This document shows positions 1-64,000 of a stretch of 64,000 bases of DNA, piece by piece. The position numbers and the translations under genes were made by a program. This stretch comes from Bryobacteraceae bacterium. GTDB lineage: Bacteria; Acidobacteriota; Terriglobia; Bryobacterales; Bryobacteraceae. The notes beneath the pieces are model-generated. The model worked only from the letters and a program-made list of their open reading frames with translations, made no database searches and had not been told where the DNA came from. Numbering within the stretch: the stretch's first letter is position 1; each line of letters opens with the position of its first letter. The stretch is from positions 814,251 through 878,250 of the forward strand of contig JBBCIQ010000004.1 in assembly GCA_037190045.1 (NCBI GenBank), in the 5' to 3' direction.

Positions 1-58
1 GATGATTGCGCTCTTCTTTGTCTATCGCAGCTTCTACAACATGCGAATCGAAAAGTAA
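1..58 (+). CDS. 3' end of an upstream CDS entering from the left edge (product unknown)
   Basis: Frame 2 reads ...MIALFFVYRSFYNMRIEK, then TAA at 56-58. The tail is hydrophobic and too short to identify. Frame 1 is also open from the edge into the ligase ORF, so this call is weak. Confidence 0.2.
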   Translation, partial: MIALFFVYRSFYNMRIEK

Positions 59-144
59 GGAACTCTTCTTGTTCTGAAAAGAGGCATGGATTCATTTCTA
101 TGCCTCTTTCTTTTTGTGATGACGGATCAGGGTATAACGGAAGC

Positions 145-1683
145 ATGTTGTTTGCGGATCTCGTAGAGACTTCGCGCAGGGTAGCCGGCACATCCCGGCG
201 TCTGTACAAGATCGAACTGCTCAGCCAGTTCCTTCGCCAGTTGAATCCACAGGAAGCAGAAGCAGCTATTGGATTTCTTTCGGGGATTATCCGGCAGGGC
301 CGGATTGGAGCGGGCTATGCGCTGGTGAAAAGCCTGCCTTCCGGTTCAGCCATTCAGTCATCTCTTTCTATCGGAGACATTGACCAGGCATTCACGGATT
401 TCCAGCAGATGCGCGGTACCGGATCAGCGAAGCGAAAACAGGAGCTTCTCCAGTCTGTTTTTGAGCGTGTCACACCTGAAGAGCATCACTTCTTGTCCAA
501 CCTGCTGATGGGGGAGATTCGTCAGGGTGCGCTGGAAGGCATCATGGTGGATGCTCTGGCCAAAGCTTCCGGCATTGAGGTGTCGCGTCTGCGGCGAGCC
601 GTCATGCTGGCAGGAAGCATTATTCCGGTAGCATGTCCGGCGCTGGAAAAAGGGGATGCTGGCATTGAACAGTTCTCCCTGCGACTCTTCCAGCCAGTGC
701 AGCCGATGCTGGCGCAGACATCGGAAGATCCCGAAGAAGCTCTGGCCGAGTTTGGAGAAGCTGCTTTCGAATATAAGTTTGATGGTGCGCGTATCCAGGT
801 TCACCGGCAGGGAAGCGACATCCGGGTTTTTTCGCGAGCTCTGAACGAAATCACTTCTGCGGTGCCGGAGGTCGTGGAAGCCGCCCTGGCACTTCCTGCA
901 CGTGAGTTTATTCTGGATGGCGAAGTGATCAGCATGCAGGATGATGGACGTCCGCGACCTTTTCAACAGACTGCGCGCCGGTTTGGTCGAAAGCTGGATC
1001 TGGATCGTGTGCGGCAGGAGCTTCCACTGACACCGTTCTGGTTCGATGCGCTGTATATGGACGGAGATTCTTTGATTGATGAAGTGCAGTCGCACCGATT
1101 CGCTGCCGTTCGTGCGGTTTCCCCTGCTGCGCATCTGATTCCGCATCTGGTCACTGGCGACAATGATCAGGCTTCAGGATTCCTGACACAGGCGCTGGAA
1201 CAGGGCCACGAAGGGGTAATGGCAAAAGCGACAAACTCTCTTTACTCAGCAGGAGCACGCGGACAGAGCTGGAAGAAGATCAAGAAGGTACATACTCTGG
1301 ATCTTGTTGTGCTGGCTGTAGAGTGGGGCAGCGGACGCAGAAAAGGATGGCTGAGCAATCTGCATCTTGGTGCTCGCGATCCGGAAAAAGGAGGCTTTGC
1401 CATGCTGGGCAAGACCTTCAAAGGAATGACCGATGAGATGCTTCAGTGGCAGACTGAAGAACTGCTGCGGCTGGAAACGGCACGCGATGAGTATACGGTA
1501 TACGTGGAGCCGAAACTGGTGGTTGAAATTGCATTCAACGATATCCAGATCAGCTCCCGTTATCCCAGCGGCCTTGCTCTTCGTTTTGCTCGTGTCAAAC
1601 GATACCGGACGGACAAGACTCCTGAACAGGCAGATACATATCAGACAGTGCTGGCCCTAGCGGGGAACCAGCATGTCGTTTAG
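145..1683 (+). CDS. ATP-dependent DNA ligase (three-domain LigB/Lig1-like)
   Basis: ORF 100..1683. Adenylation motif I EYKFDGARIQVH (KxDG lysine), ILDGEVI, FWFDALYMDG, GVMAKA, and OB-domain tail LRFARVKRYRTDK. Start moved to ATG 145 (MLFADLVETS), the usual N-terminus of this family. Confidence 0.9.
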   Translation: MLFADLVETSRRVAGTSRRLYKIELLSQFLRQLNPQEAEAAIGFLSGIIRQGRIGAGYALVKSLPSGSAIQSSLSIGDIDQAFTDFQQMRGTGSAKRKQELLQSVFERVTPEEHHFLSNLLMGEIRQGALEGIMVDALAKASGIEVSRLRRAVMLAGSIIPVACPALEKGDAGIEQFSLRLFQPVQPMLAQTSEDPEEALAEFGEAAFEYKFDGARIQVHRQGSDIRVFSRALNEITSAVPEVVEAALALPAREFILDGEVISMQDDGRPRPFQQTARRFGRKLDLDRVRQELPLTPFWFDALYMDGDSLIDEVQSHRFAAVRAVSPAAHLIPHLVTGDNDQASGFLTQALEQGHEGVMAKATNSLYSAGARGQSWKKIKKVHTLDLVVLAVEWGSGRRKGWLSNLHLGARDPEKGGFAMLGKTFKGMTDEMLQWQTEELLRLETARDEYTVYVEPKLVVEIAFNDIQISSRYPSGLALRFARVKRYRTDKTPEQADTYQTVLALAGNQHVV

Positions 1684-3417
1684 CTTTTTGATCTCCGCCG
1701 GATCAAATTTCAGCTTGCGGTCATAGGTCATCAGGCCGTTGATCTCCTGCTCCACATCGGTGAGCTGGGTGTAGCAGATCGCCATGATGTTGGGGAGTTT
1801 TGCAATTCCTTCCCACAGACTCTTCAGGCGAGCGAATGCTGCTTCCTGATTTGGTTCCACTCCGGCATAGCCCCATGCGTCGGACGGGACATTGGATCCC
1901 GGTGCGATATAGGAGATGCCTCCAAATTCACTCAGAAAAATAGGCGAACCGTTATAAGAGAATCCGGGAGCGAGTGCTTCTCTTCCATTGCGGGGGAACG
2001 GAACACCTGCCCCTTTTACGTCCTTATACTTGCTGACCAGAATGTCTCCTGTCCGTGCATAATCATGGATGCCGAAAAGATCAGTAATGTCTGTGTGTTC
2101 CCAGCCATCGTTATCGATCACGGGACGCGTGGGGTCCAGGGACTTCGTCAGCCAGTACATGGCCTTCAGGTGAGCGGACTGGCGCGGATCGTAAAGATTT
2201 GGCACTCCCCAGCTTTCATTGATGGGAATCCACATGATGACGGAAGGATGTGACGCGTCGCGTTCTACGGATTCAATCCATTCCTGCGTGAAACGGGCGA
2301 CATACTGCTCATCAAACAGATATGCATTGGCAGCTTCACTGGATACCAGAAATCCGCGCTTGTCCGCCCAGTAAAGGAATCGTGGGTCTTCCAGTTTCTG
2401 ATGCTTGCGGGCCCCATTGAATCCCATGGCGATCATCTGATCGATATCAAACTTGATCGCGTCGTCTGAAGGTGGCGTGAGTGTGGATTCCGGCCAGTAG
2501 CCCTGATCCAGTACTGTCTTCAGGAATACCGGGCGTCCATTGATCATGAACTTTCCGTTTTCAATGGTGACGGTACGGAATCCGAAATAACTCTGGACAC
2601 TGTCGAGAACCTGATCTCCTTTGCGGATTTGGAACTCCACATCATAAAGATTTGGTGCTCCCGGCCCCCACAGCTTTGGCTGTGCGACGACGACAGAAGC
2701 AGAGACCCGCTCATCGGATGCCGGAGTTTCCGTTGTGCTGAGAACAGTGGAGCCATCTTTCAGGATCGTGACCAGCTTCAGATCTTTCTGATGCCGGGAG
2801 ATCCGTGTATCAAAGCGGGCTGTTCCATCCATTTCGGCAGTGATGCGGATGCGATTCAGATAACTGTCGCCTGTGGCTTCCAGCCAGACGGGCTGCCATA
2901 TACCAGTGGTGCGGGTGTAGAAGATTCCTTTGGATTTCTGTTCCCAATACTGCTTGCCACGCGGAATATGTCGGTCTGTCGGCGGATCAATGGCGCGGAC
3001 CTTGATCTCATTGGCGCCAGCCTTCAGCTCATCGGTGATATCTGCATCAAAGGGAGTGCTGCCTCCCACATGGGATGCCACTTCTTTGCCATTCACCCAG
3101 ACGGTGGCAATGTAATCCACGGCTCCGAACTTCAGCAGGACCCTCTTCCCTTTCCAGGCAGCCGGAACCTGGATGGATCGCCGATACCAGACCTCCGGGT
3201 GGAAATCCGTGTCTCCGATTCCACTCAGTTTTGTTTCCACTGCAAAGGGAACGGTGATCTTCTTGTCGAAAGATTTTCCGTTATAGCCAAAGTCCCACGG
3301 GCCATTCAGGGATTGCCAGTTTTTCCGCTCGAACTGCGGTTGTGGATATTCAGAACGAGGAATCGACTGAGCAGCAAGGCTCAAAACACACAGGAACAGA
3401 GGAAACAGAGTCTTCAC
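1657..3417 (-). CDS. Glycoside hydrolase family 2 (beta-galactosidase/beta-glucuronidase-like), secreted
   Basis: Signal peptide MKTLFPLFLCVLSLAAQ. GH2 sugar-binding and TIM-barrel blocks are present, including VWVNG and IMWIPINESWG (acid/base NE). Its 3' end overlaps the ligase 3' end by 27 nt (convergent). Confidence 0.85.
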   Translation of the reverse strand: MKTLFPLFLCVLSLAAQSIPRSEYPQPQFERKNWQSLNGPWDFGYNGKSFDKKITVPFAVETKLSGIGDTDFHPEVWYRRSIQVPAAWKGKRVLLKFGAVDYIATVWVNGKEVASHVGGSTPFDADITDELKAGANEIKVRAIDPPTDRHIPRGKQYWEQKSKGIFYTRTTGIWQPVWLEATGDSYLNRIRITAEMDGTARFDTRISRHQKDLKLVTILKDGSTVLSTTETPASDERVSASVVVAQPKLWGPGAPNLYDVEFQIRKGDQVLDSVQSYFGFRTVTIENGKFMINGRPVFLKTVLDQGYWPESTLTPPSDDAIKFDIDQMIAMGFNGARKHQKLEDPRFLYWADKRGFLVSSEAANAYLFDEQYVARFTQEWIESVERDASHPSVIMWIPINESWGVPNLYDPRQSAHLKAMYWLTKSLDPTRPVIDNDGWEHTDITDLFGIHDYARTGDILVSKYKDVKGAGVPFPRNGREALAPGFSYNGSPIFLSEFGGISYIAPGSNVPSDAWGYAGVEPNQEAAFARLKSLWEGIAKLPNIMAICYTQLTDVEQEINGLMTYDRKLKFDPAEIKKLNDMLVPR

Positions 3418-3474
3418 AATGTCTCTAGGGTAATGCAGATCGGAAAGTTTACAATCTGCGAAACGTCGCAGAAT

Positions 3475-3852
3475 CTAGCTCTGGTTCGAATACAAAAATA
3501 GAATTCCTGTCAGAGGAAGGCCAATGATGGTTAGCCAGAAGGCTACATACAAAAGTTTCAGAGGGATACTGCCGAAGTCGCCAAAGTTGAGTGGTTCCAC
3601 TGCCTCAACGGTATAAATGCGGGGATCAGACCGGCGGGCATCATAGATTTCCAGAGTGCGTCCGCTGTATGCGTCCACACAGACGAAGCTGGCATCCCGA
3701 CGGCTGGGAGCACTTCCGGCTGTTCCAAAGATGACATAGTGCGTGGTCAGGCGGGAAGGCAGAATCAGACTGGTTGGTTTCAGTCCCGGCAATGCAGTGC
3801 GAGCCGCATACATTGCCTGTTCAGCGCTGATTAATGGCAGGTCAGTCCACAT
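3475..3852 (-). CDS. PepSY-like domain plus C-terminal TM helix (possible 3' piece of a split PepSY-TM gene)
   Basis: Translation ...CVDAYSGRTLEIYDARR...LNFGDFGSIPLKLLYVAFWLTIIGLPLTGILFLY resembles the PepSY/PepSY-associated TM pattern. The family call is from memory of the motif. Confidence 0.4.
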   Translation of the reverse strand: MWTDLPLISAEQAMYAARTALPGLKPTSLILPSRLTTHYVIFGTAGSAPSRRDASFVCVDAYSGRTLEIYDARRSDPRIYTVEAVEPLNFGDFGSIPLKLLYVAFWLTIIGLPLTGILFLYSNQS

Positions 3853-3874
3853 GAAGACTCAACTCACTTCCGGG

Positions 3875-3979
3875 TTAACCGATAGCAGGCAGAGTCAGGC
3901 TGAGTCCGAACAGAATCAACGACTGAGCGAAGATCGAGAGGCCCCAGAGGATTGCGGATTTAATATTTCGATTGGTCAT
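3875..3979 (-). other. 34-codon ORF encoding one TM helix, directly upstream of the PepSY-like ORF in another frame
   Basis: Hand translation gives MTNRNIKSAILWGLSIFAQSLILFGLSLTLPAIG, then TAA at 3875-3877. It is not in the ORF track because it is under 60 aa. It could be the N-terminal TM piece of a frameshifted PepSY-TM gene. Confidence 0.25.
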
Positions 3980-4080
3980 ATATGCAAATCAATTGCAATT
4001 ATAGCAATTCAGGACTGAAATAGTCCAGAATCTATTGAATGGTATAAATTTTTTTCTGAAATGTGCCGATAGACAGTTGA

Positions 4081-4734
4081 ATGCAACCGTGGATACTTCT
4101 TCTCCTCTTTGTTCAGACGCCCACATCTTATGAAATGTCACGTCTCCGGATGGAAGAATCCATCACGAAGCAGCGAGAGTCGGTACGCCAGCAGGCGATC
4201 TTCATTCATCTGTATCCTGCTGATAATGAAACACCTTTCTTTTCCAATCCGTGGCCACGGGTGACCGATCCGGGCGAAATTGCCCTTACCTCCCCGATTT
4301 GTGATCCTCTCCCGCGACAGGATCTGGAGCGGATGATCACTCATGCGGCGAAAAGCAACAAACTGCCGGATCTGTTGATCCGGACTGTGATCCACAAGGA
4401 ATCTGCAGGAGATCCCTGTGTACTATCCACTGCCGGGGCCATGGGCCTGATGCAGTTGATGCCGGAAACTGCGCAAACCTTCAGGGTGAGAGATCCATGG
4501 AATCCTGTCCAGAATATTGAAGCAGGGTCGAAATTTCTAAAGCAGATGCTGGCGCGCTACGAAGGGAATCTGTCATTGGCTCTTGCCGCCTATAATGCCG
4601 GACCGGGAAATGTGGACAGGTATGAAGGAGTTCCGCCTTTTGCAGAAACGCAGAACTATGTAGAGGGGATTCTCAGGGAACTGCAGCCCCGACCCGGAGA
4701 TACGGGCCGGGAAATTGCTCCACCTGTTCAGTGA
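4081..4734 (+). CDS. Lytic transglycosylase (SLT/GH23 domain)
   Basis: Catalytic-Glu block HKESAGDPCVLSTAGAMGLMQLMPETA and AYNAGPGNV. Confidence 0.85.
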   Translation: MQPWILLLLFVQTPTSYEMSRLRMEESITKQRESVRQQAIFIHLYPADNETPFFSNPWPRVTDPGEIALTSPICDPLPRQDLERMITHAAKSNKLPDLLIRTVIHKESAGDPCVLSTAGAMGLMQLMPETAQTFRVRDPWNPVQNIEAGSKFLKQMLARYEGNLSLALAAYNAGPGNVDRYEGVPPFAETQNYVEGILRELQPRPGDTGREIAPPVQ

Positions 4735-5328
4735 TTATTTTTTGGGAAACTTTGGATCGGCTTTTACTTCCAGGATCTGTGCCACATGGCGTTCATTATG
4801 CGCTGACATGAAGAGAATCCACTGGACGCTGTCCAGTTCTCCAAGCGGCGAGGGCTGGAAATGATTCCGAAGGTCGATTTTTGTGGTCCGTGCCCAGTCC
4901 AGTGTCACGCCACGAGCTTCCTGGAAGGCGGCAGCACCGGCAGGCGCGGTGGAATAGATTCCTTTGGGGACAAATGGATCGGGAGCTTTGAACTTCTGGC
5001 TACGATCCGGCACTCCCTTCAGGATGTTTTCATCGGGTACTTTTGTTGCCGGAGCCTTTCCGGCAGGTGAATCTGCTGTTTTCTTTACGCCTTCAAACAG
5101 ACCTTTTTCTGCCAGAACCAGATGCTCGACGACTTCTCCGACAGACCATCTGTCCGGGGCGGACTTGAACTTCCACTGTGCATGGCTGAGTCCTTCGATT
5201 GCGTCGAGCAGCTGTTTCTGTGAGCTGTGCAGATAGCTGAGCATTCTGTCGCGATCTCCCTGCTTGAGTTCCTGTGCGGAGAGACTCGCCACGGCGAGGG
5301 TCAGACATAAAAAAGCCTTGGTCATCAA
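4735..5328 (-). CDS. DinB-family (DinB_2) protein with signal peptide
   Basis: MMTKAFLCLTLAVASLSAQ leader. DinB-like four-helix pattern with HLVLAE ... SAHNERHVAQI. Its stop abuts the stop of the convergent transglycosylase gene with zero spacing. Confidence 0.75.
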   Translation of the reverse strand: MMTKAFLCLTLAVASLSAQELKQGDRDRMLSYLHSSQKQLLDAIEGLSHAQWKFKSAPDRWSVGEVVEHLVLAEKGLFEGVKKTADSPAGKAPATKVPDENILKGVPDRSQKFKAPDPFVPKGIYSTAPAGAAAFQEARGVTLDWARTTKIDLRNHFQPSPLGELDSVQWILFMSAHNERHVAQILEVKADPKFPKK

Positions 5329-5392
5329 CTCGGTTTTAGCATGGACTGACGGGTTCCGCGATGGGAGAAAATCCCGTAGAATCGCAGGCGTG

Positions 5393-7120
5393 ATGAAAAC
5401 ATGCCTCGTACTGCTTCTGTCCGTGGCGGTTCTGGCGCAGCCTCAGCCAGATGATCCTCGCACACGATGGTTCCGGGAAGACAAATTCGGATTGTTCATT
5501 CATTGGGGACCTTACTCCGTGATCGGGCGGCATGAATGGGCACGGCAGTTTTTCCAGATTCCTCAGGCCGAGTACGATGTCTTTGCCCGGCAGTTCAATC
5601 CGGTCAACTTTCAACCCGATGAGTGGGTATCCCTTGCCAAAAATGCCGGAGCTAAATATATCGTTCTGACCTCCAAGCATCATGATGGCTTTGCTATCTG
5701 GAAATCGAAGGTTTCAGATTACGACATTGAGATCACGCCGTATCGGAACGATCCCTTTGGGCAACTGGCAGAAGCCGCACGGAAACAGGGAATGCGGTTT
5801 GGTTTCTATCACTCCATCATGGACTGGCATCATCCCGACTACCGTCCGCGAAGGCCCTGGGAATATCCCGGTGATGGAGAGCAGGAGAAGAGCCCCACCA
5901 ATCCTTCCAATCTTCGCTATATCGCCTTCATGAAAGAGCAGCTGCGGGAACTTCTGACCAACTACGGGGATATTGCTGTGGTCTGGTTTGATGGCGAATG
6001 GGAACACACGCTGCGCGATAACAGGATGGATGACGATGTGTATGACTTCATTCGCAAGATCCAACCCAATACGCTGATCAATGACCGGCTCTATGAACGA
6101 AAGCCCGGAAATCGTGCGGATTTTGGAACGCCGGAGCAATATGTTCCTGCGACAGGCATCCGTTCTCCTGATGGAAAGCCCGTGTTGTGGGAGGCCTGCG
6201 TCACTATCAATGAATCGTCGTGGGGATATAACCGCTATGAGACGGAATTCAAGACGGACAGGGACCTGATCCGCATGCTGGTAGAGGTGGTTTCAAAAGG
6301 CGGAAATCTTCTTCTGAATGTCGGTCCCACGCCGGATGGCAGAATCCAGCAGGAATTCGTGACCCGGCTGCAGGCGATGGGGCAATGGATGAAGGTAAAC
6401 AGCGATTCCATCTATGGAACCACCGCCAGTCCGTTTGAGAAGCTGCCTTTCTTCGGGCGTGCGACGGTAAAACGTGACAGGCTTTTTCTGCACGTCTTCC
6501 AGTGGCCCCGGAATGGCAGGCTTCGTGTGCCCGGTCTGAAAAATCAGGTGAAATCGGCCGGTATACTGGCCGATCAAAAGGTACGCCTGACCGTGAATAG
6601 AGAAGGAGAGGATGTCCTGATCCAGTTGCCTTCCACGGCACCGGATGAGATCGCTTCTGTCATTGAACTGAAGCTGGACGGACCTCCGCAGGTTGGCCCA
6701 TACGTCATTCATCCCGAGAGTGATGGTTCCATTGAACTCGGTATTGAATCCGCAGAGATTGATACGCGGTTTGAGCAGAGAGCAAAGAAAGAGAATTTTC
6801 TGGGGCATGTATTCCTGACACGATGGACACGGACAGATGATGTTCCTTACTGGAACTTTTCACTCCCCAAGGGTGGACGATACCGGGCAGAGATTGTCTA
6901 TGCGTCCGCCATGGGGGAACCACAAAAACTGACAGTAGAAGCGGGAGGGAAATCCTATGAACTGACAGCTCCTTCAACCGGAGGAGAATTTGTCTTCCGT
7001 CCGGCAAAGGATGTCATCGAGCTGGATCTGCCTGCCGGTGAACAATCACTGCGGGTGAAACCTGCTGCAGCTCTGTCCCGGTTCAGCTTTGAAAAAGTGA
7101 GATTGATTCCATTGCCGTGA
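5393..7120 (+). CDS. Alpha-L-fucosidase (GH29) with C-terminal beta-rich extension
   Basis: FGLFIHWGPYSV, KHHDGFAIW and VWFDGEW blocks. Start moved from 5264 to ATG 5393 (MKTCLVLLLSVAVLAQP signal peptide), which removes the overlap with the DinB gene. Confidence 0.9.
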   Translation: MKTCLVLLLSVAVLAQPQPDDPRTRWFREDKFGLFIHWGPYSVIGRHEWARQFFQIPQAEYDVFARQFNPVNFQPDEWVSLAKNAGAKYIVLTSKHHDGFAIWKSKVSDYDIEITPYRNDPFGQLAEAARKQGMRFGFYHSIMDWHHPDYRPRRPWEYPGDGEQEKSPTNPSNLRYIAFMKEQLRELLTNYGDIAVVWFDGEWEHTLRDNRMDDDVYDFIRKIQPNTLINDRLYERKPGNRADFGTPEQYVPATGIRSPDGKPVLWEACVTINESSWGYNRYETEFKTDRDLIRMLVEVVSKGGNLLLNVGPTPDGRIQQEFVTRLQAMGQWMKVNSDSIYGTTASPFEKLPFFGRATVKRDRLFLHVFQWPRNGRLRVPGLKNQVKSAGILADQKVRLTVNREGEDVLIQLPSTAPDEIASVIELKLDGPPQVGPYVIHPESDGSIELGIESAEIDTRFEQRAKKENFLGHVFLTRWTRTDDVPYWNFSLPKGGRYRAEIVYASAMGEPQKLTVEAGGKSYELTAPSTGGEFVFRPAKDVIELDLPAGEQSLRVKPAAALSRFSFEKVRLIPLP

Positions 7121-7153
7121 ACTTTCTCAGAAAGGATGCGTATTGATTCTGTA

Positions 7154-7870
7154 ATGAAGTATTTCCTCTTTGCAAGCTTATGTGTAGCTTTGGCCGGATG
7201 TGGCCCTCATATGGATCGCCTGGATGAGGAACTTGTCGAGGGCAAAGAAACCGTCGCCATTGAGCGAGGCAAAGTAGAAATGGTGCGTATGGAACTGGTG
7301 ATGTCTGCGGGAGAGGTTTCTCTGAAAGGTGGTGCTTCCAAACTGCTGGAAGGAACTCTTTTCTATAACATCCCTTCTATGAAGCCGGTTGTCCGCTATG
7401 AGGACACAGGGTTTCGCGGCCATTTGTTGATTGATCAGAGCGGAGATTCCTCCATCCATATCGGCAAAAACATCCGAAATAAATGGGAGCTGGCAGCAGA
7501 TAACAACATCCCTCTTGATCTGATTCTCAGGATGGGAGCCGGGGAAAGCCGTCTGATATTGGGAGAAATGACACTTCGTCGTGTGGAGGTCAATGTCGGA
7601 GCCGGGAAGATGACTATGGATCTGCGTGGAGACCCGCAGAAAGACTATGACGTCGAAGTCCATGGTGGAGTTGGCGAAGCAACCATTCATCTTCCGACTG
7701 ATATTGGGGTGAGCGTCAATGCCCGTGGAGGGCTGGGAGAGATCAAGACCAGTGGTGATCTTCGTAAAGATGGTCCAAGCTACGTCAATTCAGCCTATGG
7801 AAAATCTGGTGTGACTGTCCGGGTTGATGTGCAGGGAGGCATCGGTCAGATTAACCTCCACTGCGACTAA
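7154..7870 (+). CDS. Lipoprotein with toastrack/LiaF-C-like (DUF2154-type) beta-repeat domain
   Basis: Lipobox MKYFLFASLCVALAGC at ATG 7154. Repeated G-x-G-E/K strands (VGAGKMTMDL, GGVGEATIHL, GGLGEIKT, GGIGQINL). Confidence 0.6.
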   Translation: MKYFLFASLCVALAGCGPHMDRLDEELVEGKETVAIERGKVEMVRMELVMSAGEVSLKGGASKLLEGTLFYNIPSMKPVVRYEDTGFRGHLLIDQSGDSSIHIGKNIRNKWELAADNNIPLDLILRMGAGESRLILGEMTLRRVEVNVGAGKMTMDLRGDPQKDYDVEVHGGVGEATIHLPTDIGVSVNARGGLGEIKTSGDLRKDGPSYVNSAYGKSGVTVRVDVQGGIGQINLHCD

Positions 7871-7880
7871 GCACTCAGAG

Positions 7881-9086
7881 TCAGGCAGCCTTGATGGCAC
7901 TGGCATTCTTTTCAATTTTTGCGATTGCTTCTGCTATCTGTTCCATTCCCCGGCGTGTATCCAGCATCATGGTTTGCGTGAACCAGACAGCTTGTGAACA
8001 TAGCTTGTTGTTTACAGGGCAGGTCTCGAGTGACATGGGACCATAGCCGGAAGAGCAGGGAATTCCTTCAGCGCGAAGTGCCTTGATGAACTGGTCACGA
8101 CTTAATGCTCCGTCATAGCGAAACATATAAAGATGCCAAGCATTACGTGTACATCCACCGTATAGTTCCTGGGGGGAAATTCCGGGAATTTTGGTCAGCA
8201 TGGAAGAAAGATAGAGCGCATTGACACTGCGCAGTCGAGCCTGTTCTTCGACGCGTGCCATCTGGGCGAGTAGCAGTGCAGCCTGGAACTCTGTCAGGCG
8301 ACCGTTCATTCCTCTGCCCTGGTAGTTGAAATCCCCACCTGCTTTTCTGCCGCGTCCGTTGTTGTGGAATGCATAGCACTTCTCGATGAACTCTTCGTTA
8401 TTGGAGAGAATCGCGCCACCTTCGCCGGAGTTCAGATTCTTCGATGCCTGAAAGCTGAAACAACCTGCAAGCCCATAAGTCCCTACCTGTCTTTCCTTCC
8501 ACTGTCCAAGATGAGCCTGACAGGCATCTTCAATGACAGGGATGTTTCGCTTCTTCGCGATGCTCAGGATGGTATCCAGATCTGCACTGGCTCCGCCCAG
8601 ATGAACGGGCATGATCGCTTTGGTGCGCGGAGTAATGGCGGTTTCAATCTTTGCTGCATCAATCTGGAAAGTTTCCAGATCAGAATCAACATACACCGGT
8701 TTGGCCCGGTGCAGTTCCACTGCGTTGACTGTCGCGATGAAAGTATAAGGCGGAATGATTACTTCATCTCCCGGTCCGATACCCAGTGCTCCAAGAACAG
8801 TGATGAGTGCGCTGGTGCCGCTTGCCGTCGTCAGGCAATACTTCGCTTGTGTGAAACGTGCGTATTCCTCTTCAAACTGGTTGACCAGAGCTCCATTGCC
8901 TCGTCCCCAGCGCCCGCTTTTCAGGACAGAAACAATTGCTTTTTCCTCGGTCTCATCCTGTACTGGCCAGCTGGGCCACTTCTCTTTTCTGACCGGTTCG
9001 CCGCCTAGCAGGGCAGGACTGGCGCTCACTGCAAATGCAGCACCAGCTAGCAGATTTCGTCGCGTCAACCCGGAGCTTGTCATCAT
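7881..9086 (-). CDS. DegT/DnrJ/EryC1/StrS-family PLP aminotransferase carrying a twin-arginine signal
   Basis: N-terminus MMTSSGLTRRNLLAGAAFAVSASPALLG (Tat-like). DegT blocks TSGTSALITVLGALGIGPGDEVIIPPYTFIAT and FSFQASKNLNSGEGG (PLP lysine). The ORF track starts at 9143, and the internal ATGs at 9086/9083 fit the signal peptide better. Confidence 0.85.
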   Translation of the reverse strand: MMTSSGLTRRNLLAGAAFAVSASPALLGGEPVRKEKWPSWPVQDETEEKAIVSVLKSGRWGRGNGALVNQFEEEYARFTQAKYCLTTASGTSALITVLGALGIGPGDEVIIPPYTFIATVNAVELHRAKPVYVDSDLETFQIDAAKIETAITPRTKAIMPVHLGGASADLDTILSIAKKRNIPVIEDACQAHLGQWKERQVGTYGLAGCFSFQASKNLNSGEGGAILSNNEEFIEKCYAFHNNGRGRKAGGDFNYQGRGMNGRLTEFQAALLLAQMARVEEQARLRSVNALYLSSMLTKIPGISPQELYGGCTRNAWHLYMFRYDGALSRDQFIKALRAEGIPCSSGYGPMSLETCPVNNKLCSQAVWFTQTMMLDTRRGMEQIAEAIAKIEKNASAIKAA

Positions 9087-9093
9087 GGAATGA

Positions 9094-9756
9094 ATGTTAC
9101 TCCAGAATGAGATCGTCAGTTGCCGGAAATGTCCGCGTCTCATTGCCCATTGTCAGGAAATCGCGAAAGTAAAGCGTCGTGCATACCGCGATCAAGAATA
9201 CTGGGGAAAGCCTGTGCCGGGATTTGGAGATCCGGATGCGGAGTTGCTCATTGTCGGACTGGCTCCCGGCGCACATGGAGCAAACCGGACAGGGCGCATG
9301 TTTACGGGAGACCGTTCCGGAGAATATCTTCATCGTGCACTCTATGAAACAGGATTCGCCAATCAGCCCACCAGCATCTCCCGCGATGATGGGCTGGAGT
9401 TACTCAACTGCTACATCACTGCGCCCGTGCATTGTGCACCTCCTGACAACAAGCCCACGCGGGAAGAGATTGCTACGTGTATCGATTATCTGCGCCGGGA
9501 GATCCCTCTATTGAAGAATCTTCGGGTAGTTGTGGTGCTGGGCAGGATTGCACTGGATGCTTATCGTACGGTGCAACAGCTGCCAAGGTTGGATTTTGGT
9601 CATGGTCTGGTCCACGACCAGCTCAATCCGCCCGTGATCTGCAGTTATCATCCCAGCCAGCAGAATACGCAGACGGGACGCCTCACGGCGGAAATGCTCA
9701 GGAATGTTTTTGAACTAGCCAGTCAGCGGATAACACAGAAAAAACACGCGCTTTAG
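9094..9756 (+). CDS. Uracil-DNA glycosylase, family 5 (UdgB-like, Fe-S)
   Basis: CRKCPRL cysteine cluster, GLAPGAHGANRTGRMFTGD, and HPSQQNTQTGRLT near the C-terminus. This matches the UdgB pattern as I remember it. Confidence 0.85.
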   Translation: MLLQNEIVSCRKCPRLIAHCQEIAKVKRRAYRDQEYWGKPVPGFGDPDAELLIVGLAPGAHGANRTGRMFTGDRSGEYLHRALYETGFANQPTSISRDDGLELLNCYITAPVHCAPPDNKPTREEIATCIDYLRREIPLLKNLRVVVVLGRIALDAYRTVQQLPRLDFGHGLVHDQLNPPVICSYHPSQQNTQTGRLTAEMLRNVFELASQRITQKKHAL

Positions 9757-9768
9757 CTATACCTGCCT

Positions 9769-11043
9769 TCAGTTCGATTCTTTCAGGTGTGGTGGCTTCA
9801 GGATCCATGCCACTACAGCTCCTGCCAGGGCGATCCCCGCCAGTGTTGTATAAACTTCCTGGTAGCCAGCTGCCATCTGGCCGGATTCCTTGGCCCGGTC
9901 CATAATGCCAGCGAAATACCCGGGGACGACAAATCCACAGACTCCCCAGGCAGAAAAGATGATGCCGTAGTTGGCCCCAACATGCTTAGGCCCGAAGTAA
10001 TCTGCTGTGAACGATGGCATAAGCGCCAGATATCCCCCATAGCTGAAGGCGGCAATACAGAGCCCGATCAGCAGGGAGTTAAAGCTGTCTATGTTCCTCA
10101 GGAAGACCATGCAGGCAATAATTGATCCGGCACACATCCCCATGACAGCGATTTTCCGGCCGTAACGATCAGACACACTTCCCCAACCCAGCCGCCCTAA
10201 GCCGTTGAAGATACTCATCACTCCTAATGCTGTTCCAGCAGTGAAAAGAGTAGATTGTGCGGCGCTGCTTTTCAGGAGCGGCGAGGCTTCTGCAATTGCT
10301 GTCAGACCAACGGATGTTCCCAGAAAGTAAACAACCCACAACGCGTAGAATTGCCAGGTCCGGAGCATGGCCTGTGCTGGGAACTCTTCCCGTGTGATCT
10401 GGTTCTGTGACGGCGTCCAGTTGGCTGGTTTCCATCCAGTTGGAGGAACACGGTAAAGCTGTGCTGAACCGATAACGCCCACATAAAAAATTGCCGCCAG
10501 AATCAGAAAAGTGCGTGGAATAGTTGCGCCGAACTGAGCTGGATCATTCCCCACCAGTGATTCGATCAGTGGGCCAAATACCAGCGGACCAATCCCGAAT
10601 CCCATGACAGCCAGACCTACAATCATGCCCCTCTTGTCAGGAAACCATTTGATACACATCGCAATGGGTGTGACGTAGGCAAAGCCGACACCCACTCCGG
10701 CGACCAGTCCATAACCGATGATGAGTCCTGTTAATGTGTGTCCGAAGAAAGAAGCCAGCAGACAACCTGTGCCAAGCAGGAAACCTCCCACACTGGCAAC
10801 GATACGTGGGCCCTTACGGTCTTGCCAGAAGCCTGCCACGATCATCCCCGCTGCAAATGCGAGGATCGAATAACGGTAAGGAGCCACTGTTTCTGCATTG
10901 GACCAGCCGTGCAGTTCAGCAAGGGGATTTCGAAAAATGGACCAGGAATAAATAATTCCCAGCAGAATCTGCATGAAAACTGCACTGGCAGCATACACCG
11001 TTCGGGAGTGATGGCTGGCTGCTGCTACGGGGCTGGAGCTCAT
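9769..11043 (-). CDS. MFS transporter, oxalate/formate antiporter (OFA) family
   Basis: About 12 TM helices, N-terminal YSWSIF block and WQDRKGPR loop typical of OFA-type MFS proteins. Confidence 0.85.
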   Translation of the reverse strand: MSSSPVAAASHHSRTVYAASAVFMQILLGIIYSWSIFRNPLAELHGWSNAETVAPYRYSILAFAAGMIVAGFWQDRKGPRIVASVGGFLLGTGCLLASFFGHTLTGLIIGYGLVAGVGVGFAYVTPIAMCIKWFPDKRGMIVGLAVMGFGIGPLVFGPLIESLVGNDPAQFGATIPRTFLILAAIFYVGVIGSAQLYRVPPTGWKPANWTPSQNQITREEFPAQAMLRTWQFYALWVVYFLGTSVGLTAIAEASPLLKSSAAQSTLFTAGTALGVMSIFNGLGRLGWGSVSDRYGRKIAVMGMCAGSIIACMVFLRNIDSFNSLLIGLCIAAFSYGGYLALMPSFTADYFGPKHVGANYGIIFSAWGVCGFVVPGYFAGIMDRAKESGQMAAGYQEVYTTLAGIALAGAVVAWILKPPHLKESN

Positions 11044-11085
11044 CGGGATATTGTAAGCTGCCCCTTCTGCGGAAAGATACTGAGG

Positions 11086-12150
11086 TCAGCCGCGAGTGAT
11101 TTCCTGCCCATACGGACGCGGAAATCGCTGGAATGGCATTCGGAAAAGCCGGGGAAAAGACGAACTCATGCGGGCAATCACCTCAGCCAGCCCCACAGTG
11201 ACAGAAAGCAACGGCTGGTCGTCCACCGTCAACGGAAGACCGAATCGATCACGCATTTTCTGATCCAGTCCGCGCAGCAGGGCAGAGCCTCCAGTCAGCA
11301 TGATTCCGGTCTCCACCAGATCTGCGCTGAGTTCTGGTGGGACTTCCTCAAGAGAACTGTGGACAGCATTGAGAATCTTTTCCACTACTGGATCAATCGC
11401 CTGCTGAATTTCAATATCCGTCAGTTCTGCTTCATGGGGGATTCCCTGGATCAGGCAGCGCCCTTTAAACCTGCCATGGGTGGGACGGAGCGGAGGAATG
11501 GCAGTTCCCAGCTCGATCTTAATCTGCTCTGCGGTCTGCTCCCCTACCAGGACCTGATGTTGATGCTTGACATGATCAATAATGGCATCACTCATCTCAT
11601 CTCCGGCTACGGGAACGGTAAGAGAATGGACAATCTGTCCCATGGAAATCAGGGAGATTCCGGTGATGCCCGCACCGATATCCACAATCATGCGGCCTCG
11701 AGGTTCATCAATGGGAAGCCCTGCACCCCGTGCAGCTACCAGTGCCTGATCAATAAGAATTACTTCGGATGCGCCTGCCTTACGGAGGGATTCCGAGATC
11801 GCCATGCTCTCCACTTCTGTCATCTCTCCTGGCATAGCGACAGCAGCCCGCATGGGGCCTAGTCTCCAGGAGCCACACGCCTGAGCGAGAAAGCGCTTCA
11901 GCATGGCATCGCATAGATTGAGATCGGTAATCATTCCGTCCCGGATCGGACGGACCGTTTTGAGTCGTTGGGGGGTACGTCCCCAGGCACTGCGGGCTTC
12001 CTTGCCGACGGAAACTACGCGTCCCGATGCCTGCCCGATAGTGACCAGAGAAGGTTCATTGACAGCAATCCCGCGCTCTGTTGCGTAGACAACAGTATTC
12101 GCCGTGCCAAGATCCACGCCGACATCGGAAGTGAAGATAGAAGCTGCCAC
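11086..12150 (-). CDS. MreB-family actin-like ATPase, divergent orphan paralogue
   Basis: GTG start. VGVDLGTANTVVY (phosphate 1), NEPSLV, WGRTPQRLKTVRPIRDGMITD, MIVDIGAGITGISLIS (phosphate 2), IMLTGGSALLRGL (adenosine). No mreC/mreD follows. It has an extra F/R/P-rich C-terminal tail. Confidence 0.8.
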   Translation of the reverse strand: MAASIFTSDVGVDLGTANTVVYATERGIAVNEPSLVTIGQASGRVVSVGKEARSAWGRTPQRLKTVRPIRDGMITDLNLCDAMLKRFLAQACGSWRLGPMRAAVAMPGEMTEVESMAISESLRKAGASEVILIDQALVAARGAGLPIDEPRGRMIVDIGAGITGISLISMGQIVHSLTVPVAGDEMSDAIIDHVKHQHQVLVGEQTAEQIKIELGTAIPPLRPTHGRFKGRCLIQGIPHEAELTDIEIQQAIDPVVEKILNAVHSSLEEVPPELSADLVETGIMLTGGSALLRGLDQKMRDRFGLPLTVDDQPLLSVTVGLAEVIARMSSSFPRLFRMPFQRFPRPYGQEITRG

Positions 12151-12171
12151 TCTCGCAAGAAAACCCCTCTG

Positions 12172-12576
12172 TTAGCTGGCTGCCTTTGCGGATTCCGGCT
12201 GATAGACCACTTCCAGAATTTGCAGGCGGCGGATCCCTTTTGGGACCTTCCATTCAATCACATCTCCGGCACGGTAGCCCAGCAGGGCAGTTCCGATGGG
12301 AGCGAGGATGGAAACCCCGTTTTCCGGCATGTTCAGCCGGGGGAAGACCAGTTTGTAGTTTTTCTTTTCCCCGGAATCCAGATCTTCCAACCGTACTTCA
12401 GAGTTCATCGTCACGATATCGCTGGGAATTTCCCTCGGGTCAACGATTTCCGCATTATCCAGTTCCTGCTCCAGAGTCTCCAGGTACTGGTCATCAGGAG
12501 ATGAGGAATCCTTTCGGCGTTCGACAAGCTGATACAGCTGGTCGAAATCGGATTGGGTAATGATAATGTTTTTCAT
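12172..12576 (-). CDS. rnk: Rnk (nucleoside diphosphate kinase regulator), GreA/GreB-family secondary-channel protein
   Basis: From ATG 12576 the product is MKNIIITQSDFDQL...DIVTMNSEVRLEDLDSGE...LVFP...VSILAPIGTALLGYRAGDVIEW...LEVVYQPE, colinear with E. coli Rnk as I recall it. SD GGAAGG lies at 12582-12587. The longer ORF (to 12804) is rejected. Confidence 0.85.
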   Translation of the reverse strand: MKNIIITQSDFDQLYQLVERRKDSSSPDDQYLETLEQELDNAEIVDPREIPSDIVTMNSEVRLEDLDSGEKKNYKLVFPRLNMPENGVSILAPIGTALLGYRAGDVIEWKVPKGIRRLQILEVVYQPESAKAAS

Positions 12577-12598
12577 CGTTGCCTTCCTCTTGCGAAGG

Positions 12599-12613
12599 GC
12601 AATTGAAGTGCCA
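12599..12613 (-). promoter_or_regulatory. Sigma-54 (-24/-12) promoter directed at rnk
   Basis: The minus strand reads CTGGCACTTCAATTGCCC, which is TGGCAC-N5-TTGC. All 10 fixed consensus positions match, with correct GG-to-GC spacing (plus-strand cc 12611-12612, gc 12599-12600). The predicted start is near 12587. Confidence 0.7.
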
Positions 12614-12656
12614 GTCGGTAAATGGCGTGTTTTGAAGGGAAAAAGACCGATGAGCA

Positions 12657-12700
12657 GGCACAAGTGCCTCTTATCGGGCACTTGTGCCCGATAAGAGGCA
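12657..12700. promoter_or_regulatory. Two GGCAC-NN-GTGCC dyads 20 bp apart, the second embedded in a 36-bp palindrome; candidate enhancer (UAS) for a sigma-54 activator
   Basis: GGCACAAGTGCC at 12657-12668 and GGCACTTGTGCC at 12677-12688. 17-nt perfect inverted arms at 12665-12681 and 12684-12700. The dyad centres lie about 75 and 95 nt upstream of the predicted rnk start. Confidence 0.45.
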
Positions 12701-12777
12701 AAAATCTCTCTCTTCATTCTGTTGGAATGACATGCTCTGGCCTGGTATGGGATCGAAGTATACTCTGACCAGAAAGA

Positions 12778-13845
12778 GTGAATAAGGAGATTCCGATCCG
12801 GCAAATGTCATTTCAATCGAAAGTTTCCGTTGGGATTTCCCTCCTGATCTGCCTGATTGTTGCTCTTGGTGACGGATTCAGGCTATTTTTCCTCCCGCAA
12901 GTTTATTTCCTTCCTGTGGTATGGACCGCTGTTTGCGAAGGATGGAAGGCAGGCGGTGGTATCGGAGCTGGATGCGGTGTTGCATTACTGTTCTTTTCCA
13001 CTCCGGAAGACAGCGAAACGCGAGTGATATTTGCGGCAGTTCTTGTGGGAACAGGAATCCTGGCAGGAATTTTGAGTGATATCCAGCGCCGGAAGAGCCG
13101 GGAATACCAGTTGCGCTGTGAGGAAATGAGTGCTGTTCACGATAAGGTGCAGGCGAGTTTTGAAGGAATGAAGAGAAGTGAGCGGTTATCTGCTCTCGGG
13201 CAACTGTCCGCAGGACTGGCCCATGAGATCCGGAATCCCCTGGCGAGTATTGCCGGAGCCACTGCGATTCTGGAAAGAAACAAGGATCTGAACGCGCAGG
13301 ATTCACGTTGTCTGGAGATCATCAAGAAGGAATGCTACCGGCTGGATGGCCTGCTGACCAACTTCCTGAATTTTGCGCGTCCCCGGCCTCCCCAGTTTCA
13401 GGCAGTGGATCTGAATATGGTGCTGGATGTGGTGCTGGATCTGGCAACACATGGTGTCCGGGGGAAACAGATTCATCTGGTCAAGCACATCCATTCTCCG
13501 GTGCCGCTGGTGGAGTGTGATCCGGAACAGCTGGAACAGGTACTTCTGAATCTGATGATCAATGCAGTGGAAGCAAGTCCGGAAGGAGAAACCGTTGTTC
13601 TTTCTGCAAGGCAGGATGGTACGAAGATTCTGATCCAGGTGGCAGATCATGGTCATGGCGTGCAGCCTGCCCATGTTGATCGGCTTTTTGATCCTTTTTT
13701 TACAACGAAAGAACATGGAACCGGATTGGGACTACCCGTAGCTCATCAGATTGTGGCTCAGATGGGCGGACGACTTTCGGCGGCCAGTAATCCAGGACAG
13801 GGAATGACATTTTCTGTGATGCTCCCCACGGCGGGAATGGAATGA
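12778..13845 (+). CDS. Sensor histidine kinase, membrane-embedded input (about 4 TM, no periplasmic domain)
   Basis: H-box LAHEIRNPLASI, N-box LLNLMINAVEA, G1 DHGHGV, G2 GTGLGL. GTG 12778 is the track start. ATG 12805 (after AAGGAG at 12784-12789) is an alternative. Confidence 0.85.
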   Translation: MNKEIPIRQMSFQSKVSVGISLLICLIVALGDGFRLFFLPQVYFLPVVWTAVCEGWKAGGGIGAGCGVALLFFSTPEDSETRVIFAAVLVGTGILAGILSDIQRRKSREYQLRCEEMSAVHDKVQASFEGMKRSERLSALGQLSAGLAHEIRNPLASIAGATAILERNKDLNAQDSRCLEIIKKECYRLDGLLTNFLNFARPRPPQFQAVDLNMVLDVVLDLATHGVRGKQIHLVKHIHSPVPLVECDPEQLEQVLLNLMINAVEASPEGETVVLSARQDGTKILIQVADHGHGVQPAHVDRLFDPFFTTKEHGTGLGLPVAHQIVAQMGGRLSAASNPGQGMTFSVMLPTAGME

Positions 13846-15263
13846 ATCCCTCTTCCCACATCCTGATTGTGGATGATGACGAAAATCTCCGGTGGGTGCT
13901 ACAGACACAGGTAGAGCAGATGGGCTATGCCGTTCAGGCAGTCGGCAACGGGGATGATGCCTTGGCTTCCATTGAGAAATCCATGCCGGCGCTTGTTCTT
14001 TCCGATCTGAAGATGCCCGGACTTTCGGGAATGGAACTTCTGCAGAAGATCCGAGCCGGATGGCCGGAAATTCCGGTCATCATCATGACGGCCTTCGGGA
14101 CCATCCAGAGTGCGGTCGGTGCCATGCGCGTGGGCGCTTATGATTACCTCTCCAAGCCGATTGATTATGAAGAGCTACTGTTGGTGATTCGCAGGGCTCT
14201 CGAACATTTCCGGCTTCTGGAAGAGGTGCAGATTCTGCGTACCAATCTGGATCGTAAATACGGATTCGACAATATCATTGGGCAATCAGAGAGTCTTCTT
14301 TCTGTGCTGGATATGGCATCCCGCGCGGCGCGCAGCAGTTCCACTGTCCTGATTCATGCAGAGACGGGAGCAGGAAAAGAGTTGCTGGCGCGAGCGATCC
14401 ATTTCAATAGTCCTCGTAAGGAAAAGCCCTTCGTTACGATCAACTGCGGAGCCATTCCTCGCGAATTGCTGGAGTCTGAACTGTTCGGGCACGTCAAGGG
14501 ATCCTTCACCGGAGCGGTCTCCCATAAAATCGGGAAAGTGGAGATGGCCAACCAGGGGACATTATTTCTGGATGAGATCGGGGAGATGCCAGCGGAACTG
14601 CAGGTAAAGCTGCTTCGCCTGATTCAGCACGGGGAGCTGGAAAAAGTGGGCTCAGCGTCGCCCGCTATCGTGGATGTCCGCTTTGTGGCGGCCACTCATC
14701 GAAACCTGCTGGCGATGGTGGAGGATGGAACATTCCGTGAAGACCTTTATTACCGTCTTGCCGTGATCCCCCTGCGCCTTCCTCCATTGCGGGAGCGGCG
14801 GGAGGATATTCCTGAGTTGCTTCAGTATTTCTTTCTCAAGGCGCGCGAGCGCCAGGGGCGGCCGGAACTGGTGCTTCCTCCTGCTCTTGTGCCGTATTTC
14901 CAGAACTACCGCTGGCCGGGGAATATCCGTGAACTGGAAAATGTAGTGGAAAGAATCGTCGTCCTTTCAAGAGGCGATGAGATTACAGTTGCTGATTTGC
15001 CGGAATACCTTCGCAGAGAGCAGCCGATTTCAGATGTTTTGCAATTTGAGATGCCCATGCAGGGGATCAGTCTGGAATCTGTCGAAAAAGAACTTCTGGT
15101 GCGTGCGTTGGAGAAGTTTAATGGAAATCAGACCCATGCTGCCCGGTATCTGGACATTAGCAGAAAAGCGCTGATTTACCGGATGGAGAAGCACGGAATG
15201 AAGCGCCGTTCCGTAGAAACGGATGATCCCGAAAATTCCCCGGAAACTATTGAAGATAGTTAA
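13842..15263 (+). CDS. Sigma-54-dependent response regulator (NtrC family)
   Basis: Receiver domain (LVLSDLKMPG), AAA+ Walker A ETGAGKE, ESELFGH, GSFTGA loop, C-terminal Fis-type HTH AARYLDISRKALIYRM. The ATGA overlaps the kinase stop. Confidence 0.92.
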   Translation: MNPSSHILIVDDDENLRWVLQTQVEQMGYAVQAVGNGDDALASIEKSMPALVLSDLKMPGLSGMELLQKIRAGWPEIPVIIMTAFGTIQSAVGAMRVGAYDYLSKPIDYEELLLVIRRALEHFRLLEEVQILRTNLDRKYGFDNIIGQSESLLSVLDMASRAARSSSTVLIHAETGAGKELLARAIHFNSPRKEKPFVTINCGAIPRELLESELFGHVKGSFTGAVSHKIGKVEMANQGTLFLDEIGEMPAELQVKLLRLIQHGELEKVGSASPAIVDVRFVAATHRNLLAMVEDGTFREDLYYRLAVIPLRLPPLRERREDIPELLQYFFLKARERQGRPELVLPPALVPYFQNYRWPGNIRELENVVERIVVLSRGDEITVADLPEYLRREQPISDVLQFEMPMQGISLESVEKELLVRALEKFNGNQTHAARYLDISRKALIYRMEKHGMKRRSVETDDPENSPETIEDS

Positions 15264-15291
15264 ATTAACTTAACATTAGGCTGTCTGCAAT

Positions 15292-15307
15292 TGGCCCTGT
15301 TCCTGCT
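15292..15307 (+). promoter_or_regulatory. Candidate sigma-54 promoter upstream of the USP gene
   Basis: TGGCCC-TGTTC-CTGCT matches 8 of 10 fixed positions, with correct GG (15293-15294) to GC (15305-15306) spacing. It lies 29 nt after the activator stop and 44 nt before GTG 15351. Confidence 0.4.
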
Positions 15308-15350
15308 TAATCCCTGAGTTCAATTACTGAAAAAGGTTCAGGGCCCGCAC

Positions 15351-16259
15351 GTGTTCGAAGTTACTCAGATTCTGTTTCCCACTGACCTCTCCATCATGTG
15401 TGGAGCGTTCGCCTGGCAGGTAACTGCTCTGGCTACTCGCCTGAATGCAAACCTGACTCTGCTGCATGTTCAGGATGAAGAGCAGGAAAAGACAAGCAAA
15501 CCGCGCGTTTCTGGTCAATTTTCTGGATTCACCAACCTGATTGGTGAACAGATGGAGCCGCATCGGGTCAGCCGGAAAATCATCAGCGGGGGGCTTGCAG
15601 AAAATATCATCAGTGAGGCCGATTCAGAGTGTGCCGACCTGATCATGATCCCCGCGCAGGAGAAGCGCGGATGGCGGCGTTTTCTGGAAGCGCCCATGAT
15701 TGAACAGACGTTACGGCAATCCCGCTGTGCTGTCTGGACTGCATCAACCAATCGTGCAGCGGCGTGTGCCCAGTTCCGGAATATCGTTTGTGCAGTGGAC
15801 CTGCATGCAGACAGTCCGCGTGTGCTGGCTTCTGCCATCCATCTGGCAAATCGCCTGGATGCAACACTTTCAGTGGTTCACGTTCTTCCGGAAGCAGATG
15901 AAAGTCTACTTCATCTTGCTGCAATGCATGATCTGCCACTAACATTTTCCGACGAAGAGATCCATGGGGAGATTCGACGGATGCAGCCAGATTCGCAAAA
16001 TTCCCCGGAAATTCTAATTGAACATGGCGATGTTTCTTCCGGAATCAGACGTGCCCTACAGCGTCAGAATGCGGATCTTCTGGTGATCGGCCCCGGCAGA
16101 TTCTCCGAAATTCCTGGTGGGCTGGGCGCGCATGTAGTACCTCTGGTCCGGACTGCTTCCTGCCCCGTTCTTGTATTGAGAAAACCGGAATCTGTGGGTG
16201 GATTCTGTCTCAAAAAAGGCAGTAATGTCCGAAATGAGGCGGTTGAACCGGTAGCCTGA
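15351..16259 (+). CDS. Universal stress protein, tandem UspA domains
   Basis: Two Usp-like halves (ILFPTDLS...LLHV and VCAVDLH...VVHV, ending CPVLVL). GTG start. Confidence 0.8.
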   Translation: MFEVTQILFPTDLSIMCGAFAWQVTALATRLNANLTLLHVQDEEQEKTSKPRVSGQFSGFTNLIGEQMEPHRVSRKIISGGLAENIISEADSECADLIMIPAQEKRGWRRFLEAPMIEQTLRQSRCAVWTASTNRAAACAQFRNIVCAVDLHADSPRVLASAIHLANRLDATLSVVHVLPEADESLLHLAAMHDLPLTFSDEEIHGEIRRMQPDSQNSPEILIEHGDVSSGIRRALQRQNADLLVIGPGRFSEIPGGLGAHVVPLVRTASCPVLVLRKPESVGGFCLKKGSNVRNEAVEPVA

Positions 16260-16274
16260 GTTCGGAAAACCCAT

Positions 16275-17276
16275 CTAACGGGAGGGCCGGGCAGGACGAA
16301 CTGGAGCCGGACAGCAGTCTGCCGGACAAAAATCCGGGTTGGGGCCGATGGTTCCCACTACCCGTTGCTGTTCTCCAGAGAGCCGTTCCAGCACCAGTTC
16401 CCGGATCATGGCGATGAACCGCTGGTCTGAACTGGATGTTGCCACCCGGATCATTTTCATCCCCAGTTCCTGGCAGAGGTTGTGAGCCTCTGTGTCGAGA
16501 TCATAGAGGACTTCCATATGATCGGAGATGAAACCGATGGGGACAATGATCACATCTCCGACTTCCTGTTCCCGAAGTGTACGCAGATGGTCCAGAATAT
16601 CTGGCTCCAGCCAGGGCACCTGGGGAGGGCCGCTCCGGCTCTGCCACACCACATCATATTGAGTGAGCTGACAGGCTTCAGCGACGATCCGGGATGCCTC
16701 CTGCATCTGTACCTCATACCGGCTTCCCTGTGCCATCGAAAGCGGAATGGAATGAGCAGTAAAGATGACCCGGGCTAACGGCAGGTCCTTGAGCGCTGCT
16801 TTGACATGATCAATCACCGGATCGAGGAATCCCGGATGGTTGAAATAAACTCTCAGCTTCAAGACTTCCAGCTCTTCAAATCCGGCGTCTTTTTGAGCCT
16901 GCGCCAGGTTTTCGAGATATTGACGGCATCCGGAGTAGCTGGAAAATGCGGAAGTGACAAAGACAAAGGCACGCCGGATTCCATCGGTTTTCATTTGCTG
17001 AAAGGTGTCGGCAAGAAAGGGATGCCAGTTCCGGTTTCCCCAATACACAGGAAGGTCAGGCCCCTGCTGCTGCAGAAGCGTGGTCAGCTTCTGCAGAATC
17101 TCCTTGTTCTGGTCATTGATGGGGCTGCGTCCCCCGAAGTGCAGATAGTGCTCTGCCACTTCCTCCAGCCGTTCGCGGGGAATGCCGCGTCCGCGGGTGA
17201 CGTTTTCGAGAAATGGCATAACTTCATCCGGCCCGTTAGGTCCGCCGAAAGAAAGCAGGAGAATTGCATCAGCCAT
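16275..17276 (-). CDS. hemH: Ferrochelatase
   Basis: ILLLSFGGP, FTAHSIPLS and FISDHMEVLYDLD blocks. SD AAGGA lies 8 nt upstream. Confidence 0.92.
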   Translation of the reverse strand: MADAILLLSFGGPNGPDEVMPFLENVTRGRGIPRERLEEVAEHYLHFGGRSPINDQNKEILQKLTTLLQQQGPDLPVYWGNRNWHPFLADTFQQMKTDGIRRAFVFVTSAFSSYSGCRQYLENLAQAQKDAGFEELEVLKLRVYFNHPGFLDPVIDHVKAALKDLPLARVIFTAHSIPLSMAQGSRYEVQMQEASRIVAEACQLTQYDVVWQSRSGPPQVPWLEPDILDHLRTLREQEVGDVIIVPIGFISDHMEVLYDLDTEAHNLCQELGMKMIRVATSSSDQRFIAMIRELVLERLSGEQQRVVGTIGPNPDFCPADCCPAPVRPARPSR

Positions 17277-17298
17277 AAGCTATCCTTCTTAGATTCCC

Positions 17299-18654
17299 AT
17301 GCAGATACTGATTGTTCTACTTCTTTCTTTGGTTCCGCTCTCTGCACAGTCACTGGAGGAGAGATATCGGGAGCCTGCATCAAAACTGATTGGCGCTGCC
17401 CTGACCAGCAATGCCGGCTATGACCGGCTGGCCTGGCTGTGTGACCGCATCGGTGCGCGGATCTCCAGTTCTCCGCAACTGGAAGAAGCTGTCCGGTGGT
17501 CTGCAGAAGAGATGCGGAAGGCGGGCCTCGAAAATGTCCGTACTCCTGAAGTGATGGTTCCGCGATGGGTGCGCGGGAAAGAATCCGCGCGGATTACTGC
17601 CCCCATCCAGCGTGACCTCTTCATGCTGGGGTTGGGAAACAGTGTGGGAACAGGTAAGGGAAGTGTCCGGGGGGAAGTGGTCTCTGTCCGTAATTTTGAT
17701 GAGCTGAAGGCTCTGGGTCGGGAGAAAGTAGCGGGCAAGATTGTCCTGTATAACGTCGAGTATCAGGGATACCGCCAGACTGTGGGATATCGGTCAGCAG
17801 GTCCCTCCCGTGCTGCCGAACTGGGTGCGATTGCTGTGCTGGTTCGTGCAGTGGGATCGGCTACGCTCCAGACTCCTCATACGGGATCTCTGAACTATGC
17901 CCCGAATCTTCCGAAGATTCCAGCTGCCAGTATCTCGATTGAGGATGCCCTGCTGATCCAGCGTCTGAGTGATTCCGGTGAAAAGGTGCAGGTGGAGCTT
18001 TCCATGGAGGCGCAAATGCATCCTCCGTCAAAATCCGCCAATGTGATCGGAGAAATTGTTGGCAGTGAAAAGCCGGAGGAAGTGGTTGTTGTGGGTGGGC
18101 ATCTGGATTCCTGGGATGTCGGGCAGGGGGCTCATGATGATGGAGCCGGGGTGATGGCTTCGCTGGAAGCTGTTGTCCTGATGAAGAAGCTGGGTCTGCG
18201 TCCGCGCCGGACCATCCGCGTGATCCTGTTTACCAATGAGGAAAATGGCCTCGCCGGAGGACGTGCATATAAGGATGAAGTGGGGGCTGCGGTAAAGAAT
18301 CATGTGGCAGCCATCGAAATGGATGGTGGTGCAGAACGGCCTGTCGGTTTTGGTCTGGGCGGTGGCGATCCCAAGCAGGTGGAGTTACTCAAACAGATCG
18401 GAAAGCTGCTGGATGGAATCGAAGCAGGCAATATTACTCTGGGAGGCGGCGGGGCTGATATCAGCCCTCTGATGAATGAAGGGGTTCCGGGGCTGGGGCT
18501 GCTGACTGTTGGTGAACATTATTTTGACTGGCACCATACTCACGCGGATACATTAGATAAGGTGAATCCCACAGAGTTCAAAAAGTGTACGGCTGCGCTG
18601 GCTGTCATGGCCTATGTTCTTGCCGATATGCCTGGAAAGTTGACGGATCAATAA
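17299..18654 (+). CDS. M28-family metallopeptidase with PA domain, secreted
   Basis: Signal peptide MQILIVLLLSLVPLSAQ. Zinc ligand blocks GGHLDSWDVGQGAHDDGAG and TNEENG. Confidence 0.85.
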   Translation: MQILIVLLLSLVPLSAQSLEERYREPASKLIGAALTSNAGYDRLAWLCDRIGARISSSPQLEEAVRWSAEEMRKAGLENVRTPEVMVPRWVRGKESARITAPIQRDLFMLGLGNSVGTGKGSVRGEVVSVRNFDELKALGREKVAGKIVLYNVEYQGYRQTVGYRSAGPSRAAELGAIAVLVRAVGSATLQTPHTGSLNYAPNLPKIPAASISIEDALLIQRLSDSGEKVQVELSMEAQMHPPSKSANVIGEIVGSEKPEEVVVVGGHLDSWDVGQGAHDDGAGVMASLEAVVLMKKLGLRPRRTIRVILFTNEENGLAGGRAYKDEVGAAVKNHVAAIEMDGGAERPVGFGLGGGDPKQVELLKQIGKLLDGIEAGNITLGGGGADISPLMNEGVPGLGLLTVGEHYFDWHHTHADTLDKVNPTEFKKCTAALAVMAYVLADMPGKLTDQ

Positions 18655-18660
18655 AACTCC

Positions 18661-20742
18661 ATGAATCGTGTTGCCGGCCTTGTTGTCTGGGGCATTGTCT
18701 CAATTGTTGCTGCCTTTGCATTGTCCGTGATTGCCCTGGACCGGGGGGAACCGGTCAATAGCATCTGGCTGGTTCTGGCCAGTGGTGGAATCTGGGCTAT
18801 CGGGTACCGCTTCTATGGAAAGTTCATTGCCGCCAAAGTCATGGCGCTGGATGATTCCCGAGCCACTCCGGCTGAACGTCTTCGCGATGGCCATGATTTT
18901 GAGCCAACGAATAAGTGGATTCTCTTCGGTCATCATTTTGCTGCTATTGCTGGTCCGGGCCCGCTGGTGGGTCCCACGCTGGCTGCCCAGTTCGGTTATC
19001 TCCCCGGAACGCTCTGGATCATCGCCGGATGTCTGCTGGGTGGAGCGGTTCAGGATTTCATCATTCTCTTCTGTTCCATGCGTCGCAATGGGAAATCTCT
19101 GGGACAGATGGCGCGCGAAGAGATCGGAAAAGTGGGGGGGATCATTGCACTGGTGACGGTCTTACTGATCATGATCATCCTGCTGGCTGTGGTGGCGCTG
19201 GTGGTGGTCAACGCATTGAAGGGATCTCCGTGGGGAACATTCACAATTGTGGCGACCATGCCCATTGCTGTTTTCATGGGGCTGTATCTTCGCTATTTCC
19301 GGCCAGGTCGCGTGTTGGAAGTTTCCGCCATCGGATTCCTGCTGGTGCTGGGAAGTATCTTCGGCGGTCAGATGGTTGCTGAAAGCCCTGCGCTGGCACC
19401 CTGGTTCACTTACGGTGGACCCGCGCTTGCTATTGGCATCATTATTTATGGGTTTGCCGCGAGTGCATTACCGGTCTGGCTGCTGCTGGCCCCCCGTGAC
19501 TATCTCTCCACATTTGTGAAGCTGGGCGTCGTCCTTCTGCTGGCAATCGGAATCCTGTTTGTCCGTCCGCAGATGGAACTTCCGGCCATTACGCAGTTTG
19601 TGGACGGGACGGGGCCAATTTTTGCCGGAAAGATCTTTCCCTTCTGTTTCATCACGATTGCGTGTGGGGCTATTTCCGGATTCCATGCCCTGATCAGTTC
19701 CGGCACGACACCAAAGATGATCGCCCGTGAATCCCATGCTCTTCCGGTAGGATATGGATCGATGCTGCTGGAAGGCTTCGTGGCCATCATGGCAATGGTG
19801 GCGGCGGGCGCATTGGAACCGGGTGTTTTCTTTGCCGTGAACTCTCCCGGTGGAATCGTGGGTGCCACTCCCGCTGCGGCGGTCCAGACGATCTCCAGCT
19901 GGGGATTCCCGGTAACCGTGGACCAGATGGAGCAGCTGGCAAAAGATGTTGGTGAATCCACGCTATTTGCCCGTACGGGTGGAGCTCCGTCGCTGGCACT
20001 GGGAATGGCGCATATTTTTTCTCAGGGACTCGCCATGCTTCCTGGCATCAGTCGGGGAATCCTGGGTTTCTGGTATCACTTCGCCATCATGTTTGAGGCC
20101 CTGTTCATCCTGACCATTATTGATGCAGGTACCCGTGTGGGCCGCTTCATGCTGCAGGATCTGCTGGGTAACATCTGGAAGCCACTGGGTCGCACCAACT
20201 GGATGCCCGGCGTGATTGGTACCAGCGCGGCTGTGGTTCTGGCGTGGGGATACTTCCTCTATCAGGGTGTGTTGGATCCACTGGGCGGGGTCAACACTCT
20301 CTGGCCGCTGTTTGGAATTGCCAACCAGTTACTGGCAAGCGTTGCCCTTTGCGTTGCCACGACCATTCTGATCAAGATGCACGGGGCAAAGTATATGTGG
20401 ATCACCTGCGTGCCGCTTTCGTGGCTGCTGGTTGTCTGCTACACCGCAGCCTGGCAGAAGATCTTTTCTGATGTTCCCCGGATCGGATTTCTGGCAAGAG
20501 CGCGCCAACTGGAAGGGCTGATCGCCGGAGGAACCCTTTCACCCGAGAAGATCGCGGAAAGCCAGCGTCTGATCTTCAATGAGAAGCTGGATGCTGCTAT
20601 CTGCGGAATCTTCCTGGTTCTGGTTACCGTGATTCTGGTGGACTCCGTCCGCCACTGGATTGCTCTCTTATCCGGGAAACAGGAGCGGGTGGTTCACGAG
20701 GCTCCTTACGTCCCGACCCAGCTCAAGCCGGAGGAGGTCTGA
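18661..20742 (+). CDS. cstA: Carbon starvation protein A (peptide/pyruvate transporter family)
   Basis: 693 aa and polytopic, with CstA N-terminal blocks FGHHFAAIAGPGPLVGP and ISGFHALISSGTTPKM. Confidence 0.93.
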   Translation: MNRVAGLVVWGIVSIVAAFALSVIALDRGEPVNSIWLVLASGGIWAIGYRFYGKFIAAKVMALDDSRATPAERLRDGHDFEPTNKWILFGHHFAAIAGPGPLVGPTLAAQFGYLPGTLWIIAGCLLGGAVQDFIILFCSMRRNGKSLGQMAREEIGKVGGIIALVTVLLIMIILLAVVALVVVNALKGSPWGTFTIVATMPIAVFMGLYLRYFRPGRVLEVSAIGFLLVLGSIFGGQMVAESPALAPWFTYGGPALAIGIIIYGFAASALPVWLLLAPRDYLSTFVKLGVVLLLAIGILFVRPQMELPAITQFVDGTGPIFAGKIFPFCFITIACGAISGFHALISSGTTPKMIARESHALPVGYGSMLLEGFVAIMAMVAAGALEPGVFFAVNSPGGIVGATPAAAVQTISSWGFPVTVDQMEQLAKDVGESTLFARTGGAPSLALGMAHIFSQGLAMLPGISRGILGFWYHFAIMFEALFILTIIDAGTRVGRFMLQDLLGNIWKPLGRTNWMPGVIGTSAAVVLAWGYFLYQGVLDPLGGVNTLWPLFGIANQLLASVALCVATTILIKMHGAKYMWITCVPLSWLLVVCYTAAWQKIFSDVPRIGFLARARQLEGLIAGGTLSPEKIAESQRLIFNEKLDAAICGIFLVLVTVILVDSVRHWIALLSGKQERVVHEAPYVPTQLKPEEV

Positions 20743-20909
20743 TGCGAACTTTCTGGGGTATCCTCATCGGACTGCTGAAGGAACTGGCAGACGAAAACGC
20801 CTACCAGCGGCACCTGAAATGGCACGGCGTCACTCACTCACCTGCGGAGTGGCGTCGTTTTTCGGAAGCCCGGATGCGTTCCAAGTACGCCCGGGCGAAG
20901 TGCTGTTAA
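20742..20909 (+). CDS. YbdD/YjiX-family small protein (CstA-associated)
   Basis: Hand-translated 55-aa ORF MRTFWGILIGLLKELADENAYQRHLKWHGVTHSPAEWRRFSEARMRSKYARAKCC. Its ATG overlaps the cstA TGA (TGATG). The C-terminal CC and the position after cstA match E. coli YbdD. It is absent from the ORF track because it is under 60 aa. Confidence 0.8.
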   Translation: MRTFWGILIGLLKELADENAYQRHLKWHGVTHSPAEWRRFSEARMRSKYARAKCC

Positions 20910-21206
20910 CCAGGCTGTCATCCTTCCGGGTACAGCTTTCTCAGCCGGTCACAACGAATTCGAAATACTCCTGCTCCGTTCGACTCTCTCCTTTTGCCGT
21001 TCGACCCAGCTTATGAACCTGTCGCTGAATTAGAGGTATTGCTAATACTGATATAATGTTTTACATGTTCGCTGATCGCGACAGGGTATTTGCTTCCTCA
21101 AACAGAGGAATGTGTTCTTGCTTTTCTGGATTTCCCGCCTCCGGATGGTTCAACTGAAAACGAAAAACCAAATTGATGTAAACACGAGGTAAGCTTTTTT
21201 AACTGC

Positions 21207-21677
21207 ATGAAGAAACTGATGACACAGATCCTGATCGGCATGGGGGTTTTTGCCATGACGCCGGGAATCGTCGGTCACAGCGCCGAAACCAGACCGGATT
21301 TCCGACTTGTTCGCCTACAGCAATTTTTCGAGCAGAAGAGGGCTCCGATTCAACACTTGGCTCCTGACTTCATTGAAGCAGCAGACAGACATGATCTTGA
21401 CTGGCGCCTGCTCCCTGGTATTTCTATCGTGGAATCCAGTGGGGGCAAGTATAAGAAAAATAATAATATCTTTGGATGGGGCAATGGGGATCGCAAGTTC
21501 CCGACTGTCCGCCATGGCATTTATACCGTGGCGAATAATCTTTCCACTTCAAAGTACTATCGCAACAAGGATACCGACCGTATTCTCAAGACCTACAACC
21601 CACGTCCTGAATACCTGAAGAGGGTTCGCGAGGTGATGTCTGAGATCGGACCGGATCCGGAAGACACTTCAGACTAA
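21207..21677 (+). CDS. Secreted lysozyme-like / glucosaminidase(GH73)-like domain protein
   Basis: Signal peptide. The block LLPGISIVESSGGKYKKNNNIFGWG resembles the E-S-x-x-G...NN-x-FG core of glucosaminidase domains. Weak, motif-only call. Confidence 0.45.
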   Translation: MKKLMTQILIGMGVFAMTPGIVGHSAETRPDFRLVRLQQFFEQKRAPIQHLAPDFIEAADRHDLDWRLLPGISIVESSGGKYKKNNNIFGWGNGDRKFPTVRHGIYTVANNLSTSKYYRNKDTDRILKTYNPRPEYLKRVREVMSEIGPDPEDTSD

Positions 21678-21684
21678 GGTCTTT

Positions 21685-24099
21685 TCATTCTGTTCGCAGC
21701 GCCTCAGCGGGGTCAATTCTGACGGCACGGCGAACAGGAAACCAGGCCGCACCCACCGCGATCAGAACCACACTGAGCAGCATCAGGGCGAACAGCCCTG
21801 GCTCAAGTGGGGTGACTCCGTAAAGCATCGATTCCAGAATTCTCGCCAGAATCAGTACCCCTCCGACCCCGATTCCTACTCCCAAAACTGTCAGTCGCAG
21901 AGCGTAGCCCAGAATCAGCTGACGGATATTTTCGGATTGTGCTCCTAATGCCATGCGAATTCCAATCTCCTGCCGTCGTCGGGTGACCTGAAATGTCACC
22001 AGTCCCAGAAGACCGATAGCGGCGATCAGCGTGGCCAGAATGCTGAAGCTTCCTGCGAGTGAGGCCAGTGTCCGGGGACGACCGATGGAGTTTTCATATT
22101 CCATCTCCAGTGTTTTCATGTTCAGAATGGGGAGATCGGGATTGAAGTTTCGGAATGCTTCCCGAACGGGAGTGAACATCTGTTCCGGACGAACCTGCGT
22201 CCGGAGGATCAGATTAAGATTGGAAGTGTAGGACTGATTCAGGGCATGGTAAAAGATGGGAACCACCGGATTACTTACGCTCCTGATGCGAGCATCCTTT
22301 ACGACGCCGATCACTTCTGCAGTCCTGACGCGCTGTGGTTTCCGTCCGATCTCTACGCTTCGGCCAACCGCATCCTGATGGGGAAACGCCTGTCGGGCGA
22401 ACTCTTCATTGATCAGAATCACGGCCGGAGCCTTTTCCTGGTCCTGTTCTGAAAAATATCGTCCCCGCAGCAGAGGAAGCCCCACCGTCTCAAAAAATCC
22501 CGGAGAAACGATATTGAAATCGATAACATCCCGATTCCCAGTGGTCAGGGACTGGCCGTTCACCCGGATAAAGTTTGCTCCTTGAATGGGGTTCAGTGGC
22601 GAATTCAGAGCCAGATCAACAGATACAACACCCGGCAGATTGCGCAGCCGCTCCAGTAACTGAGTATAAAAAATCCGTCCCTGATCATCGGTATACCCTT
22701 CAGGCGCAAGATCCAGTGATGCTATCAGAAGCTTGTTTTCCTCATAGCCGATGTCCACGGTCTGCAAATTTTTCAGCGTAGTGCCAAACAGAAGGGCGCC
22801 GAAGATCAGAATGGAGCACATGGCAATCTGAAGAGAGATCAGAAACCCTCGCAACCTGGTTCCACCCAGATCCCCTGTGTTTGTTCGGTTCACCAGCGCA
22901 TGGTTGAGATCCATGCGGGTGGCTCGGAGGGCAGGGATCATTCCAGCCAGAAGAGCAGCAGCGATAGAAAGCGCAAGCACGAACAAAACAATACGTCCAT
23001 CGATTTCCGGTGTGATATCTGCCATCAGAACTGTGGGGAATTTCGTTGCTAACAGGATGAGTCCCTGAGCCAGAAGAAGGCCCAGCACACTTCCAGTAAT
23101 ACAAAGTATGGAATTCTCGAACAACAACTGTCCCATCAGACGCCGCCGTGAGGCACCCAGCGCTGTCCGGACACTGAACTCCCGGAAGCGGGATGCCGAC
23201 CATGCCAGCATCAGGTTTGCTACATTGGCGCAGCACATCAGAAAGACAAATCCTACCAGCCCAAGCGCAATTGCCAGGTGCTTCTTTACATCCTCAATTC
23301 CAAACGTGCTGAGGCGGTTGTCTGGTAGAGGAATGATCCCCACGGAGTAGTCCCGGTTGATTTCGGGATATGTGTCTGCCAGATATGCAGCAACGGGTTT
23401 CAATGCAGCTTCGGCAGATTGTGCTGTCATGCCAGCAGACAGACGGGAAGTAACAGAGAGCCATGGAATTTCCCGCATGTTGAGCAGTTTCTGTCCCTTC
23501 ATGACCTGAAGATTTTCATCGGCAAGAGGGACCCAGAGTTTGCTCTTCGCATGATGGGTTAGTCCCGTAAACTTTTCTGGAGCCACTCCGATGACAGTAA
23601 ATGGTCGGCGATCAATGCGGATTTGACGCCCGATGATACCTGGATCAGAAGCGAAGTGGCTGGTCCATAGATCCCAGCTGAGAACGGTAACGGATGGTGG
23701 ATCATCCTTCTGGAAAAATCGACCCAATGTTGGCCTGATGCCCAGCACTGGAAAGAACTGAGGGTCCACCAGCTGTCCCTGCATGGATTCGGGACTTCTC
23801 TGAGGAAGTGCCACGTTGAATCCCATACGCGTCCAGATAGTGGCACCGCTGAAAACACCTGGCTTGGCCAGCAGATCTTGCGCATTCAGGAAAGAGAGAT
23901 GGTTATACGGATATCCTTTGGCATTCTTACGGAAGGAGTAGACATTGACCAGTTCATGCTCTTTTTCGACGGGGAGGGGCTTCAGGAGCAGAGCATCCAG
24001 GATGGAATATACGGCTGTCGTTAAGCCGATACCCAATGCAAGCGAGAGAATGGCAGCCGTAGAAAATCCACGATTCCGGATGAGGGCACGGAGGGTCAT
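21685..24099 (-). CDS. ADOP-family duplicated FtsX/MacB-like permease (no adjacent ATPase)
   Basis: 804 aa with two FtsX 4-TM modules, each preceded by a MacB-like extracytoplasmic domain. The C-terminus ends RRAVRIDPAEALRTE, typical of this acidobacterial family. Confidence 0.88.
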   Translation of the reverse strand: MTLRALIRNRGFSTAAILSLALGIGLTTAVYSILDALLLKPLPVEKEHELVNVYSFRKNAKGYPYNHLSFLNAQDLLAKPGVFSGATIWTRMGFNVALPQRSPESMQGQLVDPQFFPVLGIRPTLGRFFQKDDPPSVTVLSWDLWTSHFASDPGIIGRQIRIDRRPFTVIGVAPEKFTGLTHHAKSKLWVPLADENLQVMKGQKLLNMREIPWLSVTSRLSAGMTAQSAEAALKPVAAYLADTYPEINRDYSVGIIPLPDNRLSTFGIEDVKKHLAIALGLVGFVFLMCCANVANLMLAWSASRFREFSVRTALGASRRRLMGQLLFENSILCITGSVLGLLLAQGLILLATKFPTVLMADITPEIDGRIVLFVLALSIAAALLAGMIPALRATRMDLNHALVNRTNTGDLGGTRLRGFLISLQIAMCSILIFGALLFGTTLKNLQTVDIGYEENKLLIASLDLAPEGYTDDQGRIFYTQLLERLRNLPGVVSVDLALNSPLNPIQGANFIRVNGQSLTTGNRDVIDFNIVSPGFFETVGLPLLRGRYFSEQDQEKAPAVILINEEFARQAFPHQDAVGRSVEIGRKPQRVRTAEVIGVVKDARIRSVSNPVVPIFYHALNQSYTSNLNLILRTQVRPEQMFTPVREAFRNFNPDLPILNMKTLEMEYENSIGRPRTLASLAGSFSILATLIAAIGLLGLVTFQVTRRRQEIGIRMALGAQSENIRQLILGYALRLTVLGVGIGVGGVLILARILESMLYGVTPLEPGLFALMLLSVVLIAVGAAWFPVRRAVRIDPAEALRTE

Positions 24100-24147
24100 C
24101 GTGCAAACAAGATATCGGAATCAGTGAAGGAGGAGAAGGGTTGACCG

Positions 24148-25464
24148 TCAGGCCAGCCCCATCCGTTCCAGCTTGCGATACAGGGTTTTCCGCTCGATGC
24201 CGAGAATCTTGGCTGCCCGGCTCTTGTTATTATTTGCTGCAGCCATGACGCGGCGGATCTGCTCTGCTTCCGTATCGGCCAGGGTGTCCCCCGCATCACC
24301 GGACTGGGTGGTACGCAGAGTTTCCCGCACTGCCGCCTCGTCAATCTTTCCCTGCGTTGCCAGGATCACCAGTCGCTCCATGGTGTGTTGCAACTGGCGC
24401 ACATTGCCCGGCCAGGTATAGTCTTCAAGTGTGCGCAGACCGGAATCCATCAATCGTGCGGACTGGTTGTAACGCTCGTTATAACGGCGCAGAAAGAACT
24501 GAGCCAGCAGTCCGCTGTCGCCCCGGCGTTCCCGAAGCGGCGGCAACTGGATGGGGACGACATTCAGACGGAACCAGAGATCTTCCCGAAATTTTTCATC
24601 ATCTACCAGCTTCCTCATGTCGCGGTTGGTTGCTGCCACCACTCGCACATCCACTGGTTTGGAACGGGATGCACCGACGGGTCGAACCTCTTTTTCCTGC
24701 AGGAAACGCAGCAGCTTGAGCTGAAATCCGCTGTCGATGTCGCCGATCTCGTCCAGGAAGACGGTTCCACGATGTGCCGATTCAAAGACACCCATTCTGT
24801 CGCGGTCCGCGCCGGTGTAGCTGCCACGCAGGGCTCCGAATAGTTCACTTTCCAACAAACTGGTGGGGATGGCTCCACAATCCACTGGAACAAAAGGTTG
24901 GTTCGTCCGCAGAGAGTTCTGGTGAATCATGCGCGCGATGATCTCTTTTCCGGTTCCGGTTTCTCCTTCGATCAGGACGGTTGCATCGGTGGGTGCCACG
25001 CGGGAGATGGTCTTGTAGATCTCCACCATCTGTGCCGATGCGCCGATCAGTTCTGTTTCCGGAAGATCGAGATCGTCCTCTTCTTCCTCATCGTCTGGTT
25101 GAAGGGATGCTTCAGCCTTGCGGACCAGTTCCAGCAGGGCATTCAGTTCGAAGGGCTTGGCGATGTAGTCAAATGCACCGTTGCGGGTTGCTGCCATGAC
25201 GGTTTCCATGGAGCCGCGTCCGGTCATCAGAATGACGGCACAGTTCGGATTCGTCTGTCGGGCAGCATGCAGGACATCCAGTCCGGTTTTGTCATCGATA
25301 TAGATATCAGTGACTACCAGCGGATAAGCGGTTTCCGACAGCTTTTTCAGCGCGGCTTTCGTGGAAGAGACAGCATCCACCGGATAACCTTCCATTTCCA
25401 GAAGGGTGGTGACTGTTGAACGAACGTTCGGATCATCTTCCACGATCAGCAGTTGCGGCTTCAT
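24148..25464 (-). CDS. Sigma-54-dependent response regulator (NtrC family)
   Basis: Receiver domain (LVVTDIYIDD), GETGTGKE, ESELFGA, GSYTGA loop, HTH AAKILGIERKTLYRKL. Confidence 0.92.
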   Translation of the reverse strand: MKPQLLIVEDDPNVRSTVTTLLEMEGYPVDAVSSTKAALKKLSETAYPLVVTDIYIDDKTGLDVLHAARQTNPNCAVILMTGRGSMETVMAATRNGAFDYIAKPFELNALLELVRKAEASLQPDDEEEEDDLDLPETELIGASAQMVEIYKTISRVAPTDATVLIEGETGTGKEIIARMIHQNSLRTNQPFVPVDCGAIPTSLLESELFGALRGSYTGADRDRMGVFESAHRGTVFLDEIGDIDSGFQLKLLRFLQEKEVRPVGASRSKPVDVRVVAATNRDMRKLVDDEKFREDLWFRLNVVPIQLPPLRERRGDSGLLAQFFLRRYNERYNQSARLMDSGLRTLEDYTWPGNVRQLQHTMERLVILATQGKIDEAAVRETLRTTQSGDAGDTLADTEAEQIRRVMAAANNNKSRAAKILGIERKTLYRKLERMGLA

Positions 25465-25472
25465 GACGATAT

Positions 25473-27227
25473 TCAGACTTCCCTTGCAACGGTATCAGAC
25501 TGCACCGGCAATACTATTGTGAAACAGGAACCTTCTCCCAGCTTGCTGGCGACTTCCAGCTTTCCTCCGTGCTGGCTCACGATCTCCCGGACGATGGACA
25601 GGCCGATCCCGGTTCCCTGAATGCCGGAGTCCTCCGCATGGCGTGTCCGGAAGAAACGATTGCCCAGTTTGCTCAGATCCTTTTGTGCGATCCCCATTCC
25701 CTGATCCTTCACCGAAAAGCGGTATGTTCCTTTAGCCTGAGACGCAGACAACTGGATTTCAGTTTCCTCCGGAGAGTATTTCACTGCATTGGTCAACAGA
25801 TTATATAGCGCAAACTCCATCAGTTCCCGGTCCCCCCGAAGGGTGATCTCATCTCCGGAATCTGTTAGCAGTGTCTGCTGTTTCTGTTCCAGCAAGGCGG
25901 CTACCCGGAGAGAACACGTCCTGAGAACGTCACTCATGGAAAAGTCAGCCTGCTTCAATTCGATCTGCCCGGAAGAGAGGCGCTCGACATCCAGAAAGGA
26001 CTGGATCATCTGCGCCAGCCGTTTTGATTCCGAATGGATCATATCGGCGATCTGTTTCTGTTTGTCTGCCGGAAGACTGTAGCGGGTCATCAGTTCACTG
26101 GATCCCTGGATGGCAGTCAGGGGACTCCGCATTTCGTGCGTCACCCAGTGAATCGCCTGCTGATATCGGGAGCGGTCTGTCTCCGCACGCGCGAGGTTCA
26201 TGCGCGTCGCACGATACTGAAGTGTTGCTGCGGTTAATCCTGGTAACCATGCAGCAAGGGCGATTCCGCTTCCGGGAACAATCAGATCATTTCGGAACAG
26301 GACGAAAGGCAGAGCATGTGCCAGCAGGATCACTGCCGCTCCTGCTGCATAACCTGCCCAGCGGATGGCAGCGACTGTCGAGGCAGCAATCAGCAGCATA
26401 ATTGCCAGAACAGATGTCAGGGAAAGATCAGTACGGAATCGGCCTTCACGAAAAGTTTCATATAACTGAGCATGGATCTCCACACCCGGCATCATGATTC
26501 CCAGCGGCGTCATGAGTCTATCGCGTGCTGCCGTCAGGGGAGTTGCTCCAATAAAGATCGTCTTGCCTTCCAGCTTTGCCAGATCCAGTTGAGACGCGGA
26601 CATGCGGGGCAGCTCTTCCGAAAAAGCGATGCGCACATCCGTAGCCGGGATCATGCGTCCATTCCAGTTCACTGTGTTTCCGGATTCCAGAGGAATGGTT
26701 CCGGGGGAGAGGGCTTCCAGTGCCATCGCCCACCGTCGAGTTCTGCCGGCAACCTTGGACAAGGAGATCTCACGACACACCGGATCAGGATTTGCATGGA
26801 CGTGACCGAGAGCGCTGGCTGATTGGCTGAATGCGGGGATGGGGTCCTGCCAGCCGGAACCATCCTGTGCGATATCGGTAGCGAGAACCAGGTGATTGAT
26901 CTGCGCCATGGCCTGTGCCAGTCTGCGGTCTTCCTGTGCATCACCTGCGTCAGCCAGTGTGAAGTCGATAGCAACTGCGGATGTCCGGATGGTGGCGATC
27001 TGTTCCAGTGTTTGTGCGAGCACAGAACGAAGCGCGCGCATGCCTCCATTCTTCTGCAGTGTTGTTTCATCAATTGCGATCACCACTGCCTGAGGTTCTG
27101 TGCGGACAATCGGGAAGAGGCGGCACATCCAGTCATAGAGGGCATTGTCGAGGTTGGTGGAAACAGGCATCCAGGAAATGAGAATGGACGCCAGCAATGC
27201 CGCAGCAGGATACAGCCAGTACTTCAT
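25473..27227 (-). CDS. CHASE2-domain sensor histidine kinase
   Basis: N-terminal TM followed by a CHASE2-like extracytoplasmic region and three TM helices. H-box THEMRSPLTAIQG, N-box YNLLTNAVKY, G-boxes DQGMGI and GTGIGL. Confidence 0.85.
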   Translation of the reverse strand: MKYWLYPAAALLASILISWMPVSTNLDNALYDWMCRLFPIVRTEPQAVVIAIDETTLQKNGGMRALRSVLAQTLEQIATIRTSAVAIDFTLADAGDAQEDRRLAQAMAQINHLVLATDIAQDGSGWQDPIPAFSQSASALGHVHANPDPVCREISLSKVAGRTRRWAMALEALSPGTIPLESGNTVNWNGRMIPATDVRIAFSEELPRMSASQLDLAKLEGKTIFIGATPLTAARDRLMTPLGIMMPGVEIHAQLYETFREGRFRTDLSLTSVLAIMLLIAASTVAAIRWAGYAAGAAVILLAHALPFVLFRNDLIVPGSGIALAAWLPGLTAATLQYRATRMNLARAETDRSRYQQAIHWVTHEMRSPLTAIQGSSELMTRYSLPADKQKQIADMIHSESKRLAQMIQSFLDVERLSSGQIELKQADFSMSDVLRTCSLRVAALLEQKQQTLLTDSGDEITLRGDRELMEFALYNLLTNAVKYSPEETEIQLSASQAKGTYRFSVKDQGMGIAQKDLSKLGNRFFRTRHAEDSGIQGTGIGLSIVREIVSQHGGKLEVASKLGEGSCFTIVLPVQSDTVAREV

Positions 27228-28375
27228 GGAGTCTGGCGGGCCATGGCCCGTTCAATCTCCTCAATTTCCACGGGAAGGTCCGACGTCAGCACGGTTGCGC
27301 CGTCAGGCGTAATGAGAACCATGTCCTCAATCCGGATGCCGATATTCTCATCCGGGAGATAAACTCCCGGTTCCACCGTGATCACAGCACCGGCCTGTAG
27401 GGGAAGTTCATTGTCGGCTGCGTCGTGGACGTTGAGCCCGATATGATGACTGACGCCGTGAATCATCAGGTGACCCAGTTTGATTTCTCCAGCATTCAGG
27501 GCATCAGTAGCGGTCTGCCGGAGTTGTTTGATGGTGACTCCGGGACGTGCAGCAGCAATGACTGTGCGTTGCGCCTGCAGAACAGCCTGATAGAGCTGCT
27601 TCTGCCGATCTGTGAATTTTCCGTTAACGGGTACGGTCCGCGTGATGTCGGCTGCATAGCCATCGCACTCTGCCCCGGCATCCATCAGGATTAGTTCCCC
27701 TGCATCGATGCGTCGGGTGTTCCTGAAGTAATGGAGGATGGTTGCATTGGGACCACTGCCGATGATCGGTGGATAAGCATTGCGCTGGCATCCTTTGTCC
27801 CGGTACGTTGCCGTCAGTACATTAGCGATCTGGTATTCAAACTTTCCGGGTTTCAATGATGTCCAGGCAGCTCGATGTGCTGCAATCGTAGCAGCAATGG
27901 CCTTTCGTATCATGGCGATCTCTGCAGGAGATTTCTGCATGCGTTGCAATGCCAGCAGCTTTGTAGCATCGGCCTGATTCTTTTTGCGCAGCTTTCGCAG
28001 ATCTTTTTCGAGCAGATCCAGTGACCGGACATCCTGAATCCCAGTGAGATCTGTCACCTTGTCTTCCAGGGAAAGCCGCGGACCATGCCATCGTTCTGCC
28101 TTCTCATCCCGTTTTGACAGATAGAGTGTTTCCTGATCCTTCGACAGAACCAAAACACCGCCCGGATCACGGATTCCGGTCAGGTAATAGAAATCAGGCG
28201 ACTGGAAAAATCCATCTCGATTCTCATGTGATCCCTTTTCTGTCTCTCCATGAATGACGGCAAACCGATCCTGTAAGGCTTCACGGAAAATAGTCCGCCG
28301 GGAGGAAAACTCAGACAGCGGAATGTCGCTGCCCAGTACGGATGCTGCAATCAAAAGGATGAGCAGGCGGCTCAT
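27224..28375 (-). CDS. Xaa-Pro aminopeptidase (M24B), with signal peptide
   Basis: MSRLLILLIAASVLG leader. Metal-ligand blocks LILMDAGAECDGYAADITRT, HGVSHHIGLNVHD, VITVEPGVY and GIRIEDMVLIT. Confidence 0.88.
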   Translation of the reverse strand: MSRLLILLIAASVLGSDIPLSEFSSRRTIFREALQDRFAVIHGETEKGSHENRDGFFQSPDFYYLTGIRDPGGVLVLSKDQETLYLSKRDEKAERWHGPRLSLEDKVTDLTGIQDVRSLDLLEKDLRKLRKKNQADATKLLALQRMQKSPAEIAMIRKAIAATIAAHRAAWTSLKPGKFEYQIANVLTATYRDKGCQRNAYPPIIGSGPNATILHYFRNTRRIDAGELILMDAGAECDGYAADITRTVPVNGKFTDRQKQLYQAVLQAQRTVIAAARPGVTIKQLRQTATDALNAGEIKLGHLMIHGVSHHIGLNVHDAADNELPLQAGAVITVEPGVYLPDENIGIRIEDMVLITPDGATVLTSDLPVEIEEIERAMARQTP

Positions 28376-29733
28376 CCCTTGAGTATATCGGTGCCGGTTT
28401 CGAGCAACTGCTCCGCCCGTTCCGGAGAACGGGACTCCACTGCCAGCCGCAGAATGGGTTCGGTGTTGGATGCCCGCACATGCAGCCAGGCATCGTCAAA
28501 GCTCAGCTTGAGTCCATCGGATCGATCGGCGGTGGCATTGGGGAAGCGTTGTTCGAATCCCTGAATAATAGAGCCCAGCTTTCCGTTCTGGAAGGCCATC
28601 TTGACTCCCAGCCGGGTGAATTTCGGAAGGCGCTCCACCAGTTGCGGAAGAGTCTTTCCGGTTTCAGCCATCATGTCGAGGATAAATGCCATGCCTGTGT
28701 AGCTGTCGCGGCAGTAGTGAACGGTGGGGAAGATGATTCCACCATTGGAGCCTTCGCCACCAATGACAGCATTCACAGCGAGCATACGTTCGACAACATT
28801 GGCTTCGCCCACCGCAGAGCGATAGACCTTGCGATCATGCCATGCTGCGACTTCATCAATCACCGAGGAAGTGGTCAGGTTGACAACAACATCACCTGCC
28901 ATTCTGGAGAGCACTGCATCCACCACCAGTGCCAGCACATCGTCATTGTCGATGAGTGTTCCGTCAGGAAGTGCAATGGCGAGCCTGTCTCCATCCGGGT
29001 CCTGCGCAAAGCCGATATCGGCTCCTGTCGTGCGCATCAGCTCGGCCAGATCGCCCAGGGTATCGGGTCGCGGTTCTGCTTCACGGGGGAACGGCTTTGT
29101 CGGATCAATAGAGATTGCATGAAGCTCACAACCCAGCTCTTCCGTCAGGAATCTTGGCGACATGATGGAGCCCGCTCCGTTGACGCCATCCAGTGCCACC
29201 CGGAAATTCTTCTTGCGGATGCGTTTCTGATTGACACAGCCCAGTACACGTTCGATATGCATCCGCGCCGGAGTGGAGCGTTCCACGCTGATGCTGCCGA
29301 TACCGGAATTGGGTTCTGCTGTGAAGTCACCCTGATGGTAAAGATCGATCAGTTCAGATCGCTCAAACTGATTGAAGAACTGCCCCTGCTCATTGAAGAG
29401 CTTGAGCGCATTGTATTCCGGTGGATTGTGCGATGCGGTCAGCGCAATGCCACCACGAGCGCCTGTCGCAGCAACGTACATCTGGATAGTAGGCGTTGGG
29501 AGAACTCCCACCTGAACTACATCGCAACCCGTGCTCAGCAGTCCACAGGTAACAGCATGCTCCAGCATTGCTCCGCTTGCGCGGGTGTCCCGTCCCAGAA
29601 CCACTCTGCCGCGACCTGTGTAAGTGCCAAAGGCCTGGGCAAATTCACAGGCCATGTGAGGAGTGAGAAACTCTCCCACCACTCCTCGAATTCCGGAGAC
29701 GCCAATCTTCAGAAGGTGTTCGCGGGTTGCCAT
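28372..29733 (-). CDS. Phosphohexomutase (phosphoglucosamine/phosphomannomutase family)
   Basis: GVSGIRG, active-site loop GIALTASHNPPEYNALK, metal loop FAQDPDGDR, GGEGSNG, phosphate loop VRASNTEP. Confidence 0.85.
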   Translation of the reverse strand: MATREHLLKIGVSGIRGVVGEFLTPHMACEFAQAFGTYTGRGRVVLGRDTRASGAMLEHAVTCGLLSTGCDVVQVGVLPTPTIQMYVAATGARGGIALTASHNPPEYNALKLFNEQGQFFNQFERSELIDLYHQGDFTAEPNSGIGSISVERSTPARMHIERVLGCVNQKRIRKKNFRVALDGVNGAGSIMSPRFLTEELGCELHAISIDPTKPFPREAEPRPDTLGDLAELMRTTGADIGFAQDPDGDRLAIALPDGTLIDNDDVLALVVDAVLSRMAGDVVVNLTTSSVIDEVAAWHDRKVYRSAVGEANVVERMLAVNAVIGGEGSNGGIIFPTVHYCRDSYTGMAFILDMMAETGKTLPQLVERLPKFTRLGVKMAFQNGKLGSIIQGFEQRFPNATADRSDGLKLSFDDAWLHVRASNTEPILRLAVESRSPERAEQLLETGTDILKG

Positions 29734-31094
29734 TATGCGTATGTCCTTACTGTGTCCAGAACTTCATTGAACATGGATTCCGGTACCGTGTCTTTTTGTT
29801 CTGCAATGATGCGAACAATGGGTTCTGTCTGACTCACGCGTACATGAAACCATCTGTCCGGCCAGTCCACCCGAAGACCATCCATCGTATTGGGCCGGCC
29901 ATCACGGAAGCGTTCTTCCAGCGTGGTCAGCATCTGCGGAATCCGCTGGCGGGAAAGTGGAACTTCGGATTTCAGCATGCAATATTTCGGATATGCCGCA
30001 ACGATGTCACCTAACGGTTTTTTGCGCGATGCCCGCATTTCCAGCAGCGTCAGCATGGTGGCGATTCCGTCATAGACAAAGCGGAACTGCGGCATCATGA
30101 CGGCCCCTGTTCCTTCTCCGGCCAGAGCAATCTCTTCTGCTGGATACGCACTGAGTGCATCGCTGGCAGAGTTGCGTCCCACCGGAACACGGATGACTTC
30201 TCCGTTGTGAGATTTCGCAATCTCATCCAGCAGGGAGGTCGTGGACAAGTTGGTAATCAGTTTCTTGCCGGGTGCTCTTGCCATCAGGTGATCTGTAGCG
30301 AGCGCCAGTACCATCTCTTCAGAGATTGCTTCTCCTGTTTCCGTTGCAATCGCGACGCGGTCTGAGTCGGCATCGAAGAGAAATCCGGCATCCGCCTTTA
30401 ACGGTGCAATCAGGGGAGCCAGTTGCAGATTAACTGCTTTCGCGGACGTGGAAGGCTCATGAGCGAATGTTCCATCTGTGGTGGCGTTGATGAGGATGAA
30501 CGAAAATCCGTAAAGCTCATTCAATCGCTGCAGAATCAGCGAAGATGTTCCGTTCGAGCAATCTACCACGACGCGGAACTGTCGCAACTGTTCAAAATCG
30601 AAAACACGGGAAAGTTCGTCCAGATAAGAATCCAGTACCGTATGATCTTCGCGGCGCTGGCCCAGCTCATTCCATGGCACAAAGTGGAAGTGGCGGAGAT
30701 GATAGATGTCCAGCAACTCTCCGGCTTCCGGAGTGGAAAGATAAGTTCCCTGTGGACCAAAGAAACGAAGAGCATTCCATTCGGCAGCATTGTGACTGGC
30801 TCCGATAGAGATTCCTCCCGCTGCCTTGAGCTGACGGATTGCATGCTGGATGACAGGAGTGGAGACGACATCCAGGTCGATCACATCACGGCCGGATGCC
30901 AGCAGAGCTGCGGTCACCCCTTCCCGGATCATGACACCGCTGCGGCGTGGATCGCGACCGATCACCACAGGTCCTGATTCATGCAGAAAGGTTGCGAAGG
31001 CGGAAGCAAATTCCATTACTCGTTCAGGATTGATGCCGCTGCCAACGATTCCTCGCAGACCGACATGAGAGATACGAAGTGTACTGACTGGCAA
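29733..31094 (-). CDS. Phosphohexomutase paralogue with deviant active-site loop
   Basis: GLRGIVG, GISIGASHNAAEWNALR (Ser-His kept, Pro replaced by Ala), FLFDADSDR, AGEGTG, VRVSQTEP. Its stop overlaps the next start by 1 nt (TAATG). Confidence 0.85.
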   Translation of the reverse strand: MPVSTLRISHVGLRGIVGSGINPERVMEFASAFATFLHESGPVVIGRDPRRSGVMIREGVTAALLASGRDVIDLDVVSTPVIQHAIRQLKAAGGISIGASHNAAEWNALRFFGPQGTYLSTPEAGELLDIYHLRHFHFVPWNELGQRREDHTVLDSYLDELSRVFDFEQLRQFRVVVDCSNGTSSLILQRLNELYGFSFILINATTDGTFAHEPSTSAKAVNLQLAPLIAPLKADAGFLFDADSDRVAIATETGEAISEEMVLALATDHLMARAPGKKLITNLSTTSLLDEIAKSHNGEVIRVPVGRNSASDALSAYPAEEIALAGEGTGAVMMPQFRFVYDGIATMLTLLEMRASRKKPLGDIVAAYPKYCMLKSEVPLSRQRIPQMLTTLEERFRDGRPNTMDGLRVDWPDRWFHVRVSQTEPIVRIIAEQKDTVPESMFNEVLDTVRTYA

Positions 31095-31097
31095 AGG

Positions 31098-31799
31098 TTA
31101 TTTCTCCAGAACGATGCGGCCAAAGGCTTCCGGTACGTGATAGCTGGGCTGGCCTGTCGGCTGCCATGCGATTCCTGCACGATTCGGTTTTGGGCCCTGA
31201 AGACGATAAAAATTAATGCGCATCTGTTTGCCGGGCTTTGCCTGGGTAGGACCATTCACGTCGTTGATGCTTTCAATCGGGATCTGCATTTCGCCATACC
31301 AGATCTTCTTTTCCGGATCGATGGTGGCCTTTACTTTGAATCCTGAGTTCCAGAGCCATCCGCCTTCAGGAAGCGGATTATCCCGATCAATATCAAGATC
31401 CACCCATTCTCCCTGGGGAGAGACCTGATACTCGCGGTAATGCCGGATGTTTTTGAAGTCGGCACTGATAAAGACTTCTGCGACATCCCATTCCCAAAGC
31501 TGGTTCGTTTCTGCTTCTGTCGTGGGGTTGGGCTTCAGATAAAGCTCGTCATAAGGACAGATAAACAGGAAATAGATGTTCTTGTCGGTCCAGCGGGAGC
31601 GGATTTCCGTACGATGTCCGGGAGTCGGCTTTCCGAGTGGCCCGTTTGCTGCAATGACACCTTTCACTTTCTTCCATTGGCTGGCATCTGGATCAGCTGT
31701 CAGCTCAAAATCCTTCTTGATGTATTTGCTGCCGATGCGGGCTGGCTCTGCGGAGAGCCCGATGGACAGAAAAAGTGCGAGCAGAATCAATTTTTTCAA
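31098..31799 (-). CDS. Secreted carbohydrate-binding family 9-like (DOMON-like) protein
   Basis: Signal peptide MKKLILLALFLSIGLSA, with a TTG start overlapping the DegT stop as TTGA. Blocks RSRWTDKNIYFLF, WEWDVAEVFISAD, YREYQVSPQGEW, WYGEMQIP and INFYRLQG. Confidence 0.65.
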   Translation of the reverse strand: MKKLILLALFLSIGLSAEPARIGSKYIKKDFELTADPDASQWKKVKGVIAANGPLGKPTPGHRTEIRSRWTDKNIYFLFICPYDELYLKPNPTTEAETNQLWEWDVAEVFISADFKNIRHYREYQVSPQGEWVDLDIDRDNPLPEGGWLWNSGFKVKATIDPEKKIWYGEMQIPIESINDVNGPTQAKPGKQMRINFYRLQGPKPNRAGIAWQPTGQPSYHVPEAFGRIVLEK

Positions 31800-32908
31800 G
31801 CGAGTGCCTCCCGAATCTTTTGTGCAATCTGCAGGGTTGTTTCCTCATCCCCCAGCAGTGCCCGATGTGCCAACCAGAATGCTCCTTTTACGGCCTCTTC
31901 GGCTACCGGGCATTCATTGACAATAGCGTTACCCGGTTCAATGTAGATGGGGTTTTCGTAAAGCGTATGTGGATAGAAAGGAGTGCTGGGAATTCCGGCT
32001 TCTGTCAATTTGCGGCAGAACTCATCCCGGTTCTTTGCCCAACCCGTCAGCAGATAGTAGGACTGGGCGCTGCACTCCTCCGGTCCTTTCTGGAATTCCA
32101 GAACATCCGGGTGAATATCAGAGAGTTCTTTTTTCAGAAGCTCGGCGTTCCGGTTGCGCAATGCAATCTGCTCTGGAAGTCGCTCCAGTTGAGCGGTCAA
32201 AACTGCTGCCTGTAGGGCGGTGAGGCGCATGTTGGTGCCAATGGAATAGTGATGGTAAAAACTCTCTCCACTTTTTCGACGTCCCTGATTGATGAAACTG
32301 CGGACCTTGTCGGCCAGTTCCTCATCATTGGTAGTGACGATGCCCCCTTCGCCAGCAGTCATGACTTTGCCGTTCTGGAAGCTGAATGAACCGACTGTTC
32401 CCAGGCTGCCTGCTTTTTTTCCTCTCCATTCCGAACCATGAGCATGGGCAGCATCCTCAATGATGTGGATGTTGAAGGCTCTTCCCAGTTCCAGGAAGCG
32501 GTCAACCTGAGCCATCATTCCCCCAAAATGGACCAGCATGATGGCTTTGGTTTTGGCGGTCACGGCAAGTGCGGTGCGGATGGGGTCCAGATTGAAACTC
32601 TTCATTTCAATATCGACGAAAACCGGAGTCGCTCCCACACGGGAAACTGCCGTAGCGGATGCGATAAATGAAATGGCCGGAACAATGACTTCATCTCCCG
32701 GCCCGATTCCGAGTGCAGTGAGCGCGGCTTCCAGCGAAGCGGTTCCATTACTCACACTGATGCCGTGTGCTGCATCGTGGAAGGAAGCAAACTGCTGTTC
32801 AAATGTTCCGACGACTTCGTGGAACCCGCCCCACTGCGGGCTGTCGAGAACCTGCTGGATCAGCTCAAGTTCCCGATTGCCGGAAATCGGCCAGGATGGT
32901 ATCTGCAT
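31796..32908 (-). CDS. DegT/DnrJ/EryC1/StrS-family sugar aminotransferase (cytoplasmic)
   Basis: SNGTASLEAALTALGIGPGDEVIVPAISFIAS, and FSFQNGKVMTAGEGG containing the PLP lysine. Confidence 0.9.
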   Translation of the reverse strand: MQIPSWPISGNRELELIQQVLDSPQWGGFHEVVGTFEQQFASFHDAAHGISVSNGTASLEAALTALGIGPGDEVIVPAISFIASATAVSRVGATPVFVDIEMKSFNLDPIRTALAVTAKTKAIMLVHFGGMMAQVDRFLELGRAFNIHIIEDAAHAHGSEWRGKKAGSLGTVGSFSFQNGKVMTAGEGGIVTTNDEELADKVRSFINQGRRKSGESFYHHYSIGTNMRLTALQAAVLTAQLERLPEQIALRNRNAELLKKELSDIHPDVLEFQKGPEECSAQSYYLLTGWAKNRDEFCRKLTEAGIPSTPFYPHTLYENPIYIEPGNAIVNECPVAEEAVKGAFWLAHRALLGDEETTLQIAQKIREALA

Positions 32909-32950
32909 CGTACTTATCAGGATACGAAGGTTCTGGCAGTGACGGAGAAA

Positions 32951-33577
32951 TCACGAAAAGAAGGGGTTGTGGCGAATCTCTTCTGCGATGGTTGTATTCT
33001 CTCCATGTCCGGGAATCACCAGTGTTTCCCCCGGAAGCGTAAACAGCTTCTCGCGGATGGAGCGGATCAGGGTGGCATGGTCTCCACCTGGAAGATCTGT
33101 TCTTCCAATGGAACGCCGGAACAAGGTGTCGGCAGCAATCACACGCTTTTCAGAAGGAATCCACAGGGAAACGCTCGCGGGGGAGTGTCCTGGCGTAAAC
33201 AGGACACGGATCTCGGTCTTTCCCAGCTGTAGAGTGTCATTGCTCTTCAACTGGATGTCGATGTTGACCTTTTCCGGGGCTGGCACTCCTAGCCAGGCGG
33301 CCTGCTGTTCGATGGCATCATACAGAACCATTTCGCCCGGATGCATGGCTACTGTTGCTCCTGTTCTCCGCTGAATGTCGGCTGCCTCGCCAATGTGATC
33401 GATATGCGCATGGGTAATGACAATCTGGCGAACTGTCAGCTGATGCTGCTCCACCAGAGCCATGATGGAATCGATATCTGCGCCGGGGTCTACGACAATC
33501 GCATCCCGGGAATTTTCGTCGCCGAGGATGGAACAGTTGCACTGGAGCGCACCGACTGCAATAACTTCGTGAATCAT
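32951..33577 (-). CDS. MBL-fold metallo-hydrolase (glyoxalase II-like)
   Basis: ITHAHIDHIG metal motif, TPGHSP and IPGHG. Confidence 0.88.
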   Translation of the reverse strand: MIHEVIAVGALQCNCSILGDENSRDAIVVDPGADIDSIMALVEQHQLTVRQIVITHAHIDHIGEAADIQRRTGATVAMHPGEMVLYDAIEQQAAWLGVPAPEKVNIDIQLKSNDTLQLGKTEIRVLFTPGHSPASVSLWIPSEKRVIAADTLFRRSIGRTDLPGGDHATLIRSIREKLFTLPGETLVIPGHGENTTIAEEIRHNPFFS

Positions 33578-33595
33578 CTCTATACTCGTCAGTAT

Positions 33596-33976
33596 ATGGA
33601 CGAGGTTGTTTCAGTCATAATCCGAGCGGTTCACATTTTGAGCATCGTGATGCTTCTGGGTTCCGCTTTTTATATTCGTTTTGTGGAGAAAGGGGTAGAA
33701 CGGATTCCGGCCTGGTATGTCCTGCTGCCAGTGGTCGGGGTGATTTTTTCCGGAGGGTGGCAGTTCTGGACCACGATCCAGACGGGTGGAGTGGACAAGG
33801 GCTGGCACATGGTTTTCGGAATTAAAATGTTATTTGTGATGCATATTCTTGCCATCTCTCTGCTGCAGCTCAGGACGGTAGATGAAGATAAAAGAAAGCG
33901 GTGGATGACCGGAATCGTGGCAAGTGGCGTACTGGTGACGATCCTTTCTGCCACCATGAGGCTTTTACACGCATAA
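33596..33976 (+). CDS. Small integral membrane protein (4 TM), unknown function
   Basis: Start moved to ATG 33596 (MDEVVSVIIRAVHILSIVMLLG), because the longer track ORF overlaps the MBL gene. Its stop overlaps the next start (TAATG). Confidence 0.5.
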   Translation: MDEVVSVIIRAVHILSIVMLLGSAFYIRFVEKGVERIPAWYVLLPVVGVIFSGGWQFWTTIQTGGVDKGWHMVFGIKMLFVMHILAISLLQLRTVDEDKRKRWMTGIVASGVLVTILSATMRLLHA

Positions 33977-34902
33977 TGTCAGATCTGATGCAAGGATACC
34001 GGGCACTGCATACCAACAGTGCCTGGTATGACGTTTCAAACCGGGGAAGAATCCGGGTGGCCGGTGAAGACAGAGCTCGTCTTCTGCACGCCATGACGAC
34101 AAACCAGGTGAATGAACTCAAGCCGGGAGAAGGGAACTACGTTTTCTTCCTGAGTGCACAGGGTCGGATTCTGGCCGATGCCGTCATTCTTTGCCGGGAA
34201 GATCATTTTCTGCTGGATACAGAGCCGGAAACCCACACCAAGATTCTGGAACATCTGGATAAATTCATCATTGCGGATGACGTGACTCTCGAAGACGTTC
34301 GGGAGTCCACCATTTGCCTTGAGATCGAAGGGCCACAGGCAGAAGGACATCTGCGGTCTCTGGGCGTTCTTCCTCCCGAAACAGATTTTTCCTCAGTAGA
34401 ATGGGCCGGATCGCTGGTCTATCGTCTGGATGGAGAGCGGTTCCGGATCATCGCCGCCTCCGAAAATCGGGAAACTCTGGTTGCGCGACTGGGAGAAGAA
34501 GCCAGTTTGGAAGCAGCCCGCATTGTCAGGATGGAAAGAGCGATTCCTCGCTACGGGGAAGACATCACGGAACGTCATCTCATCCAGGAAACACGTCAGA
34601 TGCAGGCGGTGAGTTTCAGCAAGGGATGCTATATCGGGCAGGAGATCGTGGAGCGGGTCCGCTCACGTGGAGCTGTCCATAAAGGTCTGGCGTCTGTCGA
34701 AATTTCAGCCACAGAGCCTGTTCTGGTGGGTGCGGAAATTCATGATGAGAGCGGGGCAAAGTGCGGAGAAATGATGTCGTCTGTTTATTCACCGGCTCTG
34801 CAAAAAGTCATCGGATTTGCTTATTTGCGAACCGACCAGTTGGGGGCAGGTGCAAAGCCGATGAATATTGAGGGGAAAGCCGTATCCGTTCGTCAGGGCT
34901 GA
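33976..34902 (+). CDS. ygfZ: YgfZ/GcvT-family folate-binding protein
   Basis: Signature SKGCYIGQEIVERV (K-G-C-Y-x-G-Q-E) and an aminomethyltransferase-like N-terminal fold. Start moved to ATG 33976 (MSDLMQGYRAL). Confidence 0.8.
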   Translation: MSDLMQGYRALHTNSAWYDVSNRGRIRVAGEDRARLLHAMTTNQVNELKPGEGNYVFFLSAQGRILADAVILCREDHFLLDTEPETHTKILEHLDKFIIADDVTLEDVRESTICLEIEGPQAEGHLRSLGVLPPETDFSSVEWAGSLVYRLDGERFRIIAASENRETLVARLGEEASLEAARIVRMERAIPRYGEDITERHLIQETRQMQAVSFSKGCYIGQEIVERVRSRGAVHKGLASVEISATEPVLVGAEIHDESGAKCGEMMSSVYSPALQKVIGFAYLRTDQLGAGAKPMNIEGKAVSVRQG

Positions 34903-37325
34903 TGGATAATCAGTCCGTCAATGTCGATGTGAGTTCCTGTGGAAGCAGGATTCTTTGTCCCGGCTGGACGGATCTCGAGACTATGTTTACCGGGGCCGAA
35001 TCCTGAGATCTTTTCCTGTGACTGCCATTCAATATCAGGTGAGTAGGCATCAATTACTTTTACTTCTTCTCCATCGATGAGGACTTTGGCGTGTCCGCGA
35101 TTGAAGGCGCGAGTCAGGATGATGGTCACTTCTGATCCGGTGAATTTTGTCGTTACGGATGCTTCTGCCTTTTCTGTATACGTCAGGTAGCCGTGAAGCG
35201 CGTTTCCATCTACAAATCTCATCCATCCGAGAGAATATTTCAGGTGGGGATCTCCGTCATCATATTCACCGGGGGGGAGGAATTCATCCTGCAGATTTTC
35301 GGATGTTACCTCAGGTGGGTATACCAGTCGCACTACTTTCCAGCCTGCTGATACCTGTTCCGGTTCAGAGAATAGTACCTCGAATGACGCTTCCGGAGCA
35401 TGGGGCAATGACTGAAGATTACGAGGGACGATCAGGTATTCAATGTTGAGAGATTTGAAGAAATCCCGGCACTCTCCGGCTGACTTTAGTTGGTAAAGCT
35501 GTTCAAAAAATGGCGTATGGTGCCAGGAGATTGTGAATGCCTTGCCCTTTAGTCCAGCAATTGCATTGGTTCCGATAAATGCCACTGGTTTTCCGGGGTG
35601 AGCCTGATTCATATAATCCACCAGCGTCCGTTCAGAAGACTGCATGTCCCGGTAAGCTAATCTCTTTTCCGGCTGAAACAGATAAATCGGTGCAAGATCC
35701 CGGTGATACCAGCCTGAGGCAGGTAGGAACCAGAGGTTCAGGCTGAACAGGACCAGGGTTGCCACCACGGCCGCACGATACAGGTTTTGATGTCCTTCCC
35801 GCAGCAACAGGAAGAGGTTGCCGATGAAAATTGTCAGCAAAATCATGGCTGGGAACAGATAACGGGCATTGGACATGGACTGCATGCTGGCGATGAAGGA
35901 GACTGTGGCGATGCAGATTGCCGTCAGCGTCATCACGTTTCTTTTCCAGATGACTGCGGCGAATGCAATCGGGAGAAAGAATACGTACTGGAATGCCCAG
36001 CCTCCATTGAGACCTTCCAGAAATCGTCCAGTCTGGAAGGTCAAGTCATAGAGGGAAGAGAAAGAGAATCCTTCCTGGTATCGTGTATCCACAAATTTTA
36101 CTGTGGAATTGAAATAAGGAGATTTGAAGATGTGGTTCAGGAATGGGAATACCGGATTTCCCGTTTCCAGCCAGGCTCGAAGGTAGTGTGGAATACCGAA
36201 GAAAAGGACTAATCCCATGCTGGGCAGCGCCCATCGTTTCTGCTTCCATCGGGCGGCACACCAGAGCAGGAATAAAAAGGCGGGAGCTGCGAATCCCAGA
36301 GAGCCGAACTTTGTTGCCAGGCCGATTCCAAGAATAACTCCAGAAAGCAAGAGGCTTCGCTTTTTCCCTGTTTCCCAATAGTCGAGTGACAGCAGGAAAA
36401 CTGTGAACAGATTCATCGCCCAGAAGTTCTCAATGAATAATGATCCTGCTAATAGCTGGATGAGCGGGCTGGATGCAAACAGTGCAGTCAGAAGGAGTGA
36501 ATCCGTTAAAGGCAGAAAGCGTCGTAGCGAATGAGCGAGCATTCCCAGAATAATGATGAGAAAAGAAAAGTTCAGCAGTCGATCTGCATACTCTCCTCCC
36601 AGCATGTGTACGGCGGTATAAGCCCAGTCACCCATCATGGGCATTGAGGCCCACATGGTTTCCTTCGAATCAAAAATGAACTGATGATGTGCAGCAACGG
36701 AAGCAGGGATTGCCAGATGCATGGCTAAGCCATCGTGACTATATTCCGGCTTCATGGCGACCAGAAGATGAAGAAGAAAGCAGGCCATCAGGAGAATCGC
36801 CGATGCGTAGGCGGATAGACTCAGGTCTGGAATATTTGCTAGCTGTGTCCTGATCCTACGGAAGTCGGAAGCGAGATGATGTCGATGCAGGATCACCGGT
36901 ATGGCAAAGAGAAGCAGATAGGTTGCTGCATAGTTGATGGGGAACAGTGCCATCACTCCGATGATCCATGCAAAGAGGCTAATTCCAGTGCCCAGAGCAA
37001 TCCACCCATCCAGGCGCAGGAAGCGTCCCAGACACCAGGAAGAAAACAGAAACCCTACAACACTGAGCAATGGAATCGGACCAATAGCCGCAACCACATA
37101 AAATACACAGCCTGCGCTGATCATGCCCAGAGTTCTGTGCGGATTGAGTTTCCATCCCACTGCTGCCAATGGAAGAAGGATGGCAAGAAATACTCTCAGT
37201 TTCTGTAATCCCTGAGCTTCCCAGATGTGCTGCTGGAGCAGATCTCCAGAAATCAGGCCGTAAATAAAAAGGGCGGAACTGAATAGAAAAAGAATTCCGA
37301 TGGAAAGACTTTGCGGACTCAACAA
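34893..37325 (-). CDS. Large polytopic membrane protein, GT-C/ArnT-PMT-like candidate, with about 250-aa soluble C-terminal beta-rich domain
   Basis: TTG start overlapping the upstream GT2 stop. More than 12 hydrophobic helices fall in the first 550 aa or so. The C-terminal part (…GWMRFVDGNALHGYLTYTEKAEASVTTKFTGSEVTIIL…HIDIDGLIIH) looks like a carbohydrate-binding beta-sandwich. The GT-C assignment is inferred from topology and neighbourhood only. Confidence 0.5.
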   Translation of the reverse strand: MLSPQSLSIGILFLFSSALFIYGLISGDLLQQHIWEAQGLQKLRVFLAILLPLAAVGWKLNPHRTLGMISAGCVFYVVAAIGPIPLLSVVGFLFSSWCLGRFLRLDGWIALGTGISLFAWIIGVMALFPINYAATYLLLFAIPVILHRHHLASDFRRIRTQLANIPDLSLSAYASAILLMACFLLHLLVAMKPEYSHDGLAMHLAIPASVAAHHQFIFDSKETMWASMPMMGDWAYTAVHMLGGEYADRLLNFSFLIIILGMLAHSLRRFLPLTDSLLLTALFASSPLIQLLAGSLFIENFWAMNLFTVFLLSLDYWETGKKRSLLLSGVILGIGLATKFGSLGFAAPAFLFLLWCAARWKQKRWALPSMGLVLFFGIPHYLRAWLETGNPVFPFLNHIFKSPYFNSTVKFVDTRYQEGFSFSSLYDLTFQTGRFLEGLNGGWAFQYVFFLPIAFAAVIWKRNVMTLTAICIATVSFIASMQSMSNARYLFPAMILLTIFIGNLFLLLREGHQNLYRAAVVATLVLFSLNLWFLPASGWYHRDLAPIYLFQPEKRLAYRDMQSSERTLVDYMNQAHPGKPVAFIGTNAIAGLKGKAFTISWHHTPFFEQLYQLKSAGECRDFFKSLNIEYLIVPRNLQSLPHAPEASFEVLFSEPEQVSAGWKVVRLVYPPEVTSENLQDEFLPPGEYDDGDPHLKYSLGWMRFVDGNALHGYLTYTEKAEASVTTKFTGSEVTIILTRAFNRGHAKVLIDGEEVKVIDAYSPDIEWQSQEKISGFGPGKHSLEIRPAGTKNPASTGTHIDIDGLIIHQP

Positions 37326-38416
37326 GTGGTTTCTCTGGAAGGTACTTTTGTTGTTACTGCTGAGGTGTCGTCTGTTTCCGGTGGTACGACTTTTTTGCTT
37401 TTAAAGATGAAATCCCGCTGAATGATGAAGTTGACGAAAAACATGACAGATTCCACGGAGATTTTCGCAAACAGGATAGGGGTGGAGAAGTTTTCATGTA
37501 ACAACCGGATCAGGCTGTAGGCAATCAATCCATTTGCAAGAACCAACAAGATGTACTTGGGAAAGAGAACATGATGCGGTTCACTGGAAAGAAATACAGC
37601 GCGCCGTACCGATCTGTAGTTGAAGAGAATTGCTGTTACCCGCCCCAATAGCTGACTGAGTCCGAGCATTCCGGTCAGATAGTGAACCAGGAAGAAGACA
37701 CTGTTGTCTACGATAGCGGTCAGTAGTGACAGCACAGTGAATCGGAAAAGAACAAAATAGATCCGCACAGAGTCCAGTAACGGATTGAAGTGCGAGGAAG
37801 CATTGCCATCCAGGTAGATGGTTTCGATTTCCTGTTCATGGATCGGGCAGCCATGGTGTTTTGCTGCAATCAGCATTTCCAGCTCAAACTCATAGCGACG
37901 AGAAGGCAGGGTAAGAAGAGTCGGAAGTAAATGCCTGGGGATTGCACGCAGGCCCGTCTGCGTATCCCGTAAGGGTTGCCCCACCAGGAATCGAACAAGC
38001 AAGCGCGTGAGTTGATTGCCGAAACGACTCCGCAAAGGCACTTCAGTATTGAAGTGACGAACGCCCAGAATCAAAGATTGTGGATGTGCATCGGCAGTCT
38101 GGACCATCAGCGCAATATCCTGTGGCGAGTGTTGACCGTCTGCATCAGCGGTGATGATCCGGGTTAACTGGGGGATTTCACGAATAGCGAAATCAAATCC
38201 TGTTTTCAGTGCTGCGCCTTTGCCCTGATTTACCTCGTGATGAACCACTCTGACATGGGGGATCTCGGAACATTCCTCAAATATTTCCTGATAGGAAGAG
38301 CCGCTGCCGTCATCCACCAGAATGAGAACGGCGTCAGGAATTCTGCTGCTGATGTCCTGCAACAGGGCTGGAAGTTCAGAAAGAGGCCGAAAGGCCGGAA
38401 TCAGCAATACATTCAT
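37319..38416 (-). CDS. Family-2 glycosyltransferase (polyprenyl-phosphate sugar synthase-like) fused to a GtrA-like 4-TM domain
   Basis: VLILVDDGS, and ITADADGQH (DxD region) in the N-terminal half. The C-terminal 130 aa or so contains four TM helices resembling GtrA. Confidence 0.85.
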   Translation of the reverse strand: MNVLLIPAFRPLSELPALLQDISSRIPDAVLILVDDGSGSSYQEIFEECSEIPHVRVVHHEVNQGKGAALKTGFDFAIREIPQLTRIITADADGQHSPQDIALMVQTADAHPQSLILGVRHFNTEVPLRSRFGNQLTRLLVRFLVGQPLRDTQTGLRAIPRHLLPTLLTLPSRRYEFELEMLIAAKHHGCPIHEQEIETIYLDGNASSHFNPLLDSVRIYFVLFRFTVLSLLTAIVDNSVFFLVHYLTGMLGLSQLLGRVTAILFNYRSVRRAVFLSSEPHHVLFPKYILLVLANGLIAYSLIRLLHENFSTPILFAKISVESVMFFVNFIIQRDFIFKSKKVVPPETDDTSAVTTKVPSRETTC

Positions 38417-38502
38417 GAATTCAATTTTTGATATACGACCAATTATCTACACACTATACAGATTGTGATTCATTCGAAAGCCTATGCTAGGATGCGGGTT
38501 TT

Positions 38503-39003
38503 ATGAAATCAAGTCCAGTCGGGCCTGTTGCTGGAATGTGGATTGTCAGAACTTTTGCTGGAATCCAGGCGGGTATTCTCACAGGATTTGTAACCCTGTT
38601 CTGGTTTCTTCTGATTGCATTCTTGACTGAGGAGTCCATCTGGGTCTATTTCAATGTGTTTTCCTCGATCTTTAATCAAGGGAATCTTTCTCGTCTCGAT
38701 TTTAGTTTTTATACATGTTCCGGAATAGCCATCCATCTTTTGTGGTCCGCTTCTCTGGGGATTCTTTTTGGGTGGGTTGTTTCTGAAAACTGCAAATGGT
38801 TGAAATGCTTTGCATTAGCGGTTGTTTATATCTTTCTCGCTCAGGTTTTTTTGCAAAGAGGAGTGCTGGATCATTTGAATCCATGGGTGAATATGTATCT
38901 TTCTCCATTTCTGCTGCTGACAGCCAATTTTTTACTGGTGGGGGGTGTCAGTACAATTCCTTTTTTGATCCGCTCGATGCGAACAGACTTCCTGCTAAAA
39001 TAG
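38503..39003 (+). CDS. Integral membrane protein, unknown function
   Basis: 166 aa with 4-5 hydrophobic helices and no recognisable motif. Confidence 0.45.
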   Translation: MKSSPVGPVAGMWIVRTFAGIQAGILTGFVTLFWFLLIAFLTEESIWVYFNVFSSIFNQGNLSRLDFSFYTCSGIAIHLLWSASLGILFGWVVSENCKWLKCFALAVVYIFLAQVFLQRGVLDHLNPWVNMYLSPFLLLTANFLLVGGVSTIPFLIRSMRTDFLLK

Positions 39004-39120
39004 CGGATTGTGTTTTCCAGACGGTTGGCGGATTTTTTCGTAACCGGATCAACCAGGTTTGCGTCGGGATAGAGTCTGAACCCCGTTAGGGATACACACA
39101 GGAAAGGAATTCGCATCGGA

Positions 39121-42099
39121 ATGCAGTCTTGCAGGCGTTTGAGCCTGTCCACTGTGTTGGTTTGTGTCTCGTTGCTCTCATCTGCCCTGACGGGTCAGGA
39201 GCAACCGTCTTCTCCCAAACCAGCCCCATCGAAACAGCAGAATCCGTTTGAAACGGTGCCTGAGGCACCTGTTCAGGCACCAAAACCAGACCCTGCAAAG
39301 CAGGGTACTCCAGGTGCGCCTCCGCAACTGGAAACTCCCCAACCTGCCAAGCCGCAGGAACCGGGACTGGTGAAACCGGGAGAAACTCCAAATATTATTG
39401 AATTGATTGAGTTCAGAGGTTCTCGCCGGGTCCCGCAGGATACTCTCCGTGCTCTGATCTTTACCAAGCGTGGCGACCTCTATAATGAGGACGCCCTGAA
39501 CCGGGACTTCATGGCTCTCTGGAATACCGGACGCTTTGATGACATCCGACTGGAACGTGAAGCCGGAACCGCAGGCTGGATCATTCGTTTTGTCGTTCAG
39601 GAGCGCCGCGTTGTGCGATCCATTAAATACGATGGAATGAAGTCCATTACCATTTCAGAAATTCTTGACCGGTTCAAGGAACGTAAGGTTGGACTTCAGG
39701 TAGAAACTCAGTACGATCCCAATCGTGTCCAGCGGGCAGCCAATGTGATTCGGGAATATCTGGCAGAGCGTGGACGTCAGTTTGCTACTGTGACACCAGA
39801 TCTGCGGCAGATTCCACCCTCATCTCTGGAAGTCAACTTCCGCGTGCAGGAAGGTCCCAAGGTAAAAGTGGGGGAAATTGACCTCGAAGGGAATCAGGTA
39901 TTCAGCAAACGAGTCGTCACTCGTGCAATGAAGAATCTGCACCCCATCGGAATTCCATACTCCATTTTCATGGAGAACCTGTTCTCCAAAACATACGATT
40001 CCACCAAGCTGGAAGAAGATCAGGACCGTGTCCGCAACTTCTACCAGGAACGCGGTTACTTCACTGCCCGGGCAACCGGAGCAGATGTCGAGATTGTGGA
40101 TGTTGGTGGTGGAAAGTTTAAGATTCCTCTCTTCTACCCCAATAAGCCAGGCAAACGCGCCAATGTGAGGATGACGATTGAAGAAGGGAAGCAGTATCGC
40201 CTGGGCAAGATCAACTTCACCGGTGTGAAGTTCTTCCGAACTCCCGAGTCTCTCTTCCCCCCCATCTTCGGAATGGGTGAAGGCGATGTCTTCTCAACAG
40301 CCAAACTTCGCAAAGGAATGGAACAGTTCCGGAAGCTTTACGGCGAATTCGGTTTCCTTGACATGGTTCCTGAACCAGAGTTTGAGCCCGATACCAATAC
40401 AGGCATCCTGAATATGACCATGGCTGTGGACGAAGGCAAGCAGTTCTTTGTGCGCCGTATTGATTTCTCCGGGAATACAACCACTCGTGACAAAGTCATC
40501 CGTCGTGAAATCCTGATTGATGAAGGTGATCTGTTTAACACCCGTCTTTGGGAAGTCAGCTTGCTGCGTCTCAACCAGCTGGGCTATTTCGAAGTCCTGA
40601 AGGAAGAAGAAGCGGCCAACATTACTCGTGATACCCGGAACAATACCGTGGATATTACCCTGAAGGTGAAAGAGCGCGGACGAAACTCCATCCAGCTTTC
40701 TGGTGGTGTTTCCGGTATTGCTGGTTCCTTTATCTCTTTTGGGTACTCCACCAACAACTTCCTGGGTATGGGAGAAACACTCTCGGTTGATACCCAGATG
40801 GGTGACCGTATCCGGTCCGTTACATTTGGTTTTACCGAACCGTATCTGTTCGATAAGCCCATTCAGGCTGGCTTCACTGTTTTCTACCAGCGGTTCAACT
40901 ATGATCAGGGTCGTGAAGTTTCGCTCTTCTATGGCCGAAACATGACATCCCTTTATTCAAATCTTCCGCAGGGAAGTCTCTTGAATTACGTCTCAAATGG
41001 TGCTGGATTCAGTGTGTTTGGAACCACCATGTTGAAGCGTAGCTTTGCCCGCGTGGGTGTCAGCTATAACTTCAACCAGTCCAATATCCGGCCAATTTCA
41101 GATGGTGCTCAGAACTACTTCGAGTTCTTCAGCTTCCAGGGTATCGATGGCCCCAACCAGCTGAACGGAATCCGCACCACCAGCGTGATTCCCAACTACA
41201 GTTACAACACTATCGATCATCCCATCACGCCAAGTCGGGGTAGAAGTCTTTATATCTCCACCAATTTTGCCAGCAGCATCTTTGGTGGAAACGTCAACAT
41301 GATTGAACCCACCGTGGATGCGAAGTATTTCCGTTCAGGCTTCAAAAAGGGCCATGTCATCGGTATGCACTTCCTGGGTCGGTTCGTGACAGGATATGGC
41401 GGCAAGGCTGCACCTCCCTATAACCGCTATTACATGGGTGGTGAAAATGATATCCGTGGTTTCGATATCTGGGGCATCAGCCCGCTCGGATTTATTCCGG
41501 CAACTGCAAGAGTTCCAGTTCTGAATTCAGATGGTTCACAACGACAACAACGTTCCTATAATTTTAATGGACAGATCCAGTTAACTGATGTAGGAATGGA
41601 TATTCCCATTTATCGTCTGACTCAGATTGGTGGAGATACATCCGGTGTCTACAACTTTGAATACAGGATTCCCATCTTTGGCCCGGTTGTTCTTGCTGCA
41701 TTTGCGGACGTCGGAATTAATACGGTTCTGATGAAGAGCCAGTTGAAGATGAATCCACAGCGACTGGCTGATCTTCAGTATCAATATCCACAGTCGAATT
41801 TCAAGCAGGGAATTGAGCTTGCCAGTGGTCTGCTGAAACCCCGTATGTCCACGGGTCTGGAACTTCAGATCATGATGCCGGTGGTGAATGCACCGTTCCG
41901 GTTGTACTGGGCATACAATCCTTTAAATGTGCGTGAATACCTGCAACAGCCCATCGTTGCGGATCGTTCGATGTTCCCTAATGATGCTACGTACAACAAT
42001 GCAATGTTCAACTACGCGAATGGTGGTGGGCACGGTATGCCTACTCCATTCTTTGAACGGATGAAGACATTCCGGTTCACGATCAGTCGTACGTTCTGA
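39121..42099 (+). CDS. bamA: Outer membrane protein assembly factor BamA (POTRA repeats plus Omp85 barrel)
   Basis: Signal peptide, POTRA-like repeats (IEFRGSRRV..., IKYDGMKSI..., IDLEGNQVF..., INFTGVKFF..., IDFSGNTTTRD), barrel with GGENDIRGF, and C-terminal FRFTISRTF ending in Phe. Confidence 0.93.
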   Translation: MQSCRRLSLSTVLVCVSLLSSALTGQEQPSSPKPAPSKQQNPFETVPEAPVQAPKPDPAKQGTPGAPPQLETPQPAKPQEPGLVKPGETPNIIELIEFRGSRRVPQDTLRALIFTKRGDLYNEDALNRDFMALWNTGRFDDIRLEREAGTAGWIIRFVVQERRVVRSIKYDGMKSITISEILDRFKERKVGLQVETQYDPNRVQRAANVIREYLAERGRQFATVTPDLRQIPPSSLEVNFRVQEGPKVKVGEIDLEGNQVFSKRVVTRAMKNLHPIGIPYSIFMENLFSKTYDSTKLEEDQDRVRNFYQERGYFTARATGADVEIVDVGGGKFKIPLFYPNKPGKRANVRMTIEEGKQYRLGKINFTGVKFFRTPESLFPPIFGMGEGDVFSTAKLRKGMEQFRKLYGEFGFLDMVPEPEFEPDTNTGILNMTMAVDEGKQFFVRRIDFSGNTTTRDKVIRREILIDEGDLFNTRLWEVSLLRLNQLGYFEVLKEEEAANITRDTRNNTVDITLKVKERGRNSIQLSGGVSGIAGSFISFGYSTNNFLGMGETLSVDTQMGDRIRSVTFGFTEPYLFDKPIQAGFTVFYQRFNYDQGREVSLFYGRNMTSLYSNLPQGSLLNYVSNGAGFSVFGTTMLKRSFARVGVSYNFNQSNIRPISDGAQNYFEFFSFQGIDGPNQLNGIRTTSVIPNYSYNTIDHPITPSRGRSLYISTNFASSIFGGNVNMIEPTVDAKYFRSGFKKGHVIGMHFLGRFVTGYGGKAAPPYNRYYMGGENDIRGFDIWGISPLGFIPATARVPVLNSDGSQRQQRSYNFNGQIQLTDVGMDIPIYRLTQIGGDTSGVYNFEYRIPIFGPVVLAAFADVGINTVLMKSQLKMNPQRLADLQYQYPQSNFKQGIELASGLLKPRMSTGLELQIMMPVVNAPFRLYWAYNPLNVREYLQQPIVADRSMFPNDATYNNAMFNYANGGGHGMPTPFFERMKTFRFTISRTF

Positions 42100-42138
42100 T
42101 AGGCTTGCAGAGAGAGCCAGAGAAATAGGAGTTATTGA

Positions 42139-42723
42139 GTGAGTTTGAAAGTATCTATGGTTGTCCTCGCACTTGCTGCGTCAACCACTATTTTTGCCCA
42201 GGCACCATCCAAGGTTGGTGTCATCAATATCCAGCAGGCGATGCTGGCAACCAAGGATGGCCAGAAGGCCGCTCAGGAACTGTCAGCCCGTTTTGAACCG
42301 AAGCGGAAAGAGATCGAAGCAAAGAATGCCGAGATCGCCCAGTTGCAGGAACAGTTCCGTAAAATTCAGAACACTGCCAGTGAAGATCAGCGTGCAAAAC
42401 TGGCTCGTGACATCGACCAGAAGCAAAAAGCTCTGCAGCGTGATGGAGAAGATGCGGAAGCCGAATTCAACCAGGATCGGGAGCGCACTCTGGGTGAGCT
42501 GGGTAACCGGCTGATGCAGGTGATCGACAAGTATGCCCGTGAAAACGCTTACGCATTGATCCTGGATGTTTCCAGTCAGCAGAGTCCTGTCCTGTACATG
42601 GCGAATAATATCGACGTGACTGCAGAAATCATCAAAGCATTTGATGCAGCAAATGCTGCCGCTGCTCCGGCCGCTACTCCCAAGCCCCCGGCAGCTAAAC
42701 CAGCACCGGCAGCGAAGCCTTAA
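42139..42723 (+). CDS. skp: OmpH/Skp periplasmic chaperone
   Basis: GTG start 7 nt after AGGAG. Signal peptide, coiled-coil KxxQxE-rich core and a position after bamA. Confidence 0.85.
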   Translation: MSLKVSMVVLALAASTTIFAQAPSKVGVINIQQAMLATKDGQKAAQELSARFEPKRKEIEAKNAEIAQLQEQFRKIQNTASEDQRAKLARDIDQKQKALQRDGEDAEAEFNQDRERTLGELGNRLMQVIDKYARENAYALILDVSSQQSPVLYMANNIDVTAEIIKAFDAANAAAAPAATPKPPAAKPAPAAKP

Positions 42724-42741
42724 TTTGTTCCACTATCGATG

Positions 42742-42769
42742 AAAAAGGTCCGCAGAAGCGGACCTTTTT
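42742..42769. terminator. Bidirectional rho-independent terminator between skp and the convergent epimerase gene
   Basis: AAAAA-GGTCCGC-AGAA-GCGGACC-TTTTT: a 7-bp GC-rich stem at 42747-42753/42758-42764, flanked by an A-run and a T-run. Confidence 0.8.
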
Positions 42770-42793
42770 CTATTTATGCTTGCTGTTCAGGCT

Positions 42794-43804
42794 TTAGAAG
42801 CCGCTGGGGCGAATCCACCAGCTTTCACGCCACTTCCCGCCGGGTTCAACGGATTGCAGCTCTGAGTATTTGCCTGCATGATTCAGATTGAATACATTTG
42901 TGACGCCAGCCATTGGTTCAAAGCAGATGAAATCACGACCGGATGGGGCATAGACAACTCCCACCGGATACTTTGGACCAAATAGAAAACTCAGCTTCTG
43001 TTTTCCATTGGTCACCCAGAATTCAGCACTCCCCTGATTATCACGGACGAGTGAGGTGTAGACATCGTCCTGCTCAGCACCCTTCAGTGAAAAGGGGGAC
43101 GGAATAGTGACATCCTTCTGCTCACCCGTCGGAACCAGTTCAGCAGATAGCGTTACATGCTTCTGCGCTGGAATATGAACAGACCAGGAATCCCGATCTC
43201 CGGGAAGCATGTAGTAGGGGTGATAGCCAATGGCGACGGGCATTTTTTCCGTAGAAAGATTTTCCAGTTCGGTGATGACCTCCAGTGATCCGTTTTTGAG
43301 GACATAGGTCATCTCAATGGTGTGGGCAAACGGAAACTGAGCCATCCATTCGGGGTAGCGGAAGAACTCCAGTCTGCTCTTCACCCGTGCGCCATTTTCA
43401 GTACTGGTTTCCACCACCTTCCACTGATCGGAGAACATCAGAAGTCCGTGGATGGGATTCTGGTTGGCATCACGACGGAGATTGCCGAGTTCGGGATTCA
43501 GTTTGTACTCTTTGCCATTCGCCCAGTAGGACAATCCCTGAATGCGGTTGGCCCAAGGAGCAAGAAAAGGGTTTCCGATCAATGCTGGTTTTTCCCGAAG
43601 CGCACTGAGGGACTGTTGATTGGACCAGAAGATCTCCTGACCTTTGATCTTCATCGAATAGGAATTATTGCCGATGGATGGTGCAATGCGTACTTCTGTC
43701 TGGTGTTGCTGATCAGTCAGAAGGACAACGGAAACTCCATCCACCGTTTCATTGGTTACGGTGTATTGTGCGGCGATCGACATGAGAAGAAGAAGTGGTG
43801 TCAC
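42794..43804 (-). CDS. Aldose 1-epimerase (galactose mutarotase family)
   Basis: Blocks NPFLAPWANRI, IGYHPYY and ICFEPM. The start is either GTG 43804 or ATG 43783. Confidence 0.85.
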   Translation of the reverse strand: MTPLLLLMSIAAQYTVTNETVDGVSVVLLTDQQHQTEVRIAPSIGNNSYSMKIKGQEIFWSNQQSLSALREKPALIGNPFLAPWANRIQGLSYWANGKEYKLNPELGNLRRDANQNPIHGLLMFSDQWKVVETSTENGARVKSRLEFFRYPEWMAQFPFAHTIEMTYVLKNGSLEVITELENLSTEKMPVAIGYHPYYMLPGDRDSWSVHIPAQKHVTLSAELVPTGEQKDVTIPSPFSLKGAEQDDVYTSLVRDNQGSAEFWVTNGKQKLSFLFGPKYPVGVVYAPSGRDFICFEPMAGVTNVFNLNHAGKYSELQSVEPGGKWRESWWIRPSGF

Positions 43805-43894
43805 GGTATTGAATCAGTCCCAGGCCAGATTGCAATTCATTTCTGGCAGGACCAGCATACTACCGTGAACAAAGTGACAGCAGAACTATCTGTT

Positions 43895-44302
43895 TTATCT
43901 GCGGCGCATTCGACTGCTTCTCAGCGTGACAAGGCTGAATAGCGTGGCAATGATAGCTCCGCCAAATAACAGGACACCCATCCAGAATGCATCCGGACTC
44001 TCAAATGTATAGCTGGACAGAAACAACCAGCGGAACATCATGATGGTGATGGCAATTGCGTAAAGTGAAAACAGCCAGCGAAGCTTTCCGAGGACTGCCA
44101 ACAGGATGGTGATCAGTCCCATTCCGCCGATTCCCAGAAGCAGCCGACTCAGATCTTCACCTGTCTGTGACATCATTCCACCGGAATTAAGGGTATGAAA
44201 ACCGGAAAAATAGGCAACCAGTGCAATCCCGGCCAGAAAAGCGGAAATTCCGGCAAAGTAGAGATACGCGAAGGAACGCATCAGGGCGTGCATTATTTGC
44301 AT
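43895..44302 (-). CDS. Small integral membrane protein (4 TM), unknown function
   Basis: 135 aa, four hydrophobic helices and a basic C-terminus RSSRMRRR. Confidence 0.5.
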   Translation of the reverse strand: MQIMHALMRSFAYLYFAGISAFLAGIALVAYFSGFHTLNSGGMMSQTGEDLSRLLLGIGGMGLITILLAVLGKLRWLFSLYAIAITIMMFRWLFLSSYTFESPDAFWMGVLLFGGAIIATLFSLVTLRSSRMRRR

Positions 44303-44357
44303 GAAGCCGATATTGTAACAACCTACAACCCTGCGATAGTAGACTAAAATACACTCT

Positions 44358-45392
44358 ATGGCCTCTCAGGATCCACTTTCACCACGGGAAGCAGGGATTC
44401 TTCATACGATTGTCGAGTCCTATATCCAGACGGGTGAGCCGGTTGCCTCTCTTGCGCTCGCAAGATTACGTCGGTTAAAGCTGAGTGGCGCCACCATTCG
44501 GAATGTTATGGCGGAACTGGACGAGCAGGGTTTTCTGACCCAGCCTCATACCTCCGCTGGACGTATTCCTACAGACAAAGCAATCCAGGCCTACGTCCGT
44601 TCCATTGCTGTTCGTGTGGTGAATGCAGAACTGGCTCGAATGCGTACAGAATTGCGTCGAGCCCAGAATATGAATGAGCGGGTAGAACGCTCTTCCCGGA
44701 TTCTGACGCAGCTGACGAAAAATGTTGGAATCGTGGCTGCAATCCCCGGCAGTCGTGATGTGCTTTCCAGTGTGGAACTGGTGGCCATTCCGGTCAATAA
44801 AGTTCTGATGGTTGTCGTGACAGCGGGAGGTCAGGTTCGTAATCAGGTAGTGGAACTGGATGAACCGTTGCATGATACCGAACTGGTCTCCATTCGGAAT
44901 TATCTGAACACCAACTTCAGTGGCTGGCGACTCTCTGATATCCGTACCGAACTGGAAAAACGGCTGGAGCGTGAAGCTGCTGCCTATGACTCTGTCCTGC
45001 GAGGGCTCATGCAGCTGCATTTGCGTGGGCTGTTGGATATTGCTCTTGATCCTGAAGTGAAGCTGGGGGGCGCATCCAATCTTGTCGGGATCGATCTTCA
45101 TCTGACTCGTGAGGCGATGCGGGATCTGTTCCAGACACTGGAAGAGAAAAAACGCATCCTGGAACTGCTGGATCGGTTTCTGCAGAAAGACTCGGAAGAG
45201 CCGGAGATTCAGGTAGGTCTGAGCGATGTTCATCCATCTATGAGCAACCTTTCGCTCATCGGTGTAACTGTTCAGCAGCCGGATGGATTGTCTACCCGTG
45301 TGGCTGTTCTCGGCCCCACTCGCATGGATTATGCTCGTGCCATGTCTGCCATCGTCCATATGCAGCAGGCGCTGCGGTCCACATCTGTTTAA
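44358..45392 (+). CDS. hrcA: Heat-inducible transcription repressor HrcA
   Basis: N-terminal winged helix LSPREAGILHTIVESYIQTGEPVAS, GATIRNVMAELDEQGFLTQPHTSAGRIPT, and C-terminal GPTRMDYARA. Confidence 0.92.
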   Translation: MASQDPLSPREAGILHTIVESYIQTGEPVASLALARLRRLKLSGATIRNVMAELDEQGFLTQPHTSAGRIPTDKAIQAYVRSIAVRVVNAELARMRTELRRAQNMNERVERSSRILTQLTKNVGIVAAIPGSRDVLSSVELVAIPVNKVLMVVVTAGGQVRNQVVELDEPLHDTELVSIRNYLNTNFSGWRLSDIRTELEKRLEREAAAYDSVLRGLMQLHLRGLLDIALDPEVKLGGASNLVGIDLHLTREAMRDLFQTLEEKKRILELLDRFLQKDSEEPEIQVGLSDVHPSMSNLSLIGVTVQQPDGLSTRVAVLGPTRMDYARAMSAIVHMQQALRSTSV

Positions 45393-46696
45393 TCAGAATT
45401 CTTTGGGGTGAATTTTTTAGAGGGTCGATGGCGCATGCTGAAATCAGTCCGATCACGAGCCTCGGCATAGCGGGTCAGTTGATTCCTTGCTTCTCCATCA
45501 CCCTGTAAGGACCAGTTCAGAAAGAGGCGCGTGAGTGTGCACAGGTTCGAATAGTTTTTGCGAATCTGTACAGATTCCTGTTCCCGTTCTGCTTGCTGTG
45601 ATTTCACGAAACTTCTCATTGCTCCCTGGGAAAGATAGTCGTTATGCCGGAAGCCGGAGATCGACACCTCATATCGCTCTGCATTTTTCAAATACTGATC
45701 ATAGATAGAAAAGTCGGGATGATTTTCCTTCGTGGACAGGATCATGCATGAAATTTCTGGTCGGAATAATTGATCCAGCTGGTGCAGAAAACGACTTCGT
45801 GCTTTAGTGACAGCTGCCAAAAGATCCTTCATGTGCCTTCGTTGCCATCGGGAAAATCTCTGTTCCAGTGTGGTGTCCAGAATCACGACAGAACGTAAAG
45901 TGCTGTCGTGTCTTCCAATGAATCTCAAAAAGAACTGTGCACCTGCGCTATGTCCAATCCCTGCCTGTTTTTGAATATCCACAAAAGGAAGCTGAGCCGC
46001 TGAATGAATCAGAAACTGAAGATCATCTTCATGAGTTCCTTCCAGGTAGTGATTATTCTGAACGGAGAATGTGTTGAACTGAAATGCACTGGAAATGACC
46101 ACATATCCATGGCTGGCCAGGTATTCGAAAAGAATCACATTCTCGTCAAATGATCCCTCTGCGCCAGCATGATAAAAGATGACGGGGAATTTTCCCGGAG
46201 CAGGTGGTGCCCTTCGGGCCGCTTTTGCCGAAGATTCCATAAACTGCGAAAGATACTCTCTTATTTGGGAAATGACGTGTGAATCTTCTTCGTATTGGCT
46301 GATCGTATTGAGAGAAATCTTATGTGCATAATCTTTTAACCGCGAGACAAAGGATTGGAGTTCAGGCTGAGAGGGAACTTCATCCAGTTCCAGATAATCT
46401 GCATACTTCATAGGAGCAACTGTTCTGTGAACAGCCGGATACCAGACGGCAAAAAGAAGTGGTCGGAAGGGCAAAAGCTGGCTGGATGCACCTGATTGGC
46501 CGGGATATTCACGTCTGCTATGGTCAACTTCCAATGTGGATTGATAGCCCACAGAGTAAGGGCCGGTTTCCATTTGCTTCCACAAAGAGGATGTCTGAGC
46601 CGGGACAGGACTGCTGAGGGCAGAGACCACCAGAAGAGAAGAAATAATCCGGTATGAATCTGTCGTTGTGGACATGTGGAGCCAGCAGAATATCAA
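45389..46696 (-). CDS. Secreted alpha/beta-hydrolase-like protein, unknown substrate
   Basis: Signal-like N-terminus, more plausibly starting at ATG 46675. Nucleophile elbow GIGHSAGA. AT-rich relative to its neighbours. Its stop codon overlaps the hrcA stop. Confidence 0.55.
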   Translation of the reverse strand: MIFCWLHMSTTTDSYRIISSLLVVSALSSPVPAQTSSLWKQMETGPYSVGYQSTLEVDHSRREYPGQSGASSQLLPFRPLLFAVWYPAVHRTVAPMKYADYLELDEVPSQPELQSFVSRLKDYAHKISLNTISQYEEDSHVISQIREYLSQFMESSAKAARRAPPAPGKFPVIFYHAGAEGSFDENVILFEYLASHGYVVISSAFQFNTFSVQNNHYLEGTHEDDLQFLIHSAAQLPFVDIQKQAGIGHSAGAQFFLRFIGRHDSTLRSVVILDTTLEQRFSRWQRRHMKDLLAAVTKARSRFLHQLDQLFRPEISCMILSTKENHPDFSIYDQYLKNAERYEVSISGFRHNDYLSQGAMRSFVKSQQAEREQESVQIRKNYSNLCTLTRLFLNWSLQGDGEARNQLTRYAEARDRTDFSMRHRPSKKFTPKNSD

Positions 46697-46854
46697 ATCT
46701 TTAGAAGAATTTTTTCTAAACCATCAAAATCAAGGAAGTATATTGATTTTTCAATAATATCCTTATTTTTGTTAAGTTTAACGACTGATTCTGGGTTTCT
46801 GGAGAGTGGGAAGCACCTCTTTTTGACATCAACTGCTAATCTGAAGGTTGAGAG

Positions 46855-47400
46855 ATGGATACCGAGAATCTTAAGCCTGTGGATCCCGATACTGTAGATC
46901 CGTTGGTCACCCCCGAGTTGGAAACTGATACAGCAGCAGACTTTGTTTCCCTGACAGAGGAACGGGATCGTCTTGCTGGCGAAAAAGCAGAGTTGCAGGA
47001 TCAGCTTCTGCGGCGGACTGCGGAATTTGAGAATTTCCGCCGCCGGACGGAAAGGGAAAAGCTGGAACTGAGCGAATATGCTTCCATGGAAGCCGTCAAG
47101 GCGTTGCTCCCGATCCTGGATGATTTTGAGCGTGCGATCAAAGTGGAATCCGCAGACAAGGAGTATGCAAAGGGAACCGAGCTGATTCATCAGCGTTTCT
47201 TTGGTGTGCTTCAGAAACTGGGGCTGGAACCCATTGATGCGGTAGGCAAGTCCTTTGATCCAAATCTGCACCATGCTATCGAGCGACAGGAAACAACTGA
47301 AGCAGAAGACCAGCAGATTCTGGATGAATTTCAGCGTGGATATAATTTCCGGGGCCGTCTTTTGCGTCCCGCTCTTGTCAAAGTTGCAGTGAACTCATAA
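46855..47400 (+). CDS. grpE: Nucleotide exchange factor GrpE
   Basis: RTAEFENFRRRTEREK, LPILDDFERA, FDPNLHHAI and GYNFRGRLLRPALVKV. Confidence 0.92.
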   Translation: MDTENLKPVDPDTVDPLVTPELETDTAADFVSLTEERDRLAGEKAELQDQLLRRTAEFENFRRRTEREKLELSEYASMEAVKALLPILDDFERAIKVESADKEYAKGTELIHQRFFGVLQKLGLEPIDAVGKSFDPNLHHAIERQETTEAEDQQILDEFQRGYNFRGRLLRPALVKVAVNS

Positions 47401-47406
47401 TTCAAC

Positions 47407-48531
47407 GTGGTTAAAACTGACTATTACGAAGTTCTGGGTGTGACCCGTGATGCAGACGATCAGGTGCTGAAGACTGCCTATCGTAGACTGGCCATGCAGT
47501 ATCATCCGGACAGAAATCCCGGGAATGCAGATGCAGAAGAGAAGTTCAAGGCTGCTGCGGAAGCGTATAGCATCCTGAGCGACTCGCAGAAGCGTGCTGC
47601 TTATGACCGTTTTGGTCATGCCGGAGTGCAGGGCGCTGCGGGAGGCGGATCTGCCGGATATGATCCATCTGCATTTACTGATTTCCAGGATGTCTTTGGC
47701 GATTTCTTCGACAGCTTCTTTGGTGGAAGCGGTGGGGGGCGATCCCGCAATCGTGTTCGTCGCGGTGAAGATCTCCGCTACGATCTGGAGATCTCCTTTG
47801 AAGAATCCATGAAGGGAACCAAGGTGGATATCCAGGTTCCGCGGATGGATTCCTGCACGGCTTGTAATGGTTCCGGTGCGGATGGCGCGGATGGAATCAC
47901 CACCTGCCCCACCTGTAAAGGCCGTGGAGAAGCTGTCTACAATCAGGGATTCATTTCGGTCCGCCAGACCTGTCATACCTGCAGCGGACGCGGTAACCTG
48001 ATCCGCAAAGCCTGTAAGGAATGTCGCGGTGAGGGTGTGGTGCGTTCAGAACGCAGACTCAAGGTGAACATTCCTGCCGGTGTCGATACAGGAACACAGA
48101 TGCGTCTGGTGGGAGAAGGAAATCCTTCTCTCAATGGTGGCCAGAGCGGTGATCTATATGTAGTGATTCGGGTCAAGGATCATGCATTCTTTGAGCGGCA
48201 TGAGAATGACCTGCACTGCACCATTCCGGTGACGATTGTTCAGGCAACGCTGGGCTCAGAGATTGAACTCAAGACTCTGGATGGCGTGGAGAAGGTCAAG
48301 GTTCCTGAAGGAACTCAGCCGGGGACGCAACTGCGTCTGCGCGGCAAGGGTGTTCCACGAGTAAACTCTTCCGGTCGTGGTGATCTCTTTATTCACGTAG
48401 AAGTCCGTATTCCGGAAAAACTGAATAAAGAGCAGCGCAAGCTGATGGAACAACTGCGGGAGACTCTTCCGGAAGACAATGAGCCACGGGAAAAAGGCCT
48501 GTTCGAAAAGGTGCGGGATTACTTTTCCTGA
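47407..48531 (+). CDS. dnaJ: Molecular chaperone DnaJ
   Basis: GTG start. J-domain DYYEVLGV...YHPDRNPG, a G/F-rich linker, and four CxxCxGxG zinc motifs (CTACNGSG, CPTCKGRG, CHTCSGRG, CKECRGEG). Confidence 0.95.
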   Translation: MVKTDYYEVLGVTRDADDQVLKTAYRRLAMQYHPDRNPGNADAEEKFKAAAEAYSILSDSQKRAAYDRFGHAGVQGAAGGGSAGYDPSAFTDFQDVFGDFFDSFFGGSGGGRSRNRVRRGEDLRYDLEISFEESMKGTKVDIQVPRMDSCTACNGSGADGADGITTCPTCKGRGEAVYNQGFISVRQTCHTCSGRGNLIRKACKECRGEGVVRSERRLKVNIPAGVDTGTQMRLVGEGNPSLNGGQSGDLYVVIRVKDHAFFERHENDLHCTIPVTIVQATLGSEIELKTLDGVEKVKVPEGTQPGTQLRLRGKGVPRVNSSGRGDLFIHVEVRIPEKLNKEQRKLMEQLRETLPEDNEPREKGLFEKVRDYFS

Positions 48532-48559
48532 TTTTTAGTGATTTTGAATTTTAGATAAG

Positions 48560-50170
48560 ATGGCGGGCATGTCCCGCCTCTTGCTTTTTATGTTGGGGTT
48601 GAGTGTTTTTACTCAGCAAGCCGATGCACAGCACGCTGAAGCTCAGCAATCCTACATTTACATTTCAAACGCTGCCAGAAGCGCTACAGAAACAAATCCG
48701 ACCCTGGCTCCAGGTTCACTTGTTTCTTTGACAATTTATCCCCCCATTGATCTGGAGAAGCCTTATTCACTTCGCATTGAAGATTCCGTGGGTGTTTCGA
48801 GACAACTTCTGAATATCCGGTCGAAAGGAACAGTCACAGATACACAGCTTGAGGCCCAGATTCCTGCTGCTGTTCGATTAGGCAATGCCAGGGTTGTTCT
48901 GAATCACGACGGAAAAGTGCAATCAGCGCCTGTTCGAATTGTGGAAGCCAGCTTTGAAGTTTTCACGATTCCAAATACGAAATTGATTGCGAATGTGCAG
49001 AACTATTCTCCTTCTGGGGAGAGCGGGCAGAATGGACTCATCTATCCCGCACGTCCAGGTGACTACCTGACGTTTTGGGGGACTGGGATGGGGACAGATG
49101 TTTCAAAGCCGGTTCATGTCGTGATTGGTGGGAAAAGAGCAAAAGTGATCTGGGCAGGAAAAGCGCCCGCTAATCCCGGGGTGGATCAGGTTAACGTTCA
49201 ACTGGAAGATCATATTTCCTGGCAGCAGAGTTGCTATGTTCCAGTGCGGATAAGTGCTGGAGAACAAAATAGCAAGGTAACTACCATTGCGATTGCAAAC
49301 GAAGGGCTCTGCCCTCACCCGTTCGATCTGACAGTGGATGAGAGGAACACGCTTGATTTTGGAGGAGCGATTCCGTTTGTATCAGTCGAGCTGATGCGAA
49401 GGCTGGGTAAAGCAAATACAGGCAGGATTATTTTTGACAACCCTTCCGTGACAGACAGGATGACATGGAAGGAAGAAATCTACGCAAAATTTGGATCAGC
49501 AACAGCTGAGGCGGTGGCAGTAAGAGCTGCTTCTTTGGAGATACCGGGATCCTGCAGGTTGCAGGAGGAATACCCCAATCTTCATCAGGGCTTTTCTGAC
49601 AGTTCTTTGGATGTTGGTACGGCATTGGCGATTCAGGGGACGGACAATACCGTAGATGTCCCATCCGCAATACAGACTCAAAGTCCCTACTCTAATTTTC
49701 TCGTAAAGCCCGGCGGACAGACCGATATCCTTTTGTTGCCGTCCCCATTATTTAAGGAAGGTCAGTGGACACTTTCAGCGCTCGGAGGAACAGATGTTAT
49801 GCCATTTCAGCAAGAGATCCAGATTGTTCCTGCTCCTGTTCCAACCAATCACATTCAATTTAAATTCATGAGTAATCCAACAGCGCAGCTTCCGATTCGC
49901 TGGAATCCCGCCGGATATGGTCCTGATGATCAGATCAATATCCGGGTTGGGAAGCTCTCTTGTTATGCACGGGCAAAGGATGGGGAATTTACTATTCCAT
50001 CCACCGAAATGAGAAAAGCAAATTTGCCCAATGGTGTGCTTTACGAGAGTCTGTTTATAAACGTGGTTCAGCCATCACAAGGGTTTACAATCCCTCTGGT
50101 TGAGGGTGGTTTTATGCGCGGATCTTTCACTGACACTACATCGCTCCCTGTTCCATTCATGACGCGCTGA
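48560..50170 (+). CDS. Secreted protein with TIGR03437-like Ig-type module (paralogue 1)
   Basis: Signal peptide. The block PARPGDYLTFWGTGMG...VVIGGKRAKVIWAGKAPANPGVDQVNVQL resembles the Solibacter/Acidobacteria TIGR03437 domain as I remember it. It is colinear with the next gene. Confidence 0.6.
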   Translation: MAGMSRLLLFMLGLSVFTQQADAQHAEAQQSYIYISNAARSATETNPTLAPGSLVSLTIYPPIDLEKPYSLRIEDSVGVSRQLLNIRSKGTVTDTQLEAQIPAAVRLGNARVVLNHDGKVQSAPVRIVEASFEVFTIPNTKLIANVQNYSPSGESGQNGLIYPARPGDYLTFWGTGMGTDVSKPVHVVIGGKRAKVIWAGKAPANPGVDQVNVQLEDHISWQQSCYVPVRISAGEQNSKVTTIAIANEGLCPHPFDLTVDERNTLDFGGAIPFVSVELMRRLGKANTGRIIFDNPSVTDRMTWKEEIYAKFGSATAEAVAVRAASLEIPGSCRLQEEYPNLHQGFSDSSLDVGTALAIQGTDNTVDVPSAIQTQSPYSNFLVKPGGQTDILLLPSPLFKEGQWTLSALGGTDVMPFQQEIQIVPAPVPTNHIQFKFMSNPTAQLPIRWNPAGYGPDDQINIRVGKLSCYARAKDGEFTIPSTEMRKANLPNGVLYESLFINVVQPSQGFTIPLVEGGFMRGSFTDTTSLPVPFMTR

Positions 50171-50194
50171 AAATTTTTGCGATAGTATGGCGGC

Positions 50195-51817
50195 ATGTTT
50201 CGCTACATGCTGGTTCTGTTGAGCCTCAGTATCTTTGCTCAGACCGGAGAATGGAGAGAGACATCTTCATTCTCCCGGCATTTGTCGGTGAGAAACGCTG
50301 CCTCTTCCTTGAGTTCTCTGGGCGTTGAACTGGCACCGGGATCCAGAGCAATCGTCAATTTCTCTCCGGGGGTTGATCTCGAAAAGCCCCACTCCCTCCG
50401 ATTCGAAAGTGCAGCGGGCGAGAGTTGGAATCTGCCGCAGTTGCCGAACCGATGGTTCGAGTCAAATTCACAGTTTGAAGTATTGCTGCCGGATGATCTC
50501 CCGCTGGGAGAAGGGAAAGTCCTCCTTTCCTACAATGAGGACCAGCAGATTTCCACTGATGTAAAGATCGTGAAACAGAGCTTTGTCGTCTATGGCAAAT
50601 CTTTTACCCGTTTTGCCAATGTCCAGAATACGTCCGCTGAAGGTGCTGTACAGCAGAATGGATTGACTACGCCCGTCCGGCCTGGTAACTACCTCACTCT
50701 TTGGGGAACGGGACTTGGTGTCGAAGCTCCCCGATCCCTGTATGTCGTGGTTGGAGGACAAGCAGCGAAGGTCGTGTGGTCAGGTAAGGCTCCGGATAGC
50801 CCGGGAATCGATCAGATCAATGTCTTTCTTGAGCCCACTCGAAACTGGAAAGAAGGCTGCTTCATTCCGTTACGTGTCCGTGCGAATGGAGTGGATTCCG
50901 ATCCATTGGCGATATCTGTTGCGAAGGAAGGAGCCTGTGAGCATCCTTACGGATTCAGTCTGGAAGAGATGCAGAAACTGGATCAGGATGGAGTAACTTC
51001 GCTTGCCAACGTTTCCATGGATGTCGTGCTCGGTCCACCCGCACTCAGTGGTATCAATCCTTTTTACGGCTATGATCTTTCCCGTGAGGAGTTGACCTGG
51101 AGGGAAGGTGCATCAGTCAACATCCGGGATAACGGATTTTTTCTGCCTTCCGGAGCACTTATTCCTGAGTCCGGTTCCTGTACTACCTATCTTTCTGGCG
51201 GAATTTTGGGACAGGCCATCAGGGTGAGTGTGTCGTTTGATGCAGGAGAAAGTGTCCGGCTGCAGGGGCAGGGAAAAGATATTGAGCTGACGCGACCACC
51301 CATCCCTCCGTCTTCATTACTCATGCAGGGTAATTATCAGAAATCCTTGCCTGAACCCTTTCCGCAAAAAGACATCAGCTTGCTGGTGCCTCCGGTTTTT
51401 CGTGAAGGTGCATGGACGCTCAAAGTGCTGGGAGGAACAGACATCTCTGCCTTTGAAGAAACCTTCCATGTCGCACCTCCCCTCGCACCTACAAACCTAA
51501 AGGAACTGAAGCTCATTGATCGCACTGCAAGTCTGCCAGTGCGATGGAACCCGGCTGGATACAACAGTAACGACCGTATTCTGATTTCTATCGGGAAGCT
51601 TTCCTGCACTGCCCGTGCGCAGGATGGAGAATTCCTGATTCCCTCCAGCGAGTTGAAGAAAGTAACTTTTGATTCTTCGCAGTTCATCAACGCTGCCATC
51701 AACCTGACATATATCGGTACACCACAACTGTTCTCAGTCCCCCGAACGAACGGAGAAGAGATGCGTGGCGTCTATGAACCTGCTTCCACTGTCATCATTC
51801 CCACAACGATTCGGTAA
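50195..51817 (+). CDS. Secreted protein with TIGR03437-like Ig-type module (paralogue 2)
   Basis: Signal peptide MFRYMLVLLSLSIFAQT. PVRPGNYLTLWGTGLG...VVVGGQAAKVVWSGKAPDSPGIDQINVFL. Shared C-terminal blocks LPVRWNPAGY and GKLSCTARAQDGEFLIPS. Confidence 0.6.
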   Translation: MFRYMLVLLSLSIFAQTGEWRETSSFSRHLSVRNAASSLSSLGVELAPGSRAIVNFSPGVDLEKPHSLRFESAAGESWNLPQLPNRWFESNSQFEVLLPDDLPLGEGKVLLSYNEDQQISTDVKIVKQSFVVYGKSFTRFANVQNTSAEGAVQQNGLTTPVRPGNYLTLWGTGLGVEAPRSLYVVVGGQAAKVVWSGKAPDSPGIDQINVFLEPTRNWKEGCFIPLRVRANGVDSDPLAISVAKEGACEHPYGFSLEEMQKLDQDGVTSLANVSMDVVLGPPALSGINPFYGYDLSREELTWREGASVNIRDNGFFLPSGALIPESGSCTTYLSGGILGQAIRVSVSFDAGESVRLQGQGKDIELTRPPIPPSSLLMQGNYQKSLPEPFPQKDISLLVPPVFREGAWTLKVLGGTDISAFEETFHVAPPLAPTNLKELKLIDRTASLPVRWNPAGYNSNDRILISIGKLSCTARAQDGEFLIPSSELKKVTFDSSQFINAAINLTYIGTPQLFSVPRTNGEEMRGVYEPASTVIIPTTIR

Positions 51818-51832
51818 AATCCGGGCAGGGTC

Positions 51833-52711
51833 ATGAATCCTGCTCAAAGTCCCGGGAAATCGCTGATCAAGCCCCACTTCCACCATCTGTCTGGAAGTGG
51901 GAATACTCTGGATGGCCTGATCGTCGAAAGAAACCTGGAGAATCCGCAAAAAGAGAGCTATGCCAAACCCGGCGCTTCGCCGGGGAATATCGTGGTCATT
52001 CATGGCGGACAACCAGCCAGTCTTCAGTGGAAGTTCAATGGGTCAGAAAAGAAGTCGGTGTTTGAAGGTGGCGAGGCGATCCTGAACCCGATGGGGCTCT
52101 ATGTCGCACCCCAATGGAGCGATCCGGTGGAACTGCTGCTGCTGGCCATTCGACCGGAATTGCTCAATTCCGTTGCGTCCCAGATGAACAGCCGACGGGC
52201 TGTGGAACTGATTCCGCGTTTCCATTTTCGCGATGAACTCCTGCGGCAGCTTTGCCTCCAACTGGTTGCCGAGTTTGAACAGAAAAGTTTGCCTGATCAT
52301 TTTTATGTCGATTCGCTGAAACATACTGTGCTGGCGCACCTGATTCGCAATTATTCGACCAATGATGTGGAGTCCAGTTCTTCAAGGCATGGACTGCCGC
52401 AACGCAGGCTGAACAGAGTTCTGGATTTTATTCATTCCTGTTTGGGTGAGAACATCCGGGTACAGGACCTCGCAACGCTTGCCGAAATGAGTCCTTCTCA
52501 TTTTCTGGTGATGTTCCGGCAGTCTGCAGGAATGTCGCCGCATCGATACATCATGCAGTGTCGTCTGGAACGGGCACAGGAACTTTTACAGCAAAGTGCA
52601 CTACCGATAGCCGAAGTGGCACGACTGACCGGGTTTTCTGACCAGAGTCATCTGACGAGAAGCATGCGTCGGTACATGGGCATGACCCCACGTATTGTCA
52701 GATCCCGCTAG
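51833..52711 (+). CDS. AraC-family transcriptional regulator (cupin-like N-domain)
   Basis: C-terminal double HTH: VQDLATLAEMSPSHFLVMFRQSAGMSPHRYIMQCRLERAQELL...IAEVARLTGFSDQSHLTRSMRRYMGMTP. Confidence 0.85.
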   Translation: MNPAQSPGKSLIKPHFHHLSGSGNTLDGLIVERNLENPQKESYAKPGASPGNIVVIHGGQPASLQWKFNGSEKKSVFEGGEAILNPMGLYVAPQWSDPVELLLLAIRPELLNSVASQMNSRRAVELIPRFHFRDELLRQLCLQLVAEFEQKSLPDHFYVDSLKHTVLAHLIRNYSTNDVESSSSRHGLPQRRLNRVLDFIHSCLGENIRVQDLATLAEMSPSHFLVMFRQSAGMSPHRYIMQCRLERAQELLQQSALPIAEVARLTGFSDQSHLTRSMRRYMGMTPRIVRSR

Positions 52712-52817
52712 ACTTCCATCAGAAAATCATCAGAATATTCCAGAGATCAGAGTTTTGTTCAAGACTCTGGCTGAGCCTGCCTGCGAGGATGAAAGAAAAT
52801 TTCCGGAGGAAACTAAA

Positions 52818-53573
52818 ATGGCGGAGAAAGTATTAAAAGGTAAAGTTGTTCTGATTGCCGGTGGCGGAAAGAATCTGGGCAAGCTGATCAGCACGACACT
52901 GGCTGCAGACGGAGCATCCATTGCTGTGCACTACAACAGTGATGCATCAAAGCAGTCTGCGGAGGAAACTGTAGCGGCTGTGAAAGCAGCCGGATCAGAT
53001 GCCTTTGCCTGGCAGGCGGACCTGACGCAGATTCCTCAACTGGTAAAGCTCTTTGATGAGACCGTGAATCGGTTCGGACGTCTGGATATTGCCGTGAATA
53101 CGGTTGGAAAAGTATTGAAGAAGCCATTTGTGGACACCACTGAAGCGGAATATGACGAGATGTTTGCCATCAATTCCAAGGTGGCCTATTTCTTTATACA
53201 GGAATCCGCAAAAAGAATGACTGAAGGCGGAGCCATCATCACCATTGCCACTTCATTGCTGGCAGCTTTTACAGGACTATACTCCACATATGCCGGAGGA
53301 AAAGCTCCACTGGAACATTTCACACGCGCTGCTGCAAAAGAGTTTGGTCCGCAAGGAATTTCCGTCAACAATGTGGCTCCCGGCCCCATGGATACACCGT
53401 TCTTTTATCCGGCGGAATCCCCGGAATCGATTGCCTATCACAAGGCATCCAGCATGAGCGGTCGATTGACAGAGATTGAAGACATTGCACCGATCGTCCG
53501 TTTTCTCGCAACGGAAGGTCGGTGGATCACCGGGCAGACACTCTTTGCGAATGGTGGTTACACCACTCGCTAG
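52818..53573 (+). CDS. SDR-family oxidoreductase
   Basis: Start moved to ATG 52818, 7 nt after GGAGGA. Rossmann motif VVLIAGGGKNLG, NTVG, and the catalytic region YSTYAGGK. Confidence 0.88.
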   Translation: MAEKVLKGKVVLIAGGGKNLGKLISTTLAADGASIAVHYNSDASKQSAEETVAAVKAAGSDAFAWQADLTQIPQLVKLFDETVNRFGRLDIAVNTVGKVLKKPFVDTTEAEYDEMFAINSKVAYFFIQESAKRMTEGGAIITIATSLLAAFTGLYSTYAGGKAPLEHFTRAAAKEFGPQGISVNNVAPGPMDTPFFYPAESPESIAYHKASSMSGRLTEIEDIAPIVRFLATEGRWITGQTLFANGGYTTR

Positions 53574-53598
53574 TCAGTCACATGAACTGGGTCTGGGA

Positions 53599-54369
53599 TT
53601 ATTCGATCCGAAAATCCCAGACCTGAGGGTTTGCTTCCCCATTGCCGGAGAACTGGATCACGGCATATTCGCCCACCGGCAGCTTTTCGATGGGCCAGAT
53701 CTTGTACAGACCTTCTGCAAACTGACGTCGAAATGTTTCCACCTGATCCTGCTCTTCCAGCATGATCTTTTCGATGGGAACAATTACCACCCGTTCAATG
53801 ATGCGTGAGTTTGCTTTGGGTTCCACACGAACCAGTGCCATCTTCGGGTGCTTGGACTGACGCAGGTAAAATTCGGGTCGTGATTCCCGGATGATATTCT
53901 TTGATTTTTCCCCATCCACCTCAATCGTTGCTTTGCCATTCACGATGGGAATGGGCGACATCGCTTTGAGGATGCTTCGTTTCTTGTCTGTGACAAACTT
54001 CGTGTCTGCCTGGGGAATTTCGCGAAGCGTTTCCGCCTCCATCAGGTAAACACCGGGATCCACAGGGATGCGGGAAATTTCTTTAGCCAATGCCCGTTCT
54101 GCCTGATCTTCCTCATCCTGTGCAGCGGCATTGGCGGAGCGTTGTGCGTCTACTTCTTTTCGTTCCGTCTCTGTTTTTTTCAGGTCGATGAGATCTGTGG
54201 GAATCTCTTCCCAGTCACGTCGTTCTGTGGAGTAGAAGCGGACCCGATCTTCCTGGACCTGATATTCGCTGACACGATGATAGGAGCCGTCTTTGAGGTA
54301 AAGGCGGAAATTTGCACCGAACAGTGCCATTGAGACGAGAAACAATATCAGAAGCCGCATCTCATTCAC
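53599..54369 (-). CDS. Secreted protein of unknown function
   Basis: Signal peptide MNEMRLLILFLVSMALFGA, an acidic/coiled central segment, and no motif recognised. Confidence 0.5.
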   Translation of the reverse strand: MNEMRLLILFLVSMALFGANFRLYLKDGSYHRVSEYQVQEDRVRFYSTERRDWEEIPTDLIDLKKTETERKEVDAQRSANAAAQDEEDQAERALAKEISRIPVDPGVYLMEAETLREIPQADTKFVTDKKRSILKAMSPIPIVNGKATIEVDGEKSKNIIRESRPEFYLRQSKHPKMALVRVEPKANSRIIERVVIVPIEKIMLEEQDQVETFRRQFAEGLYKIWPIEKLPVGEYAVIQFSGNGEANPQVWDFRIE

Positions 54370-54392
54370 CAGTCTAGTGCCATTCTAGTAAG

Positions 54393-55370
54393 GTGAACTA
54401 TCGGATACTTGGCCGGACAAATCTCCGGATCAGCGATATCGGCTATGGAGCCTGGGGTATCGGTGGAAACCAGTGGCGAGGTGGAACAGATGAAGAGTCA
54501 CTCAGCGCGCTGAAGCGGGCACTGGAACTGGGTCTGAACTTCATCGATACGGCGCTTGCCTATAACGAAGGTCATAGTGAATCTCTGATTGCGCGCACTC
54601 TGAAAGAGACCGGAGCGAAGGCTTATGTCGCAACAAAGGTTCCTCCGATGAACCGTCTGTGGCCCGCACGACCAGGAATCGGAATTGAGGATGTTTTCCC
54701 ATATAACTACATCATCGAATCCACCGAAACCAGCCTTCGGAATCTTCACACCGACACCCTTGATCTGCAACAGCTTCATGTGTGGAATCCGGAATGGATC
54801 CATCGCGATGAATGGCGACGTGCATTTGAAGAACTGAAGAAATCCGGTAAGGTTCGTTTTGTTGGAGTGTCCATCAATGATCATCAGCCGGATACTGCGA
54901 TCGAGCTGATTGAAACCGGACTGATCGATACGGTGCAGGTGATCTATAACATCTTTGACCAGACTCCGGAGGACAAGTTGTTCCCGGTCTGCCAGAAACA
55001 CAACATCGGTGTGCTGGCTCGTGTACCGCTTGACGAAGGCGCACTCACTGGAAACATCACGGAAGATTCACAGTTTGATCCGGAAGAGTTCCGTGCATTT
55101 TATTTCCAGGGTGACCGAAAGAGAGAAGTTGTGGAGCATGTGGCTGCTCTCAGTAAGGATCTGGAGAACACAAATGAAACTCTTGCAGAAACAGCATTGC
55201 GATTCTGCCTGTCTCATCCGGCTGTTTCGACAGTGATCCCCGGCATGCGCAGTCTGCGGAATGTGGAAACGAATATCCGGGTGTCCGATACAGGAGCATT
55301 GTCTCCCGAGACCCTGACGGTTCTTCGCAAGCATGCCTGGAACAAGAACTATTACGCGAGCCCGGAGTAA
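54393..55370 (+). CDS. Aldo/keto reductase
   Basis: LGRTNLRISDIGYGAWGIGG, FIDTALAYNEGHSE, VGVSIND and VIPGMRS. Confidence 0.9.
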   Translation: MNYRILGRTNLRISDIGYGAWGIGGNQWRGGTDEESLSALKRALELGLNFIDTALAYNEGHSESLIARTLKETGAKAYVATKVPPMNRLWPARPGIGIEDVFPYNYIIESTETSLRNLHTDTLDLQQLHVWNPEWIHRDEWRRAFEELKKSGKVRFVGVSINDHQPDTAIELIETGLIDTVQVIYNIFDQTPEDKLFPVCQKHNIGVLARVPLDEGALTGNITEDSQFDPEEFRAFYFQGDRKREVVEHVAALSKDLENTNETLAETALRFCLSHPAVSTVIPGMRSLRNVETNIRVSDTGALSPETLTVLRKHAWNKNYYASPE

Positions 55371-55375
55371 TCAGA

Positions 55376-56239
55376 GTGCGGATTGGAATTCATACATCCA
55401 CTACCGGAGGGCTGCATCAGGCTGCTCTCCGTGCTGCTGCTCTTGGAGCGAATACTTTCCAGATTTTTACTTCCAGTCCGCGCATGTGGCGTTACGGAGC
55501 ACTGCATGCAAAGGACATTCTGGAGTTGCGGAGAATCCGGGAAGAGAATGACCTGTATCCGCTGGTTGTCCATGATAACTATCTGATCAACCTGGCCTCG
55601 AAGGATGAAGCGATCCGTACGAAGTCCATGCTGGCTTTCCGTCAGGAGCTGGAACGGGCAGTGGCTATTGGTGCGGAATATCTGGTAGCGCATCCCGGCA
55701 GCTACAAAAATCAGACGGTTGAAGACGGGATCTATTCTTTTGTTTCTGGTCTGCTGGAAGCTGTCGAAGGGTTGGACACCACAGGCGTCACTCTTTTGCT
55801 GGAAAATACGGCAGGACAAGGCAGTGCGCTGGGGAGTCGTTTTGAGGAACTGGCCGAGATGCGTCGACTTGCTCTGCCGCGCACGAGCCTGCAAATTGGA
55901 TATTGTCTGGATACCTGTCACTGCCTGGCAGCCGGATATGATGTGGCGACTGCTGACGGTCTCGAAATGGTTCTGAATGATGCCCAACGTATTCTGGGGC
56001 TGGAAAATATTCCGGTCATTCACACTAATGATTCCAAAGGCGCACTGGGATCGCATCTCGACCGCCATGCCAATATTGGCGAAGGGGCGATCGGGATTGA
56101 AGGCTTCTATCGAATCCTCAATCATCCTTTGCTGAAGGAAAAAGCTTTCGTTCTGGAGACTCCGATTGATCAGCCGGGAGACGACCTCCGCAATGTGAAT
56201 GCGCTGAAACAACTGATTTCACAGGGATCTGTCGCCTGA
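55376..56239 (+). CDS. nfo: Deoxyribonuclease IV (endonuclease IV)
   Basis: GTG start. RIGIHTS, VVHDNYLINLAS, LVAHPGS, LLENTAGQG, CLDTCH and HTNDSK. Confidence 0.92.
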   Translation: MRIGIHTSTTGGLHQAALRAAALGANTFQIFTSSPRMWRYGALHAKDILELRRIREENDLYPLVVHDNYLINLASKDEAIRTKSMLAFRQELERAVAIGAEYLVAHPGSYKNQTVEDGIYSFVSGLLEAVEGLDTTGVTLLLENTAGQGSALGSRFEELAEMRRLALPRTSLQIGYCLDTCHCLAAGYDVATADGLEMVLNDAQRILGLENIPVIHTNDSKGALGSHLDRHANIGEGAIGIEGFYRILNHPLLKEKAFVLETPIDQPGDDLRNVNALKQLISQGSVA

Positions 56240-56274
56240 ACCGCATAAACACCTTACACTAGAAGATTCACCCC

Positions 56275-58716
56275 ATGTCCGAACAGCAGTACGACCATCT
56301 TTCCATTGAGCCCAAGTGGCAGTCCGTCTGGGATTCTTCTCCAGATCTATACAAGGCGTCTGTAGAAGACAGCCGTCCCAAGTATTTCGTTGTCGAAATG
56401 CTTCCGTATCCCAGTGGAAAGCTCCATATGGGACACGTCCGGAATTACTCCATTGGAGATACGCTGGCCCGTTACATGTGGATGCGAGGATATAACGTTC
56501 TGCATCCCATGGGGTGGGACGCATTCGGACTTCCTGCGGAAAATGCTGCGCTGAAAAGCGGACGTCCTCCCCGTGACTGGACGGTGTCGAACATCGCCAC
56601 CATGAAGGGGCAGCTGAAACGTCTGGGCTTCAGCTACGACTGGGATCGCGAAATCTCCACCTGCGAGCCGGACTACTACCGGTGGAACCAGTGGTTCTTT
56701 CTCCGCATGTATGAGAAAGGCCTGGCATACCGCAAAAACTCGCGCGTGAACTGGTGCACAATCTGTGCCACAGTGCTGGCTAATGAACAAGTAGTGAACG
56801 GCTGCTGCTGGAGGCATGAGACTACACCTGTCATCCAGAAGGAGATCGAACAGTGGTTCTTCCGGATTACGCAATATGCGGATGAACTGGTGGATGGCCT
56901 GAAGGATCTGGACCCAGGCTGGCCGGAACGTGTTCGCGCCATGCAGGAGAACTGGATTGGCCGCAGTGATGGCACGGAAGTGGATTTCCGGCTGGAAGGC
57001 ACAAATGAGCCGATCCGGGTCTTTACTACCCGCGTCGATACGATTTTTGGGGTTTCCTGTGTCATTCTGGCACCGGAGCATCCGCTGACCGCTGGACTAA
57101 CGGCTGCAGAGCAGCAGGCGGAGCTGAAACGGATTCTGGAAGACCAGTCCCGTAAAGATCCGGCTGAGATCGAGAAGGAAGGCTTCTTCACAGGTCACTA
57201 CGCGATGAACCCATACAGCGGCGAAAAGGTTCCGGTATGGGTGGGTAACTTTGTTCTGGCCAACTATGGAACAGGTGCCATCATGGCTGTGCCTGCCCAT
57301 GATGAACGGGATTTTGAATTCTGTAGCAAGTACGGAATACCCATTGTTCCGGTGATCCGTCCGGTGGATGGTGTTCTTCCGGAAGTGGCAACGGAAGCAT
57401 TCACGGAATATGGAATCGCAGAAAAGGCGGGTCAGTTTTCCGGACTCCCTTCTGCGGAAGCGCGCGAAAAGATGTCGCACTTTGCGGAACAGAATGATTT
57501 CGGCAAAGCGACCATTACTTATCGGCTGAGAGACTGGGGCGTTTCCCGTCAGCGTTATTGGGGAACTCCGATTCCCATCATTCATTGTGAAAAATGCGGT
57601 GTCGTTCCGGTTCCTGATGATCAGCTGCCTGTGGTTCTGCCGGACAGTGTGAACATCACGGGAGAGGGTCGATCTCCGCTGGAATCTGTTCCGGAATTCA
57701 TCAATGTTGCCTGTCCACGATGCGGATCCGCTGCCCGGCGTGAATCCGACACGATGGATACTTTTGTGGATTCATCGTGGTACTTCTATCGCTATTGCGA
57801 TCCGAAGAATGAGCAGCGTCCTTTTGATCCTGCGGTTGCCAAGCACTGGTTCCCCATGGATCAGTACATCGGTGGAATCACCCATGCAATTCTGCATCTG
57901 TTGTATTCACGCTACTGGACCAAAGTGATGCGGGACATTGGGTTGATCGAAAACAATGAGCCCGCCGCAAACCTGTTCACGCAGGGAATGGTGCTGGGTA
58001 CTGATGGAACAGCCATGTCCAAGTCAAAAGGGAATGTGGTGGATCCTGACCTGATGGTCCAGAAGTACGGTGCTGATACCTGCCGTCTGTTTACCTTGTT
58101 TGCGGCCCCCCCGGATCGCGACATGGAGTGGAATGAATCTTCTGTGGAAGGACAGTTCCGTTTTCTGAATCGTGTCTATCGGTTCATTACCCGCAATATC
58201 AATGTAGAGCGGGAAGGTACTTCACAGGGTGGACGTCAGGCCCTGCGCAAACTTCATCAGACCATTGGAAAAGTGACCGGCGATTTTGATAATCGTTGGC
58301 ACTTCAATACATCCATTGCTGCGCTGATGGAACTGCTGAATGAGCTGACATCATTAGAGGAAAAGATCCCCGGTGATATTACCCAGCAGGTCATCTCGGC
58401 CTATGTGAAGTTGCTGGCTCCGTTTGCACCGTTCATCTCACAGGAACTGTGGGAACTGATGAGCGGCTCCGGTCAGATTCTGCGGCAAGACTGGCCTGTA
58501 ACTGATCCTGCACTGGCTGCTGAAGATGAACTGGAAGTTCCGGTCCAGATCAATGGAAAGGTCCGCTCGCGTGTGGTGGTTCCGATTGGTACATCCCGTG
58601 AGGACCTGGAAAAAGCTGCATTGTCAGAAGAGAAGATTCGTGCGGCACTGGAAGGGAAACAGGTGGCCAAGCTCATCGTAGTTCCCGGAAAACTCGTCAA
58701 TATCGTCGCGAAATAA
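56275..58716 (+). CDS. leuS: Leucine--tRNA ligase
   Basis: HIGH-type motif PYPSGKLHMGHVRNY, CP1 editing domain, KMSKS-type motif AMSKSKGN, 813 aa. Confidence 0.97.
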   Translation: MSEQQYDHLSIEPKWQSVWDSSPDLYKASVEDSRPKYFVVEMLPYPSGKLHMGHVRNYSIGDTLARYMWMRGYNVLHPMGWDAFGLPAENAALKSGRPPRDWTVSNIATMKGQLKRLGFSYDWDREISTCEPDYYRWNQWFFLRMYEKGLAYRKNSRVNWCTICATVLANEQVVNGCCWRHETTPVIQKEIEQWFFRITQYADELVDGLKDLDPGWPERVRAMQENWIGRSDGTEVDFRLEGTNEPIRVFTTRVDTIFGVSCVILAPEHPLTAGLTAAEQQAELKRILEDQSRKDPAEIEKEGFFTGHYAMNPYSGEKVPVWVGNFVLANYGTGAIMAVPAHDERDFEFCSKYGIPIVPVIRPVDGVLPEVATEAFTEYGIAEKAGQFSGLPSAEAREKMSHFAEQNDFGKATITYRLRDWGVSRQRYWGTPIPIIHCEKCGVVPVPDDQLPVVLPDSVNITGEGRSPLESVPEFINVACPRCGSAARRESDTMDTFVDSSWYFYRYCDPKNEQRPFDPAVAKHWFPMDQYIGGITHAILHLLYSRYWTKVMRDIGLIENNEPAANLFTQGMVLGTDGTAMSKSKGNVVDPDLMVQKYGADTCRLFTLFAAPPDRDMEWNESSVEGQFRFLNRVYRFITRNINVEREGTSQGGRQALRKLHQTIGKVTGDFDNRWHFNTSIAALMELLNELTSLEEKIPGDITQQVISAYVKLLAPFAPFISQELWELMSGSGQILRQDWPVTDPALAAEDELEVPVQINGKVRSRVVVPIGTSREDLEKAALSEEKIRAALEGKQVAKLIVVPGKLVNIVAK

Positions 58717-58730
58717 ATTTTCATTGCATC

Positions 58731-58759
58731 GGAGAATTGTGCCCGAGGTACAATTCTCC
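58731..58759 (+). other. 10-bp perfect hairpin between leuS and the next gene (possible terminator/processing or translational element)
   Basis: GGAGAATTGT at 58731-58740, a 9-nt loop, and ACAATTCTCC at 58750-58759. No U-tract follows. It ends 5 nt before ATG 58765. Confidence 0.35.
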
Positions 58760-58764
58760 AAGTC

Positions 58765-60048
58765 ATGTCATCTACCCGTCGAGATCTGATTTCAGCAGCG
58801 ACTGCTGTTTTCACCACCAACCTCTTTACTGGGCAGGTAAAGGGTGCCAATGATCGTGTCTCTGCTGCATTCATCGGAGTCGGAAGAATGGGGCAGGGAA
58901 ATCTGAGAGTAGCGAAATCGCAGGAGAACCTTGCGGTTGCTGCCGTCTGTGATGTCTTTCAGCCTAATCTGGACCAGGCAGCACAACTGGCTGGTGATAA
59001 CGTGCGCAAGATCCGGGATTTTCGCGAGATTCTTGCCGATAAGTCCATTGACGTGGTTGGTATCTCAACGCCGGATCACTGGCATGCTTACCAGACAATC
59101 GAAGCCTGCAAAGCGGGCAAAGATGTCTATGTCGAAAAGCCGGTAAGTGTCACCATTGAGGAAGGGCAGAAGATGGTGGCTGCCGCCCGGAAGTACAAAA
59201 GGGTAGTGCAGGCCGGGACCATGCAGCGCTCCGCAGCTCATTTCCAGAAGGCCGCAGAAATTGTCAAAAGCGGGGAACTGGGAACTGTTTCCTTTGTCCG
59301 TAGCTGGAACTCCGGATTGCAGAAGGAAGATGGTATCGGCAACCCACCGGATGGAGCGCCGCCTTCCGAACTCGATTGGGATATGTGGCTGGGACCCGCA
59401 CAAAAACGTGCATTCAATCCCAACCGTTTTGGCGTAGATCCCAAGACGTTCTCCCACTTCCGCTGGTTCTGGGATTATGCAGGTGGCATGATGACAGACT
59501 GGAGTGTCCACTGGCTGGACATCGTACAGATGGCTTATGACGAGCAGATGCCTACGGCCTGTGTTGCTCTGGGCGGGAAATACTGGCTGAAGGATAACCG
59601 CGAGACTCCGGATACGATTCAGGTGACGTATGAGTATCCTGGCTTTATTGCCACCTATGAAAATCGTGCAGGACACAGCCAGCTCATCCACGGATCAAAT
59701 GGAGGCATCCTGTTCCAGGGAACAAAGGGGACTCTCTATGTGGATCGCCAGCGATACACCATCATTCCGGAAAAAGACTCAGGGCTAACTCCGGTTGAAG
59801 TCCGTTCTACAGGCGCTGGAAATGCTGCCCACTGGGCGAACTTCCTGCATTGCGTGAAGACACGGGAGAAACCAATTTCCGATATCGAAACGTGTCATCG
59901 TTCCAGCTCAACCTGCCATCTGGGGAATATCGCACTCCGTTCAAAGCTGCGTGTGGATTTTGATCCGCAGAGGGAATATATCGGGCAGGCAGAGGCGAGA
60001 AAATATGCTTCCCGTGAGTATCGCAAGCCCTGGAAGCTGACCATCTAG
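58765..60048 (+). CDS. Gfo/Idh/MocA-family oxidoreductase with twin-arginine signal
   Basis: MSSTRRDLISAATAVFTT (Tat-like), Rossmann segment AFIGVGRMG, and the EKP motif VYVEKPVS. Confidence 0.88.
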   Translation: MSSTRRDLISAATAVFTTNLFTGQVKGANDRVSAAFIGVGRMGQGNLRVAKSQENLAVAAVCDVFQPNLDQAAQLAGDNVRKIRDFREILADKSIDVVGISTPDHWHAYQTIEACKAGKDVYVEKPVSVTIEEGQKMVAAARKYKRVVQAGTMQRSAAHFQKAAEIVKSGELGTVSFVRSWNSGLQKEDGIGNPPDGAPPSELDWDMWLGPAQKRAFNPNRFGVDPKTFSHFRWFWDYAGGMMTDWSVHWLDIVQMAYDEQMPTACVALGGKYWLKDNRETPDTIQVTYEYPGFIATYENRAGHSQLIHGSNGGILFQGTKGTLYVDRQRYTIIPEKDSGLTPVEVRSTGAGNAAHWANFLHCVKTREKPISDIETCHRSSSTCHLGNIALRSKLRVDFDPQREYIGQAEARKYASREYRKPWKLTI

Positions 60049-60060
60049 TCCTGCTTCCAG

Positions 60061-62421
60061 CTAGCTCAGCTTCAGTGTTGCCTGATAGACAGGATCACCG
60101 GGTTCCATGAAAACACGGAACCCGAGTTTCCTCACCAGCCCCAGCATGCGTGAGTTCTGGCCATGAATATCGGCATTGAGGCGGGTGACACCTTCCTTTT
60201 TTGCGACATCGATCAGACGGTTCATCATTTCCCGGCCCAGACCCTTACCCTGTGCTGAATCGACAATCAGGACTCCAAATTCAGCTTCTGTCTCCTGGGC
60301 TTTTTTCAGCCGACCAACTCCCAGAATTTTTCCTTCTTCTTCAGCTACCAGTGCGATTTCCCGGTCATAGTCGTTAAAGCAGATACGGATCAGCCGTTCA
60401 TGATCGACACGCTGTGACAATTTCATGAACTGGAAGTAGCGCAGATAGATGGACTGGTCAGAGACACCGGCATGAAACTCCACCATCAAGGGCTCATCTT
60501 CCGGGCGGATCGGTCGGAACAGAATTGCCGAGCCATCCCGAGCCTGCCATTCGCTCATGTACTGGACTGGATAGGGGCGGATCGAGATGCGCGGCAGTTT
60601 ATCCTCTGCCATTTCGTTTCCGTGGAGATGGATGGTGGTCCGGTCAGTTTCGGTGAGATGAATTTCTGACCGGGAGATCCATTGTTGTTCCACAAGTAAC
60701 TGGGAGAATCGCACCAGAAGAATCTCCAGTTCGTTGGCATGCTGTTCGATCTGATGGAAAATCCGGGTCCTGTCCAGCATGCGACGCGCAAGAGTTGTAT
60801 TGAGCGGGGGCAGTCCCAGGGAGTGATCGTCATAAATCTCGCGGAATGGTCCTCCCGCGCTGACCTTGATGACCGGGCCGAACTGTTCGTCGATGAAAGA
60901 ACTCAATACCAGTGGGAATTCAGTAGGAAGCGTAGCGGACTGTATGCCATAGATCCGCAGAATCTCCTGGACTTCTGTACTCTCCAATGAAACTTTTCCT
61001 GCCTGACGTGCGCTGGTGATCAGGGATCGAGCTTTCTCTGCCTCATTGAACTTCGATACAGTGAGCGCCGGAGTTTCATACAGACTCCGCAGACTTTGGG
61101 TATAGCGCCACATGTACTGGAACATGCGGGCCGCCGTATCCGGATAGGGGAAGGTTGGGATGCCTGCATCGTTGAGGATCTTTTCCCCTTCTGCCACTAC
61201 AGGTCCACCCATCCAGCTGGCGAGGACGGGTTTATTGATATTCGCGTACTTGGTCAAGGATTCAGCCACGCGTGTGGGGTCCGTCATGGCCTGTGGTGTA
61301 AGCACCACCAGTAATCCATCGCTGGCTGGATCTTTAGCCGCAATATCGAGAGACTTCTCATAACGATCCGGGTTGGCATCACTGGTGATGTCGATCGGAT
61401 TTCGCTGGCTCCAGGTAGGTGGAAGCACTGCGTCCAGTGCTTGTTGGGTCTCCGGTGCAAGTTCAGCCAGTTGTCCGCCGTTAGCGAGCAGAGTGTCGGT
61501 TGCAATTGCAGCGGGTCCACCAGCATTGGTCAGAATCGTCAATCGGGGACCCTGTGGACGCGATTGCTTGCTCAATACTTCCGCCATATAGAACAGATCG
61601 GCGATAGACGTTACGCGCAGAACACCGCATCTGCGGAAAGCTGCATCGTAGACCTCATCCTGCTGTGACCGTCGTGGCTTGATCACGATGATCGGCTTGC
61701 TGAGCGCTACTTCACGGGCAGCAGAAAGAAAGCTGCTGGGATCATCGATCCTTTCCATGTATATCAGGATGGCGCGTGTCTGATAGTCCTGCCCCAGATA
61801 ATCGATCAGGTCCCCCCAGCTGACATCCAGCATGGAACCTGTGGAAACAAAGGTGCTGAAGCCGACGTTTTCCTTGAAGCTCCAGTCCAGAACTGCGCTG
61901 CACAATGCTCCCGACTGTGAGACGAAGCCGATATTTCCGGGTCGTGCCATACCACGGGAAAAGGTGGCATTTACTTTTGCGGAAGGTGTCATGATGCCCA
62001 GAGAGTCCGGGCCGATGATGCGGATTTTTGCTGCCTTTGCCTCTGCCAGTAACTGTCGCCCCAGTGCCTGACCTTCCACCCCGGTGCGAAATCCCGGTGG
62101 AATGACGACTGCTCCCCTGATCCCTTTTGTGCCGCAATCCCGAATCAGTCCAGGAATAGTTGTCCGCGGTGCAGCAATAACAGCCAGATCAGCGGAGATG
62201 GGAATATCGGTGACGGAAGGAAATGTCTTGACGCCAAAAACAATGGCTTCACTGGCATTGACGGGAAAGATATTGCCGGGAAATGATGCGGATCGAAGAT
62301 TTTCAAATACAGCTCGTCCGACACTGCCCTCTTCTTCGGTTGCTCCAATCAGAACAATATTGCGAGGCGTGAAGAAAGGATCAAGCGGATGATTTTCTGA
62401 AAGCATCAGCCCACCGGGCAT
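60061..62421 (-). CDS. Pat-like protein acetyltransferase: NDP-forming acyl-CoA synthetase-like domains fused to a C-terminal GNAT
   Basis: CoA-binding N-terminus PRNIVLIGATEEEGSVG and succinyl-CoA-synthetase-like segments. The GNAT tail contains FGVLIVDSAQGKGLGREMMNRLI. Confidence 0.85.
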   Translation of the reverse strand: MPGGLMLSENHPLDPFFTPRNIVLIGATEEEGSVGRAVFENLRSASFPGNIFPVNASEAIVFGVKTFPSVTDIPISADLAVIAAPRTTIPGLIRDCGTKGIRGAVVIPPGFRTGVEGQALGRQLLAEAKAAKIRIIGPDSLGIMTPSAKVNATFSRGMARPGNIGFVSQSGALCSAVLDWSFKENVGFSTFVSTGSMLDVSWGDLIDYLGQDYQTRAILIYMERIDDPSSFLSAAREVALSKPIIVIKPRRSQQDEVYDAAFRRCGVLRVTSIADLFYMAEVLSKQSRPQGPRLTILTNAGGPAAIATDTLLANGGQLAELAPETQQALDAVLPPTWSQRNPIDITSDANPDRYEKSLDIAAKDPASDGLLVVLTPQAMTDPTRVAESLTKYANINKPVLASWMGGPVVAEGEKILNDAGIPTFPYPDTAARMFQYMWRYTQSLRSLYETPALTVSKFNEAEKARSLITSARQAGKVSLESTEVQEILRIYGIQSATLPTEFPLVLSSFIDEQFGPVIKVSAGGPFREIYDDHSLGLPPLNTTLARRMLDRTRIFHQIEQHANELEILLVRFSQLLVEQQWISRSEIHLTETDRTTIHLHGNEMAEDKLPRISIRPYPVQYMSEWQARDGSAILFRPIRPEDEPLMVEFHAGVSDQSIYLRYFQFMKLSQRVDHERLIRICFNDYDREIALVAEEEGKILGVGRLKKAQETEAEFGVLIVDSAQGKGLGREMMNRLIDVAKKEGVTRLNADIHGQNSRMLGLVRKLGFRVFMEPGDPVYQATLKLS

Positions 62422-62442
62422 CGTGAACCTCCTGTCACAGCA

Positions 62443-63225
62443 TCAGAGTATGTCAGCAAAGCTTCTTTGTAGTTTAGAAAACCATCGAGTGCCAATCAAA
62501 AAGATCACGATGGAAACCAGCCACAGTTTCCAGAGTGCTGCAAATTCGGGAGCAGTTCCTTCCAGGAAAATAGCACGATATCCACGGACCAGCGCATACA
62601 GGGGATTCTTCCCCAGGATACTCATCAGTTCCTGTGGAATCGCTGTATCCGGATAACAAATGGGAGTTGTAAAAAACCAGAGTGTCAGAACAAATCCGAT
62701 GATTTGTGCAAGATCACGGAGAAACGCGCCTGCTGCTGCCAGTATATAGCTGAGTCCGAGCGTGAGCAGAACCTGCGGAACAAGAAGTACAGGGAACCAT
62801 AGGCTGGACAGTGGAATGGAATCACGGGTGATCAGCAGAAGAACAAAGAAAATCCAGAGTGCAATCAGGCTGGAAATGAGGGCGGCAAGAGTCCGGATCG
62901 CAGGCAGGATCTCCGAAGGGAAAATCAGTTTTTTGATGAAGTTGTAATGTTCAATGATGACGGTGGGAGATCGGCCCAGCGCTTCACTGATAGCGAGCCA
63001 TGGCATCATTCCAGCAAGAAAATAGAGGACAAACCCTTCGCGTGAGGGATCGCCTGGAAAACGTGCCTGTAAGACAATTCCGAAAACGAAGTAGTAAGTG
63101 GCAGTCAGCAACAAGGGATTGAGAATTGTCCACAAGCCTCCACCAAAGCTACCCCGGTAGCGGGACTGGATGTCCCGTTTTGTCAGTGACCAGATAAGGC
63201 GTCTGTGTTTCCAGAGCGAGATCAT
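62443..63225 (-). CDS. ABC-2-type polysaccharide/O-antigen export permease (Wzm/TagG/KpsM-like)
   Basis: N-terminal RRLIWSLTKRDIQSRYRGSFGGGLWTILNPLL and 6 TM helices. No ATPase partner is present in the window. Confidence 0.85.
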   Translation of the reverse strand: MISLWKHRRLIWSLTKRDIQSRYRGSFGGGLWTILNPLLLTATYYFVFGIVLQARFPGDPSREGFVLYFLAGMMPWLAISEALGRSPTVIIEHYNFIKKLIFPSEILPAIRTLAALISSLIALWIFFVLLLITRDSIPLSSLWFPVLLVPQVLLTLGLSYILAAAGAFLRDLAQIIGFVLTLWFFTTPICYPDTAIPQELMSILGKNPLYALVRGYRAIFLEGTAPEFAALWKLWLVSIVIFLIGTRWFSKLQRSFADIL

Positions 63226-64000
63226 GCACTATATAGCCAGTCAGGATACCGCTCACGGATAGCCGCTGTCTTTTTGCCCACAATGTAAATGCCATCCCCC
63301 CGCAGTGTTGTATCCACACCGTTTTTCTTCAGGAGTGCCTGGGTCGAGTCCAGTTCCGAATGCGGATCATCGTTGAACGGACCTGTTTCGAGCAGGGTGA
63401 CATCAAAGCCTGCATAGTGAAACAGAAGATAAGCCTCCCGCGCGGCATATTCACGGTTGTGCCGGGAGTCTCCTTTCTCAAGAGCCGACGGTTTGAGATA
63501 AGCCGGAAAGAATCCTGGATGGTATCCATGGATGATTGCGTGAATCGCCCTCAGGCTGGCGATATTCGGAGTTGTCAGTACCAGATGGCCACCAGGTTTG
63601 AGGATGCGATTGATCTCCGACATCATGTGCATTGGATCACTTGGTAAATGCTCCACCAGTTCACAGCAGAGCACTGTGTCAAATGATTCATCTGCATAAG
63701 GGAATATATCCCGCTCTGCATCGAACAGATCAACCTTACAGGAGAATGTGCGTCCATCACTGGAAATAACTTCTTTTTGTTCGGTGATTCCCAGCTCTCC
63801 GTAATAACAGCCTCGTACTTCGCCGTATCCCATCTGATACTGCAAAGTGGGGGTGATGTGCATGTAGGCTCCCATTTCCAGGACCCGTTCGCCAGCGGTG
63901 CCACGCGGGGTGTATTCCAGTGTCTGAACCAGGCGTCGAAGATGCGAGTGGACATAACTACCGGGAGAAACATCTGTCCACTGCCTGATTTCCGCCTCAA
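63222..64000 (-). CDS. Class I SAM-dependent methyltransferase (5' end beyond the window)
   Basis: My hand translation upstream of the track start (63875) found no stop to position 63998 (...TAGERVLEMGAYMH...), so the gene runs off the right edge. Motif I-like VLEMGAY, FDTVLCCELVEHL and LKPGGHLVLTTPN. Confidence 0.8.
   Translation of the reverse strand, partial: EAEIRQWTDVSPGSYVHSHLRRLVQTLEYTPRGTAGERVLEMGAYMHITPTLQYQMGYGEVRGCYYGELGITEQKEVISSDGRTFSCKVDLFDAERDIFPYADESFDTVLCCELVEHLPSDPMHMMSEINRILKPGGHLVLTTPNIASLRAIHAIIHGYHPGFFPAYLKPSALEKGDSRHNREYAAREAYLLFHYAGFDVTLLETGPFNDDPHSELDSTQALLKKNGVDTTLRGDGIYIVGKKTAAIRERYPDWLYSA

Follow-up and report, generated by a model that had tools for sequence, protein, structure and literature searches.

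We consider it probable that this locus is a two-component, sigma-54-dependent switch, working by the mechanism proposed below and governing a stress or growth-arrest regulon that includes rnk (Table 1; positions are those of the window, that is, the whole 64-kb stretch of DNA analysed). Phylogenetic footprinting strongly supported the central claim of an earlier note on this DNA, namely that a sigma-54 promoter drives rnk, served by a neighbouring NtrC-type activator and heading a unit of rnk, an mreB-like gene and a major facilitator superfamily (MFS) gene. The gene calls of that note (rnk, the MreB-like gene with its GTG start, the MFS gene, the kinase and the activator) were all confirmed.

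Table 1 Features of the rnk locus and its surroundings
Feature	Position	Strand	Description
MFS transporter	9769..11043	−	424 aa; SfMCT-type (L-lactate/monocarboxylate); third gene of the putative operon
MreB paralogue	11086..12150	−	354 aa; GTG start; short N-terminus and C-terminal tail; MreB_Mbl 8.6e-108 (Pfam)
rnk	12172..12576	−	134 aa; Rnk_N and GreA_GreB C-terminal domain (Pfam); RNA-polymerase secondary-channel factor
rnk Shine-Dalgarno	12589-12582	−	GAGGAAGG
sigma-54 promoter of rnk	12599..12613	−	TGGCAC −24 (12613-12608), 5-nt spacer, TTGC −12 (12602-12599)
Possible third, degenerate activator site	12645..12660	−	TGCCTGCTCATCGGTC; 20-bp phasing; read from the sequence
Predicted proximal activator-binding site (UAS)	12665..12680	−	TGCCCGATAAGAGGCA; ends 51 nt above TGGCAC; centre ~−85
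Predicted distal activator-binding site	12685..12700	−	TGCCTCTTATCGGGCA; centre ~−105; 20 bp from proximal
Candidate −10 hexamer, kinase/activator operon	12759..12764	+	TATACT; housekeeping-sigma type; putative promoter role
Histidine kinase	12805..13845	+	HisKA and HATPase_c (Pfam); alternative start GTG 12778
NtrC-family response regulator/sigma-54 activator	13842..15263	+	REC, Sigma54_activat (AAA+) and HTH_8 (Pfam)
Second sigma-54 promoter	15292..15307	+	TGGCCC-N5-CTGCT; 43 nt ahead of the USP GTG
Tandem universal-stress-protein (USP) gene	15351..16259	+	302 aa; Pfam Usp in two stretches

The minus-strand sequence CTGGCACTTCAATTGCCC carries TGGCAC-N5-TTGC 22 nt ahead of the rnk ATG, which verified both the position and the orientation of the ten-of-ten consensus match facing rnk described earlier. 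It is the only exact match on either strand of the 64 kb, and when sites were ranked with a sigma-54 weight matrix, as the earlier note had proposed for the whole genome, it scored top of all −24/−12 sites on both strands of the window. The other high scorers (at 26323, 26407, 49220 and 56770) all fell within coding regions. In shuffled versions of the window, the pattern occurred 0.09 times on average, with at least one match in 8 of 100 shuffles, so that window-wide the lone match is only suggestive, although it carries more weight when judged for a gap of 200–230 nt in the right orientation. The earlier view that the match is unlikely to be due to chance holds through comparison among loci. 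No rpoN gene lies within the 64-kb window, so the sigma-54 dependence of rnk is a prediction from sequence and comparison.

That comparison provided decisive evidence for the predicted rnk promoter. Acidobacterial rnk loci numbered 38 (35 unique; orthologous or paralogous), and every one has the −24/−12 element at a fixed spacing from rnk (52–62 nt from the start codon in most, 21–23 nt in the window's clade), 35 of them with a weight score of at least 11 of 14.4; absence of the element from orthologous gaps, a possibility raised in the earlier note, was seen in none. Among 50 control rnk loci from other phyla, the element was mostly absent or scattered, with nearly all loci scoring below 9. 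Promoter, upstream sites and divergent kinase/activator pair all persist in orthologous loci with proteins only 52–84% identical, and the columns of the promoter element are invariant in a five-way intergenic alignment. The comparison thereby confirmed the predicted sigma-54 promoter at rnk as real and conserved across soil Acidobacteria. Transcription of rnk is predicted to start near 12587, with a leader of ~11 nt; this start falls within the Shine-Dalgarno region, and a Shine-Dalgarno sequence at the extreme 5′ end of such a leader is unusual. The short leader would not count against the promoter, because three distinct sequences from the window's clade all keep the 21–23-nt distance; in other lineages, the range extends from ~45 nt to locus L026, whose transcript is predicted to be leaderless.

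Upstream of the promoter, a two-site activator sequence with consensus TGTGCGTTTTCAGGCA was found in 30 of the 38 loci (sites resembling the consensus with at most three mismatches and ending 50–52 nt upstream of the −24 element), with the distal site conserved 4 bp above the proximal one and with invariant columns of the five-way alignment falling on the site blocks; the control loci have neither promoter element nor upstream site. Of the 16 positions in the window's proximal site, 6 depart from the family consensus; all 6 are internal, and the outer positions TG..CG.....AGGCA, which are invariant in the alignment, are kept. Its distal site is near-identical to those of L025 and L028, and the two sites together make up a perfect palindrome whose arms are 17 nt long. 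The possible third site is weak, as the intergenic alignment revealed no conservation of it in relatives.

An orthologous kinase/activator pair is encoded divergently from rnk in 30 of the 35 unique loci. According to the gene caller and the N-termini of orthologs, the probable kinase start is ATG 12805 rather than GTG 12778, which makes the rnk–kinase gap 228 nt; the intergenic location given earlier stands, with its kinase start at 12778 and its 201-nt gap corrected. Hydropathy analysis placed four hydrophobic segments with short connecting loops in kinase residues 1–94, in line with the ~4 transmembrane helices and absent periplasmic domain proposed earlier. The weight scan of the window found no sigma-54 site for the kinase operon itself, and five diverged loci share a conserved block reading CAG[A/C]GTA[T/C]AC on the rnk strand, 35–45 nt ahead of the kinase start. 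The activator has an intact GSFTGA loop, as first reported (at 14499), its orthologs are 72–88% identical, and its helix-turn-helix (HTH) segment, GNQTHAA(K/R)YLDISRKALIYRMEKHG, is almost invariant across orthologs, the window's included.

Rnk passes the NCBIfam model NF004396 (123.5; cut-off 109), matches the E. coli Rnk structure 3bmb over residues 4–130 (E 1.4e-23) and has orthologs that are 60–84% identical. The same-strand gaps that follow rnk and the MreB-like gene measure 21 and 42 nt, just as first given, and neither contains a terminator-like site, a significant hairpin or, in a sigma-70-type consensus scan, a sigma-70-like site, in agreement with the earlier observation on terminator-like hairpins; rnk, the MreB-like gene and the MFS gene may thus be co-transcribed. 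With the MreB-like gene directly 3′ of rnk in 21 of the 27 informative (kinase/activator-linked) loci, these two genes form the conserved core of the unit, the MreB-like gene being accessory to it, given the 6 loci that lack it. The MFS gene occurs only in the window's clade (L001, L002 and L004), with other genes in its place in L003, L006 and L008, so that of the proposed arrangement of rnk, mreB-like, OFA, kinase and activator genes, the core is conserved and the transporter is clade-specific. Nor is the transporter of the OFA type suggested earlier (TIGR00890, 203; cut-off 375); an L-lactate transporter of the SfMCT type is the better description (NF049980, 372; cut-off 320).

The earlier note had missed a second sigma-54 promoter, ahead of the USP gene (weight score 11.0 of 14.4), which has counterparts at orthologous positions in L003 (TTGGCAAcgttcTTGCT) and in L006 and L007 (TTGGCAGcaataTTGCT); no convincing upstream activator site was found ahead of it. 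In L003 and L006, too, a USP gene comes after the activator gene. Among relatives, the same upstream site as at rnk precedes sigma-54 promoters of HPF-like, DksA/TraR-like, HEAT-repeat and DUF302-like genes. Judged from gene content, the regulon may be a stress or growth-arrest programme.

The MreB paralogue has altered nucleotide-site motifs (LIDQA, DIGAGITG and LTGGSALL), a feature also missed in the earlier note. The changes in the window's copy are E140Q/G165A/T167I/G296S; E140Q, G165A, T167I/V and G296S are common to all rnk-linked copies, and D162N occurs in many. In MreB, the catalytic base is Glu140, and the triphosphate is held by hydrogen bonds from Gly165, Gly166, Thr167 and Gly295 (PMC6965359); Spiroplasma MreB3, without the catalytic Glu and Thr, provides a precedent (PMC12372405). 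Among the best 120 matches, 31 combine Gln at 140 with the catalytic Thr, one of them (P0119) in an mreBCD operon, so E140Q alone is not diagnostic, and the putative impairment of hydrolysis would follow mainly from T167I/V, G165A and, in relatives, D162N. The C-terminal motif of the paralogue clade reads DWRRF in Bryobacterales; in the window's clade it is PRLFR.PF. The GAGGGG reported ahead of the GTG start is present, but at a long spacing of 13 nt.

Several other explanations were weighed. That the motif is a chance match, with rnk read from an ordinary housekeeping promoter, would suit the shuffling result (one exact match per 64 kb is not rare) and the predicted start inside the Shine-Dalgarno region, but the consensus scan found no sigma-70-like site in the rnk–kinase gap, and the comparative data effectively refute this highly improbable reading, the element occurring at a fixed distance in all 38 loci with an upstream site at fixed spacing, and the controls lacking both. 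With the sigma-54 promoter taken as real, another enhancer-binding protein (24148..25464 or one elsewhere) might activate it, the adjacency of 13842..15263 being only historical. Acidobacteria have many NtrC-type activators, the window holds a second kinase/activator pair, and solitary rnk paralogues retain both promoter and upstream site although no activator gene adjoins them, a clear case of action in trans. However, the metagenome-assembled genomes with these solitary paralogues also hold the linked locus, the orthologous activator usually adjoins rnk, and the near-invariance of its HTH helix parallels the conservation of the upstream site, leaving an activator other than the neighbouring one quite unlikely.

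It is also unlikely, in our judgement, that the promoter drives rnk only, with the MreB-like and MFS genes being mere neighbours read from promoters of their own. The restriction of the MFS gene to the window's clade and the MreB-less linked loci fit this possibility, as does the reach of the promoter scan, which covered only sigma-70-type consensus sites; acidobacterial promoters are poorly known. The short gaps empty of terminator-like or promoter-like sites argue against it, as does the distribution of the MreB-like gene, which was found only directly downstream of kinase/activator-linked rnk (0 of 4 solitary rnk paralogues have it; all 6 paralogue-clade matches whose contigs were looked up lie in that position). 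Very unlikely is the view that the MreB-like gene simply encodes the rod-shape MreB of the organism's housekeeping set, with no special meaning to its place in the operon: the protein does match MreB_Mbl, exceeds the subfamily cut-off of NCBIfam PRK13927 and aligns full-length to Caulobacter MreB (4czf), but it scores below the TIGR00904 cut-off, does not have the longer N-terminal segment seen in canonical copies and shares the substitutions at ATP-contacting residues with its whole clade, a monophyletic group apart from canonical acidobacterial MreB (45% identity) whose members never adjoin mreC or mreD, unlike canonical copies, which lie in mreBCD-pbp2-rodA operons.

Under the preferred reading, a two-component switch acting through sigma-54, the kinase/activator operon would be read from its own housekeeping-type promoter, and the membrane-embedded kinase would sense a signal in or at the membrane and phosphorylate the NtrC-family activator. 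The activator would oligomerise on the two 16-bp sites, 20 bp apart and centred ~85 and ~105 bp above the start, and, using ATP, open the sigma-54 closed complex at 12613..12599, yielding a transcript with an ~11-nt leader that encodes Rnk, the MreB paralogue and, in this lineage, the lactate-type MFS transporter; the promoter at 15292..15307 would drive the tandem-USP gene. Rnk may then act in the RNA-polymerase secondary channel, competing with Gre and DksA factors, while the putatively hydrolysis-impaired MreB copy, independent of mreCD, could alter or freeze cytoskeleton-guided growth, or act with Rnk, and the USP (in relatives, also HPF-like and DksA/TraR-like proteins) would complete the response.

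Set against known systems, the regulation is standard and the cargo undescribed, and the locus looks like an undescribed growth-arrest programme; our literature search turned up no publication that connects sigma-54 with either Rnk or an MreB paralogue, which agrees with the earlier statement that no such system has been described but does not prove it. In ZraS/ZraR–zraP (E. coli envelope stress) and NtrB/NtrC–glnAp2, tandem activator sites lie ~80–110 bp above a −24/−12 promoter, and the locus resembles both in its kinase and NtrC-family activator, its divergent target and its tandem sites in the shared intergenic region. It differs from them in a kinase that has four membrane helices but lacks a periplasmic sensor domain, in a cargo of Rnk, MreB paralogue, MFS and USP instead of a periplasmic chaperone or glutamine synthetase and, in the window, in a kinase operon without a sigma-54 site. 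The best-scoring NCBIfam families are AtoS and ZraS for the kinase and NtrC and AtoC for the activator, but all equivalog cut-offs were missed, so the pair has no ortholog among the named systems. PilS, too, is membrane-embedded without a periplasmic domain and is paired with an NtrC-family sigma-54 activator, a likeness to PilS/PilR–pilA that ends with the six membrane helices and pilin sensing of PilS, compared with four helices here; no pilin or pilus gene was found in the window. E. coli Rnk shares the two-domain architecture and length of the window's Rnk, which passes the Rnk equivalog cut-off; at the tip of the coiled coil, the acidobacterial proteins have three inserted residues. In E. 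coli, to our knowledge and from our literature search, rnk stands alone and has no reported sigma-54 control. By functional analogy only, the relatives' USP, HPF-like and DksA/TraR-like genes under one upstream site recall mycobacterial DosRST, a two-component system that induces several USP and a ribosome-hibernation-type factor in growth arrest, although DosR is a LuxR-type regulator working with the housekeeping sigma, DosS and DosT are haem sensors, and none is homologous to the regulators of the locus. Spiroplasma MreB3 and B. subtilis Mbl and MreBH are likewise extra MreB copies with diverged roles, with the rnk-linked clade having Gln and Ile/Val at the positions where the catalytic Glu and Thr are missing from Spiroplasma MreB3 (PMC12372405). 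Unlike these, the rnk-linked clade is a separate, acidobacterial one, tied to rnk and a predicted sigma-54 promoter and bearing its own C-terminal motif.

The element facing rnk is a near-certain sigma-54 promoter, judged on its standing in the window and on its conservation in related loci. An exact TGGCAC-N5-TTGC was found once by pattern search of both strands of the 64-kb window, where the earlier note had placed it (the region upstream of rnk reads, on the minus strand, ...cgaCTGGCACttcaaTTGCCcttcgcaagaggaaggcaacgATG), and this element also ranked first in the window in a simple weight scan built for this analysis. The match alone is only suggestive, because shuffled sequences gave a mean of 0.09 matches, with at least one match in 8 of 100 shuffles. 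Other high sigma-54-like scorers in the window (at 56770, 49220, 26323 and 26407), all of which lie within long coding regions, were taken as chance; those at 26323 and 26407, inside the coding sequence of the kinase of a second two-component pair (24148-27227, minus strand), are probably chance matches. No rpoN gene (RpoN box) was present in the 64-kb window.

Features of the window that bear on the rnk locus, with the second two-component pair
Feature	Position	Strand	Remarks
MFS transporter gene	11043..9769	minus	
MreB-like gene	12150..11086	minus	
C-terminal tail of the MreB-like protein	11086-11170		replaces the canonical ...LLRKV ending; orthologs in L008-L035
rnk	12576..12172	minus	ATG at 12576
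Predicted sigma-54 promoter of rnk	TGGCAC 12613-12608, TTGC 12602-12599	minus	10/10 fixed positions of TGGCAC-N5-TTGC
Proximal putative upstream site, TGCCCGATAAGAGGCA	12680..12665	minus	ends 51 nt upstream of the -24 element
Distal putative upstream site, TGCCTCTTATCGGGCA	12700..12685	minus	almost identical to the distal sites of L025 and L028
Palindrome, 17-nt arms	12665-12681 / 12684-12700		
Candidate -10 hexamer, TATACT	12759-12764		near the kinase start; invariant block in a 5-way alignment
NtrC-type activator gene	13842..15263	plus	GSFTGA loop at 14499
Second predicted sigma-54 promoter, TGGCCC-N5-CTGCT	15292..15307		between the activator and USP genes; 43 nt before the USP start
Tandem USP gene	15351..16259	plus	
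Second-pair NtrC-type activator gene	24148..25464	minus	438 aa; GSYTGA loop; 3' of its kinase
Second-pair membrane histidine kinase gene	25473..27227	minus	584 aa

Relatives were gathered by two routes, exact look-ups of the most similar MreB-like proteins (54-73% identity) and a Rnk-alignment scan of GTDB representative genomes, and the 88 loci surveyed by tblastn fell into an acidobacterial group (38 loci; Rnk at least 52% identical to that of the window) and a control group (50 loci; at most 53% identical, from other phyla save for L040, L046 and L057, labelled as Acidobacteriota). The GTDB scan supplied 30 of the 38 acidobacterial-group loci, nearly all of them Bryobacterales, Solibacteraceae or other Acidobacteriota MAGs (the closest representatives being Bryobacterales and Solibacteraceae MAGs), and the remaining 8 comprise the window's own contig together with contigs from metagenomes. 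A correct-strand -24/-12 element lies 5' of rnk in all 38 acidobacterial loci, with a score of at least 11 (maximum, 14.4) in 35 of them, whereas the best score within 350 nt in the 50 control loci was almost always below 9, at scattered positions (exceptions: L044, L046, L085 and L076). Two of these control loci carry GGGCAC-N5-GTGCA likewise 55 nt from rnk (L044:420-436 and L046:3146-3162), without a kinase/activator pair next to them; one bears the label Vicinamibacterales and the other Bifidobacteriaceae, the latter possibly a binning error, and sigma-54 control of rnk may reach beyond the Bryobacterales.

The neighbourhood of rnk is conserved to differing depths. Orthologs of the kinase and of the activator (the latter 72-88% identical) diverge from rnk in 30 of the 35 unique acidobacterial-group loci, and the MreB-like gene directly follows rnk in 21 of the 27 whose downstream sequence is long enough; by tblastn, neither the pair nor the MreB-like gene stood beside rnk in any of the 50 control loci, and the MreB-like gene was beside none of four solitary rnk paralogues. 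The MFS gene was limited, among the surveyed loci, to the window's own clade (L001, L002 and L004). Several Bryobacterales carry two or three rnk copies per genome, each with a sigma-54 promoter and an upstream site (L013/L022/L032 in MAG SJ154, L014/L027 in UW1SPNA014, L018/L033 in SJ149, and L019, L020, L025 and L028), and some loci have a second rnk just past the activator gene.

The short rnk leader, raised previously as a caveat to the promoter, is indeed short, yet three sequences from the window's clade, each different, retain it: the -24/-12 element lies 21-23 nt from the rnk start codon there and 52-62 nt from it in most acidobacterial loci. Other lineages have shortened the leader independently, to about 14 nt in L019 and, in L026, to a sigma-54 transcript predicted to be leaderless, since the rnk ATG comes 12 nt after the -12 GC (L026:3597-3626). 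A conserved GCAC-N4-7-GTGC stem-loop lies about 10-30 nt past the predicted start in most Bryobacterales rnk leaders (about 45 nt; L011-L038, for example, L020:5936-5990 and L023:5941-5995); because its stem is invariant and its loop variable in length, it is better explained as an RNA hairpin than as a site for protein binding. This stem-loop is absent from the window's clade, in which the leader is only about 11 nt. An Rfam scan of 9000-16500 returned nothing credible.

Alignment of all loci, anchored at the promoter, revealed a putative activator-binding site of 16 bp (consensus TGTGCGTTTTCAGGCA) that ends 50-52 nt 5' of TGGCA in 30 of the 38 loci, with a second, TGGGCAnTAGCGGCCA-like site 4 bp farther upstream, giving a 20-bp phasing with centres near -85 and -105. 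The proximal site of the window has 6 internal mismatches to the consensus and keeps the outer TG..CG.....AGGCA, and the two sites are perfect reverse complements of each other; as relatives carry two dissimilar sites, this exact symmetry is a recent feature of the lineage. The resulting palindrome, which overlaps a second, 12-nt inverted repeat (GGCACAAGTGCC / GGCACTTGTGCC) within 12657-12700, was considered as a terminator; we discarded this reading because the genes on either side diverge and the palindrome falls on the two conserved predicted activator sites. Five diverged intergenic regions, when aligned, had their invariant columns in three islands: the two upstream sites, the -24/-12 element and a stretch close to the start of the kinase gene. 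The helix GNQTHAA(K/R)YLDISRKALIYRMEKHG of the activator HTH is almost invariant in all orthologs, including that of the window, which fits a single conserved DNA specificity, and the neighbouring activator very probably controls the rnk promoter.

Domain searches bore out the reading of this activator as an NtrC-type protein (REC-AAA+-HTH_8) with an intact GSFTGA loop (Pfam Response_reg, Sigma54_activat at 9.9e-69, AAA_lid_14 and HTH_8). Its kinase has four hydrophobic segments in residues 1-94, then HisKA and HATPase_c, leaving no room for a periplasmic domain, as expected of the intramembrane kinase described before; the kinase domains of that gene call stand, and its start probably does not, the gene beginning more likely at ATG 12805 than at GTG 12778. 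The best-scoring named families were AtoS/ZraS for the kinase and NtrC/AtoC for the activator. Every equivalog cut-off was missed (for the activator in NCBIfam: NtrC, 461 versus 559; AtoC, 459 versus 714; ZraR, 389 versus 760), which makes this an unnamed NtrC-family system and not an ortholog of a named one.

E. coli Rnk binds to RNA polymerase's secondary channel, where it competes with Gre and DksA factors; to our knowledge, the structure of Rnk and its binding to RNA polymerase are established and its physiological role is still unclear. The identity of the window's rnk product is secure: it is about 135 aa long, has the short coiled coil Rnk_N and a GreA/GreB C-terminal domain (Pfam), exceeds the NF004396 equivalog cut-off (123.5 versus 109) and matches E. 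coli Rnk (3bmb, E 1.4e-23). The transporter, previously called an OFA-type MFS protein, is an MFS protein that falls below both oxalate/formate cut-offs (TIGR00890, 202.9 versus 374.85; TIGR04259, 158.9 versus 335) and passes that of the SfMCT L-lactate transporter (NF049980, 372 versus 320), so that its family score predicts an SfMCT-type L-lactate transporter. Intergenic gaps of 21 nt (rnk/MreB-like) and 42 nt (MreB-like/MFS) separate the three genes, and at both junctions we found no terminator-like site, in agreement with the earlier note, no sigma-70-like site and no hairpin more stable than in shuffled controls. From the sequence we infer that the three genes are likely transcribed together.

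The MreB-like protein belongs to the MreB family (PF06723, 8.6e-108; PRK13927, 362 versus 293), is below the TIGR00904 cut-off (341 versus 365.75) and can be aligned to Caulobacter MreB from end to end (E 2e-81). Its motifs LIDQA, DIGAGITG and LTGGSALL amount to E140Q, G165A, T167I and G296S (Caulobacter numbering), so that the canonical Glu140, Thr167 and glycine-rich phosphate-2 loop are altered. Every rnk-linked copy shares the altered pattern, with L(I/V)DQ(A/V) for Caulobacter LIDEP (E140Q), (D/N)(I/V)GAG(I/V)T(G/D) for DIGGGTTE (G165A, T167I/V and often D162N) and LTGGSALL for LTGGGALL (G296S). In MreB, Glu140 is the catalytic base, and Gly165, Gly166, Thr167 and Gly295 hydrogen-bond the triphosphate (PMC6965359); Spiroplasma MreB3 is an MreB paralogue without the catalytic Glu and Thr (PMC12372405). 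We rejected E140Q alone as a mark of inactivity, since in 31 of the 120 best database hits Gln occurs together with the catalytic Thr, and an mreBCD-pbp2-rodA operon was confirmed around the gene for one of the 31, P0119. These MreBs (P0077, P0092, P0108, P0119 and 27 others, all acidobacterial) have LVEQA and keep DIGGGTTD. Eukaryotic actin likewise carries Gln (Q137) at the position equivalent to Glu140.

In a neighbour-joining tree, 90 sequences carrying the GAG(I/V)T loop were monophyletic against 54 canonical ones, with 45% identity between the groups and 63% and 75% within them. Representatives of the canonical acidobacterial MreB occur in mreB-mreC-mreD-pbp2-rodA operons, whereas none of the rnk-linked copies adjoins mreC or mreD. 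Canonical MreB of the Gram-negative type binds the membrane through an N-terminal amphipathic helix; the rnk-linked N-terminus is 4-6 residues shorter than that of canonical acidobacterial MreB, and the C-terminus has a motif of its own, L..L....(D/E)WRRFG in the Bryobacterales and SxPRLFRxPF in the window's clade, that could be a partner- or membrane-binding tail. The clade is common in metagenomes, accounting for 67 of the 120 nearest database hits. Whether its altered residues would impair ATP hydrolysis is, on our estimate, evenly balanced.

Sigma-54 promoters around this locus extend beyond rnk. At the position of the predicted USP promoter, relatives have TTGGCAAcgttcTTGCT (L003) and TTGGCAGcaataTTGCT (L006/L007); the one upstream candidate found for the USP promoter is a weak TGCCCGGTATCTGGAC (15141-15156), the conservation of which is uninformative because it lies within conserved HTH-coding sequence. 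Further predicted promoters in Bryobacterales relatives, many with a TGTGCGTTTTCAGGCA-type site at 50-95 nt, precede genes for a DUF302-like protein (divergent from rnk, with a common upstream site), HPF/S30AE-like proteins (weak Pfam match, 22.3 versus 23.7 bits), DksA/TraR zinc-finger proteins (PF01258, 3e-12), a HEAT-repeat protein, a conserved 172-aa protein and tandem USPs. HPF/S30AE-like and DksA/TraR promoters with such a site were found in L009, L010, L015, L033, L035 and L038 (for example, L033:7756, minus strand; L035:10414, minus, and 10576, plus), and in L035 the two genes are divergent around one common upstream site. Two classes of RNA-polymerase secondary-channel factor thus appear to fall within one predicted regulon. 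This gene content (two kinds of secondary-channel factor, a ribosome-hibernation-type factor and USPs) hints at a growth-arrest or stress role for the module, a reading that we hold only tentatively.

That Rnk and the rnk-linked MreB paralogue form a direct, dedicated functional pair is improbable. Such a pair would join a hydrolysis-impaired, mreCD-independent actin-like protein to an RNA-polymerase secondary-channel factor, both induced by their own sigma-54 two-component system within a growth-arrest regulon of Acidobacteria to which DksA/TraR-like, HPF-like and USP genes also belong; it could, for instance, hold RNA polymerase in place, sequester it or shift its location, or link an arrest of transcription to an arrest of wall growth. 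An older connection between MreB and RNA polymerase is cited in PMC12372405 (Kruse et al. 2006). If true, the pairing would provide a first physiological role for Rnk and a genetic handle on that connection.

Independently of such a pairing, Rnk stands out, in an abundant group of soil bacteria, as the product that a dedicated sigma-54 two-component system targets most constantly, which yields a testable hypothesis for what Rnk is for; the MreB clade, changed at residues that contact ATP and constant in its genomic partner, is a candidate for a regulatory or 'poison' actin. We know of almost no characterised promoters in the Acidobacteriota, and the promoter and upstream-site consensus, with its exact spacing, could be used for genome-wide prediction of regulons in this phylum. 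Our literature search found no paper linking sigma-54 with Rnk or an MreB paralogue, in keeping with the earlier note, which knew of no described system of this kind, and no relevant paper on acidobacterial sigma-54 regulons or on degenerate MreB paralogues in Acidobacteria. What is new is the cargo and its conservation, with Rnk as the constant target, an MreB paralogue that usually accompanies it and belongs to a previously undescribed clade whose ATP site is altered, and growth-arrest-type genes predicted to be co-regulated in relatives; the regulatory system is itself of a known kind, being nearest in layout to ZraSR/zraP and following, in its logic, the textbook NtrC-type arrangement.
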